A model generated the notes under the pieces. The model saw nothing but the letters and a program-made list of their open reading frames with translations. It was not told the origin of the DNA and did no database searches. The position numbers were made by a program, and so were the translations under genes. A DNA stretch of 64,000 nucleotides. It comes from Eledone cirrhosa (taxonomy: Eukaryota). Shown in pieces: positions 1-64,000 of the stretch (positions within the stretch are counted from its first letter, which is position 1; each line of letters opens with the position of its first letter). The stretch lies in contig OZ024757.1 in NCBI GenBank assembly GCA_964016885.1, positions 12,772,001-12,836,000 of the forward strand. Reading direction: 5' to 3'.

Positions 1-104
1 TCAAGTGTCTTGCTCAAGGAAACAACACATCACCCGGTCTGAGAATTGAACTCACAACCTTTCGATTGCAAGGCCAATGCACTAACCACTAAGCCATGTG
101 CCTC

Positions 105-105
<1 letters not shown>
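1..105 (-). mobile_element. tRNA-derived SINE, 5' head (runs off window start)
   Basis: Minus strand GGAGGCACATGGCTTAGTGGTTAGTGC...GAGTTCAATTC has Pol III A and B boxes, then CCTTGAGCAAGACAC; related sequence at ~18750-18840. Confidence 0.7.
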
Positions 106-108
<3 letters not shown>

Positions 109-170
<62 letters not shown>

Positions 171-247
171 ATATATATATGTATATATATATATGTATAT
201 ATATGTATATATATATGTATATATATATATATGTATGTATATATGTG

Positions 248-329
<82 letters not shown>

Positions 330-337
330 TATGTATG

Positions 338-422
<85 letters not shown>

Positions 423-427
423 GTATG

Positions 428-474
<47 letters not shown>

Positions 475-495
475 GTATATACATATATGTATATA

Positions 496-538
<43 letters not shown>

Positions 539-598
539 ATATATATATGTATATATATATGTATATATATATATGTATATATATATATATGTATATAT
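109..598. repeat. (TA)n microsatellite with TG interruptions; similar tracts at ~4818-5194, 7676-8200, 10089-10347, 16850-17140
   Basis: Directly visible; these tracts flank each PLE/HHR element. Confidence 0.98.
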
Positions 599-692
599 AA
601 CGAAGGAAATGTGGTAAGGAACCAGGTGGACCATAACGCACCAAAGTACTCAATACTTGAGGTAGTAGAGTGGGTAATAGGAACCAGTAAGA

Positions 693-784
693 CCCCGACA
701 GCTGAGCTCAAGCCGTTTCGACGGCTAATTCTGGACTAAATGAACATTTATCCTGGTATTTAAATAGCCGATCTTCTCAAGGGG
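693..784 (-). ncRNA. Type I hammerhead ribozyme (U3-A8 core variant) in PLE1 pseudo-LTR
   Basis: cccc-TTGAGAA-gatcggcta...tagccgtc-GAAA-cggct tgagctc agctg-TC-gggg. Confidence 0.75.
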
Positions 785-1883
785 TAATTCCATATATGGT
801 CAAAGTGATTGTCAAAAATCAGTAGTAATTCTGTGGTTGCAAATTAGTAGGGGAGATGGTGGCTAAACCTGCCAGTAGGAGAAAGAGGGGAGGGGGTGGA
901 GTAGACCCAATCAAGCGTTGGTAGTGCCAGCTACAGCTGGGCATGAGGTCAAAGAAGATACAGGGGAGGGGGAGGGGGAGGAAGTCGGAACGGTAGGTAG
1001 AACAATGGGGGGTAGAAATAGGAAAGAAAAAATACTGAGAGTGAAGGAAAGCAAATAAGTGTAAAGAAAAAATTAAATTCTACGACCTAGGTGTCAGGCT
1101 ATTGTTAGGCGAGAATAAAATAAAGAAAGAAAGAAAGAAGTAAATAAATAAATAAATAAATAAATAAGGAAATAAGTATAGAACTAGGTGGGACGAATTA
1201 GGCAAGGACCCTTTTAAGAGGTATAAGTACGTAAATGATACGGTGACTGGTCAACAAAAGGGGCCAAAATACTAAAGAGACTACCACGAAATAAACAATA
1301 AAGGTTTCCATCCCGGGCCAGCAACGACCCAGTGCAGCAAAGTGAACTTGTACGACATAATAATTCTGAGTCCCGAGAAAAATATATACTAATGCTAACT
1401 CTAAAAGATCTAAAACAAGCTACATGAAAGTTCGTACGAAATAAAGGTAGAATACGGAGAAATAAGTTCAGAATCCACCCCGCCCAGAAGAAAAGCGAAG
1501 CAAGAAATACTGAAACGAAAAAAATAAGGCATAAGTGCCACTAAGAAATATAGAGGACACAGAGAATAGTGGGAGCGGTCGGAAAAGGGGGGCAAGTATC
1601 CGGGGTCTAAGCCAACTGCTATAAAGGGCGGAGTCCGCCAAATCTATCAAAGACTAGGGGAGGGGGGAGTGGGGGTACTAAGGCTACATGGGGCCAAAGG
1701 GCAGCCTCGGGTGGGCGAGAAAAGACGCCGACAAAGGAGAAGAGCTGGGGTAGAAGGACAAAGGAGAGAGGGGGGAAGGAAATAAAGGATGCGATAAATG
1801 AATACAAAGAAGATCTTACGTCTTCCTTGGCAAGCAGGGGTTACCCATTGCAAAATCGGCAACTGGGGTGTTATAGCCCTAGT

Positions 1884-3814
1884 CTACCCCCCCGGGTCAT
1901 TATGGGGTTTGAGGGCGAGGTAAGTCCTACGCAATCTATGTTTACATGCAGTAACCAGTTCATCTTTCTTGTTTAGGAGTTGGTCCGTCGAAAACAGCAT
2001 TTGTAAAGTTTCCTCCGAGCATAAATTGCACGGACGGCGTCCTCCCGTGTAAGAATTGGCTCTGGACAGTAATCTCCAAGTGAGATCATAGGTGATGTTG
2101 TTGTCCTTGAGGTCCCATATGTGGCCCGAAAGTGTAGTGGCGTGACGCCGGGCCGGGTTTCGGAAGGTATGTCTATGTTGGTATAGCCGGGTCTTGAAGT
2201 CACATGCGGTAAGTCCTATATAGGCTTTGTTGGAGGTATCCGTCCTCACGTTGCACTGGTAGATCACATTACGGTCTCTGCATCTATTGTCGAGTGGGCA
2301 AATAGATCTATCCGGGCAGTTACACCTCCTGGTCGGTTCTCCACTGCTATTTAGGTTATTTCTGCCATCGGGGTTGAGTTTTTTGTTGTTAGAGGAGACG
2401 ATGTTTTGTGCGAAGTTTGGTGTAGTGCTGTAAGAGAGTTTGATGGTATTTTTGTTAATTATGTTGTGGTAGCGGTGTTGTAATGGGAAGTGTTTTTCAA
2501 TGAGCCTAAAGAATAGTTTCCCGATGGGAGTAGTCACCTCTGCGTTGTGGGGAGGATTGAACCATGTTACATTGCGTGAGCGGCGGTGTCTCCTGCTGGT
2601 TCCGCTAATGGGATCTGGACAGTAGGATATTTCCTCCCGGAAACCACTCCGCTTGAGGGCCTGGTTGTAATAAGGCGCATGTTCATCGAATATCCGCTCA
2701 TTAGCTGACAAACGGGATATGCGGAGGGAGATGTTTTTGACCAGGTTGTTTGTGATGTTCCTAGGATGGTTTGATCGGCGGTGGATGTAGTGCAGATTGT
2801 CATTAGGTTTCCTGTATGGGTAGTACAGGTCGTTTTCGAGGTCGAGGGTTACGTCCAGGAAGTTTACTCGGGTCAGGGACGTTTGTAGGGTTATTTTAAA
2901 TCCCCAGTCGCGGAAGAATCTGATTAATTGTTTCCGGACCCGATCTGTACTACTGGGGTTGTACCCTTTAAGGGTAAGGAGCCCATCATCACGGTACAAT
3001 CCACCACCGAATGCAGGAAACATATCAGTGAGTTTGGCTATTAGGAATAATCCTATAAGATCAGTGACCTCCGCCGAATCCGTAGCGCCCATGCTGACGT
3101 CGAAGGGTGAGTCGGGAGCTCTTTTTATCCATTTAGAGTCGTCAAAGAGTAAGACTGTCTTCCTGGCGTGGAGGATGATTTTTCTTTCCTGGTCGGTGAT
3201 GGGCACGAGTGTTTCGGCGAAGTCCAAGGCGGCAGTAAGTAGCGGTAAGGTGATTGAAGCATAGTAGCTCTCTATGTCGAACTGTATGAATTTAGTTTCT
3301 CGTTTATCCTCCATATTGCTGAACCAGGAGATTACTTCCTGGGTGTTGATCCATAGGCTAAGTCGGGTGTGTTGCTTGACTTTTGGTATCACGCGGTCTA
3401 GGATTTTTTTGCTGATTCTCCCTATGTCGGACTTCGTTGGGTTAATAAGCCTGATGGAGGGTTTACGGTCAAAATCGGATTTATGGTCCTTCAGTGTGAA
3501 GTATGGTGTCCGTGGGTCTAGAGGTTCCGTGCGGTCGGCGACCCCGAGGCTGGAGGTGATTTGTTGTCCATCTCGATTTATGTCCTCGATGCAAGAGTGG
3601 TTGGCCTTTTTATAGGTGGAGTTTAGGCTGCTCCTGATCAGTGTGTGGTATCTGTCAGGGTTGACAAAGTATAGGTTCCCAGTTTTATCCGAATGCACCA
3701 TGATGTCATTTGTGTTATCATACTCTGTTAAGTTGCTACGGAGTTTTTGTAGGAATCGGTTGTGTCTGGGTTTAAATTTAATGTTCTTGACCAGTTGGAA
3801 GAGGTCATTCTCGA
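1884..3814 (-). CDS. PLE reverse transcriptase + GIY-YIG endonuclease, 5'-truncated (frame open upstream of Met 3701 to the inversion junction)
   Basis: DKTGN, QFDIESYY, MGATDS, YRDD, FLDVTLDL, WFNPP, CNC-x5-C linker, VIY..YIG; upstream in-frame FENDLFQLVKNIKF; no stops. Confidence 0.9.
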
Positions 3815-4709
3815 AGTACCCCCACTCCCCCCTCCCCTAGTCTTTGATAGATTTGGCGGACTCCGCCCTTTATAGCAGTTGGCTTAGACCCCGGATACTT
3901 GCCCCCCTTTTCCGACCGCTCCCACTATTCTCTGTGCCCTCTATATTTCTTAGTGGCACTTATGCCTTATTTTTTTCGTTTCAGTATTTCTTGCTTCGCT
4001 TTTCTTCTGGGCGGGGTGGATTCTGAACTTATTTCTCCGTATTCTACCTTTATTTCGTACGAACTTTCATGTAGCTTGTTTTAGATCTTTTAGAGTTAGC
4101 ATTAGTATATATTTTTCTCGGGACTCAGAATTATTATGTCGTACAAGTTCACTTTGCTGCACTGGGTCGTTGCTGGCCCGGGATGGAAACCTTTATTGTT
4201 TATTTCGTGGTAGTCTCTTTAGTATTTTGGCCCCTTTTGTTGACCAGTCACCGTATCATTTACGTACTTATACCTCTTAAAAGGGTCCTTGCCTAATTCG
4301 TCCCACCTAGTTCTATACTTATTTCCTTATTTATTTATTTATTTATTTATTTACTTCTTTCTTTCTTTCTTTATTTTATTCTCGCCTAACAATAGCCTGA
4401 CACCTAGGTCGTAGAATTTAATTTTTTCTTTACACTTATTTGCTTTCCTTCACTCTCAGTATTTTTTCTTTCCTATTTCTACCCCCCATTGTTCTACCTA
4501 CCGTTCCGACTTCCTCCCCCTCCCCCTCCCCTGTATCTTCTTTGACCTCATGCCCAGCTGTAGCTGGCACTACCAACGCTTGATTGGGTCTACTCCACCC
4601 CCTCCCCTCTTTCTCCTACTGGCAGGTTTAGCCACCATCTCCCCTACTAATTTGCAACCACAGAATTACTACTGATTTTTGACAATCACTTTGACCATAT
4701 ATGGAATTA

Positions 4710-4801
4710 CCCCTTGAGAAGATCGGCTATTTAAATACCAGGATAAATGTTCATTTAGTCCAGAATTAGCCGTCGAAACGGCTTGAGCTCAGCTGTCGGG
4801 G
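4710..4801 (+). ncRNA. Hammerhead ribozyme, inverted copy in PLE1; predicted cleavage after C4797 (GUC)
   Basis: Reverse complement of 693-784. Confidence 0.75.
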
Positions 4802-4992
4802 TCTTACTGGTTCCTATATGTATATATATATATGTATATATATATGTATATATGTATATATATATATGTATATATATATATGTATATATATACGTATATA
4901 TATATATGTATATATATATATATGTATATATATGTATATATATATGTATATATATGTATATATATGTATATATATATGTATATATATATATG

Positions 4993-5071
<79 letters not shown>

Positions 5072-5102
5072 GTGTATATATATATATGTATATATGTATA
5101 TA

Positions 5103-5196
<94 letters not shown>

Positions 5197-5375
5197 AGGG
5201 TGTTAAAGTTTGCTTGAAGCATTGTGAAATGTGTAAAATACGTAGTTAAGAAAGCCACAACAATATCGAGGTTGGAAGTGAAAGATAGATAGGAAAAACA
5301 GGTGAAAGTGAAAATTGAGAGAGACAAAGATGAAAACAAAACAAAGGTAGAAGGGTTACCGTAGTGGAGATTTAA

Positions 5376-5411
5376 TCCCAATATTTCGGGCTCACGCCCA
5401 TCAACGGGGGA
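5376..5411 (-). ncRNA. Minimal HHR-like motif with non-canonical core (PLE2); inverted copy at 7486-7521 (+)
   Basis: ccc-CCGTTGA-t-gggc GTGA gccc-GAAA-tatt-ggg; stem II covaries with the motif at 22103-22140. Confidence 0.55.
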
Positions 5412-6001
5412 AAGTTCCAAAAGGGAGGGAACAGGCCAAGCGGAGAAAGTTGTGATGTCGTTAAGACAGGAATGCCGTTATGGGGAGAAAATTATTTAAA
5501 ATTTAAACGAGGGAAAGAATGCGCGTGCGCGTCATAGGCTGTGGCAAAAACTACTGACCAAATGGGTTAAATCAAGAGGGTGCGCTAGCGTGTGAAAGCC
5601 GTAAGATATGTGTGTGTAAATATATATGTGTGTGTATAAGTGTAAGTGTGTATATGTGTGAGTGTGTGTGTGTGTGAAAGATAGTGGGCTGTAGAAGCTG
5701 GAAATCAAAGGGTGTGAAAGGTGGTAGGTTGTAAAACATGTGTGCGTGTATAAATATAGATGTGTGTGTGTAAGCGTATGGGTATACATGTGTGTGTAAC
5801 TGTGTGTGTATATGTATGAGTGCGTTTGTGTGTGAAAGATAGTGGGCTGTAGAAGCTGGAAATCAAAGGGTGTGAAAGGTGGTAGGTTGTAAAACATGTG
5901 TGCGTGTATAAATATAGATGTGTGTGTGTATGCGTATGGGTATGCATATACGTACGTGTGTGTGAAGATAGCAGGCCGTAGGCTGTGAATGGTCACTATG
6001 G

Positions 6002-7312
6002 TTAAGTTAGCCATGTCAGCTCATTTCTCTCAGCCCGGTTGTTAAGTGGGGGTCTGAGGTTCTTAATAACAAGTGTTTCCTTTATCCTTAAGGATCCGAT
6101 GCTGCGTTCAGTCGCTAGGACTGTGACCAAGGGTCTACCCTGTGGGTTTCCGCATTTAAGGATGTGTTTACGGAAGGAAGATGCGTTGGTGTTGATATGT
6201 TCCTTGATACGAACATGTAGGGGTCGGATGGTGCTACCTATGTAAAACTTGTTACATTTATCGCATTGAATCTTATATACGACATAGGTGCGTAGGCAAT
6301 CTGCCCCCCGTATCGGGCAGTTGCTGAGGGAACACGTCCCATCTGACTCGTCGGGTTTGTTGGAGAGGCATCTTCGCAGCGAAGGTCCTGTGTGGGCCAA
6401 ATGTATGTCAAGTCCCTCCGTCCGTATGGCCCTGCGGATGGCGTTCGTGGTGTATTCACTCAGGTGGGGGATTTTAAAGAAGCACCTGCTTTTATTTAAG
6501 TTTCTAGTGGGTGTCTGTCTATTGGGTCTGGGGTCTCTAATTCCGTTAATCAGTCGCTTGGGATAACCATTAGATCTGAGTAGATTACGGAATTGCGTGG
6601 TATGGGTGAGACCACCCATCGGGTCGCTGCATCTGTTAGTGATCCGTGTCAGTTCATTTAGGACATAGCCTCTCTTAGCGTTGTTGGGGAGGGCTGAGTT
6701 ATAATGCACAAATAAGTCCTTGCCCGCTGCTTTGCGGTAGAAGGTGGTGTTTATGTCTCCTTCTTCCGAGATGTTGATACGGAAGTCGAGGAGGGCGAGT
6801 GACCCGTCTTCTCCTGGGTGTTCGATGGTGAAATCGACGTGATGGTCAGTATCGTTGAAGATTTGGTGAATTTCATTCGCCATCTCCCGGGAAGAAGTAA
6901 GTATCAGGATGTCATCAACGTATCTGGAGTAGAAGGCGACGGGGTTGGGTTGGCAGGTATTGAGTGCCTTGCGTTCCAGGTGGTCCATGTACGAGATCGC
7001 AAGTATGCCGGACAGACTAGAGCCCATAGGTAGCCCAGAGATTTGTTTGTACGTGTGGCCGAGGAAATTGAAGAGTGCATTATCCACAACGAAGGAGAGG
7101 AGTTGGTGGATGTCCGTGTGTGTGAGTCCGAAGCAGTGTAAGTTAGATGCTCGAACTCGTTCGGTCAACAGGTCGACAGCTGGGGATGCTGGTACGGAGG
7201 TATAAAGGGCGACCACATCAAGACTGAAGGCATAACCGTTGTCCTTTCTGGTGTTGGGCGCCAGATGGTGTAGTCGCTCCAAGACCTCCTTTGAGCTGCA
7301 GACGTGGGCTGG
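6002..7312 (-). CDS. PLE RT + GIY-YIG endonuclease, 5'-truncated (first ~22 aa of the listed ORF come from the inverted arm and filler)
   Basis: SLDVVALYTSVP, YKQISGLPMGS, RYVDD, LLDF, NGYP, Cys linker, VVY..FYIGST..RIKEH, E..LN. Confidence 0.9.
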   Translation of the reverse strand, partial: PAHVCSSKEVLERLHHLAPNTRKDNGYAFSLDVVALYTSVPASPAVDLLTERVRASNLHCFGLTHTDIHQLLSFVVDNALFNFLGHTYKQISGLPMGSSLSGILAISYMDHLERKALNTCQPNPVAFYSRYVDDILILTSSREMANEIHQIFNDTDHHVDFTIEHPGEDGSLALLDFRINISEEGDINTTFYRKAAGKDLFVHYNSALPNNAKRGYVLNELTRITNRCSDPMGGLTHTTQFRNLLRSNGYPKRLINGIRDPRPNRQTPTRNLNKSRCFFKIPHLSEYTTNAIRRAIRTEGLDIHLAHTGPSLRRCLSNKPDESDGTCSLSNCPIRGADCLRTYVVYKIQCDKCNKFYIGSTIRPLHVRIKEHINTNASSFRKHILKCGNPQGRPLVTVLATERSIGSLRIKETLVIKNLRPPLNNRAERNELTWLT

Positions 7313-7673
7313 TAGTGTGTGTATGTATGTGTATATGTGTGTGTAGCTTTTGCCACAGCCTATCACGCGCACGCGCATTCTTTCCCTCGTTTAAATTTTA
7401 AATAATTTTCTCCCCATAACGGCATTCCTGTCTTAACGACATCACAACTTTCTCCGCTTGGCCTGTTCCCTCCCTTTTGGAACTTTCCCCCGTTGATCGG
7501 CGTGAGCCCGAAATATTGGGATTAAATCTCCACTACGGTAACCCTTCTACCTTTGTTTTGTTTTCATCTTTGTCTCTCTCAATTTTCACTTTCACCTGTT
7601 TTTCCTATCTATCTTTCACTTCCTACCTCAAGATTTCCCTCTGCATTGTTGTGGCTTTCTTAACTACGTATTT

Positions 7674-7712
<39 letters not shown>

Positions 7713-7721
7713 GTATATATG

Positions 7722-7800
<79 letters not shown>

Positions 7801-7937
7801 GTATATATATATATGTGTATATATATATGTATATATATATATATGTATATATGTATATATATACATATATATATGTATATATATATATATGTATATGTAT
7901 ATATGTATATATATATATGTATATATATATATGTATA

Positions 7938-7982
<45 letters not shown>

Positions 7983-7989
7983 GTATATA

Positions 7990-8072
<83 letters not shown>

Positions 8073-8200
8073 GTATATATGTATATATATGTATATATAT
8101 ATATATGTTTATATATGTATATATATATATGTATATATATATATATGTATATATATGTATATATATAGATGTATATATATATATGTATATATATATATAT

Positions 8201-10138
<1,938 letters not shown>

Positions 10139-10139
10139 G

Positions 10140-10292
<153 letters not shown>

Positions 10293-10347
10293 GTATATAT
10301 ATATATGTATATATATGTATATATATATATGTATATATATATATATA

Positions 10348-11977
10348 ATGGAAAATTTGAACAGAAACAAAACAGAGAGGCAGTACAACGAATGTTTATT
10401 AATTTCACGCTCTGGAGAGTGGGGTGGTGGTGGGGAACGACGTTTCGGGCATAAGCCCTTCCTCAGGTGAGAAGTCTGTGGGAAGAGAGTTCAAAGGGTG
10501 TGTAGGGGAGTGGTGGAGAGACATATAGCTAAAAGGGGGTGGGAGGAAACGGTGCGAATGAAAATAAAAATAAAGCATGATCAAAATAAAATGAAATGAA
10601 ATAAAAATAAATATAAAAGCATGATCAAAATAAACTAAAATTAAAAAGGGGTAAAACAGGTGGTGGAAGGGTGTGGGGTGTGTCGGGGTGGTGGCGGGTG
10701 GAGTGGGGAGAGGGAGACGGGGTGTCTGAGCGGCGAGGGCTGAAGGTGGTGTGTAGGTTTACGTCTGTTTGTGTGTATGTGAAAGCAAGGGTTGGGGGAA
10801 GAACGTGGTTGCATGTTCAGGAAGAGGTGTGTGTGGGGTGGGGTGTAGGTCGGAGTGTGTGTGCGTGTGTGGATAGAGGGGTGGGGGGAGAGGAATCCGG
10901 AGGCTGAAGGTGTAAATATGTGTTGGAAAGCACGTGTGTGTGGGGTTTAAGCATGTTGTGTGTGTAGGTGGCGTGTGGGAGAAAAAATTTTTGGGGTGTG
11001 TGTGTGGGTGAGTTATATAGGTGATTCCGTAAGAGGATATGGTTGAAATGTTGGTAAACTCCTATGATGGTAGTAGATTCCACAGTGGTCAAGTTCCACA
11101 TACGAGTATTCCATGAAGAGATGGTCGGAAGAGGAGAGATGTGGGGTGCGCGCGCAACAGGAAGTGGTCAAGGCGGTGGGAGTGCTGTGTGTCTGTTTGT
11201 GCTGGGAGGTGGTCAGAGGGCATAGCAGCAGTTGGGTGGAATGGTAAAGGGGCGTGGATGGGTAGGTGTGAAAGTTGGAGTGAGGAGGGTGTGTGTGTGT
11301 ATTAGTAGAGGTGTTAGTGGGATGAGTGAGTGTGGAGAAAGGGTGTGGGTGGAGCGGGGAGAGAAGGGTGTGGGGGCCGATGGAGGGAGTGTGGTGTACT
11401 GGTGTGTGTGTAGTTTGATGAAGGGGGTGTTAGTGGGTGTTAGTATATGGGAGGTGGAGAAAGGGTTGAATGCAGGTGTGAGTGGGGGTTAGTGGTGGTA
11501 GGGTGTGTAGAGTTGGTGGTGTACGAGGGTGTGTGGGTACGTGTGCGTGGGGTTGGGGGGTGTTAGTGATGTTAGTTGCGTGTGGGGTGGGTGGGTGGTG
11601 TAAGTGGGTGCGTGTGTTCGTGTGCTTGGGGTCAGGGGGTGTTACTGATGTTAGTTGCGGGGTGGTGGGTTGGAGGTGTGGGGGTGAGGGTTAGTGGTGG
11701 TAGTAGGGTGTGTGTTTCGTGTGAGCGCGTGTATATATGTACCGGTGGGTGTGTGCGTGTGATAAGGAGGAGGGAGGAGAAGAAAGGAGGGATGTTAGTA
11801 TGTTAGTTGGGGAAGGGTGGTCGGATGAGGGGTGGACTGGAGGTGTTAGTATTGTTAGTTGTGGGGTGGCCGGTGAAAAGGAGGGGTGTGTTAGTGGTGT
11901 TAGTGGGGGATGTGTGTGGGGGAGGGGGGCGGTCGAAGGCTAAGGGAATAAGGGTGGGGAGTTCAGGCCGGGGGGGA

Positions 11978-11978
<1 letters not shown>
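10348..11978 (-). mobile_element. Non-coding, strongly strand-skewed PLE-related element or 3' UTR with terminal HHR
   Basis: Between (TA)n tracts; HHR near the 3' end; no recognisable coding domain. Confidence 0.55.
10436..10470 (-). ncRNA. Minimal PLE-type hammerhead ribozyme
   Basis: ac-CTGAGGA-a-gggc ttat gccc-GAAA-cg-TC-gt. Confidence 0.75.
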
Positions 11979-12004
<26 letters not shown>

Positions 12005-12013
<9 letters not shown>

Positions 12014-12409
12014 GACGTAAAATAAGAAAATTATAAAAATTTACTTACTTCCTAAAATTTCACTCTAACTAATTAGTTTCTGAAATGGAATAAACATGGT
12101 TTCCGATTGGAACAACATGGAGAAATGTCCTTTCGTCATCAGGGAGATCTGTTCTCAGCTAAGTTCCCTGGAATCTAGTCCTCGCTTGCTTTTTTCCATC
12201 CACTGAATTATTTTTATATAAGTTCCCTGTGTCCACGCTTTGCCTGGGAACTTAGCTGAGAACAGATCTCCCTGATGACGATAGGACATTTCTCCATGTT
12301 GTTCCAATCGGAAACCATGTTTATTCCCTTTCAGAAACTAATTAGTTGGAGTGAAATTTTAGTAAGTAAGTAAATTTTTATAATTTTCTTATTTTACGTC
12401 TTTCATATA
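12005..12409. mobile_element. Small inverted-repeat element (arms ~12005-12168 / 12246-12409), HHR in each arm
   Basis: HHR 12268-12351 (+) and 12063-12146 (-): ctcc-CTGATGA-c-ga(a/t)agg...cctttc-a-GAAA-ctaattag-TT-ggag. Confidence 0.7.
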
Positions 12410-12678
12410 ATTGTTCTGCATCCCCTTGCATTGAACCACAAAGTTACTAAGATAAAACCTATATATTTGCTAGCATCGGTATACATCTGTATATATATGT
12501 CGGTAGATATACTAATTCTTTATAAATATATATATATATATATATAAGTCAGATGTATGGTAGGTCGTATGTGAATCGCGATGATCACGTCTGACCTACC
12601 AAATATGTGACGGTAGCTAGTTAAGCTCTATGCGTATACGCGTTGATGTAAATAATGATCCTACAATCACATGTTAGA

Positions 12679-12725
12679 TGCCTTGAAAAGTACCACCATA
12701 TGGTCGGACGAAACGGCTGTCGGCA
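12679..12725 (+). ncRNA. Hammerhead ribozyme (U3-A8 variant) in a ~230-bp solo pseudo-LTR (12546-12772)
   Basis: tgcc-TTGAAAA-gt..accatatggt..ac-GAAA-cggctg-TC-ggca; upstream hairpin at 12548-12610. Confidence 0.7.
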
Positions 12726-12852
12726 ATAAACTCGTTATAATGTCATAATAGTTCCTTTGTTCTTTTTCACTAATATATATATATATATATATATATATCG
12801 TTTCTGAATTTGTTTAGCAAGATTCTTTATCTGAAATCGTGTGTTGAAACCG

Positions 12853-13373
12853 ATATTGTTATACTTTGGGAGGGTCATGTTGCCAATAAGAAACACACGC
12901 ACCAGTTGCTTTCACTTCAATTTAATTTAATATATATTTATAAATTTACAAATTTATAAATTTCTGGTTGGTTGGTTGGTTCCACAACCAGATAGTTGTT
13001 TATATATATATAGTCATAGTTCTTTCGTCACACACTCTGTGACCTCTTCAGTGACTGGGGATTTCTTTCTTCGTTTCTGTGCCTTTCCTTTCTTCTATCC
13101 TACGCCATACAAACAAAATGGCGTAGGATAGAAGAAAGGAAAGGCACAGAAACGAAGAAAGAAATCCCCAGTCACTGAAGAGGTCACAGAGTGTGTGACG
13201 AAAGAACTATGACTATATATATATAAACAACTATCTGGTTGTGGAACCAACCAACCAACCAGAAATTTATAAATTTGTAAATTTATAAATATATATTAAA
13301 TTAAATTGAAGTGAAAGCAACTGGTGCGTGTGTTTCTTATTGGCAACATGACCCTCCCAAAGTATAACAATAT
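12853..13373. mobile_element. Near-perfect palindrome (256-bp arms, 9-nt spacer), HHR in each arm
   Basis: Arms 12853-13108 / 13118-13373; HHR 13170-13214 (+) and 13012-13056 (-): agtca-CTGAAGA-g-gtcaca gagtg tgtgac-GAAA-gaac-TA-tgact. Confidence 0.8.
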
Positions 13374-13396
13374 ATATATATATATATACACATATA

Positions 13397-13633
13397 TTTG
13401 GATTTAATGCTCTGAAATAGCGATATATATGTGAAGATAAACACAGAATATTCGAAAATATTCCGTATGTTTATAATAAACATTTTGAAGACCTAATCGC
13501 TATAGAATAGAATACGTCACGTATTACAATTTGAGATTCCCGATAAAAGCAAGGGAAGTAACCTACGCGTTTCATTCTTATTAGAAATCATCAGGATTAC
13601 ATATCCAATGCTTTTATCGAGAATGACACAGCT
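13397..13633 (-). mobile_element. Diverged partial monomer of HHR repeat family B (HHR 13558-13600)
   Basis: Aligns by eye to the 312-bp unit at 15901-16847. Confidence 0.8.
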
Positions 13634-13645
13634 TATATATACATA

Positions 13646-14854
13646 AAGGTGACGTGGTTGCCTTAACACCGTATGGCATAAATTCAGGCTGTTCAGTTTG
13701 TTTACAAACGAACAAAGCGACGTTAGCGCCGCTAAACTGATACGTGCATATATGTATGTGTACCTGTATGCATATGTATGTATATATGTATATATATATA
13801 TATATGTGCATGCTACTGTACGTCTGTATACATATATGTATGTACGTATACATGCATACTTACATTTAAGTAAGTGCCATACTAAGAGTGAGAAATGAAA
13901 TTTCGTTTTCATTTTGTTTCAATTTATCGTTTTCGGTATGCCTGACCGATTTAACTCACTCAATATGCAAATTAGGCTGCTCAGCCGTTAATTTTCATAA
14001 GGAAAGTATATACTTTCGAACGTTCAACTATCTGGCAGATGGGTAAACGGTGCTGATGATAGCTAACAAGCTTGAAACTAGTACATCGTTCCTGTGTCAG
14101 TGTTGAACAAAAAGGTGACGTGGTTGCCTTAACACCGTATGGCATAAATTCAGGCTGTTCAGTTTGTTTACAAACGAACAAAGCGACGTTAGCGCCGCTA
14201 AACTGATACGTGCATATATGTATGTGTACCTGTATGCATATGTATGTATATATGTATATATATATATATATGTGCATGCTACTGTACGTCTGTATACATA
14301 TATGTATGTACGTATACATGCATACTTACATTTAAGTAAGTGCCATACTAAGAGTGAGAAATGAAATTTCGTTTTCATTTTGTTTCAATTTATCGTTTTC
14401 GGTATGCCTGACCGATTTAACTCACTCAATATGCAAATTAGGCTGCTCAGCCGTTAATTTTCATAAGGAAAGTATATACTTTCGAACGTTCAACTATCTG
14501 GCAGATGGGTAAACGGTGCTGATGATAGCTAACAAGCTTGAAACTAGTACATCGTTCCTGTGTCAGTGTTGAACAAAAAGGTGACGTGGTTGCCTTAACA
14601 CCGTATGGCATAAATTCAGGCTGTTCAGTTTGTTTACAAACGAACAAAGCGACGTTAGCGCCGCTAAACTGATACGTGCATATATGTATGTGTACCTGTA
14701 TGCATATGTATGTATATATGTATATATATATATATGTGCATGCTACTGTACGTCTGTATACATATATGTATGTACGTATACATGCATACTTACATTTAAG
14801 TAAGTGCCATACTAAGAGTGAGAAATGAAATTTCGTTTTCATTTTGTTTCAATT

Positions 14855-14857
<3 letters not shown>
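13646..14857 (+). mobile_element. Second array of HHR repeat family A (~2.6 units, 466-bp period)
   Basis: HHRs at 14047-14089 and 14513-14555; ends in (TA)n. Confidence 0.85.
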
Positions 14858-14888
<31 letters not shown>

Positions 14889-15636
14889 CATATATATATA
14901 TACATATTTATTAAAATAACAGATTAAAGTTTAAGCAAAGAATCGCTGCTTTCACCCTTAACGGGATCTTCTGAAACTAACAAAGTCAATCTGTAAACGA
15001 GAAGCTAACAGTATTCCATAACATATATGCGACTATACTGTCAAAATGGGAAAATAGTTAACATAAGATATGGGAAAATAATTCAGACTCAATTCAAAAG
15101 GAATCAGGATATAGATTTATCCAACAGAATTTAGAGAAATCCAGGGAAAAATCAATAGATCCTTAACTCATGATAAAACAAAGTCTAAAGTACTCAACCT
15201 TCAATTTGGGACAACTTCAAATGCTCTGTATAGTCTTGAAAAGACTATTTCACAAAACCTTTCAGTGGAGATGATCACGGTTGGATTTCGTTCCTCAGCA
15301 GAGCTCAACATGGTAACCAAGGTCTCACTGGTAATATGCCAAAAAGGGAATTTAAAAGCAGGCTAGTTTAACATCATGCGTGGTTATTAAAATAAATGCA
15401 CATGTGGAAAAACAGGGCTGGTGACGTCAGAATGAGACAAATGTTTGTTTACATGAAACAACAGTCAAAAACATTCCGAAAGAAAACTCTACAAAAGGAG
15501 TTCAGCAAAAAGCAATATCATCGCGGTCTTTTTCCCCCAAAAAATACCGGGATTAGTCACAAATAATTTAAGCACTCTAAGAAATAAATCCGAGTATATA
15601 TATACATATGTGTGTGTGTGTGTATATATATATATA

Positions 15637-16847
15637 TGAAAACAAACATAGAATATTCGAAAATATTCTGTATGTTTATAATAAACATTTTGAAGACCCA
15701 ATCGCTATAGAATAGAATACGTCACGTATTACAATTTGAGATTCTCGATAAAAGCAAGGGAAGTAATCTACGCGTTTCATTCTTGTTAGAAATCATCAGG
15801 ATTACATATCCAATGCTTTTATCGAGAACGACACAGCTAGAGACTTATAGAATACTTAGCTGTGTACAGGAACTGGTTTGAAAGAGCGGTAGCCGGTCCG
15901 GCATTAAATCCAAATTCTAATTTCTGCCGGACCGGCTACCGCTCTTTCAAACCAGTTCCTGTACACAGCTAAGTATTCTATAAGTCTCTAGCTGTGTCGT
16001 TCTCGATAAAAGCATTGGATATGTAATCCTGAGGATTTCTAACAAGAATGAAACGCGTAGATTACTTCCCTTGCTTTTATCGAGAATCTCAAATTGTAAT
16101 ACGTGACGTATTCTATTCTATAGCGATTGGGTCTTCAAAATGTTTATTATAAACATACAGAATATTTTCGAATATTCTATGTTTGTTTTCACATATATAT
16201 CGCTATTTCAGAGCATTAAATCCAAATTCTAATTTCTGCCGGACCGGTAACCGCTCTTTCAAACCAGTTCCTGTACACAGCTAAGTATTCTATAAGTCTC
16301 TAGCTGTGTCGTTCTCGATAAAAGCATTGGATATGTAATCCTGATGATTTCTAACAAGAATGAAACGCGTAGATTACTTCCCTTGCTTTTATCGAGAATC
16401 TCAAATTGTAATACGTGACGTATTCTATTCTATAGCGATTGGGTCTTCAAAATGTTTATTATAAACATACAGAATATTTTCGAATATTCTGTTTGTTTTC
16501 ACATATATATCGCTATTTCAGAGCATTAAATCCAAATTCTAATTTCTGCCGGACCGGCTACCGCTCTTTCAAACCAGTTCCTGTACACAGCTAAGTATTC
16601 TATAAGTCTCTAGCTGTGTCGTTCTCGATAAAAGCATTGGATATGTAATCCTGATGATTTCTAACAAGAATGAAACGCGTAGATTACTTCCCTTGCTTTT
16701 ATCGAGAATCTCAAATTGTAATACGTGACGTATTCTATTCTATAGCGATTGGGTCTTCAAAATGTTTATTATAAACATACAGAATATTTTCGAATATTCT
16801 ATGTTTGTTTTCACATATATATCGCTATTTCAGAGCATTAAATCCAA
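15637..16847 (+). mobile_element. Tandem HHR-bearing non-coding repeat, family B (retrozyme-like): 3 units of 310-312 bp (15901-16847) preceded by an inverted partial unit (15637-15903)
   Basis: HHRs at 16023-16065, 16335-16377, 16645-16687 (+) and 15763-15805 (-); many internal hairpins. Confidence 0.88.
16335..16377 (+). ncRNA. Type I hammerhead ribozyme, family B
   Basis: gtaatc-CTGATGA-t-ttct aaca agaa-t-GAAA-cgcg-TA-gattac; stem I extended by a 14-bp helix tctcgataaaagca/tgcttttatcgaga across an internal loop. Confidence 0.92.
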
Positions 16848-16870
16848 AAAATATATATATATATATGTAG

Positions 16871-16991
<121 letters not shown>

Positions 16992-17329
16992 GATACACAC
17001 ACACACACACATATATATATATACACACACACACATATACATACACACACATATATATACATACACACACATATATATACATACATACACACATACACAG
17101 ATATATATATACATACACACACACACATATATACATACACACAGGACGTGCAAGAAATCCTGTTTCATGTGTGAGAAACTATAGTAACTATCGTACCTAC
17201 ATTATAAACACTGGACATAGACTTCATTTCTAGCCTATATACATCTATTAATTATATATACATGTGTAGATCTTTTTATATACACACACGTAGAATAGGA
17301 AAACAGAAAGAAAATATATTTTATTGATC

Positions 17330-18162
17330 TCCTTAACAAGTGTGCTATACTTAGACATATCTATTTGTTTACCTATTGTTGTATTGTATGGATGGACAGA
17401 CAGAACATAATTGCTATGGTGACATCCATAGATGAGGTGTGTGTAATAAAAGTGTTCACTGTCCCAAAATAGAAGATTGCCAGGAAAATCACGTCTGTCA
17501 TCTATGTACCGAACCCAAGAACTATTTCCAAAATAGATAGATTCAATGTGGTAAATGCCATGTTTCTCTCTGTCTACAATGTGCCATAAACTTTCCAAAG
17601 ATCCCAGATAAAAAAAAGAGACACCATATTTCTATGATGGATGGATTTTAGGAAAAGGTGCAGCTACCAAATTGGTCCTTTCAGTCCCTGGCCTGTATGT
17701 CTTCTTATACCATTGCTGTTGAACAACAACACAAACCAACTACCATGTCTTCCCCTACCATTCCTGTTGAAGAACATCAACAAAAATAGACCCTCAATAC
17801 GGAAGTTCGACAACTGATTTCTGCTTTAAGCCAAGAAATAGCAGGAAAACAGTACAGACCCAATGACTTTCGGAAACATCTTTTCATGCTCAGAGTTACT
17901 GAAGCATGGAACCAACTACCTGCATCAGTTGTTAGCTGTCAGGACACTGCATCCTTTAACACTTCCGTCCTTCCTGAAATTCTCCAACATTACACCTGAT
18001 ATTCTCACCTCCATACATGCACGCATGTGTGTTTGTATATCATGACTCAATCACTGTTCACTTTCCTGATATTTCTACATTACTCTATGTACAATACATG
18101 CACCTTTGATGAGTGGTAGTGCACCTGAGCATTGTACACAATAATTTTCATTATTATTATTG
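17330..18162 (+). mobile_element. Internally deleted CR1-type LINE (ORF1 Cys-rich 5' part joined to 3' end with (ATT)n tail)
   Basis: 17390-17700 translates (with lesions) like the 48500-48787 ORF; 17845-18162 matches 40440-40750. Confidence 0.75.
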
Positions 18163-18749
18163 ATTACGGATTGGCAGTATCAGTAGAGTATCACACACCA
18201 TGCTTTGCAGCATAGAGTTATGGCCCTGAGCGTTCTGAGTTCAAATCTCACCTTTTATCATAAATCATCATCATCATCATCATGAAATGCACTGTTGATT
18301 TAATCATGGCACCAACACTAGGATGTTTTCATGTCTTTGAAACCACTACAGAATCCTCTCTATCCTTTGTTTGGAAAGTTTTGTATGACAGGAAGCCCTT
18401 CCTATTACCAACCACATTACAGAGTGTACTGGTTGTATTTTATCATGTCACCAATAATAGAGAGGTTGTTATACCCTTCACACATAATCTCTGTAAACTT
18501 GTATACAATGTAATATTGGGTGTAAATTAATGTTGTTGGTGGGTTGTATCTTTATTTACTTTTACAGAGCTGTATGTCACCCATGTCAGATTAATAAAGC
18601 CACAATACATCCAATCCATGTCAACATAAAGTTGCATGTGGAAAATGTAGTTCCACAATTGAACATTGTACACAGTGTGGAATGACTGTATGTACGGTGG
18701 ATAAATTTAGTAAGTAATTATTTGATAATCTGTCTGTATATTTCCATTC

Positions 18750-19250
18750 ATGACTTAGTGGTTAGTGTGTTTGTCTCATGATCATAAGGTTCTGAGTTCA
18801 ATTCCCAGGAACATATTGTATCTTTGAGCAAGACAGTTTATTTCATGTTACTTCAGTCTACTCAGATGGGAAAATGAGTTGTATTTGTAATTCAAAAAAC
18901 CAGCTTTGTTTCATACTTTGTTATGCTGAATCTCCCTGAGAATTATAATAATGGTGACCGTTATTGTTACTGTAATTCAATGGGCTAGCTATATCACACA
19001 ACATATGAGTGAATCTCTCTTAGAATCACGTTAAGAGAACATATGTCTGTGGAATACTCAGCCACTCTCACTATAATACAAGATTAAAAGGATCAGCTTT
19101 GTCACACACTGTGCCATACTGAATCTCCCTGAGAATTACGCTATGGGTGTACATGTCTGTGGAATACTCAGCCATTTGCACCTTAATTACATGAGTAAAC
19201 TGTTCTGTTATTCAAACAATTGGAACACTCATTGTTAGAACTGACAGATG
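18750..19250 (+). mobile_element. Degenerate tRNA-derived SINE with internally repeated body
   Basis: A/B-box head TGACTTAGTGG...GAGTTCAATTCC and repeated GAATCTCCCTGAGAATT / TGTGGAATACTCAGCCA blocks. Confidence 0.55.
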
Positions 19251-19382
19251 TCTAAAAGAGAGGCGTAACTTCTACTTCCTCAAATTTTCAGGTAGTTGGC
19301 TTCTCCCGCTACTGATGTCCACTGTATTGATGGAGAGGTCAGCAAATATTTGAGAAACTATGATTTATTTATATAAGGGGTC

Positions 19383-20863
19383 TGTAGGAGATAATTTATA
19401 ATGTTCGGGTCATTTCATGGATCCCTTTCAGATATTTTCACTGCATTAATGTAAAGATGACTTGTTAAAGGTAACTAATGAGGATTTGTGTAAGTGTACA
19501 GTGTTTTAGGACACCTTTTATCACTTTCCTTCGCACCTGTATAGAATAATCAGTGCTCACCGATAAGATTCTGTATCATTATGGAGGACACGTGACAGGT
19601 AAATATTACATGAATCAGATGACATTCTGGTGAACACAGATGTGGTCAGTTTAAACTAAAGATTGCCAACATCAACCTTTCTCAAGGAAAGCAGGTGTAT
19701 CTACTCCTATTTCATGTTGGCTATCATGAATTTGTGGCTAGGTCTTTGATAACCAGCTGGTAAAATACAGAGATGGGAGGACAATGTTGCTATATTGTAG
19801 ATTTGGTATAAGTGAAAGACAAAGTTATGAGAAAAACAAATGTCTAATCAGCTGATAGTGAAATGAGATAATTACAATAATGTTAGAATATATAAGATGT
19901 TTTTATAGATAGAAAATATTTATAAAGTTTAACATATTTTGTTGTGGGCCTAAATACTCAGATATGACCTGATATAACAAGAGAAAATATTCACTAAAGC
20001 CATTGTGATCACTAGTTGACTTCTGATGATAGGAATGTCTGAAAATATAAAATATAGATTATAAACAGGAATAGAAAATCTTTACAGTAAAACGATTATT
20101 TATATATGTAGGAGATAATTTATAATGTTGGGGTCATTTCATGGATCCCTTTCAGATATTTTCACAGCATTAATGTAAAGATGACTTGTTAAAGGTAGCT
20201 AATGAGGACTTGTGTAAGTGTACAGTGTTTTAGGACACCTGTTATCACTTTCCTTCTCACCTGTATAGAATAATCAGTGCTCACCGATAAGATCCTGTAT
20301 CATTATGAAGGACACGTGACAGGTAAATATTTGTAAATATTACATGAATCAGATGACATTCTGGTGAACACAGATGTGGTCAGTTTAAACTAAAGATTGC
20401 CAGCATCGACCTTTCTCAAGAAAAGCAGGTGTATCTACTCCTATTTCATGTCGGCTATCATGAATTTGTGGCTAGGTCTTTGATAACCAGCTTGGCTGAT
20501 ATAGAATTAAAAAGAAAATAAACAATATTTATTAGTAAAATACAGAGATGAGAGGACAGTGATGCTATATTGTAGATTTGGCATAAGTGAAAGACAAAGC
20601 TAAGAGAAAAACAAATGTATAATCAGCTGATAGTGGAATGAGATACTTACCATAATGTAATATAAGATGTTTTTATAGATAGAAAATATTTATAAAGTTT
20701 AACATATTTTGTTGTGGGCCTAAATACTCAGATATGACCTGATATAACAAGAAGAGAAAATATTGAATAAAGCCATTGATCACTAGTTGACTTCTGATGA
20801 TAGGAATGTCTGAAAATATAAAATATAGATTATAAACAGGAATAGAAAATCTTTACAGTAAAA
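19383..20863. repeat. Diverged tandem duplication (19383-20092 and 20107-20863)
   Basis: Both copies start tgtaggagataatttataatg and end ctttacagtaaaa. Confidence 0.9.
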
Positions 20864-20890
20864 TGAAAAAACTTGAAAATATTTTTTCAG

Positions 20891-20962
20891 GGTCTCAAAA
20901 TCTTAATGAGAAAGTCCTATTGAAAGTAGCAAAACAATTAGGAAGAAAATGGTTTGAAGTTT
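20891..20962 (+). CDS. Death-domain protein, penultimate exon
   Basis: ttttttcag acceptor, gtgagt donor; SQNLNEKVLLKVAKQLGRKWFEV. Confidence 0.7.
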
Positions 20963-21154
20963 GTGAGTATAAGATTACAGTATCTTGTTGATTTCTATAA
21001 AGTTTACTTTTAACTGAATTGGTAAAAATGGATAAATTAGAAGACACAATATAACTAATATTGTCTTCTAAAACAGGGAATAAAAATCTGTTTGTGTATT
21101 GGGGTAAACAAGTGAGTTAATGGGAATGTTTTTATTTGTTTTTATTGAAACATA

Positions 21155-22377
21155 TTGAAACCTCGATCACAGACAGAATAGGAGACACCAGACACAAGAG
21201 ACAGAGAGGCACCCAAGGTAAGTGCTTCCTTAAAATGCCACACCTGGGCGAGAATACCACCAACGCTATCCGCAAGGCTATACGGAGGGAGGGCCTTGAC
21301 ATCCACCTGGCCCACTCGGGCCCCTTCCTGCGAAGATGCCTCTCCAGGAAACCCGGGAAATCTACTGACGCATGCTCCCTCAGAGACTGCCCGATACGCC
21401 ATGCGAACTGTTGCCTACGCACATATGTCGTGTATGAGATAGAATGTAACAGGTGCAACCAATACTACATAGGTAGCACAATCCGACCTTTGCACATCCG
21501 GATCAAGGAACACACTAAAACCAGGGCCTCGTCTTTCCGGAAACACATAGACAAATGCGGAAACAAAGACGGAAGGCCCATTGTCACAATTCTAGCGACT
21601 GAAAGAAACGTTGGCACGTTACGTATCAAGAAAGCGCTTTTTATCAAACGCCTGGCACCGCAAATAAACAATCGATCAGAGAGAAGCGAAATGAGATGGC
21701 TGGTTTAAGTTAACAAACGATGCAGCAACATACGCACACACACACACACACACACAAACGAGACAACTACACACACACACGCACACACACAGTAGCATTC
21801 CACCATACGAACATACTACACTGCCAATACAGAGGAACAAGACAACAACACACGCACACACACACTCAAGCGAGACAACAACACACGCACACACACACAC
21901 AGTAGCATTTAACAAACAGGCAGAGAATGGACTGACAGCTAGCGCCACCCCACTCCATCATTCGGCCGCTGACCTCTGCCGACCGACCCTATTTCACGCG
22001 CACGCGCGCTCTGCTGAATACCTCAGATATTCAAAACAACAAACAGCGGAGGACGTGTTTCGCACCTGTCCGAGAGACAACCTTTCCCCCACCCCGGAAA
22101 AACCCCCAGTTGATGGATGTGAATCCGAAATATATAGGGACAATTAAATCTCTCCCAAGGTAACTCTCTCTCGTATTGTTATTTTTATTTTATCCTTTAT
22201 ACTCTTTCCTTCATTCTTCTACACATCTTATACACACCACGCATCTCAACGTACACCCACTTACATCTCTCTCTCCACCACCGGATCTTGTTATCCGGAG
22301 ATTTACCCATTTGCATTGTCGAGGCTTCCAAACGACTTAAAGATATTTACCTATTATTCCACAATGCTTCAAGCATA
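21155..22377 (+). mobile_element. 3' fragment of a PLE related to PLE2 (GIY-YIG end to 21708, 3' UTR, HHR-like motif 22103-22140)
   Basis: KCFLKMPHL..NAIRKAIRREGLDIHLAH..VVY..YYIGSTIRPLHIRIKEH closely matches PLE2. Confidence 0.88.
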
Positions 22378-22839
22378 TATATTCAATTTACAGATAGGTT
22401 GTTATTGTTATTTAGTCACGGGTCTGCCATTATCTGCAGATTTATAATAGAGGGTGTTCCAGGTGTGACCACCCTACATTATTCCTAGAGATTGTTACTG
22501 CTTCATTCTTCAGTCATCTTGGTCTTATGAGATGGTATAGTCTTATTGTTAAGGTTATGGTCTTCCTTTGTCCACACTCTCTATCAAAGCCTTCCTTCTC
22601 TGGAAAAAGATTTAATATTCACAACCATCTGTCTATTTGTTTTCTGATGAGAATAAAGTTAATCTAGCTTGTATGTCTACCTGATCAAATGACTGGCTGA
22701 TATCTTGAAGTCATCTACATCATAGAACTGTAGGAGTCTTGATCCCTCAAGCCAAACCTCTAGCCATCATGTACTCCAAAAGAGTCATCTTGGTGCTACT
22801 CAACATGTCCATTAAATTTAGCAGCAAGGATGCCCTCTT

Positions 22840-24172
22840 CTTAGTGAGACAACTACAAGAGAGGTTCTAAGAGAAGAATAAGCTACTATACTTAGCTTTT
22901 GTTGACCTAGAGAAGGCCTTTGATAGAGAACCCCGATCTGTCATCTGGTGTTCCATAAGGAAACTAAGTGTAGGGGAATGGCTTGTGAGGACAGTGCAAG
23001 CTATGTACAGGGGTGCTGTCAGTAAAGTGAGAGTAGGAATGGAGTTTAGTGAGGAATTCCAGATATAAGTAGGTGTACATCAGGGTTCAGTCCTCAGTCC
23101 GCTCTTGTTCATTATAGTCCTCCAAGCCATAACAGAGGAGTTTAAGATTGGCTGTCCATGAGAACTTCTCTATGCTGATGATCTGGTTCTTATAGCAGAA
23201 ACATTAGAGGAGCTAGAGAATAAATTCTGGCTATGGAAACAGCAGTTGGAATCAAGAAGACTGAGATGGAACCTAGCTAAGACAAATGTGTTTATAAGTA
23301 GAAGAGAGGAGAAAACTCTGATTCCGTCAGGGATATGGCCATGTTCGATATGTAGAAAAGGAGTTGGCATAAATTCTATAGAATGTTCACAAGGCAGATC
23401 TTGGGTACACAAGGGATGTAGTGGGATGGCAGGAAAACTGACAGGTAGGGAGAAATACGTATGCAGTACAGGGAAATTTGACAGAAATTGCAGTGATAGA
23501 CACATTTTTCAAATGCAGGTAGGATCTATAGAGGTAGTTGATAGCTTCTGATACCTAGGTGATCAGATTAGTAAGGGAGGAGTGTGTTCCGAGGCCATAG
23601 TATCTAGAATAAGGATGGGTTGGAAGAAGTTTAGGGAGCTGCTTCCTCTGCTGTTGAAGAAGGGTTTCTCCCTACGAACGAAAGGCTGGTTATATGATGG
23701 CTGTGTGAGATGTGTGATGCTGCATGGTAGTGAGACATGGGCAGTGGAGGAAATGTGACGGCTGGAGAGAAATGAAGCAAGCATGCTCCGTTGGATGTGC
23801 AATGTCAATGTGTGTGAATGACCCAGCATAGACGAGTTGAGAGATAAACTGTGTATCAGAGGGATAAGATGTAGTGTGTGGGAGAGAAGACTGTGTTGGT
23901 ATGGATGTGTGGGAGAGAAGACTGTGTTGGTATGGATGTGTGATATGCATGGAGGGTGACCGCTAGGTAATGAAGTGCCAAGATATCCTAGTGGAAGGAA
24001 GACGCAGTAGAGGAAGACCACAAAAAACATAGGGAGAGGTGGTGAGAGCAGACCTGAGATCGCTGAAGCTCACAGAGTAGATGACAAAGGACCGTGACGA
24101 ATGGAGGGATGATGAATAGGACCCGTCCCACCCTTGCAAGCAGGGAAAAGAGGATGTATAATGATGATGATG
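22840..24172 (+). mobile_element. Degenerate RTE-clade LINE 3' part
   Basis: LAFVDLEKAFDR, VGVHQGSVLSPLLF, LLYADDL, HGSETW, (ATG)n tail; stops and frameshifts. Confidence 0.85.
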
Positions 24173-24654
24173 AGGAGGGGGAAATGTTTGTCACTTGTCA
24201 TTGATGTCTTGGTACATTTTAGGCAGAACCATGACTATTTCAGACACTTATCTTGTGATGTTATTGAGGGGTCTTCCATCTCATCCTTTAAACCTTTACT
24301 ATGGATGATATGTTGTGAATGTTGGTTATCAATGTTGGATATTTAAATTCTGCACCAGTTCTGACAATACAAAAACTTCTGCCATTTCTTTGCCATAATT
24401 TTCTCAAGTCTATTTTCTTTAATCTTGTTCTTCTTTCTTCTCCTCACTTTAGCTTCTTTATTTTTGTCGGTATCCTTGGAAACATACAACAATGTTTTAG
24501 AATATTTATGTTAATTATTTCTGTTACTCTACAGCTAGTTACTTTGTTATTTACAACAACCTGTGGTATACATATTTTATATAACTAATCTGTTTAATGT
24601 TGTTGTTGTTGTTGTTGTTGTAGTATTGGTTTCTTATTGTTTTATATTTTACAG

Positions 24655-24860
24655 GTATTCAATTAGAAGTTCCAGCTATTGAACTTGACACAATTAACCA
24701 TAACAACCCTAATGATGTTGTGAAACGGGCTTTTAAAATGTTACGCAGATGGTGTAAAATTAATAAACCAGAAGAATGCACCATAGCCACTCTGAAAGAA
24801 GCTCTAAAAGTAAAAGACTGTTTTGAGGCTCTTCGTTGTCTAGATTCAGAGGAAAACTAG
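24655..24860 (+). CDS. Death-domain protein, terminal exon
   Basis: ttttacag acceptor, phase-compatible with 20891-20962; IQLEVPAIELDTINHNNPNDVVKRAFKMLRRWCKINKPEECTIATLKEALKVKDCFEALRCLDSEEN*. Confidence 0.75.
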
Positions 24861-24865
24861 TCTCT

Positions 24866-24898
<33 letters not shown>

Positions 24899-25114
24899 TT
24901 ATATCTGTGTTCCATTCTAGCATTAGCTGGATGGCTTGTGTTGTCATGGAACGAGACCAGACATTGCTGGATGACGTTTTCAATGACAACCACTTTACAG
25001 AGTGGACGGGGTACATGTTATTGTGGAACCCTCATGATTACTTTACAGAGTGAACAAGGTGTATTTTATTGTGGCAGCAACTCTATCACTTTACACCACC
25101 ACTTTATACCCTTC

Positions 25115-25178
<64 letters not shown>

Positions 25179-27646
25179 GAAAAATGATGGAAAGAAAGAA
25201 GGTGTGAAAAAGAGAAGAATTACTTTTACTAAAAATATTGTTTATCACCAAATTATAAATAAATAAAATATTCTATTTTGGTAGATTCAGTCGTTTGTTA
25301 AATTTATTTGATTTATTTTGTTATGTTGTATATATATAATTAAGTAGTGTATATATTATTTCTCTATACACACAAACAAATATATACATACAAATATATA
25401 TATATGTGTATATCATCATCATAATCATCATCATTTAACGTCAGTTATTTCACACTTGATATGTTAGACAAGGTGATCCCTCTTATGCCTAGTTTCTCTC
25501 TCAGTTCTCTCATGCTTTGACTATGTAGTGGCTGTGTCTTTACAGTTGTTGGATGCCCTTCCTAGTACCAACCACTTTTACAGTGTGGAACTGGGTGGCA
25601 CTGTTATGGGGAATGTCTGGCCAGCTGGCCTCGCTGTACCCTGCTCACAGGGGAACCGTAATTTGGGAGCTGAGAGGTCCCATTATGAGGGATGTCAGGC
25701 CAATTGGCCGCACCATGCCTTGTACCTCGTGAGGTTCACTCTGGTCCTTTGTTGTATGTTGTAGTGCCAGAGATCTCAGTCCTGTGTCATCTCCATTGAG
25801 AGGTTCAGCTGAGCCAGGTTGGCCTTTTGTCATTACATCCTACTTCTGCCTAGGTCTTCCGCTTTTGAGGCACCCTACAGCCTCGAGTTCCCTGTACCTT
25901 TTTATACAGATGTCATCCTTCATGTGCATCACATGTCCATACCAAAAGATTTCCCACATATTGCAACGTGATATGCATTCTCTTCAGTGTGTGTTCTCTT
26001 GTGAACAGTTAAAACCTTGTTACTGCCAAAATATTTCCCACATATTTCCCAGGGTTTCTCTCCAGTGTGACTACCGTCCAACACCTGTTAAAACAAACAT
26101 CACCCAATAAAATAATTATTACATATCAACGAAGCAGTCTCTTACCTTGTTACTCGATGTGCTAGAAATAGCAGCCAACTCACTTTTAAAAGTTTTAAAT
26201 TAACGAAAGTACACATCTGGCTGTGTGTGTGTGTGTAGGCATGAAGGGAAGTTAGTGGTTGTTATGAAAGAGATGATAAACAAGACAAATACCAATAATT
26301 CTGTTTAGATATATAAGTTACTTCACTTCAGCAAAAAGGTAAAAAAATACGATTACTTCAAATCATAAATATAAAGTTTGATTGTAGTATTTACAAATGA
26401 ATATAGTGTTGTATAATAAGGCTCCTGTGTTGTGCTGGAGAATCTTTGTTTAATATGCTATGTTTGATTAAATATTGACAAGTAGTAGTCAGACAGTATG
26501 TACCAGTAGAGGTAGTAGTAAGCAGTGACAAGGGAGCTGTGTTGTTTATATGAAGAGGCAGATGACTGAGTTAGGACCACAGGACAGCCTATTTATAATG
26601 ACAGCTAGTTATTTTTGATAAATAATAGATGGCCCCAGAATATGTTCTCCTTTATAGGAATGGTGCTGTAATATCTAGCCCCCAGAAATGTTATCTGTTG
26701 TCTTCTCTGCGAGGTCACAGGTCACTTCTTGGTGGCCATGTCCACCGTGGGAAAACATTTCTTTCACTACAAACACACATATACATATATTATCATCATC
26801 ATCATCGTTTTAATGTCTGCTTACCTTGCTAGTAAGGGATAGATGAGTATAGATAGACTAAGTCAGTACTGATGCACGGCTCCTGACCTTCCAGGATGGT
26901 TAGGAGTCTGTTATCTCTCTTATGTATGATCTCACATACTATCAAGTGCACAGGAGAGGTTGTCATGTCTTTAACACAAGTGAAGGGTCCTCCCAGCACT
27001 TTGTATGGCAAGCTTTCTATGGCTGGATACCCTTCCTAGCACCAACTTTATAGCATGTAGTGGGTGTGTTTATCTTGTAGATCACCAACACTAGGAACAT
27101 TGTCCTGTCTTTGACACCACTGAAGGGTCCTCTTCACCTATCTCCTGTCTTTTTCCATGAAGATGAGAACACCAAAGTGGTGGGGGTGGCACTCACCATT
27201 GTCAGAAACGGGGAGGTGTAGTGATGGAGAGAATAGCAGAGTGATAGAGAAGGGGGCATGGTAGCTACTAAGGTGTGATAGTGAAGGGTTCTAAGGGTTT
27301 ATAGTGGGGGAGACAGAAGCTAAGGGATAAATACTAGATGGAGGTGGCATGGATGGAGTGGGGGTATTTAGTGGAGATGAGGAGAGCTGCTAGGGAGTAA
27401 TAGTGGAGGGGGCATGGATGGAGTGGGGGTATTTAGTGGAGATGAGGAGAGCTGCTAGGGATTACTAGTGGAGGTGGGCATGGATGGAGTACATAACAGT
27501 GAGGGGAGTATCTACTAGATTGTGAACTGTGAGGGATTCTAGAGGTTTTGAAGGGGGCAGCAGATAAGGAGTGGGGGTGGTGTAGTGAGAAATACCTGTT
27601 AAGGAGTGCTAGGGAGAGGGAAGTTAAGGGGATAGGTGAGGCCACA

Positions 27647-27950
27647 CTATGCTGTTGACCAGGTCTTCACTATCATAACATAGTGCCAGCCCTTGTGGTC
27701 CTTTGTCATTTCTGTTGTGAGGTCTTTTAAGGTCTTCACACACTCATCCCATGTCTTCCTGGGTCTGCCTCTTCCAATAGTCCTAACCACATCAGTTTTT
27801 CTCCATTTCTTTATGCAGCTGTTATCTTTCATACACATCACATGTCCATACCAACGTAGTCTTCTCTCTAGCACACTACATCTACTTTCTCTTATACCAA
27901 CTTATTCCCTCAGTTTCCTAATGCTGCTCATCCATCAGAGCATACATATA
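27647..27950 (-). mobile_element. RTE LINE 3' fragment (similar pieces at ~25780-25945, 37450-37668, 39480-39935, 59461-59800 on -; 60050-60740 on +)
   Basis: RRLRWYGHV...GRGRPRKTW. Confidence 0.75.
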
Positions 27951-28424
27951 TATAACACCAACACCTCCTCTATGTTCTGAGTCTCTATATCTTCTTCTTT
28001 ACTGTGAAAAGTGTCAAACAAAATATCTCTAAATTTGTTCCTGGCTGAGGGCTCCTTTATCTTCCATATTCTTCTTCTCCAGGTTGCCCTCTGTCTCTGA
28101 GTTCCCTAGTCATAACTATAACGTCACTAACTACTAGGTTACACACTCATGTCTTAGGTATGTTTTTACCTTCCCCTATACCCACTCTACTTCTTCACAT
28201 CAATAGAGTACTCCCTTGATTTGTGGTCTCAGCACCGTAGACTTTAATCATCATCATTATCATCATCATCACTGTTTAACGTCCATTTTCCATGCTAGCA
28301 TGGGTTAGATGAGTTGTCCTATTGTGAGACAATTCAGATCAGATGACCGTGTCTTGGTTTCCATGACTGGATGCCCTTCATAACGCCAACTACTTAACAG
28401 TGTGAACTGGGTGCTTTCTGCAGT

Positions 28425-29110
28425 ATCACCAAAATGACTACTTTACAGTGTGGACTGGGTACTATCATGTCACCAAAATGACAACTTTACAGTGTGGACT
28501 GGGTACTATTTGTTGTGGCACCAACATGACTACTTTACAGTGAGGACTGGGTACTATCATGGCACCAACACGACTACTTTACAGTGTGGACTGGGTACTA
28601 TCATGGCACCAACATGACTACTTTACAGTGTGGACTGGGTACTATCATGGCACCAATTTGACTACTTTACAGTGAGGACTGGGCACTATCATGGCACCAA
28701 CATGACTACTTTACAGTGTGGACTGGGTACTATCATGGCACCAACATGACTACTTTACAGTGTGGACTGGGTACTATCATGGCACCAATTTGACTACTTT
28801 ACAGTGAGGACTGGGCACTATCATGGCACCAACATGACTACTTTACAGTGTGGACTGGGTACTATCATGGCACCAACATGACTACTTTATAGTGTGGACT
28901 GGGTACTATCATGGCACCAACATGACTACTTTACAGTGTGGACTGGGTACTATCATGGCACCAACATGACTACTTTACAGTGTAGACTGGGTACTATGAT
29001 GGCACCAACATGACTACTTTACAGTGTGGACTGGGTACTATCATGGCACCAACATGACTACTTTACAGTTTGAACTGGGTACTATTTATTGTGGCAACAA
29101 GACGACCACA
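28425..29110. repeat. 44-bp minisatellite (~15 copies) inside a retroposon fragment
   Basis: Unit ggcaccaacatgactactttacagtgtggactgggtactatcat. Confidence 0.9.
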
Positions 29111-29599
29111 TTATAGTGTAGACTATAGGCTGGGATGGGGGATGTGCATAGGATTGATCTAATGTGGGGCACTTACCTGGTGAAGGGTGGAGTGTTACGG
29201 TGTATGTGGAGTGTTAGGACATGGGTAGAGGGAGGTGTATTAGGCCGTGGGAATTGGGGGAAAGGGGGAGGGCATGGTAGGATGTGCATACTAGATGTAT
29301 ACTTTAACCATGCCTATTGGAGGGCAAGTCCTCAGTATAACTACATAACGCCAGATATCTCAATCCTGTGTCATCGCTTTTGAGATGTGTAATTGTGCAA
29401 AGTCAGCTTTTATCACCCCATCCCAAGTCTACTCCATAGCTTCCATCAACTTTGAGTAACCTGCACCTTTGTATACTTCTGTCATCCTTTATACACATCA
29501 CATGTCCATATCAATGTAATCTCCTCTCCTGCATACAGCAACATATATATCATCACCATCATTATCCTTTTTACAACAGTTTTCCAATACTTGCATGGG

Positions 29600-30700
29600 T
29601 TAGATGGGTCCATTTCAGCACATCTCTCCACTTTCCCCATCCCTATGTCATCTCCTCTGTGAATCTCAGTAATTTGAGATCAGCTTTCATCACCTCTGTC
29701 CAGGTCTTTCTTGATCTACATCTACTGTAGCTTCGTTCCTCTGGGATTCCCTGGCACTTCTTCACCCAATGATCATCATCTATGTACACCAAATGTCCGT
29801 ACCAACACAGTCTTCTGTCTTGCACACCACTTCGGATTCCTCTTAAACCCAGTTTCTCCCTCAGTTCATCCAAGCTCTGTCTTTCTTGCACATCCAATGA
29901 AGCTGGCTGCTTCATTTCTTTCAAGACAATGCATATCCTCGGCAGTCACTGCCCATGTTTCACTACCATGTTGCACCACATATCCTCTGCAGCCACTGCC
30001 CATGTTTCACTACCATGTAGCACCACATCCTCTGCAGTCACTGTCCATGTTTCACTACCATGTAGCACCACGTCCTCTGCCGTCACAGCCCATGTTTCAC
30101 TACCATGTAGCACCACATATCCTCTGCAGTCACAGCCCATGTTTCACTACCATGTTGCACCACATATTCTCTGCAGTCACTGCCCATGTTTCACTACCAT
30201 GTAGCACCACATAGCCTCTGCAGTCACTACCCATGTTTCACTACCATGTAGCACCACATGTCCTCTGCAGCCACAGCCCATGTTTCACTACCATGTAGCA
30301 CCACATATCCTCTGCAGTCACTGCCCATGTTTCACTACCATGTAGCATCACAATTCACACACAAACACCATACAGTCATCATTTTGTACATAGGGAGGAA
30401 ACTTTTATCAACAGTGGGAGTAGCTTTCTAAACTTCCCCCATCCTCTCCTTATTCTAGCTATTATGTTCTCAGGGTACCCTCCTCTGCTGCTAATTAAGT
30501 CACCTAGATAACAGAAGCTATCAACCACTTCTATGGATCCTTCCTGTCATTGGAATAGGCTTATATCATTGACACTCTTCTCCTCAATTACTCCTGTGTA
30601 TCTTTTACATACAAACTCTTCCCTTCCTGTTAGCCAACTCGATATCTCACTACATCACTTGTGTATCCAAGATTTACATGGTGTACATTGTATAGAGTTT
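29600..30700 (-). mobile_element. RTE LINE fragment containing a 45-47-bp minisatellite (29935-30350)
   Basis: Repeat unit encodes VVLHGSETWAVTAED of the RTE ORF2. Confidence 0.8.
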
Positions 30701-30754
30701 ATACCTACATTGTGTACATTGTATAGAGTTTATACCTACTTCTTTTATAAATAT

Positions 30755-32240
30755 TGAACAGGGCCACTTTTGAGATGTTGAAAGTATCTGGAATGGACAC
30801 CCAGATAGTAAACCAAGTAATACAGAATGGTGTCATACCAAAGGACTGGCGTAGCAGCAGCATCATTAACTGCTACAAGGGCAAAGGAGATGCTCTAAAT
30901 AGAGGAAACTATAGAGGCATTAAGGTAGTTGACAAGGTCATGAAGGTTGCAGAAAGAGTTATTGCACAACTAATCAGAGACAGAATTGATCTAGATGAAA
31001 TGCAGTTTGGGTTCATGCCAGCAACTACAGGAGAAGTACCCAGTTAAAAGTAAACCCCTCTACTTAGCTTTTTTTGACTTGGAGAAAGCCTTTGACAGAG
31101 TCCCCCACTCCATTATCTGGTGGGCCTTTAGAAATGTAGGAGGAGATGAATGGTTTGTGAGAGCTATACAAGCCATGTATAGAGGAACAGTCAGCAAGGT
31201 TAGAATTAACAATGAATATAGTGAAGAATTTAGTGTAAAAGTAAGGGTTCACCAAGGCCCCATCCTTAGCTTCCTCCTGTTTATTATTGCCCTTTAGGCT
31301 ATAACAGAGGGGTTTAAGACCAGCTGCCCATGGGAACTCCTATACGCAGATGATCTAACTCTCATAGCTGAATCTATGGCTGAACTTGAGAAGAAATTCC
31401 AAAAATGAAAGCATGGCCTAGAATCAAAAGGCCTTAAAGTTAACTTGTCTAAGACTAAAGGTCTAGTATGTAGAAAATAAAATAGGGCACTGGTGCCATG
31501 CTCAGTGTGTAGGAAAGGAGTAGGTAGAAATTCCATTCTATGTCCCAAATACAGACTATGGGTACATAAAAGATCTAGTGAGATCACAGGTAAGCTATCT
31601 AAGAATCTAGATTTTATATGTGGCTGATGCTCAGGTGAAATAAGCAGCAAGTACCCACAGGATACTAGCACCTACTGCCCAGATGGTTCTATAGAAATAG
31701 TGGACACTTTCCATTGCCTGGATGACAAAATCAGCAGTGGGGAGGGTGCTCTGAAAGTGTAGTAGCTAGAGTCGGAACGGGATGGAAAAATTTCAGAGAG
31801 TTTATACCACTATTGGCCACTAAAGGTTTCTCTCTAAAAATGAAAGGCAGATTGTAAGATGCCTGTATACGAACAGCAATGTTTCATGGCAGTGAGACAT
31901 GGGCATTGTGTGCAGAGGACCTGCGCAGATTGGAAAGGAACAAAGCATGCATGCTCTGTTGGACGTGTAATTGTAATATACATGAACAGCAAAACATAAA
32001 GGAACTAAGTCAGAATTAGGAATAAAAGGGATCAGATGCTGTTTACTTGAGAGAAGATTACGTTGGTACGGTCATGTGATGCGCATGAAAGATGACAGCT
32101 TTATAAAAATGTGCAGGGTGATCAAAATTGATGGAAGTTATGGAGTAGGTAGACCCAGAAAAACCTGGGATGACATAAAATCCAACCTTGCACACTTACA
32201 CCTCTCTTAGACAATGTCACTGGGTCGAGATCTATGGCAC
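30755..32240 (+). mobile_element. Degenerate RTE-clade LINE RT region
   Basis: IPKDWRSS..YKGKGDAL..NYRGI, QFGF, DLEKAFDRVP, YADDL. Confidence 0.85.
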
Positions 32241-33337
32241 CACACAGTAACAGAGAAGAACTGCCTTCCCTACGTGCAAAGTTAACCTACAGTCAGTAGG
32301 TCCCTCCTAACAAAATATACTCCCAACCCACACACCCCTACTCCATCCTCCCACCAACACCACCCTGTCTCTGTAAAGTCATGTTGGTACTACAACATCC
32401 AGTCCAAACTAAAGAGGTAGTGTAGGTGTCATGACGAAAAGACTGTGGTTGGTGTTAGGAAGGGCATCCAGCCGTAGAAAACCTGCCAGATACAGTCCTA
32501 TACGAGCAAGACACTGTCACCCAATCAATCTTGCCTCAAGTGGGACAATTCCTGTCTAACCCATGCTAGTGTGGAAGATAGATGTTAAATGATAATGATG
32601 ATGATGATATATAGTGTATATAATAGTTGTAATGTCACTGGTGCTGATCTATATCACCCTTTCCTTTGGACAACATGACATATAGTCTATATATATTGGA
32701 CAATATTATATATAGTGTATATGTGGTGTATATAGTAGTTGTGACAATATTCTATATACACATGTACACACACACTGACAAACATGTATATACATATAGA
32801 AGGGTCAGATGAGGAGTTCATAGACTGACCAAGTTACTCTCATGGAATGAGACAATGTATACACACAAATATATACTATATATATGTATACAAACATATA
32901 TATTTTATAGTGAAGTCATACATCATATGGTAATATCATGTTTTCAATTCTCAGTTAAGGAGGTACATTGTGTCCTTAAGCAAGACACATCATTCCACAT
33001 GTCTCTAACCTCCACAGCTGAAAAAGACAAGTATCAGCTTTAGTTGGAGGTTTAGCATGGGTTGGATCATTCTCTGCCTCTAACATTTTCCCTGCAGCCA
33101 CAAACCCAGGCTTTACTACCTGCAATAGAGAGAAGAGGGAGATAGTTAAATACAAGGGCCTGACAAACACCTTCCTCTTTGTCAACACACTGCTGATTTC
33201 CTTCTCAAAATTAGAAAGACAACAGCCCACTTGAGGAAGGATGTTGCAGTTGGGGTCGCTGCCTATTCTCTCAGGAAACACCTTTGTGATTTTGACTGTA
33301 GGGTGGGGCTGAATCACAGCTCAGACTGAAATATAAT

Positions 33338-33521
33338 TGTTTCTACTTTAGGCACAAGGCCAGCAATTACCCAGTGCATTACTGGTACTTTATTTTATCG
33401 ACCCGGTAAGGATGAAAGGCAAAGTCAACCTCGGCTGGATTTGAACTCAGATCGTAAAGGGACGTAACTATGCTGGAAAGCATGACGTCCGGCCCTCCAC
33501 CGATACTGCCAATCCACCGCC
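33338..33521 (-). mobile_element. tRNA-headed SINE (Meta-domain-like core) with 18-bp TSD; further copies at ~33565-33750 (+), 34000-34184 (-), 34573-34758 (-), 38080-38400 (+), 50108-50260 (-), 62428-62550 (-)
   Basis: Core GACTTTGCCTTTCATCCTT..GGGTCGATAAAATAAAGTACCAG; TSD ctcagactgaaatataat. Confidence 0.85.
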
Positions 33522-34997
33522 CTCAGACTGAAATATAATGTCTGTCAGTCTCTGTTATTTTCGTTGGATTGGCAGTATCTTTAGAGCGTTGGACGCCATG
33601 CTTTGTAGCATAGAGTTACCTCCCTTCATGATCTGAGTTCAAATCCCATCAGGGTTAACTTTGCCTTTCATCCTTACGAGGTCGATAAAATAAAGTACCA
33701 GTAATACACTAGGATAATTACTGGCCTTGTGCCAAAAGTAGAAACAATTATTTTCGTTGTGTGATTCGTTTTTTTTTTTTCCATTACTTAAATATTTTAT
33801 TATCTTTAATAATGTGTTTTGGTTTAATATGAACAGTTATATAAAATTAATAACGTTATTTATTCAAATCTGAATAAAGTACTAGCATATCTATTGAACG
33901 TATGAATCTAAACTATAATAAAAGGAGGAACGCGGGACTGCGTAGGGTTTATAATTTGTTATCATCTTAGTAACATAAGTTGGATTACTTTGAATAAATA
34001 ATTGTTTCTACTTCTGGCACAAGGCCAGCATTTACCCAGTACATTACTGGTACTTTATTTTATCGACCCCGTAAGGATGAAAGGCAAAGTCAACCTCGGC
34101 GGGGTTTGAACTCAGACCGTAAAGGGATGTAACTATGGTGGAAAGCATGGCGTCCGTCTCTCTACCGATACTGCCAATCCACCAATGAATAAATATTAGA
34201 TAATTTATCTACTAAATTTCGTGGCTGTTGAATAAATATATTTTGTTAATTTAAAGATTCACTTCTTTAAAATTTCTGAAATGTCAACACTTCCGGTTGG
34301 CCATCACTTCAATAAACATACTAATTTTCTGTCACTAATTTCCTCCTAATGCAGTTTATATATAATATCGTCTTTTTTTAATGTATCATGGATTACGTTA
34401 CTGATTACATAAGACAGTGTAACATAGTCTTCGTTCAATTTCTGTGTATTATATATTGTCAATTACGATTTTATTTGATGTATCATATCTACATGTATAT
34501 ATACTTGTGTATAATATCAATATACACATGCTAGCAGAAAACCACCCGAAGGTAGTTTTCTGCTAGTTCATATAACTGTTTCTACTTTTGGCACAAGGCC
34601 ATCAATTATCCCAGTGCATTACTGGTACTTTATGTTATCGACCTCGTAAGGATGAAAGGCAAAGTCAACCTCGGCGGGATTTGAACTCAGATCGTAAAGG
34701 GACGTAACTATGCTGGAAAGCATGGTGTCTGACCCTCTACCGATACTGCCAATCCACCGGGACTTTTAAGTTATGACACCGGTGTCAACTAGACAATGGA
34801 AAGTTATCTACAATGGCTCCATCGTTACAACTTATATCCACATTTATGTTTACTTTACATTTCCATTTCTTAAATATTTTATTACCTTTAATATTGTGTT
34901 TTGTTTTAATATGAACAGTTATGTAAAATTAATAATGTTATTTATACAAATCTGAATAAAGAACTAACATATAGATTGAAGGTGTGAATTAATATAA

Positions 34998-35066
34998 CGG
35001 AAGTTGTTGCTGAATGTATTAAATTATGTAGGGGACTTTTAAGTCATGACACCGGTGTCAACTAGA
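34998..35066 (+). promoter_or_regulatory. Candidate zinc-finger-gene promoter module with palindrome TGACACCGGTGTCA
   Basis: Related copies at 34759-34794, 51386-51443, 63504-63561 (+) and ~40299-40336 (-); lies upstream of ZNF ORFs. Confidence 0.45.
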
Positions 35067-35683
35067 CGGTGAAATATTACCATTTATATCAGCTCCATTG
35101 TTAGAACTTAAACCACATCTAATTTTATCTTTTATGGTGATTATTTCATATTAAGGTGGACGTTAATGTTTGTAAATAACATAAGGTGACTTATTTACCT
35201 TATAGTTGTTGTTTTATCACCTGTATTATTAAATATTGAAGTGGTTGTTCAACATTTACAGGTCAGGAAAATATTATTTTAATCAGAAATCAGTGAATAT
35301 TTAGTTTTTACTAACTTTTCTTGACTTTATATTTGGTCTTGAGAACTAAAGTACGTATTATTTCGTTTTCCACCACAACACAAACATTGTGAACTTTTCT
35401 ACCTGAAGTGAAATATCTTGATTTATTACAACACCTACACACACATTTCTACACACACACACGTCTATTTCTCCCTCTCATACCTACACACTGTATGTCT
35501 GTATATATATGTATTATATATTAACCTTCATCTTTTGTAATTCTGGATATTAATTCTCTTGTCACCTGAACTGTCCTCAATAACAAGAACCTTAACTATA
35601 GAAGTTTTATGAGCTGAGGATTTTAGTGTGAACAGAGCTTCTCTCACTTTAACAAAAATAATAGTGGAATACTCCACAATAAT

Positions 35684-35715
<32 letters not shown>

Positions 35716-35929
35716 AGCACTTGCCTTTTCTTCATCCAAGAGCAATCTTACGCTGATATATGTCTTATTACTTGTACCAACTAAATGCTACATTACAACT
35801 TTGTAGAAGAAGAAAGCCGAGTTCTGCAGTTTTTTATGGACCCTTTGTATATTAGACTACATAGCATACCTACATTTCTTAATGTAAAAGTGGTGAGACT
35901 CCTTTATGTAAAGATCACTAGCTAAAAAT

Positions 35930-37111
35930 ATGTCTGAATATAACTGTGAGATTTGTAGGAAAACTTTCTCTTCAAAACTGAAACTAACCTCACATGGGAA
36001 AATACACACAGGAGAAAAACCCTTCCACTGTGAAATATGTGGGAAATATTTTGTCTTGAACAGTGATTTAAAAAGGCATATAAGAACACACACTGGAGAA
36101 AAACCTTTTGCATGTGAAATATGTGGGAAATCTTTTTCTCAAGGTTCTCATCTTGTAGATCACAAAAGAATACACACAGGAGAAAAACCTTATTCATGTG
36201 AAATATGTGGGAACTCTTTTCCTCGTGTTGCTAATCTTGTAAAACACAAAAGAATACACACAGGAGAAAAACCTTATTCATGTGAAATATGTGGGAAATC
36301 TTTTTCTCAAGGTTCTAGTCTTGTACGTCACAAAAGAATACACACAGGAGAAAAACCCTTCCATTGTGAAATATGTGAGAAATCTTTTTCTAGTAATTCT
36401 ACACTTGAAGATCACAAAAGAATACACACTGGAGAAAAACCCTTCCATTGTGAAATATGTGGGAAATCTTTTTCTCAGAGTTCTCATCTTGTAGATCACA
36501 AAAGAATACACACAGGAGAGAAACCCTTCCATTGTGAAATATGTGGGAAATCTTTTTCTCGTGGTTCTCATCTTGTATATCACAAAAGAATGCACACAGG
36601 AGAAAAACCTTATTCATGTGAAATATGTGGGAAATATTTCACTCAGATGGTGCAACTTGAATATCACAAAAGAACACACACTGGAGAAAAGCCCTTCCAT
36701 TGTGAAATATGTGGGAAATCTTTTTCACATGATGGTAACTTAGTAAAACACAAAAGAATACACACAGGAGAAAAACCTTATTCATGTGAAATATGTGGGA
36801 AATCTTTTTCTCAAGGTTCTAGTGTTGTACGTCACAAAAGAATACACACTGGAGAAAAACCCTTCCATTGTGAAATATGTGGGAAATCTTTTTCTCGTAG
36901 TTCTCATCTTGAACTTCACAAAAGGATACATACTGGGGAAAAACCCTTTCATTGTGAAATATGTGGGAAATCTTTTTCTAATAGTTCTCATCTTGTAAAT
37001 CACAAAAGAATACATACTGGTGAAAAACCTTATTCATGTGAAATATGTCGGAAATCTTTCTCTCAGAATTCGTCACTGGTTGTTCACCTACGTAGTCAAC
37101 ACTTGCAATAA
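35930..37111 (+). CDS. C2H2 zinc-finger protein, 14 tandem fingers, single coding exon
   Basis: CxxC-x12-HxxxH repeats with TGEKP linkers; intact 393-aa ORF; no KRAB/ZAD/BTB evident. Confidence 0.95.
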
Positions 37112-39029
37112 ACCCCATCACTGTGAAATATGAAACACACAACTATACAGACACACTCTGGAAGGAAGAATATACAATGTGAAGCTTGAAAAATCCTTAT
37201 CTTATACTTATCATCATCATCACCGTTTTACGTCCATTCTTCCATGCTAGCATTGTCTTGCTCATATGGGAACTGATTTTGGCTTGATTTCTATAGCTTG
37301 ATGTCCTTCCTAACACAAAACCTCATTTACTGTGAGTGCTAGGTGCTTTTTTTACCATGGTGCCTACACGGCCACCTTACAGTGTGGGCTGGGTGATATT
37401 TTGTCAACCACTTTGCAGTGGGTGGGGATGGGGACATATTTGTCTATATGCTTCAGCTTCGGCTTGTAGCTGTGTGAAGTCGGGTCTTCTGTATTACTGC
37501 ATGATGCCAGAGGGCACAGTCCTGCGTCATCACCTTTGAGAGGTGCAATTGAGCAAGGTCAGCTTTTATCACCTCATCCCACGTCTTCCTGGATCTCCCC
37601 ACTCCGTGGCTTCCAGCGACTTTTAGAGCTCTGCACCTTTTAATGCAGTTGTCATCCTTCATACGCATCTATATATATATACTCTATCAAATGGGAGAAA
37701 TATACTGCCATATATTGAAGATTACTACAATATCTAGGGAGCGGAGGACAAGACATACCAGACATTCCTACCGAACAGTGGATGACCTGATAAGCTGGCT
37801 CCTGTGGTGGATATCTAAATATAGTAAGACCCTAGTGGGATGACTGAAAATGACCTACATAGATCAGATGTCTAGGGATGTTCAGCTGGGGACTAATGAT
37901 TTCAAGAAAGCCATGAAATAACAATATATATTAATGAACATTTATTATGGTGAAATATGTTGGAAATTATTCTCAGGTTTTGTATTGTAATCCACAAATA
38001 CACCCAGTAGAAAGTTCTACTTCATATTATTTGTCATTAAGGTTTTTTATAGAGACACAATCTTATTTTATGGTGAGGGTGGTGGATTGGCAGAATCTGT
38101 AGAGCGTCAGACAACATACTTTGTATCATATAGTTACAGCCCTTTATGTTCTGGGTTTAAAAAAGTACCAGTAATCCACTGAATTTGATTTAATTGGCAT
38201 TACCCTTTCTCTTCCAATTGCTGGGGTTGATTTAAAAGTAGAAACATTTATTTAAAGTCTATAAAACAATGGATGGAATGCTTTCTGCCATATTTGTTCT
38301 GGTTCTCTGCTCTCTGAGTGTAAATCCTGCTGAGGTCAACTTTGCCTTTCATCCATTCAAGGTTGATAACAAAAAAGTACCAGTCTACCACAGGGGTCTG
38401 TTCTTCCTCTCTATATTTTTTTTCTCACTTCCTCTCTCTCATTCTCTCTCCTTCTCTGGAAGAAATCATCTGTTACAACCTGGTGAGTGAAGGGCTCCAC
38501 CAAGCTTCAAATGTCCACAGTGACACCCTTATGACTCCATCAGTGCAAGAAAAACAAAACAAGATTGATGTGTTTATGTGTTATTTTACAAACACTAAAT
38601 GGTTTATGTTTATATTTGTGACAAAATATCCACATTTATGTGTAAATAAAAACAATTTTATAACTTTAATATTTGTTGATGGCACTTTCATGACAGTTGA
38701 AATTATGACTTTTTTTTTAGAAATAATTCACATTTGAAAATACTTTACAACTTTCTTCTCTTGCCAAACAAGGGTTTGGTAGGACCCTTCAGTTGTGTCA
38801 AAGACATGACAACCTCTTTAGTACTGGTGCCACAATAAAATACACTCAGTAGAATGTGGGACCATATGTAAGAGAGATGTGGTCTGTAAAGACCTGTCCC
38901 ACCCTTGCTAGTAGGGAAAGTAGACATTAAATGATGATCTATGATGACATTGGTGCCAAGCTGTTTCAGCTTGGAAATCATCATCATCATCATCATCGTT
39001 TAACGTCCATTTTCCATGCTAGCATGGAA

Positions 39030-39400
39030 ATATATAATGTGTATGTATATAGTTTATATATTGTCTATATGTAGCATATACTCTATATATGCAGTATTTA
39101 TATATAGTGAATATATTGTGTATATGTAGCACGTACACTATATACATAGTATTTAAATGTATGTATATATTGTGTATATGTAGCACATACACTATATACA
39201 TAGTATTTATATGTATATATATAGTGTATATGTAGCACGTACACTATATACATATTTATATGTGTATATATAGTGTATATTTTTGTGTATATGTAGCACA
39301 TACACTATATACATATTTATATATATAGTGTATATATTGTGTATATGTAGCACATACACTATATACATATGTATATATATAGTGTATATTTTGTGTATCA
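39030..39400. repeat. AT-rich ~55-65-bp minisatellite
   Basis: Repeated gtgtatatgtagcacatacactatatacat. Confidence 0.75.
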
Positions 39401-42400
39401 TCATTACATATACGTTTCCATGCTTGCATGGGTTGGACGGGTCCTTCTTAGCACGACATCTCTCCACTAGATACATTCCTTTCTCATCTCATTTTCCAGT
39501 CTTCACGATTTGAGTTAAGCTCTCACAACATTTGCCCCTGACTTTCTTGGTCATCCTCTACTGCAGCTTCCTTCCACTAGGATTTCCTCAGCTAGTACAA
39601 GCTCTGTATTTCACTCACATATACGTTGCAGATCCAACAAAACATGGTTGCTTCATTTTTCTCCTGTCTAATCGCATCATCTGCAGTCACAGCCCATGTT
39701 TCTCTACCATGCAGTATTGTGCACTTCACACAGCCTTTATATACCCTTCCTTGTGTGTGTAGGGAGAAACCTTATGTTATCAGCAGTAGCAGTTCACTAA
39801 ACTTCCATCCTATCCTTATTCAAGCCACTCTACTCTTGGTACACCCTCCTCTGCTGTTGATTAGGTCACCTAGATAGCAGAAGCTATCAACCACATCTAT
39901 AGATCCTTCCTGTGACTGGAAACGGTGAATAACAGTAGCACTCTTCCTCTCAATTTCTGTTGTGCTGCCTAACCAACCACTTCCTCTCTGTCCCCACACT
40001 GCTGATTTCCTTCTCAAAATTAGAAAGACAACAGCCCACTTGAGGAAGGAGTCCCATGGGGTGGGGTGGATGTTGCAGTGGGTGTCTCTGGCTATTCTTT
40101 GTGGTAGCACCTTTGTTATTTTGTCTGTAGGGTGGGGCTGAATCACAGCTCAGACTGGAATATAGTGCCTGCCCCTCACCCTCTCCCATTGTTTTCGTTG
40201 CTAGATACGTTTTCGTTACTATATAAAATATAATTAGATTAATTAAAGTTATAATTAAGATAGCAGGTCGTTGACAATGTTTCCCTTTCCGGTGTTTGAC
40301 CAGTGTCATACGTTAAAAGTCCCTAATATAATTTAAAATATAAATATATTACCTGTACGTTGATAAACACACACTCTCTCGTGTGTAATCGTTTCTTATA
40401 TATATATATATATATAATATAATATAATAATAATAATAATAATAATGAAATATTGTGTACAGTGCTCAGGTGCACTACAACTCATCAAAAGTGTATGTAT
40501 AGTACATAGGGTAATGTACAAACGTCAGGAAAATGAACAGTGCATGAGTCATGCTACACACATGTGCATGTGTATGGAAGGGGTACATCAGGTGTAGTTT
40601 TGGCGTATTTCGGGAAGCATGAGTGTCTTAAAGGATGCAGTGTCTCAGCAGCTAACAACTGATGCAGGCAATTTGTTCCATGCTTCAGCAACTCTGAGCG
40701 TGAAAAAATGTTTACAAAAGTCATGGGAGCTGTGCTGTTTTCTGATTTTGTAGGCATGTCCATGTGTGTTAGACACATGGAGATCAAAATGGTGCTCAGG
40801 GTTGTAATTGGCAAGATGATTATTAACTTTGTGGGTATTTACCAAGTCTATTGCCAGACGTCAGAGCTTCAATGCATCCATGCCCAGGGAAGCAAGACGT
40901 CAGAGTATGGTAGGTGTCTGATGGAGGGTATGCGCTTGGTTGCACGTCTCTGAACAGTTTCCAGGAGGTCAATGTTCTGAGCAAGATAAGGGTTCCAGAC
41001 TGATGATGCGAATTCCAAGTGTGGTCGTACCATAGGTGTATACAGTTTTAAATAGATGGCTGGAGAGCGGCTAACAAAGGTCTTCTTGACAATTTTAGAG
41101 ACATGCTTTGTCCAACGCAAATCGCTGCTGACAGTAATGCCTAGGTCACGTTCACAAGAGGACTTCTTGATATCTGTGTTGTGGAGGGAGTATGTGGACG
41201 CTGGATTTTTCCTCCCAAAGTGCATGGTGGTACACTTGTCCACAGCCAGCTTCAGTTGCCAGTCTGTGATCCATTGCTGCATTGTGTCCAGGTCTGATTA
41301 TAGGAAAGAGTTGTAGATTTCAGGATCAGTCCTTTTGATTTCAAGGTAAAGCTTGATGTCATCTACATATTTCAGTACCATGGCATTCTGTAAGTTGGCA
41401 TCTATGTCATTAATATATGCCACAAACAAAAGGGGACCAAGAACAGATCCCTGTGGTACACCAGATGACATCTCATATGGTGAAGAATGCTGTCCTAGAA
41501 CCGTGACTACCTCTTTTCGGCTGAGAATGAAGGATTTCAACCAGTTGAAAAGATCATCCCTCACACCCATTGCAGAGAGTTTTTCCATAAGTCTTTTGTG
41601 TGGCACAGAATTAAAAGCCTTAGCAAAGTCAAGGTAAACAACATCCACCCATGAGCCGCCGTCAGTGATCCGGGTGATGTCGTCAAGGAACTCGATAAGC
41701 TGATCACAGCAGCTGGAGTTAGGGATAAATCCAAACTGTGAAGGCCGGATGAGGCTGTGAGAGCTCCAGAAGTTCCAAAGTGTTTCTCTGACACAGGATT
41801 CCATCAGTTTGGCAATACAGCTAGTAAGACTGACTGGACGATAGTTGACAGGTGACATGCAGTTGCCCTTTTTGAACAGGGGAATGACACTGGCAGTTTT
41901 CCACTGCTCCGGAGTAGCACCATTGTTGAGACAGTATTGAAAGAAAAAAGAAAGCTGGCGCAAAAGGAAATACCCGCCACGTTTGAGAAGCAGGTATGTA
42001 ACACCATCAAGACCAGGGGAGGCAGAGTTGCGCTTATTCTTAAGGTGACGTCGCAACATTGCAGGTGTAAATTCCATAGTTGTTATGGAATTTGATGTTA
42101 GAGATGGTGGAGATGGTACATTCTGGTTTTCAACAGTAAAAATACTTGCACAGCACTCAGCAATGAGTTCTGCGCATTCTTTGGGATCGTCAGTGATCTG
42201 GCTTGTGTGGGGATTGCGAAGAGGACCAACTGGAGAGTGAGGTCTCTGCTTTGAATGAACATATTTCCAGAACACCTTATTGTCAGGATTGGTTGCTATG
42301 CACTGTTCAAATTCAAGCACTGCCTTCTTTGTCACTTGCTTGAGATGGTTAGAAGATTTATTCTGCTTTTTTCTGTTGGCATCTGATTTATGCAGTTTAT

Positions 42401-43984
42401 ATTCCCGTTCAGCATTCCAACGTTCTTTCCTGGCAAGTCGGACCGCTGAAGTTTCCCAAATTGCACTTTTGGGGTGGTTTTTTTTCTGCTTACGTGGCAC
42501 CGATGCTGCACACGCTATCCATCTCTAGAGTTATACATCTCATGCCAGTTTGGGCGTTGTAGCTCAGTGCAGTACAAGTTCCAATCTGCTTTCTTCCAAT
42601 CAAAGCAAGCAGATTGGAGATGGCTCTGGTTTTTGTTGCTGCCCGCAAGAGCCAGATTGGCAATGATCATAGCATGATCAGAGTCGCCTAGAGGTTCCTC
42701 AGTAGTACAACTGATAACCACTTCAGGAGTAGTGGTGAAGATCAGGTCCAAAGTGTTGTCACCTCTTGTGACCTGTTTGAGTCCAGCACTAGTTCAAGGA
42801 AATCGTTTGCACCTTGTGGCCAACGAAAGGTTTCCCAATCGATCTCAGGATGATTGAAGTCACCTGCAATAAACACATAAGTGGCTGTTTTCTTGGCAGC
42901 AACTCTGAGGATATCGCAAAGCTGTGTGTCCTGATGGTAGTTTGGGGGGCGATAAACAACACCAAGCAGAAGTATTGACATGGTCATACGTATGTCACAA
43001 AAAAAAACTTCTTGTAATTCGTTCAAATCAACGCAAGTGTTTACCGAAAAGTTTGAACGAACGTAGACCACCACACCACCACCACGGCGATTAATGCGGT
43101 CCTTGCGGAAAAGGTTGTACCCAGTAATGCTGAAAACCCCATCACAGAGTAAGGAATGTGCCCATGTTTCCGTGACAGTGATGAAGTCAGCGTCGATGCT
43201 TCTGATGTAGGAGTCAAACAGATGTATCTTGTTGCATAAACTGCGAGCATTTAAGGACAACAATTTGTACCCTGCTTGCAGTTTATGATGGTGTGTAGAG
43301 GGTAGCAGGTTGTTCTGGTTTAGTTTCCCAGAGTTGTTGCAGTTTTTTTCATTGCCAGTTATTGTGGGTAGAGCACACTCAGACCAGCTGGTATCTCTCT
43401 TCCACGTTTCACCAGCCTTAACAAACCTCCAGATCTGCCCATCACCACGCAGACTAAAACTTTCATGTTGTGCTGAGTTCCGATTCAAGGAATCTGCAGC
43501 ACGTAGCTTTGGACGTACATGGGGTGGTAGGCCAGGGCGTGTTCGGAAGGTAATCCGATTTTCATGCCCAGCTTTAACAGAGGCCAGATGGTATGAGATT
43601 GCCTCAGCGGGGTCCGAAAAAGACAGCCTGATGAGTCTGGGTTTTGAACCAGGTCGGCCAAGGCGGAGAGCACCCTTTGGAGGAACACAGCCTAGGTCTT
43701 TGGCTGAGCTGGCAGCAAATGCCTGAAAATCAGCCTTGTCCTCTGGTACCCCAATAGCAATTACTTCATGGGTAGCAGATTCCGCAGTCTTCTCAGTGTG
43801 CCCAGATACGGCAAGAGGTACAGGGAGATTCTTTAGCAAGGCATTCCGATAAGACCCCTCATTGTGGGGACCTACCCGAATGCTTGCCTTTATTCCTGTT
43901 ACTTCCCTTCTTAAAGCAGAAATCATTAGTTGCAATTCTGCAAAATCTGTACTAGTCGGTTGTTGTTTTTGTTGTTGTTGTTGC

Positions 43985-44033
<49 letters not shown>

Positions 44034-44596
44034 GATGATGTTCCTTCACGGGAATGGTAGGGGAAGACACAGTCGCCGGTTGTTGGTGTCGAGATGTACT
44101 GGGAGCGGAAGACATGGGTTGTTGTTTCTGATATTCTCCCACAGGAATAGCAGCAGAAGCCAGTGTCATGGGTTTTTGCCGTTGTTCAGTAACAATGGTG
44201 GAGGGAGATACAGTCATCGGTTTTTGTTGTTGTTGTTGTTGTTGTTTTTCAATAACATGTGGGTATGGTGTGGCGTGCGGTGGCCGGAAGCGGGGGAGTG
44301 CTCGACCGGAAGGGCCAGCAGATGGCCCTCCCTAGTGGTGACCATCAATGGTGTGGACGCGAGTTTGGCAGCTCCCGGTGTTAAGCAGTTGGACGCACGT
44401 GGAAGAGGAGAGACCAGCAGTGGAATATAGCGGCGCCTATGAAAATCGGTAAGTGAGATAGCTTTTTCTAAACACAAGCTATTTCGGCACTGAAAACTGA
44501 TTTGATGAAAAAAAAAAAAAAAAAAAAAAAAGCTACTGGAAAAACAGAGAGGAGTCTGTTGTTTTTTTTATCACGTACCGCAAGACCAATTAGAAG

Positions 44597-45372
44597 ATGG
44601 CGACAAGACTACGAACAAGCGAAGCTATCAGGGCATTTACCAGGGAAGGTGATGTCGATTGGCTGCGAAAAGTCCGGCTGGTCGCAAGCTTGCAGAAGAT
44701 AGAAGATGTGGCTGGCCTCATGGCACTGTACCTCAAGGGGGACACCTTGGTACTCTTTCTTGAGTTGAACGAACACAGCCAAAGAGATGCGCAAAAGATT
44801 GAGAGGCGCATGATAGAAGCATTCGCAGAAGGACCGTTAGTCGCTTTCGCTAAGCTGGCAAGAATTAGATGGAACGGTGAACGCGTTGACATTTTCGCAG
44901 CGGAAATACGGCGATTGGCCATGTTGGCTGGATATCAGGTGGAATGCGAACACACGGTGCGGTTGGCATTCATAAATGGATTTCCAGACGACATAGCGGT
45001 GAAACTGCAGCAAGTCCCGGGTTACAAAGAAATGGAAATGCGTTCACTGGTGGAACAAGCCCGGATCATAGCAGAAGATGCCAAAAAGAGTGTTGCGGCG
45101 ATAGCAACTACAGAGGCTCAAAACAGCTGGCAGCGAAATGGTGAAAGGGAGGCAACCACGGCACGCGGTCGCCCACGGCACGCGGTCGCCCGCGAACGTT
45201 TAGAGGTCGCTGTTTTCGGTGCCAGGGCCCGCACATGGCTAGAGACTGCAGAGAGTCAAGGCCGGAAATAATATGCTACCGGTGTAAGCGACCAGGCCAC
45301 ATCGCTACTAACTGCGACCAGGGAAACGATCCAAGGGGAACTACTGCGCCGGTAGTTGCCCCTTACGAGTAG
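44597..45372 (+). pseudogene. gag: gag with two CCHC knuckles, frameshifted by a 17-bp tandem duplication near 45156-45190
   Basis: Shifted frame reads CFRCQGPHMARDC and CYRCKRPGHIATNC. Confidence 0.8.
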
Positions 45373-48171
45373 AGGCGCTGCCCGTGGTGGAAGTCTTCGT
45401 GAGGGGAAAGCCACAGCGAGCCCTCGTGGACACGGGCTGTACAACGACACTGGTGACCGCGGGGGGTGGCGCAGAGGTGGAGAGGGAAGAGCAGCGTAAG
45501 GGCAGTCGACGGCAGGAAAATTGAATGCCGAGGTCGCAGTGAGATGGAAATAGCGGTATGGGGAAGGAAAATAAGGCTTTCTGCCATCGTTGTAGACAGG
45601 GTGGTGGATGGGATCGGCGTGGTTATGGGCATGGACGCAATTGGCCGTCTAGGAGGCGTCACAGTGAACAACGTCGGTGTGTCGTTTGGCGCCGCTGCAT
45701 CGGTATGCGCTGTGAGTGCGCGACAGGAGAACCAGAAGGCTCACGAGGAGAAATACCTCGCTTACGCTGTGCAGGACAAGGACTTCAAGGCCGTGTTCGA
45801 TGGGTTGTTGAGTGGTACTGCAAGGGAGAACCACCAACACTGAAGACCAAAGTGGGCTGCTATCAACACACATTGAAGGGAAACATTAGGAGCGAGTTCG
45901 AGCGAGAGGTAGAGAGATGGATTGAGGAGGGCATACTGTTTCCCTGGAAAGAGGAGGTGAAGTGCGGAGTATTGCCGTTAATGGCGGTGGCGCAACACAC
46001 GAAGAACAAGGTGAGGTCGGTGCTGGACTTTCGGGAGCTGAACGAGCACGTGTCATGCCACACGGGTGGCGAGGTCACAGATGTCTGTGGGGAAACCCTG
46101 CGTGAGTGGAGACGCATGACGGGGGGTTCAGCAATCGTAGATCTAAAGTCGGCATACTTGCAATTGCATATAGATGAGAAGCTCTGGCAGTATCAGCTGG
46201 TCAGGTATAAGGGCCAGACATATTGCCTGACCAGGCTCGGTTTCGGGCTGAGCTCCGCACCGAAGATCATGGCGGCGGTCCTCAAGACCATTCTGGGAGA
46301 GGCCAACAAGATGAAGAGGGCCACTAACTCCTATATTGACGACATCTTAGAGGACGAGTCTGTGGTGTCGGCGGCGGAGGTCACGAGCCATTTACAGGGG
46401 TATGGACTGGCTGCGAAGCCGTCAGAAGCATTGGAGGGAGGAGCCGCGCTGGGACTTAGGCTACGGCGAGACAGGACGGGCGTCTTGGTATTCCAGAGGG
46501 CAAATGAAGTTCCAGAACTGGGCCCAAGTATGAGTAGGCGGGAGCTTTTCTCGGTGTATGGAAAGTTGGTGGGTCACTACCCTATTGCTGGGTGGCTCTG
46601 GACGGCATTCAGCTATGTCAAGAGACGAGCAGGAGGAGTGACTTGGAGTGACAGAGTGGGAGAGAGGACGGTGGCCATGATGCAAGAGATTGTGGGGAGG
46701 GTGAAGGCCGACGACCCAGTGCGGGGACGCTGGTATGTTCCCAAATCACAGAGCGGGACTGTATGGTGCGATGCCAGCAGCATAGCGCTGGGTGTCACGT
46801 TGGAGATAGGAGGTGTTGAGGTCGAGGATGCAGCCTGGCTTAGGAAGAAGGGCGACTGCAACCATATCAATGTGGCCGAGTTGGACGCAGTGTTGAGAGG
46901 GGTGAACCTCGCCCTGAGGTGGGGACTGCGTACCATCGAGATACGCACCGACTCGGCTACTGTACTCGGATGGGTGAGATCAGTGCTCACCAGTGAGAAG
47001 AGAGTGCGAACGAGAGGGGCGACAGAGATGCTGATAAAGCGCCGCCTGGGAACTTTAGGAGAGCTGGCCACCGAGTTCGAGCTGAGGCTGAGCGTAGTTT
47101 TCGTGCCCTCCGAGAAAAATAGGGCGGACATCTTAACTAGGGTAAAGAAAGCCTGGATGGAAGCGCCGGCGGAGGTAGAAGATGAGATAGCTGCCGTGTG
47201 TCGGCTGCCCGAGTCGGATCTGAAAGGGTTGCATGACATGCACCACATGGGAGTGGATAGGAGCCTGTTCCTAGCCAGGAGAATCGACTCGGACGTTAAC
47301 AGGCACAGTGTTCAAAGGGTGGTTAGAGGCTGCGTCCGATGTCAATCCATTGATCCCGCCACGGGTGTACACGAAACGGGAAGCCTCCCGGTGGATCGCG
47401 ACTGGAAGCGATTGGCGGTGGATGTAACGCGCTACCGACAGGGAACGTACCTCTCGATGGTCGACTGTGGACCAGGACGGATGGGGATATGGAGGGAGAT
47501 GAAGACTGGAACGGCCGAGGAAATCATGCGGACGTTGAGAGAGGTGTTCTTGGAGCGGGGCCCTGTGGACGAACTGCTGATGGACAACAGCGCAGCGTTC
47601 GGCTCGGAGGCGCTGAGGGAGATGCTCGATGGATGGAAGGTGGACCGTTTCTTCAGAGCAGCGCACAGGCCGAGCGGGAATGGAATTGTGGAGCGACACC
47701 ACCGGACGATCAAGGCAATGGCGGAGCGGGGCCATATCTCACCAATGGAGGCAGTGTTCTGGTACAACATGTCCCCTCGGGTGGGACAGGTCGAGGAATC
47801 GGTGCCACACAGAGCAGTATTCAGATACGAGTGGCGGCACCCGTGCACGCCACCACAACGGCCAGTGGGGGAGAGAGGGTGCATTCGTGCAGGTGGGCGA
47901 AGAAGTCTGGGTTAAGTCCCCAGATGTACGTTGCACATCTCAATGGGGAAGGGGAACGGTGACGGCCGTAAATTCCCAGAACAATGTGTCCGTGGACGGA
48001 GTACCACATCATGTCCTGGATGTCCGTAGAATCACTGTGTCAATGGACTCCGAGGAAGTGGAAACCCAAAGTGCTGCCCCAACACTGCGGAGATCGCAAA
48101 GAAGTCGTAAACCACCAACCTGGACAGCAGACTTTCATATGCAGAAGGACGAGGGGGAAATTGATCCTTGA
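45321..48171 (+). pseudogene. pol: pol (protease, RT, RNase H, integrase) with at least two frameshifts
   Basis: ALVDTG, VLDFRELN, VDLKSAY, YIDD, WCDAS, AELDAV, TDS, H-H-C-C, AVD/MDN/NGIVER. Confidence 0.88.
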
Positions 48172-49584
48172 GATCAGGGGGCGTGTGGGTATGGTGTGGC
48201 GTGCGGTGGCCGGAAGCGGGGGAGTGCTCGACCGGAAGAGTGCTTGGCCGGAAGGATGCTCGACCGGAAGGGCCAGCAGATGGCCCACCCTAGTGGTGAC
48301 CAGCAACGGTGTGGACGCGAGTTTTGGCTGCTCCCGGTGTTAAGCAGCTAGACGCACGTGGAAGAGGAGAGACCAGCAGTGGAATTTAGCGGCGCCTATG
48401 AAAAGCGGTAAGTGAGATAGCTTTTTCTAACCACATAACATTAGTGGAGGAAGGCATACAGTCCAGGCACTGAAAGGACCAAGATTTTAGCTGGACCATC
48501 TACCAGATTCCATCCATCATAGCATTATGATGTCTCTTTTTTTGGCCTGGGATCCTCCGGAAGCCTGTGGCGCATTGAAGGCAGACAGAGATGTGACAGG
48601 TTCCACATTCGACCAAGCGATTACGGAACGAGTTTTCGGGTTCCGAACAGATATGGCAGATGTGATATACTGGGCAATGTTCTATTTTGGAACATCGACC
48701 AGTTTTGTCACATACTTCATCCATGGATATCACCATGGCAATTTTGTTATTTCTGCCCATCCGTAGAAAAACACAGAATGTAAACAATATAGGTTTAGCG
48801 CACTTGATTACGATAGAAATAAAATGTCTGTTTTATGTTTGTTTTTTTGTGTATTTTGTTTCCGTTTTCCTAAATGTTGTGTGTGTGCTGAAGAGTCTGC
48901 GCATGAAACAAATAAATATGCTGCGTAAGTTAACGAGATAAATGTTTGTTTATGTTTTGTTTTGGTATTTCTGTTTCTGTGTTCCTATGTATTATGTGTG
49001 TGTGTGTATGCAACAAGGTCTGCACACGAATATATAATTATATATATATATAATTAAAAGGTGTATGTAGGTTAGAAGCGAAGTCAATGTTCAGAAATAT
49101 TTTACAAATGTACGTAAGATTGGCCGGTATAGTGTCTCACACGAAATAGTGTGGTTTCTTTTCACTGTGTATATGCATGTGGTATATATCTGTATATAAA
49201 TCTGTGTGTATATTGTTGTTTATAGATTTTGTGAAGTACTTACTGCGATCGCTAACGGATGTAGTGATTTTTTTGTTTATTTCCCCCGTCCATGTCCACA
49301 CGTGGTTTGTTGGCGAAAATCAAATCAAATCAAATATACTTTGTTAAAATAATTCTATGTTGAAACTGGTACTAGTTGTCAGGGAACAGTCAAAGTATTT
49401 GTAATAATGAATATTGTAATCCATCTGACATGTGTTTAAAGGCAGTTTTTGGTAATATGGAACTTATGCCCAACAGCTACATGAACCTGGGACACAGAAC
49501 AGATTCTACACAAAATTGTTAATAAAATACATGTATATTTATTTATACACATGTAGGAGTCACCTTACATGATATGTATATTAC

Positions 49585-49658
49585 AGTGTCCCCGAAAAAT
49601 GTATACACACTTACATAGACTGTAGTTGACGCGTGCATACATTTTTGGGGAGACCCTG
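49585..49658. mobile_element. Tiny Tc1/mariner-type MITE
   Basis: ta-CAGTGTCCCCGAAAAATGTAT...ATACATTTTTGGGGAGACCCTG-ta. Confidence 0.6.
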
Positions 49659-49706
49659 TATATATTTTATATACACATATATATGTTAAAAGATGATTGA
49701 TATATA

Positions 49707-49745
<39 letters not shown>

Positions 49746-51295
49746 GCACATATATTTATGAATATATACTCTTATGTATTCATTAAATATTCTACACGTG
49801 TAGATTTAGATGAATATATATATATACTCTTATGTGTATACGTCTGAAAATGTATATATGTATGTAAATATATTTTTATACATACGTGCATACATATAGA
49901 TCGACAGTTATGCACATAAAATATTTTATTATATATTTATATACATACAACGAATTATTAACTTATTAAAAACTACAATGTATGATTAAATTATGTTTGA
50001 TTTTAATGTCTATGAAAGAAAATTATTATAATTGATCTAAATTAATGTTAAAATAAATTTTAAAAATCTAAATAAACAGTTTATTTGTTAACATAACCGT
50101 GGTGATAATATTGGTTTCTTATATAGGCATAAGACCAACAATTTTGGGGAAGGGGAAAGTAGATTAAATCAACCCCAGTGCATTACTGGTACTTTATTTT
50201 ATCGACCCAGTAAGGATAAAAGGCAAAGTTAACCTCGGAGGGATTTGAAGTCAGATCATACTGTCGTCATAATACAAATAAAAAGTGAGAGACTCAGGCT
50301 GCTAACCGTAAGGTTCTTGTCTTTAGGTGTGGTGTTGTGTTGATTGTTGGGTAGGAGCTGATGGCCGATGGGTTGAGCATGTAGTGTCACTGAACCACGA
50401 TTAAGGCTGCGATAGTGATGATTCTGTGGTTTCATATTTCAACACAGGCAAGATGATCTATAATATGAACGGCTAAATTGTGGAGAAATTCATTCAATTA
50501 CTACAGGTCTGACCCTTAGTTTGAAATATATATACTAATGTAGGTTTAAAGCAACCGACTAAACAGTCCTTTCCAAATTCAAGAAGGTATGTGACCTGAA
50601 AGAAGTTTGGCTGCTATTTCTAACAGGTCAAGTAAACACATAGAGGTCTTCATTCCTTCTCTCGAAACAAACATATTTGTCATTGTTAGTGGTTTTAGCC
50701 AAAAAGTTGTTGTTGAAATCAGTAATTTTTTACAGGAAAGTTAGGATTAACTAATGAACTTGATACAATTGAGTGAGGGAAGATTTTAGCTGGCCAACAT
50801 AGAAAACACTTTCTAAATGAGACAGAACACTTTGTAGAATAATTATTTCAATGATTTTTTCTACCTTTTCCTTTCAACTTTCTCTTTCATTTCACTTGTT
50901 TTTCCTTCTTTTCTTTAACTTTCTTATTAGATTATATGTTGTCTTATATTTTCACTTGGACTCTATACTTCTCTGTGTTATATATATAAGGTTCCATGTG
51001 AAACACCATAACTAGAATATAATTGAACACCAAACAAACAATTTGTTTCAGTTATAAAGAACTTTTCGTTACAACGAATTATCTATACCCCATGAATTTC
51101 GTTATAACGGAATTTCCCTGTATATATATTATGTGTGTGCGTGTGTATATATATATATATATAGCAAGAAGGAGAATGATATTCTGGCGGTTTTCGAGCT
51201 TATTCTGAAGTCTGTACAAAAGACTTGCTGTGTTGATTGTTTAACTAAACGCAAGAGTTTAAAGAAAGGAAAATCTGTAATGGATAATTTCACTG

Positions 51296-51826
51296 CTATT
51301 TCTAGCAGGATGAGAGACTACATAGATATGTAATTGATATTTTACTGAGTGATACTTTCTGATTTACCATCAATTAAATACGATTGGAAGTGTGTCTGAA
51401 GGTATTAAATTATATCAGGGACTTTTAACGTATGACACCGGTGAGTTAAATCATTTCCAACGACACCGAGTACCTGCTGTCTTTATTATAACTTTAATTA
51501 ATCTAATTATATCTTGTGTAACAATTATATATATATATACACAATTTTATTTCCCCAACATCAGTCTTACACTGTCATATCTATTCTTACTTTACAATTG
51601 TGTCTACTAAGAGTTCCATTACAATCTGTAGTAGTAACACTACTATTTCACCAGAACATCTGCTATCAGTCATTTATAGACAATATATATATTTTAGACC
51701 ACATATCAACCTAATATATGTATCTTTCCTATCAAATCTGTGGCTAAAGACATAAAGTCAGTCTCACTACTTCATTCTGACAAGATATCAATTTATGACT
51801 AAAGACGAAGAAGATACACCAACGTT
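51296..51826 (+). repeat. Block paralogous to ~63405-64000; probable 5' region / non-coding exon of zinc-finger genes
   Basis: High similarity by eye; strong donor gag/gtaagt at 51946, candidate acceptor at 58847. Confidence 0.7.
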
Positions 51827-52348
51827 AATGTCGTGAAATAAAGCTGATAACATCTTTGAAACTTCTAATTTGATAACAAAGAGATTATTTCTTTGGTTGT
51901 TTAGTAAAAACTAACAACACAACACATTGATTATATGTGAAGGAGGTAAGTTGACAAAGATTTACTTAATGTCTATATTAATGTGTGTAAATAATATAAT
52001 TATGTGAACCCTACAACGACCCAGTAATTATATACAAGTGAAAATATATATAACAACATTAGAAAAATATATTTCTTCCTCCACTTTTATATATAGAAAA
52101 GAAACTTCCAAACTGAAATGTTGATGTGATATTTTTCAATCAGCAGATTCCACTGTTACATGTGATATAAAATATATTGTTATCATGACTGTCTTTATTA
52201 TTTAAAATACCTCCGTCTATATTTCAACCACTGGAACAACCTCACACAAGAAACAGTTGTCACACCCTCAGTCAACATTTTAATGTAAAAAATCGAAATA
52301 AATGTTATGAGTGATATAGGTAGGTGTATGTTGTGTGTGTATATCTAT

Positions 52349-52500
52349 ACAGTAATCCCCCGCTATATCGCCGTTCACTTTTCGCGGTCCCGTTACATCG
52401 TGGATATTTCTTTGGAACGTATCTAATTTCCTATCGCGGGAATCCTCGCCACATCGCGGATTATTCGTTAGAACATATCTAGTTTCTTATCGCGGTACGT
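52349..52500 (+). mobile_element. pogo/Tigger-like transposon end fragment
   Basis: ta-CAGTAATCCCCCGCTATATCGC terminus with ATCGCGG sub-repeats. Confidence 0.5.
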
Positions 52501-53078
52501 CTGAATAAAAAGTGCTTAAAATTTAAACTTAAATAAGTTTCAATGTTATTAAAGTGTATATCGTAACTTACGACCGTTACTGGCTGTTTTTTTGTGTTTA
52601 AATATAAAATAATGATAATAATAATAATGTAAACAAAACATTTTGAAATTGGGGAAGAGAGATAGCTGTAGAATAGAAATAATCTATGGATGTCTGGGAT
52701 ATAAGTTATATATATATATGTTGTGATGTCACTGGTGTCAAGCTGTCAGCCATTGCCATTCCCTTGGACAACATATATAGTGTATAATATATACTGTACA
52801 CAGTGTATATATATATATATAGTGTATATATATGTTGTGATGTCACTGGTGTCAAGCTGTGTCAGCTATTGCCTTTCCCTTAGACAACATATATAGTGTA
52901 TAATATATATTGTACACAGTGTATATATATATATATATATAGTGTATATATATGTTGTGATGTCACTGGTGCCAAGCTGTATCAGCCATTACCTTTACTT
53001 TGGACAATATATATAGTGTATAATATATACTGTACACAGTGTATATATAATGTAGACAGTGTATATATAGTATATATA

Positions 53079-53402
53079 CGAGGTGGGTCAGTAAAGTTCC
53101 AGGACTGATGTCACAAAAGTTTTATTTCAAACCCAAACTTCACACTAAGAGTTTTCAAAGTAATCCCCCTGGCGTCTAATGCACTTATCCATAATTTTCT
53201 GCCAAGCTTGCATGCACTCCTGGAAGGATTCTCCCAGGACCCTCTGCAGTTCCGTCGTCACGGCCTTTTTGATGATGTCCACATCTTTAAAACAGGTCCC
53301 CTCCGAGTCGTACTCGAAAATCCATGACTCATCTTAGTGTGAAGTTTGGGTTTGAAATAAATCTTTTGTGACATCAGTCCTGGAACTTTCTGACACACCT
53401 CG
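53079..53402. mobile_element. Mariner-type MITE with ~70-bp TIRs, inserted in a ~110-bp tandem repeat (52705-53475)
   Basis: TA TSD; CGAGGTGGGTCAG...CTGACACACCTCG. Confidence 0.85.
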
Positions 53403-53956
53403 TATAGTGTATATATATGTTGTGATGTCTCTGGTACCAAGCTGTATCAGCCATTACCTTTCCCTTGGACAACATGGGTGGCGTGGAGAGGGTAGACTGT
53501 TATACTTGGGTCACTGCTGGTCTTCCTCAAACAACCAGGCCTGTGTCTGAGAGGGGAACTGTCTAGTTGCAAATCGCATGGTCCTTAGTGACTGGCGGGG
53601 GGGGGGGTCTACGATATGCTAGGTGTATATATAGTAATGTATGTATATATCCTGTGTCATTGTCTTTGTGAAGTGCAATTGTGTGAAGTCAGCTTTTATC
53701 ACCTCAAACTAGGTCTTCCTAGCTTCATCAATTGTGTTAGGTCAGCTTTTATCACCTCATCCCAGCTCTTCCTACTTCACATCTTCTATCAATTGTGTGA
53801 GGTCAGCTTTTATCACCTCATCCCAGGTCTTCCTACTTCTCATCTACCATCAATTTTATAAAATGTCTGAAAACAACTTAGAAAAAATTTTAATCAAAAT
53901 CAAAATTTAATACCAAAGAGAGGAAATTGGAATATTATCCAATGAAAGTTGCTTAA

Positions 53957-56900
53957 CCCTTTAACATTTAAACTGGCCATAACCGACCAGAATTCTGTCC
54001 CCTTTTTCTCTTTTAAACTGGCTGTCACTGGCCACTCTTACTGATGTTCAGGTATTGTTCTCAATATAAATAATATCAAAACCTCATAGATTCGATATTA
54101 TGTGAGGTAAAGACATTACCATGGAAATATAATAGTATATATAGAGTAATGTAAATGTTATGTGAGGTAAAGCCTTTACTGTGAAAATACAATAGTATAT
54201 ATAGAGTAATGTAAATGTTATGTGAGGTAAAGACTTTACCATGGAAATACAATAGTACATATAGAGTAATGTAAATGTTATGTGAGGTAAAGACTTTACC
54301 ATGGAAATACAATAGTATATATAGAGTAGTGTAAATGTTATGTGAGGTAAAGCCTTTACCATGGAAATATAATAGTATATATAGAGTAATGTAAATGTTA
54401 TGTGAGGTAAAGACTTTACCATGGAAATATAATAGTATATATAGAGTAATGTAAATGTTATGTGAGATTAAAGACATTACCATGGAAATATAATAGTATA
54501 TATAGAGTAATGTAAATGTTATGTGAGGTAAAGCCTTTACTGTGAAAATACAATAGTATGTATAGAGTAATGTAAATGTTATGTGAGATAAAGACATTAC
54601 CATGGAAATATAATAGTATATATAGAGTAATGTAAATGTTATGTGAGGTAAAGACTTTACCATGGAAATATAATAGTATATATAGAGTAATGTAAATGTT
54701 ATGTGAGATTAAAGACATTACCATGGAAATATAATAGTATATATAGAGTAATGTAAATGTTATGTGAGGTAAAGACTTTACCATGGAAATATAATAGTAT
54801 ATATAGAGTAATGTAAATGTTATGTGAGATTAAAGACATTACCATGGAAATATAATAGTATATATAGAGTAATGTAAATGTTATGTGAGGTAAAGGGTTT
54901 ACCATGGAAATATAATAGTATATATAGAGTAATGTAAATGTTATGTGAGGTAAAGACTTTACCATGGAAATATAATAGTATATATAGAGTAATGTAAATG
55001 TTATGTGAGGTAAAGACTTTACTATGGAAATATAATAGTATATATAGAGTAATGTAAATGTTATGTGAGGTAAAGCCTTTACTGTGAAAATACAATAGTA
55101 TATATAGAGTAATGTAAATGTTATGTGAGATAAAGACATTACCAAGGAAATATAATAGTATATATAGAGTAATGTAAATGTTATGTGAGGTAAAGACGTT
55201 ACCATGGAAATATAATAGTATATATAGAATAATATAAATGTTATGTGAGATAAAGACTTTTCCATGGAAATACAATAGTCTATATAGAGTAATGTAAATG
55301 TTATGTGAGGTAAAGACTTTACCATGGAAATACAATAGTATATATAGAGTAATGTAAATGTTATGTGAGGTAAAGACTTTACCATGGAAATATAATAGTA
55401 TATATAGAGTAATGTAAATGTTATGTGAGATTAAAGACATTACCATGGAAATATAATAGTATATATAGAGTAATGTAAATATTATGTGAGGTAAAGGCTT
55501 TACCATGGAAATATAATAGTATATATAGAGTAAAGTAAATGTTATGTGAGGTAAAGACTTTACCATGGAAATACAATAGTATATATAGAGTAATGTAAAT
55601 GTTATGTGAGGTAAAGACTTTACCATGGAAATACAATAGTATGTATAGAGTAGTGTAAATGTTATGTGAGGTAAAGGCTTTACCATGGAAATATAATAGT
55701 ATATATAGAGTAATGTAAATGTTATGTGAGGTAAAGACTTTACCATGGAAATATAATAGTATATATAGAGTAATGTAAATGTTATGTGAGGTAAAGACAT
55801 TACCATGGAAATATAATAGTATATATAGAGTAATGTAAATGTTATGTGAGGTAAAGACTTTACCATGGAAATATAATAGTAAATATAGAGTAATGTAAAT
55901 GTTATGTGAGGTAAAGACTTTACCATGGAAATACAATAGTATATATAGAGTAATGTAAATGTTATGTGAGGTAAAGACTTTACCATGGAAATACAATAGT
56001 ATGTATAGAGTAATGTAAATGTTATGTGAGGTAAAGACTTTACCATGGAAATATAATAGTATATATAGAGTAATGTAAATGTTATGTGAGATTAAAGACA
56101 TTACCATGGAAATATAATAGTATATATAGAGTAATGTAAATATTATGTGAGGTAAAGGCTTTACCATGGAAATATAATAGTATATATAGAGTAATGTAAA
56201 TGTTATGTGAGGTAAAGACTTTACCATGGAAATACAATAGTATATATAGAGTAATGTAAATGTTATGTGAGGTAAAGACTTTACCATGGAAATACAATAG
56301 TATATATAGAGTAGTGTAAATGTTATGTGAGGTAAAGGCTTTACCATGGAAATATAATAGTATATATAGAGTAATGTAAATGTTATGTGAGGTAAAGACT
56401 TTACCATGGAAATATAATAGTATATATAGAGTAATGTAAATGTTATGTGAGGTAAAGACATTACCATGGAAATATAATAGTATATATAGAGTAATGTAAA
56501 TGTTATGTGAGGTAAAGACTTTACCATGGAAATATAATAGTAAATATAGAGTAATGTAAATGTTATGTGAGGTAAAGACTTTACCATGGAAATACAATAG
56601 TATATATAGAGTAATGTAAATGTTATGTGAGGTAAAGACATTACCATGAAAATATAATAGTATATATAGAGTAATGTAATTGTTATGTGAGGTAAAGACT
56701 TTACTATGGAAATATAATAGTATATATAGAGTAATGTAAATGTTATGTGAGGTAAAGCCTTTACTGTGAAAATACAATAGTATATATAGAGTAATGTAAA
56801 TGTTATGTGAGATAAAGACATTACCATGGAAATATAATAGTATATATAGAGTAATGTAAATGTTATGTGAGGTAAAGACTTTACCATGGAAATATAATAG

Positions 56901-57470
56901 TATATATAGAGTAATGTAAATGTTATGTGAGGTAAAGCCTTTACTGTGAAAATACAATAGTATATATAGAGTAATGTAAATGTTATGTGAGATAAAGACA
57001 TTACCATGGAAATATAATAGTATATATAGAGTAATGTAAATGTTATGTGAGGTAAAGACTTTACCATGGAAATATAATAGTATATATAGAGTAATGTAAA
57101 TGTTATGTGAGGTAAAGACTTTACCATGGAAATATAATACTATATATAGAGTAGTGTAAATGTTATATGAGGTAAAGACTTTACCATGGAAATACAATAG
57201 TATATATAGAGTAATATAAATGTTATGTGAGGTAAAGACTTTACCATGGAAATACAATAGTATATATAGAGTAATGTAAATGTTATGTGAGGTAAAGACT
57301 TTACCATGGAAATATAATAGTATATATAGAGTAATGTAAATGTTATGTGAGGTAAAGACTTTACCATGGAAATATAATACTATATATAGAGTAGTGTAAA
57401 TGTTATATGAGGTAAAGACTTTACCATGGAAATACAATAGTATATATAGAGTAGTGTAAATGCTAAAGGG
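53957..57470. mobile_element. piggyBac-type non-autonomous element enclosing a satellite
   Basis: TTAA-CCCTTTAACATTTA ... TAAATGCTAAAGGG-TTAA. Confidence 0.75.
54097..57462. repeat. 60-bp satellite, ~56 copies (some 61 bp)
   Basis: Unit gttatgtgaggtaaagactttaccatggaaatataatagtatatatagagtaatgtaaat. Confidence 0.97.
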
Positions 57471-57474
57471 TTAA

Positions 57475-57512
57475 CCCCTGAAGAAAGGACTTTTAGGTCC
57501 CGAAATATTGGA
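57475..57512 (+). ncRNA. Minimal HHR motif in a PLE pseudo-LTR remnant (57475-57650)
   Basis: cc-CTGAAGA-aa-ggac ttttag gtcc-c-GAAA-tatt-gg; downstream GGTAAC and CTTCAAGCAAAC shared with PLE2. Confidence 0.6.
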
Positions 57513-59163
57513 CAGATAAAAGAACAACAACAAAAAAACAAAACAAAGATTACCAGGTAACTTTTACTTTTCGTTACCTCATCTTACAGTCCATTTTCTA
57601 TATCTTTCAACGTTATATATTATATAGAATTCTTCAAGCAAACTACATTTCTATTATATATCATCATCATCATCAATTAACGTCCATCTTCCACACTAAC
57701 ATGGGTTAGACGGGTCCCATCTAGAGGCAAGTTGGGTTGGGTGACCATGTCTAACTCATATAGGGGTATTTCCGGCTGGTTTTCTACTGCTGGGTGCCCT
57801 TCCTAACGCCAACTACATTGACAGTGTGGGCGGGGTGCTTTTTGCTGTGTCTTTTACACATCCACTTTACAGTGTGCTCTGGGATGTGGGTGGGATATAT
57901 ATATATGTATGTATCATCACCATTTAGCGTCCATTTTTCCATGCTTGCATGTGTTAGACGGGTCATCCGCGCCAGGAGGCAAGTTTGGCCATGTGTCGCA
58001 CCTTGCTAAGGTGAGATCTGTAAATTTGGTTGGGTATTTTACAGCTGGATTCCCTTCCTAACATCAACCATGTTTACAGTGTGGAACTGGATGACACCAC
58101 TATGAGGAGGGACAAGCAAGTTGACTGCGCTGAACCTGTCTCACATTGGAACCATAGAGTTTTGGGGCCTCGTACTGGGTGGCACCACTATGAGGAGGGG
58201 TGGCCAGTCGGCTGCACCAAACCGATCTCACAAGGTTACCATAGTTTTGGGGCCCTGTACAAGATGACACTGCTATAGTGATGGTGTACCTGTTGTTTGA
58301 CATATATATAGCCTTGGTTTATATAAATAAATATCACACAGGTATATTTCTACAGTTTACCAATGTACAATATTTACCGGCGCCAAAGATACTTCATCCT
58401 CAAGGACTCACACTAATTTTGTCAACCAAAAATTAAAAAAAAATAATAAGCAACCTTTGGCCTCCAGGAAGAATGGTTGATTGTTGAGACTTATTTTAGG
58501 TAAAAAGTAACGTCTTTGATGCTGGGAAATACTGTAAAAATGTAAAGTTTCCACTGTTAAATCTATCCCTGTATTTTAAGTATTCTCTATTATACTGTTT
58601 CTTTCTTATAAGTCTTATAAGAATGAATTTTTTGCTAAACTGCCATAGAGCAGACCTCTGAAGAGATAGAAGGCTATAATTTATGTAGCATGCTGGAATA
58701 TCACTGCTTACATTGGAGAGAATTGCTCTGGACAGAATGTTGATATCTACAGTTTATCAATATAAAAATATAAAATTTCCACTGTTAAATCTATCTCTGC
58801 TTCTGAAGTGTTCTCTATTATCTCATACTGTTTCTTTCTTATTTCAGAATATCAGATGACATTGGGATATTGGATACATCCCCTCTTTTTATCATCATTT
58901 GAAGACTAAAACAGAACTTATATAACACTGTTTATATAAATCTGTCGTTGAATTACTGTGAAATATTTCCTCAGAACTGAGTTTATTTTCTTCACTATAA
59001 GATGGTTTTGTATTTTAACTAAACTTGGATGAAAAAGAAGTTTGTATTATCTTCAGATATTAACTGAAATTACAGTTGAGGGAAATATAGAAGATATATT
59101 TTTAAGGAATATAATATAAAAAATATTACAAGTAAAACATTTGTATATTCTGTTGAAGAATAA

Positions 59164-59481
<318 letters not shown>

Positions 59482-62400
59482 TGAACTCGTACAAGCTCTC
59501 CCTTTCTCTCACACTTACACAACATATCCTACAAACCATGGTTGTTGCATTTCTCTCCAGTCTACATATCCTCTGCAGTCACAGCCCTTGTTTAGTTACC
59601 ATACATCATTGCACATCACCCACATGTGTCATACAGTTGTCCTTTTGAACAGAGAGAGAAACCTTTTGTGGTCAACTGTTGCACTAGCTCTTTAAACTTT
59701 TTCCATCCTATCCTTATTCTAGCTATTCATCTGTCAGAGCAGCCCCCTCCACTGCTAATTAAGTCACCTAGATTTCAAAAGCTATCAACCACTTCTATGT
59801 GTATCTAATTACATATATAATTAAGCCTGACAATTCCACTGCTAAAGATTTACCTCCCTTTTTGACAATATGAAACTCTCCTCTGTTTGGGGTGAACATT
59901 TTTGGAGGAAAGAACTTCCTTTTAATATTTGTCAGCATGCCTAATGAAGGGTCTGTTTGGAAGTGCCTCCCCTATTAAACAGTGGTGGCCATAAGTGGAC
60001 TCAGAAACCAATGGTCACACATACATGTGTATGAAACATTATTTACTCTAAATAGACTATGGGTACACCAGAGATTTAGTAGGAGATAAAGTAAGGTAGC
60101 TAAGAAAGTAGGTTTTACATGGGGTCATTGCACTGGAACAGTAAGACACAATCGCTTTTAGGAGACAAACTCTATCAAATATTTAAAGGATTCTGTAGAA
60201 GCAGTTGACAGTTTCTGTTACCAGGGTGACCAAATTAGCAGTGGAGGTAGGAGTACTGAAAGTACAGTAACAAGAGTAACAACAAGATGACAAAAGTTTG
60301 GGTGCTACTACTGCTGCTGGCTACAAAAGGTTGTTTCATCAATTTGATGTGTGCATATGAACAGCAATGCTGCATTGCAGTGAGATGTGGGTGGTGTGTG
60401 CAGAGGACCTCCGAAGATTAGATAGAAATGAAGCTTGAATCTCCGATGGATGTGTAATATTAATATACATGAAGAACAAAGTGTAAATAATCTGAGAGAA
60501 AACTCGGGCATGAGAGGGATAAGATACAGTATGCAGGAGTGTAGATTGCTGTGGTATGGACATGTGATGTGTATGAAGGTAGAGATGTTGTATAAAAGGT
60601 TGACCTCTTGAAATTGATGGAAGAGGAAGACTTAGGAAAGATTTGGATGAGGAGGTAAAAACTGACCTGACACGATTGTACCTCTCAAAGGTGATGACAC
60701 AGGATTGAAATCTCTGGCGTTGTACAGTACTGCAGGAGACTTGCATTCCCATGTGCATGGGATGAAGCAACATTTCGTGGTTTGAAGTATGGTCCAATTT
60801 TCCTCCTCTCCACATCTTAACACTCCACCCCCTTACCAGCTAAGTACACCACCCTGACCTACCTCGCCAATCCCCACCCTACATACACACAACCCCACCC
60901 CTACTTACACATCTGATTCACCTCTATTGACAAACCCATGTATACAAGTATGAAAAGCTTAACATGCTCTCCTCCAATGCTGCTGAAATGGCTAAACCCT
61001 CAGGCAGCCCTGTAAGGTGGTCACGCAGGTGTCATGTCAAAAGAGCACCGAGTCCTCTCTGTTAGGTAATATGACAAAAGAATACCTAACCCTCCCTGCA
61101 AGGTAGTCATGCTGGTGACATGACAAATAAGCACCCAGTTCACCCAGTGATGTAGACATGACAGGAGGCCTCTAGCCTTCTCTGTAAAGTAGTCATGCTA
61201 GTGGCAAGACTGAAGGCACCCAACCACCCTTCAAAGTAGTCAAATTGGTGACATGACAAAGAGCACCAAGTCTGCTCTCTTAGCTGGTGGTTGTCATGAT
61301 GATGACACAGCAAAAAGCACCCAGTCCACCCTGTAGGTTGGCCATGTTAGCAACCCAATAAATACCAAGTCCACCCTGTAAATGTGGTTGGAGTTAGGAA
61401 GGGCATCCAGCCATAGAAACCAACCAGAAATGGTTCTTGAATGAGCAAGACACGGTTATTTGATCTAGGTTTTCACACAACAGGACAAGTCGTCCAGCCC
61501 ATGCTAGCATGTAAAATGGAGTTTAAATTGTGATGAGCATAAATACAATATATGAATATATACGTATATATTATATTCTGTTATCGTTATACCTGTTCCA
61601 GCCATCTGGCTGAGGCCAAGCTGGGACACCGCCGTTGAGATATTTGTATATATATGGGATTAAACATCGGTAAGAGAATTTATTTTCATATCGATGTTTG
61701 ACGGGCATCCACTGATGATTTATAAGTGCCCACCTGCATATATTCCTACGGAATGTTGTGAAGGCTTCTACATAACCCGGACACATTCTCCCAACTTGTA
61801 GAAAACTTATAATGAAACAATTGTTTGGAAAAGGAGATATATTTTAATTATGTCTCATATAAAATAATACTACTGGCCTTCTGCAAAATACATATAGTTA
61901 GCACCCCAAACGTAAAATTGGGATTATACTAAGGTATATCCTAATGTTTGTTGAGTGAGATGGAAGCCAGTCAGAGTATAGCTTAAGGCTTTCTCTGTTA
62001 ATGTATTGAGTATATATATATATATATATATATATTAAAATAACAGAAACTAAAAAAAATCAATCTATGAACGCAGAAGGAAATATTTCGAAAAACTTTG
62101 CAACCGAAGGAAGACGGGAAGACGATACTTTGGTCCGTGAAGACGTTTCCTGGCAATGAACGGAAAAAAGCGAAGATAATACGTCGTTATGTGGAGCGGT
62201 GACAACAATTACACGTAAAGACAAAACCACATTTATGGTATAAATGGAGTTGTAGACTAATATACTATTTAGGAAACTGAATGATTCTCGGCTTCGGAGT
62301 TCAGAATAATTGTTTCTACTTTTGCCACAAGGCCAGCAAATACCCAGTGCATTACTGGTACTTTACAGAATAATGTAAATAAATTAGTTGAATGAAAATT

Positions 62401-63358
62401 ACAGAGGTTATTAAAATCATAAAACTAATAATTGTTTCTACTTTTTGGCACATGGCCAGCAATTATCCAGTACATTACTGTTACTGTATTTTATCGACCC
62501 CGTAAGGATGAAAGGTAAAGTTAACCTCGGCGGGATTTGAACTCAGACCATCCATTTAAGTAATAAAAATTAAATATATACATAAAAACAATTATACAGG
62601 TGCATATGCGAAAACACACACCATGCATGCATATACATGCACATACACATAAACACGCTCACACGGAGGTAAACCGGCGCGACACATATACCCGCACACA
62701 TACGAACGTATACACCAAATACACATATAAATATATGTTTGTGTGTGTGTATATACATATAATTATAAATATACACACATAAATGTGTATAGAACGCACA
62801 CTCGCACATATCTACAGGTTAATACACACGTTCGCCAAACATACATATACCAAAACCCTATGTACACATATACATACCATACAAACGTGCAAACACATAT
62901 ACATACATACATACATACATACATGGTGGCTGCCAACTCGTTTTCGAGTACGGCCACTACTTTATATCCATGTAGGAGAACCCCTACTGATGCGCTGAAC
63001 AAGTGACTTTTTAGTCCAGCCAGCGACTTGAAAACTCTGGTACAAACACTACACTTGTGACAATTATTGACACATAGTGCTGGGCCCATGGTACCATGTG
63101 ATGACAAGTGCAGAGAGATCACCAGATATAAAGCAATGCCTGTGCTGTAAAGCTTTTATAGTGAGTAAAGGCACTGCACAAAGCCAGTCTCACTCTCTTA
63201 ACCAAGATGATATTTACCAAAAAGAAAAACAAGTCAACATCATTGGATACCATCAGGGTTGCAGGTGTTATATCAGAGTTTTCCTTCTCCTAGAATTCTG
63301 CCTTGACAAAGGCTAAGGGGTCATCATATATATAGATACATACATACATGTATGAATG

Positions 63359-63389
<31 letters not shown>

Positions 63390-64000
63390 CAGATGTAACT
63401 GATGTTTCTAGCTGTTAGAGAGACTACATAGGTTTTCTTATTGATATATAATTGATATTTTATTGAGTGATACTTTATGATTTACAATAAATTAAATACG
63501 ATTGGAAGTGTGTGTGAAGGTATTAAATTATATCAGGGACTTTTAACGTATGACACCGGTGAGTTAAATCATTTCCAACGACACCGAGTACCTGCTGTCT
63601 TTATTTATGACACCGTACGAGAGTTGAAACATTCTCAACAACACCGGGTACCAGCTGTCTTCATTATAACTTTAATTAATCTAATTATATCATGTGTAAC
63701 AATTATATATACACACAATTTTATTTCCCCGACATCAGTCTTCCACTGTCATATCTATTCTTACTTTACAATTGTGTCTACGAAGAGTTCCATTACAATC
63801 AGTAGTAGTAAAACTACTGTTTCACCAGAACATCTGCTATCAGTCATTTATAGACAATATATATATTTTAGACCTCATATCAACCTAATATATATATATT
63901 TCCTATCAAATCTGTAGCTAAAGACATAAAGTCAGCCTCACTACTTCATTCTGACAAGATATCAATTTATGACTAAAGACGAAGAAGATACACCAACGTT

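Follow-up and report, generated by a model that had tools for sequence, protein, structure and literature searches.

The insertion and its neighbours in the window

The window, a 64,000-nt stretch of the Eledone cirrhosa genome, contains a tandem-repeat insertion between a left (TA)n/(TG)n target tract (15595..15637) and a right (TA)n/(CA)n target tract (16849..17143). The right arm of the insertion lies on the plus strand (15901..16848) and consists of units of 312, 310 and 312 nt followed by 14 nt. It ends at a fixed site, termed the long site, at circle position 167 as numbered from the cleavage site. For 15901-16848 TRF returned a period of 312, 3.0 copies and 98% matches, in agreement with the unit lengths and with the three near-identical 312-bp units described in a previous sequence-only reading of this DNA. 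A 14-mer begins at 15901, 16213, 16523 and 16835. The array had been described as bounded by this 14-mer, which is correct for this copy and does not hold as a family rule, as 5' ends in the family are scattered over the unit (73 arms, KS p=0.20) and the outer 3' ends alone are fixed. A type I hammerhead motif was found in each unit of the arm (16017..16069, 16329..16381 and 16639..16691, plus strand), with cleavage predicted after 16059, 16371 and 16681, at the positions already proposed. The segment from one predicted cleavage site to the next (16060..16371, plus strand) is the predicted 312-nt monomer, a candidate circular RNA.

The insertion extends beyond the three-unit array. An inverted unit at 15638-15903 had been left undescribed, and the insertion hence has two arms. 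This fourth unit forms the left arm (15638..15903, minus strand), a 5'-truncated 0.9 unit with a minus-strand hammerhead (motif 15759..15811, core 15799-15793) for which cleavage is predicted between 15769 and 15768. The arm ends at a second fixed site, the short site, at about circle position 132; its final letters blend into the TA tract and can be matched as far as 15628. A 35-nt 'tail' (16814..16848, plus strand) is present at the end of the right arm and missing from the end of the left. The arms meet at an inversion junction (15901..15903) in a 3-nt overlap common to both, and their 5' ends lie at unit positions 154 and 178, 24 nt apart. This two-armed layout, absent from the earlier note, is the most informative feature of the insertion.

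The second window copy of the 312-nt family (13396..13633, minus strand) is a single 0.8-unit arm with a long end and a hammerhead core at 13594. It sits head-to-head with an array (13641-14855) of a second hammerhead tandem family, also present at 8200-10086, which has a 466-bp unit with its own TA tract, the same loop, bulge and U.U layout as the 312-nt unit, and a tail of ~60 nt. The sequence where the two meet (13634-13640) is possibly the seam of a two-RNA chimera. Two small fold-back elements, each with one long and one short end, lie in TA repeats at 12009-12440 and 12790-13370, the latter with a clear hammerhead motif at 13175 and 13051. At 599-4816 lies a 5'-truncated two-armed copy of a very young Penelope-like element (PLE) with Hydra-like motifs, full copies of which have a 784-aa frame and are 99-100% identical. 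It has a tandem period of ~3.5 kb and a tail of ~78 nt, and no hammerhead was found in it, though the clade is described as always having one. A two-armed Penelope/Poseidon-like element in TA repeats (5194-7674) gave RVT_1 and weak GIY-YIG matches and has a tail of ~41 nt. Neither of these two PLEs showed homology to the 312-nt unit, nor a hammerhead by motif scan. Further along the window, translations and TRF placed a C2H2 zinc-finger gene, LINE-like fragments, an LTR-retrotransposon-like gag-pol and a 60-bp satellite of 56 copies at 35912-37111, 41298-44331, 44594-47915 and 54098-57462.

Hammerhead fold and genomic copies of the 312-nt unit

Each unit carries, in order, the helix I 5' strand, CTGA(T/G)GA, helix II, GAAA, CGC-GTA^ (predicted cleavage at the caret) and the helix I 3' strand, unit 1 having G at free position 7 of the core. 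In motif 2, helix I comprises 6 bp, a bulge and 3 bp; helix II comprises a U.U pair and 3 bp under a 6-nt loop; and helix III is one pair with a palindromic tetraloop. Helix I extends beyond the bulge as a 15-16 bp helix. The bulge and helix II loop are presumably partners in the usual tertiary contact, as in the Schistosoma ribozyme. The description 'canonical' in the sequence-only reading thus fits the core and the bulge/6-nt-loop layout, and does not fit the U.U at the base of helix II or the single pair and palindromic tetraloop of helix III. Rfam returned nothing at gathering score on the window. Its sub-threshold HH9 matches (21.7 bits vs 52, E 0.049) included one in the left arm at 15749-15814, and sub-threshold matches to miRNA families were rejected as fold-back or TA artefacts.

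For analysis of covariation, six equal-length hammerhead variants of this genome were picked for the same helix II size, giving a gap-free alignment. Changes on both sides were found in 10 of 15 pairs, with 0/500 shuffles as high. On the hammerhead structure 94% of cells pair and slid controls came nowhere near this value, which, the sequences being related, is not a probability. The helix I bulge, the 6-nt helix II loop and the palindromic tetraloop in place of helix III are common to all six variants. The covariation shows that the hammerhead fold is kept up across families. The linear fold of the unit was far better than that of shuffles (z -5.2). Folding as a circular RNA, proposed along with the retrozyme reading, gave an MFE of -72.3 kcal/mol (z -5.3), with 0/100 shuffles as low. 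Two copies co-fold through the palindrome at -42.1 kcal/mol, against 2 x -18.0 kcal/mol, and on this modelling the ribozyme probably needs the dimer form to work. The weak palindromic helix III is like that of the axolotl hammerhead HHR_Amex1 and the helix II U.U like that of HHR_Amex2, and axolotl hammerheads with these two weak points are described as cleaving better as dimers (Cervera and de la Pena, 2020, PMC7229834). The core is intact in 151 of the 159 units that cover it. No purifying selection on the core was detected in young copies, in which 9/2,110 core positions and 280/48,017 other positions were changed.

The unit has a GC content of 34% (106/312). The earlier statement that it has no ORF was upheld, the longest stop-free stretch on the rolled unit being 56 aa, and rolling translation was excluded on the same ground. 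An autonomous Penelope-like element was likewise ruled out, as the 312-nt unit has no RT/GIY-YIG ORF.

In a genome of ~3.0 Gb, a 32-nt pattern of the hammerhead core gave 5,184 exact matches and its control 0, so that the dispersed copies expected under the retrozyme reading number in the thousands. Young arrays, 94-100% identical to the window unit, are spread across many contigs. Two samples were examined. Sample 1 comprised 39 loci from 552 scored candidates and is biased toward young, full-length copies. Sample 2 comprised 11 clusters within the first 100 matches on contig 1, taken in chromosome order, and represents one chromosome end. The counts leave out L055 together with the second copy in L045 (a duplicated locus), and two short pieces, namely 53 nt in L031 and the 92 nt of L110 that overlap L109. 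Arms ranged from 0.2 to 18.9 units in length, and there were no terminal repeats besides the unit and no LTR. L110 has 20 full units, all of 308 nt, L112 has 13 identical units and L113 has 12. The flanks of L001-L125 held about a dozen or more distinct type I hammerhead families, often beside TA tracts, some of them tandem (~467-bp spacing in L053).

All sequence-testable defining features of animal non-LTR retrozymes were found in the family, namely a non-coding low-GC tandem unit, at 310-312 nt within the class range of about 150-450 bp, a hammerhead motif in 4/4 units, dispersed multimers and a stable predicted circle. Four of five features of a PLE passenger were found with them: fixed 3' ends with variable 5' truncation, a head-to-head inverted copy, a ~35-nt tail and an intact PLE sharing the target. 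The retrozyme reading first put forward for the array is thus supported by helix covariation, thousands of dispersed copies and near-homogeneous units that cross the cleavage site.

Insertion footprint and Penelope-like elements

Two arms were found at 42/50 loci in the two samples, every pair head-to-head, and no tail-to-tail pair was present among these 42 insertions. A long end was paired with a short end in 36/42; long/long and short/short pairs were both absent from the 42. In sample 1, 34/39 loci were two-armed and 28 of the 34 paired a long and a short end; in each of the remaining six, one arm stopped at an intermediate point, at a gap or at some other place. In sample 2, 8/11 loci were two-armed and 8/8 of these were long plus short. 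Sixty-seven of the 73 arms of sample 1 finish at the long site (164-174, mostly 167-168) or at the short site (~132, blurred by an internal TA-like run), and the difference between the two sites is the tail of ~35 nt. TA repeats directly adjoin 62 of the 67 long or short ends; target-site duplication is unreadable in such flanks. The long-end arm was the longer of the pair in 13/28 and the shorter in 15/28. The same end asymmetry, at sites of their own, is seen in five further elements within the window's first 15 kb, of which two are PLEs with ORFs.

At the 42 arm junctions there were 19 overlaps, 6 flush joins, 15 joins with 1-20 extra bases and 2 with more. At L111:2390-2670, 281 nt of unrelated GC-rich sequence separates the arms and had no match in the window or in the other loci compared. 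At L056:2254 an arm ends beside the cleavage site with a short palindrome fold-back, at neither a long nor a short end.

An inverted truncated copy, a tail of 30-40 bp often at one end only and microsatellite targets are described as the footprint of PLEs (Craig et al., 2021, PMC8557442; Arkhipova et al., 2013, PMC3846280). In vitro, PLE protein is reported to have cut and extended both strands, with two internal RNA start sites that bound the tail, and is predicted to be a dimer (Frangieh et al., 2024, PMC11167929). Judged from its sequence features, the two-armed layout with fixed long and short ends is the footprint of Penelope-like elements.

Intact TA-flanked PLEs with the same two-armed layout are present in the genome. 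RT and GIY-YIG motifs were found in three families, PLE1, E and F, with hammerheads 5' of the ORF in two of them, and a count of long and short ends flanked by TA was made for two. For PLE1, whose frame measures 784 aa, 68 matches were scored, at 99-100%, and the tandem period is 3.5 kb; a motif scan found no hammerhead in it. In family E the frame is 844 aa long, a hammerhead precedes it, and the motif occurs in 1,000 exact copies. For family F, which also has a hammerhead ahead of the ORF, 9,393 motif copies were counted, and the frames seen were incomplete or split. The motifs DKT, CxCx5-7C linker, GIY-YIG, CxxC and CxH correspond to the list given for the TA-targeting Hydra clade, an assignment made by motifs alone. 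A Penelope/Poseidon-like family is also present. Pfam matched pieces of the latter only, plus one family F frame weakly, and missed the other Hydra-like ORFs. In a homologue search, many relatives carried PF26215.

Over the hammerhead core and helix II, family F and the 312-nt unit are alike at 26/28 nt, about half of which is forced by the core. Among the four PLE families compared, no start-site region shared with the unit was found, and the similarity to the F hammerhead was the sole one. A pattern for sister hammerheads, allowing C or G at the first helix II pair, matched 4 times, and no PLE ORF was seen alongside. No PLE sequence was found beside most arrays of the 312-nt family. At L050:1290-3598 a 4.2-unit arm has its 5' end fused to helix II of a family E hammerhead, the rest of the E tail being missing from the 2.4 kb past the fusion; a template switch could account for this, as could a nested insertion with loss. 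Families E and F are candidate partners only, and neither the F similarity nor the L050 fusion names the partner.

Template, alternatives and relation to known elements

The two arms of one insertion agreed at eight marker sites in 28/31 insertions, against a shuffled mean of 8.4 and a maximum of 17 in 10,000; three of the 31 were discordant. In L039, L045, L046, L051 and L054, rare variants were fixed in all typed units of both arms. Arm 5' ends were not enriched at the cleavage site (2/73 vs 2.3 expected), and 64 of the 67 long- or short-ended arms cross it. A cleaved linear monomer was therefore not the template, and since the arms run through the cleavage site, the template would be either a ligated circle or an uncleaved multimer. 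Unit homogeneity favours the circle. The shared alleles, the arms of up to 19 units and the crossing of the cleavage site fit a single RNA circle that was reverse-transcribed in rolling fashion from both ends of the target. Nine variants were present in at least two but not all units of an insertion, and variants recur at 7-unit spacing in L110 and at 4-unit spacing in L111. Partly shared and regularly spaced variants are not predicted by a pure monomer circle; later duplication, conversion or multimeric templates therefore contribute, and the repeat patterns show, as far as sequence comparison goes, that some arrays underwent later local duplication.

No RNA-editing signature was found in the genomic copies, in which sites were few and singletons mostly C>T and G>A. 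Contigs from four of five listed sequencing runs, none of them recorded as RNA, were compared with the unit; contigs as such do not reveal an RNA circle. Loose ends of run X5 (kind unrecorded) were compared with window 16213-16522. Three of the five listed differed from the natural 310-nt subtype by clustered one-way changes only (6 T>C in 22 nt, 3 A>G in 14 and 3 T>C in 13), the fourth was exact and the fifth was unplaced. Contigs less than 95% alike made up 127/163 in X5 and 80/452 in run X1. The clustered changes look like A-to-I hyper-editing of double-stranded RNA from inverted arms, in a run whose kind is unrecorded. Run X4 (another organism's label, kind unrecorded) gave a single self-closing contig of 342 nt, approximately one unit plus overlap, at a depth of 18.5; either a single circular RNA variant or a uniform tandem array could give such a contig.

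The favoured explanation, held with reasonable though not strong confidence, is that the 312-nt repeat is a non-coding animal non-LTR retrozyme, likely moved in trans by a PLE protein that, once a TA microsatellite is cut, would copy a single, likely circular RNA from each of the two ends. Its parts differ in strength. That the 312-nt retrozyme is moved by a PLE is held with high confidence; two separate RT starts per insertion are likely; and a monomer circle as the usual template is somewhat favoured. In the proposed mechanism, read-through transcripts of the arms would self-cleave, probably as dimers via the palindromic helix III, and a host ligase would close the monomer. Self-cleavage followed by circularisation by a host ligase has been reported for other retrozymes (PMC7229834). 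Against this, eight of nine Xenopus retrozyme dimers assayed are reported not to have cleaved. A PLE endonuclease-RT complex would then cut both (TA)n strands. The same RNA would be copied by one RT starting at about position 167 and by another starting at about 132, each rolling round until drop-off, and the two cDNA ends would be joined via short overlaps or small insertions. A more specific form is proposed tentatively, as somewhat less than an even prospect. In it every insertion would be a double rolling-circle event, in which an asymmetric PLE RT dimer, primed from both cut (TA)n ends on one 312-nt ribozyme-made circle, sets its two subunits on different sites, the long and the short, and yields two multimeric arms.

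The alternative that survives best keeps the same PLE machinery and the two starts and replaces the circle by an uncleaved linear transcript of the multimeric array. The hammerhead would then be slow or dispensable, and local duplication or conversion would keep the arrays long and homogeneous. Hammerhead cleavage is reported as not needed by an anole PLE in vitro, for which unprocessed RNA was the main substrate (PMC11167929), and the weak helix III and U.U pair predict slow cleavage of the monomer by comparison with the hammerheads described in PMC7229834. The variants confined to some units and recurring at 4- and 7-unit spacing also favour a linear multimer, as does the autonomous PLE1, in which a scan found no hammerhead and which is also arrayed in tandem, with a period of 3.5 kb. 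On the other side, it is hard to reconcile with rare variants that all typed units of both arms carry, and with arrays in which 12-20 units are identical or of one length, since a new variant would need passage through a monomer, or conversion, to reach all units. Arrays would also be expected to shorten in every round under linear copying alone, and the helix covariation indicates a ribozyme fold that is maintained across families. A linear template is considered rather unlikely, though it deserves weight.

A less probable alternative is that the RNA templates one arm only, the cDNA end then folding back to self-prime the inverted arm, with resolution by the endonuclease setting the second fixed end. 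Self-priming has been suggested for PLEs (PMC3846280), as has 'EN-mediated resolution' (PMC8557442). Mirror-like junctions, with 5' ends <=30 nt apart, were in excess (15/42 vs 8.5 expected, P=0.012) and included that of the window, and fold-back would explain allele sharing between arms with no need of one RNA for both. The 13:15 split of longer and shorter arms does not count against it, as the longer arm can in every case include the shorter. However, 27/42 junctions are not mirror-like, and fold-back requires that the first start fall equally often at either site, with the cut at the other. In addition, RNA-templated extension of both target strands, from starts that match the two ends of the tail, is described in vitro (PMC11167929). 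The excess of mirror-like junctions fits fold-back priming in a minority of insertions.

Very little weight is given to a satellite origin, in which the end repeat of a PLE would have multiplied locally through unequal crossover, with no retrotransposition of multimers, following the model of a recent preprint (bioRxiv 10.64898/2026.07.22.740005). The higher-order duplication in some arrays and the resemblance of the unit's helix II to that of the family F hammerhead agree with it. It is opposed by the scatter of young arrays, 94-100% identical to the window unit, over many contigs, each array being truncated at a point of its own and having fixed outer ends flanked by TA, and by the lack of adjoining PLE sequence at most of them. 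A fold-back artefact, in sequencing or assembly, as the source of the inverted arms can practically be dismissed, in spite of the long TA tracts around the arrays and the N gaps in L038, L061 and L107, because such an artefact should give mirrored sequence, yet the outer ends differ in a fixed way (36/42), the flanks differ and five other window elements share the asymmetry at sites of their own.

The animal non-LTR retrozymes described by Cervera and de la Pena (PMC7229834) likewise have a non-coding tandem unit of 170-400 nt with GC <50%, one type I hammerhead each and thousands of copies, together with a strongly self-paired predicted circle and PLEs in the same genome. Their cleavage and circles were shown by experiment, whereas those of the Eledone unit are predicted from sequence. 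PLEs are named there as strong candidates only, and the main text contains neither the words 'inverted', 'tail' and 'microsatellite' nor a two-armed layout with paired ends. The conclusion that PLE enzymes move retrozymes was also reached by Li, Clavereau and Pollet (bioRxiv 10.64898/2026.07.22.740005), on the basis of co-occurrence and end-repeat phylogeny in 35 genomes and with local tandem amplification proposed, whereas the basis here is the insertion footprint. The preprint text as available does not contain 'mollus', 'tail' or 'insertion site'. Unlike the end-repeat kinship it describes, the homology of the 312-nt unit to a PLE end repeat is confined to the hammerhead.

Endonuclease-bearing PLEs, especially those of the TA-targeting Hydra clade, are described with the same 5' truncation, partial tandems, adjacent inverted copy, 30-40 bp tail at one end, microsatellite targets and two internal RT start sites (PMC8557442, PMC3846280, PMC11167929). 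The 312-nt unit differs from them in having no ORF and in not being 3-5 kb, and both of its arms are often multimeric. In these accounts the tail is optional, or 'often at one end', whereas the long/short pairing in the 312-nt family was counted and is strict. The non-autonomous Chlamys elements, e.g. MRC1, are likewise described as non-coding PLE passengers with multicopy head-to-tail insertions (PMC8557442). They are green algal, mostly have no canonical hammerhead and have a 3' end like that of their autonomous partner, a likeness not detectable in the 312-nt unit. In the literature consulted, no two-armed tail-bearing retrozyme insertion and no cephalopod retrozyme was found; the supplement of PMC7229834 (life-cycle figure, other invertebrates) may bear on this.

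The link between retrozymes and PLEs is thus already proposed in print, and the class of element is itself known, which limits the surprise; the value of the family lies in insertion-level evidence, in the form of a counted footprint. The mover enzyme of animal retrozymes, and circles as true transposition intermediates, are stated to be open questions in PMC7229834, and the origin of the inverted repeats and tail of PLEs is stated to be unresolved in PMC8557442 and PMC11167929. The counted footprint of the 312-nt family ties the mobilisation of retrozymes to the latter question. The data support a real, young, high-copy retrozyme family, the footprint of which backs mobilisation by PLEs. With predicted start sites, and beside intact candidate enzymes, the family offers a young high-copy substrate on which the circle-template model is directly testable. 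If the double rolling-circle event is true, the tail and inverted repeat of PLEs would be the obligatory product of dimer geometry rather than an optional by-product, and the 312-nt RNA would be a minimal natural substrate with which to reconstitute Penelope-type integration from a circle.
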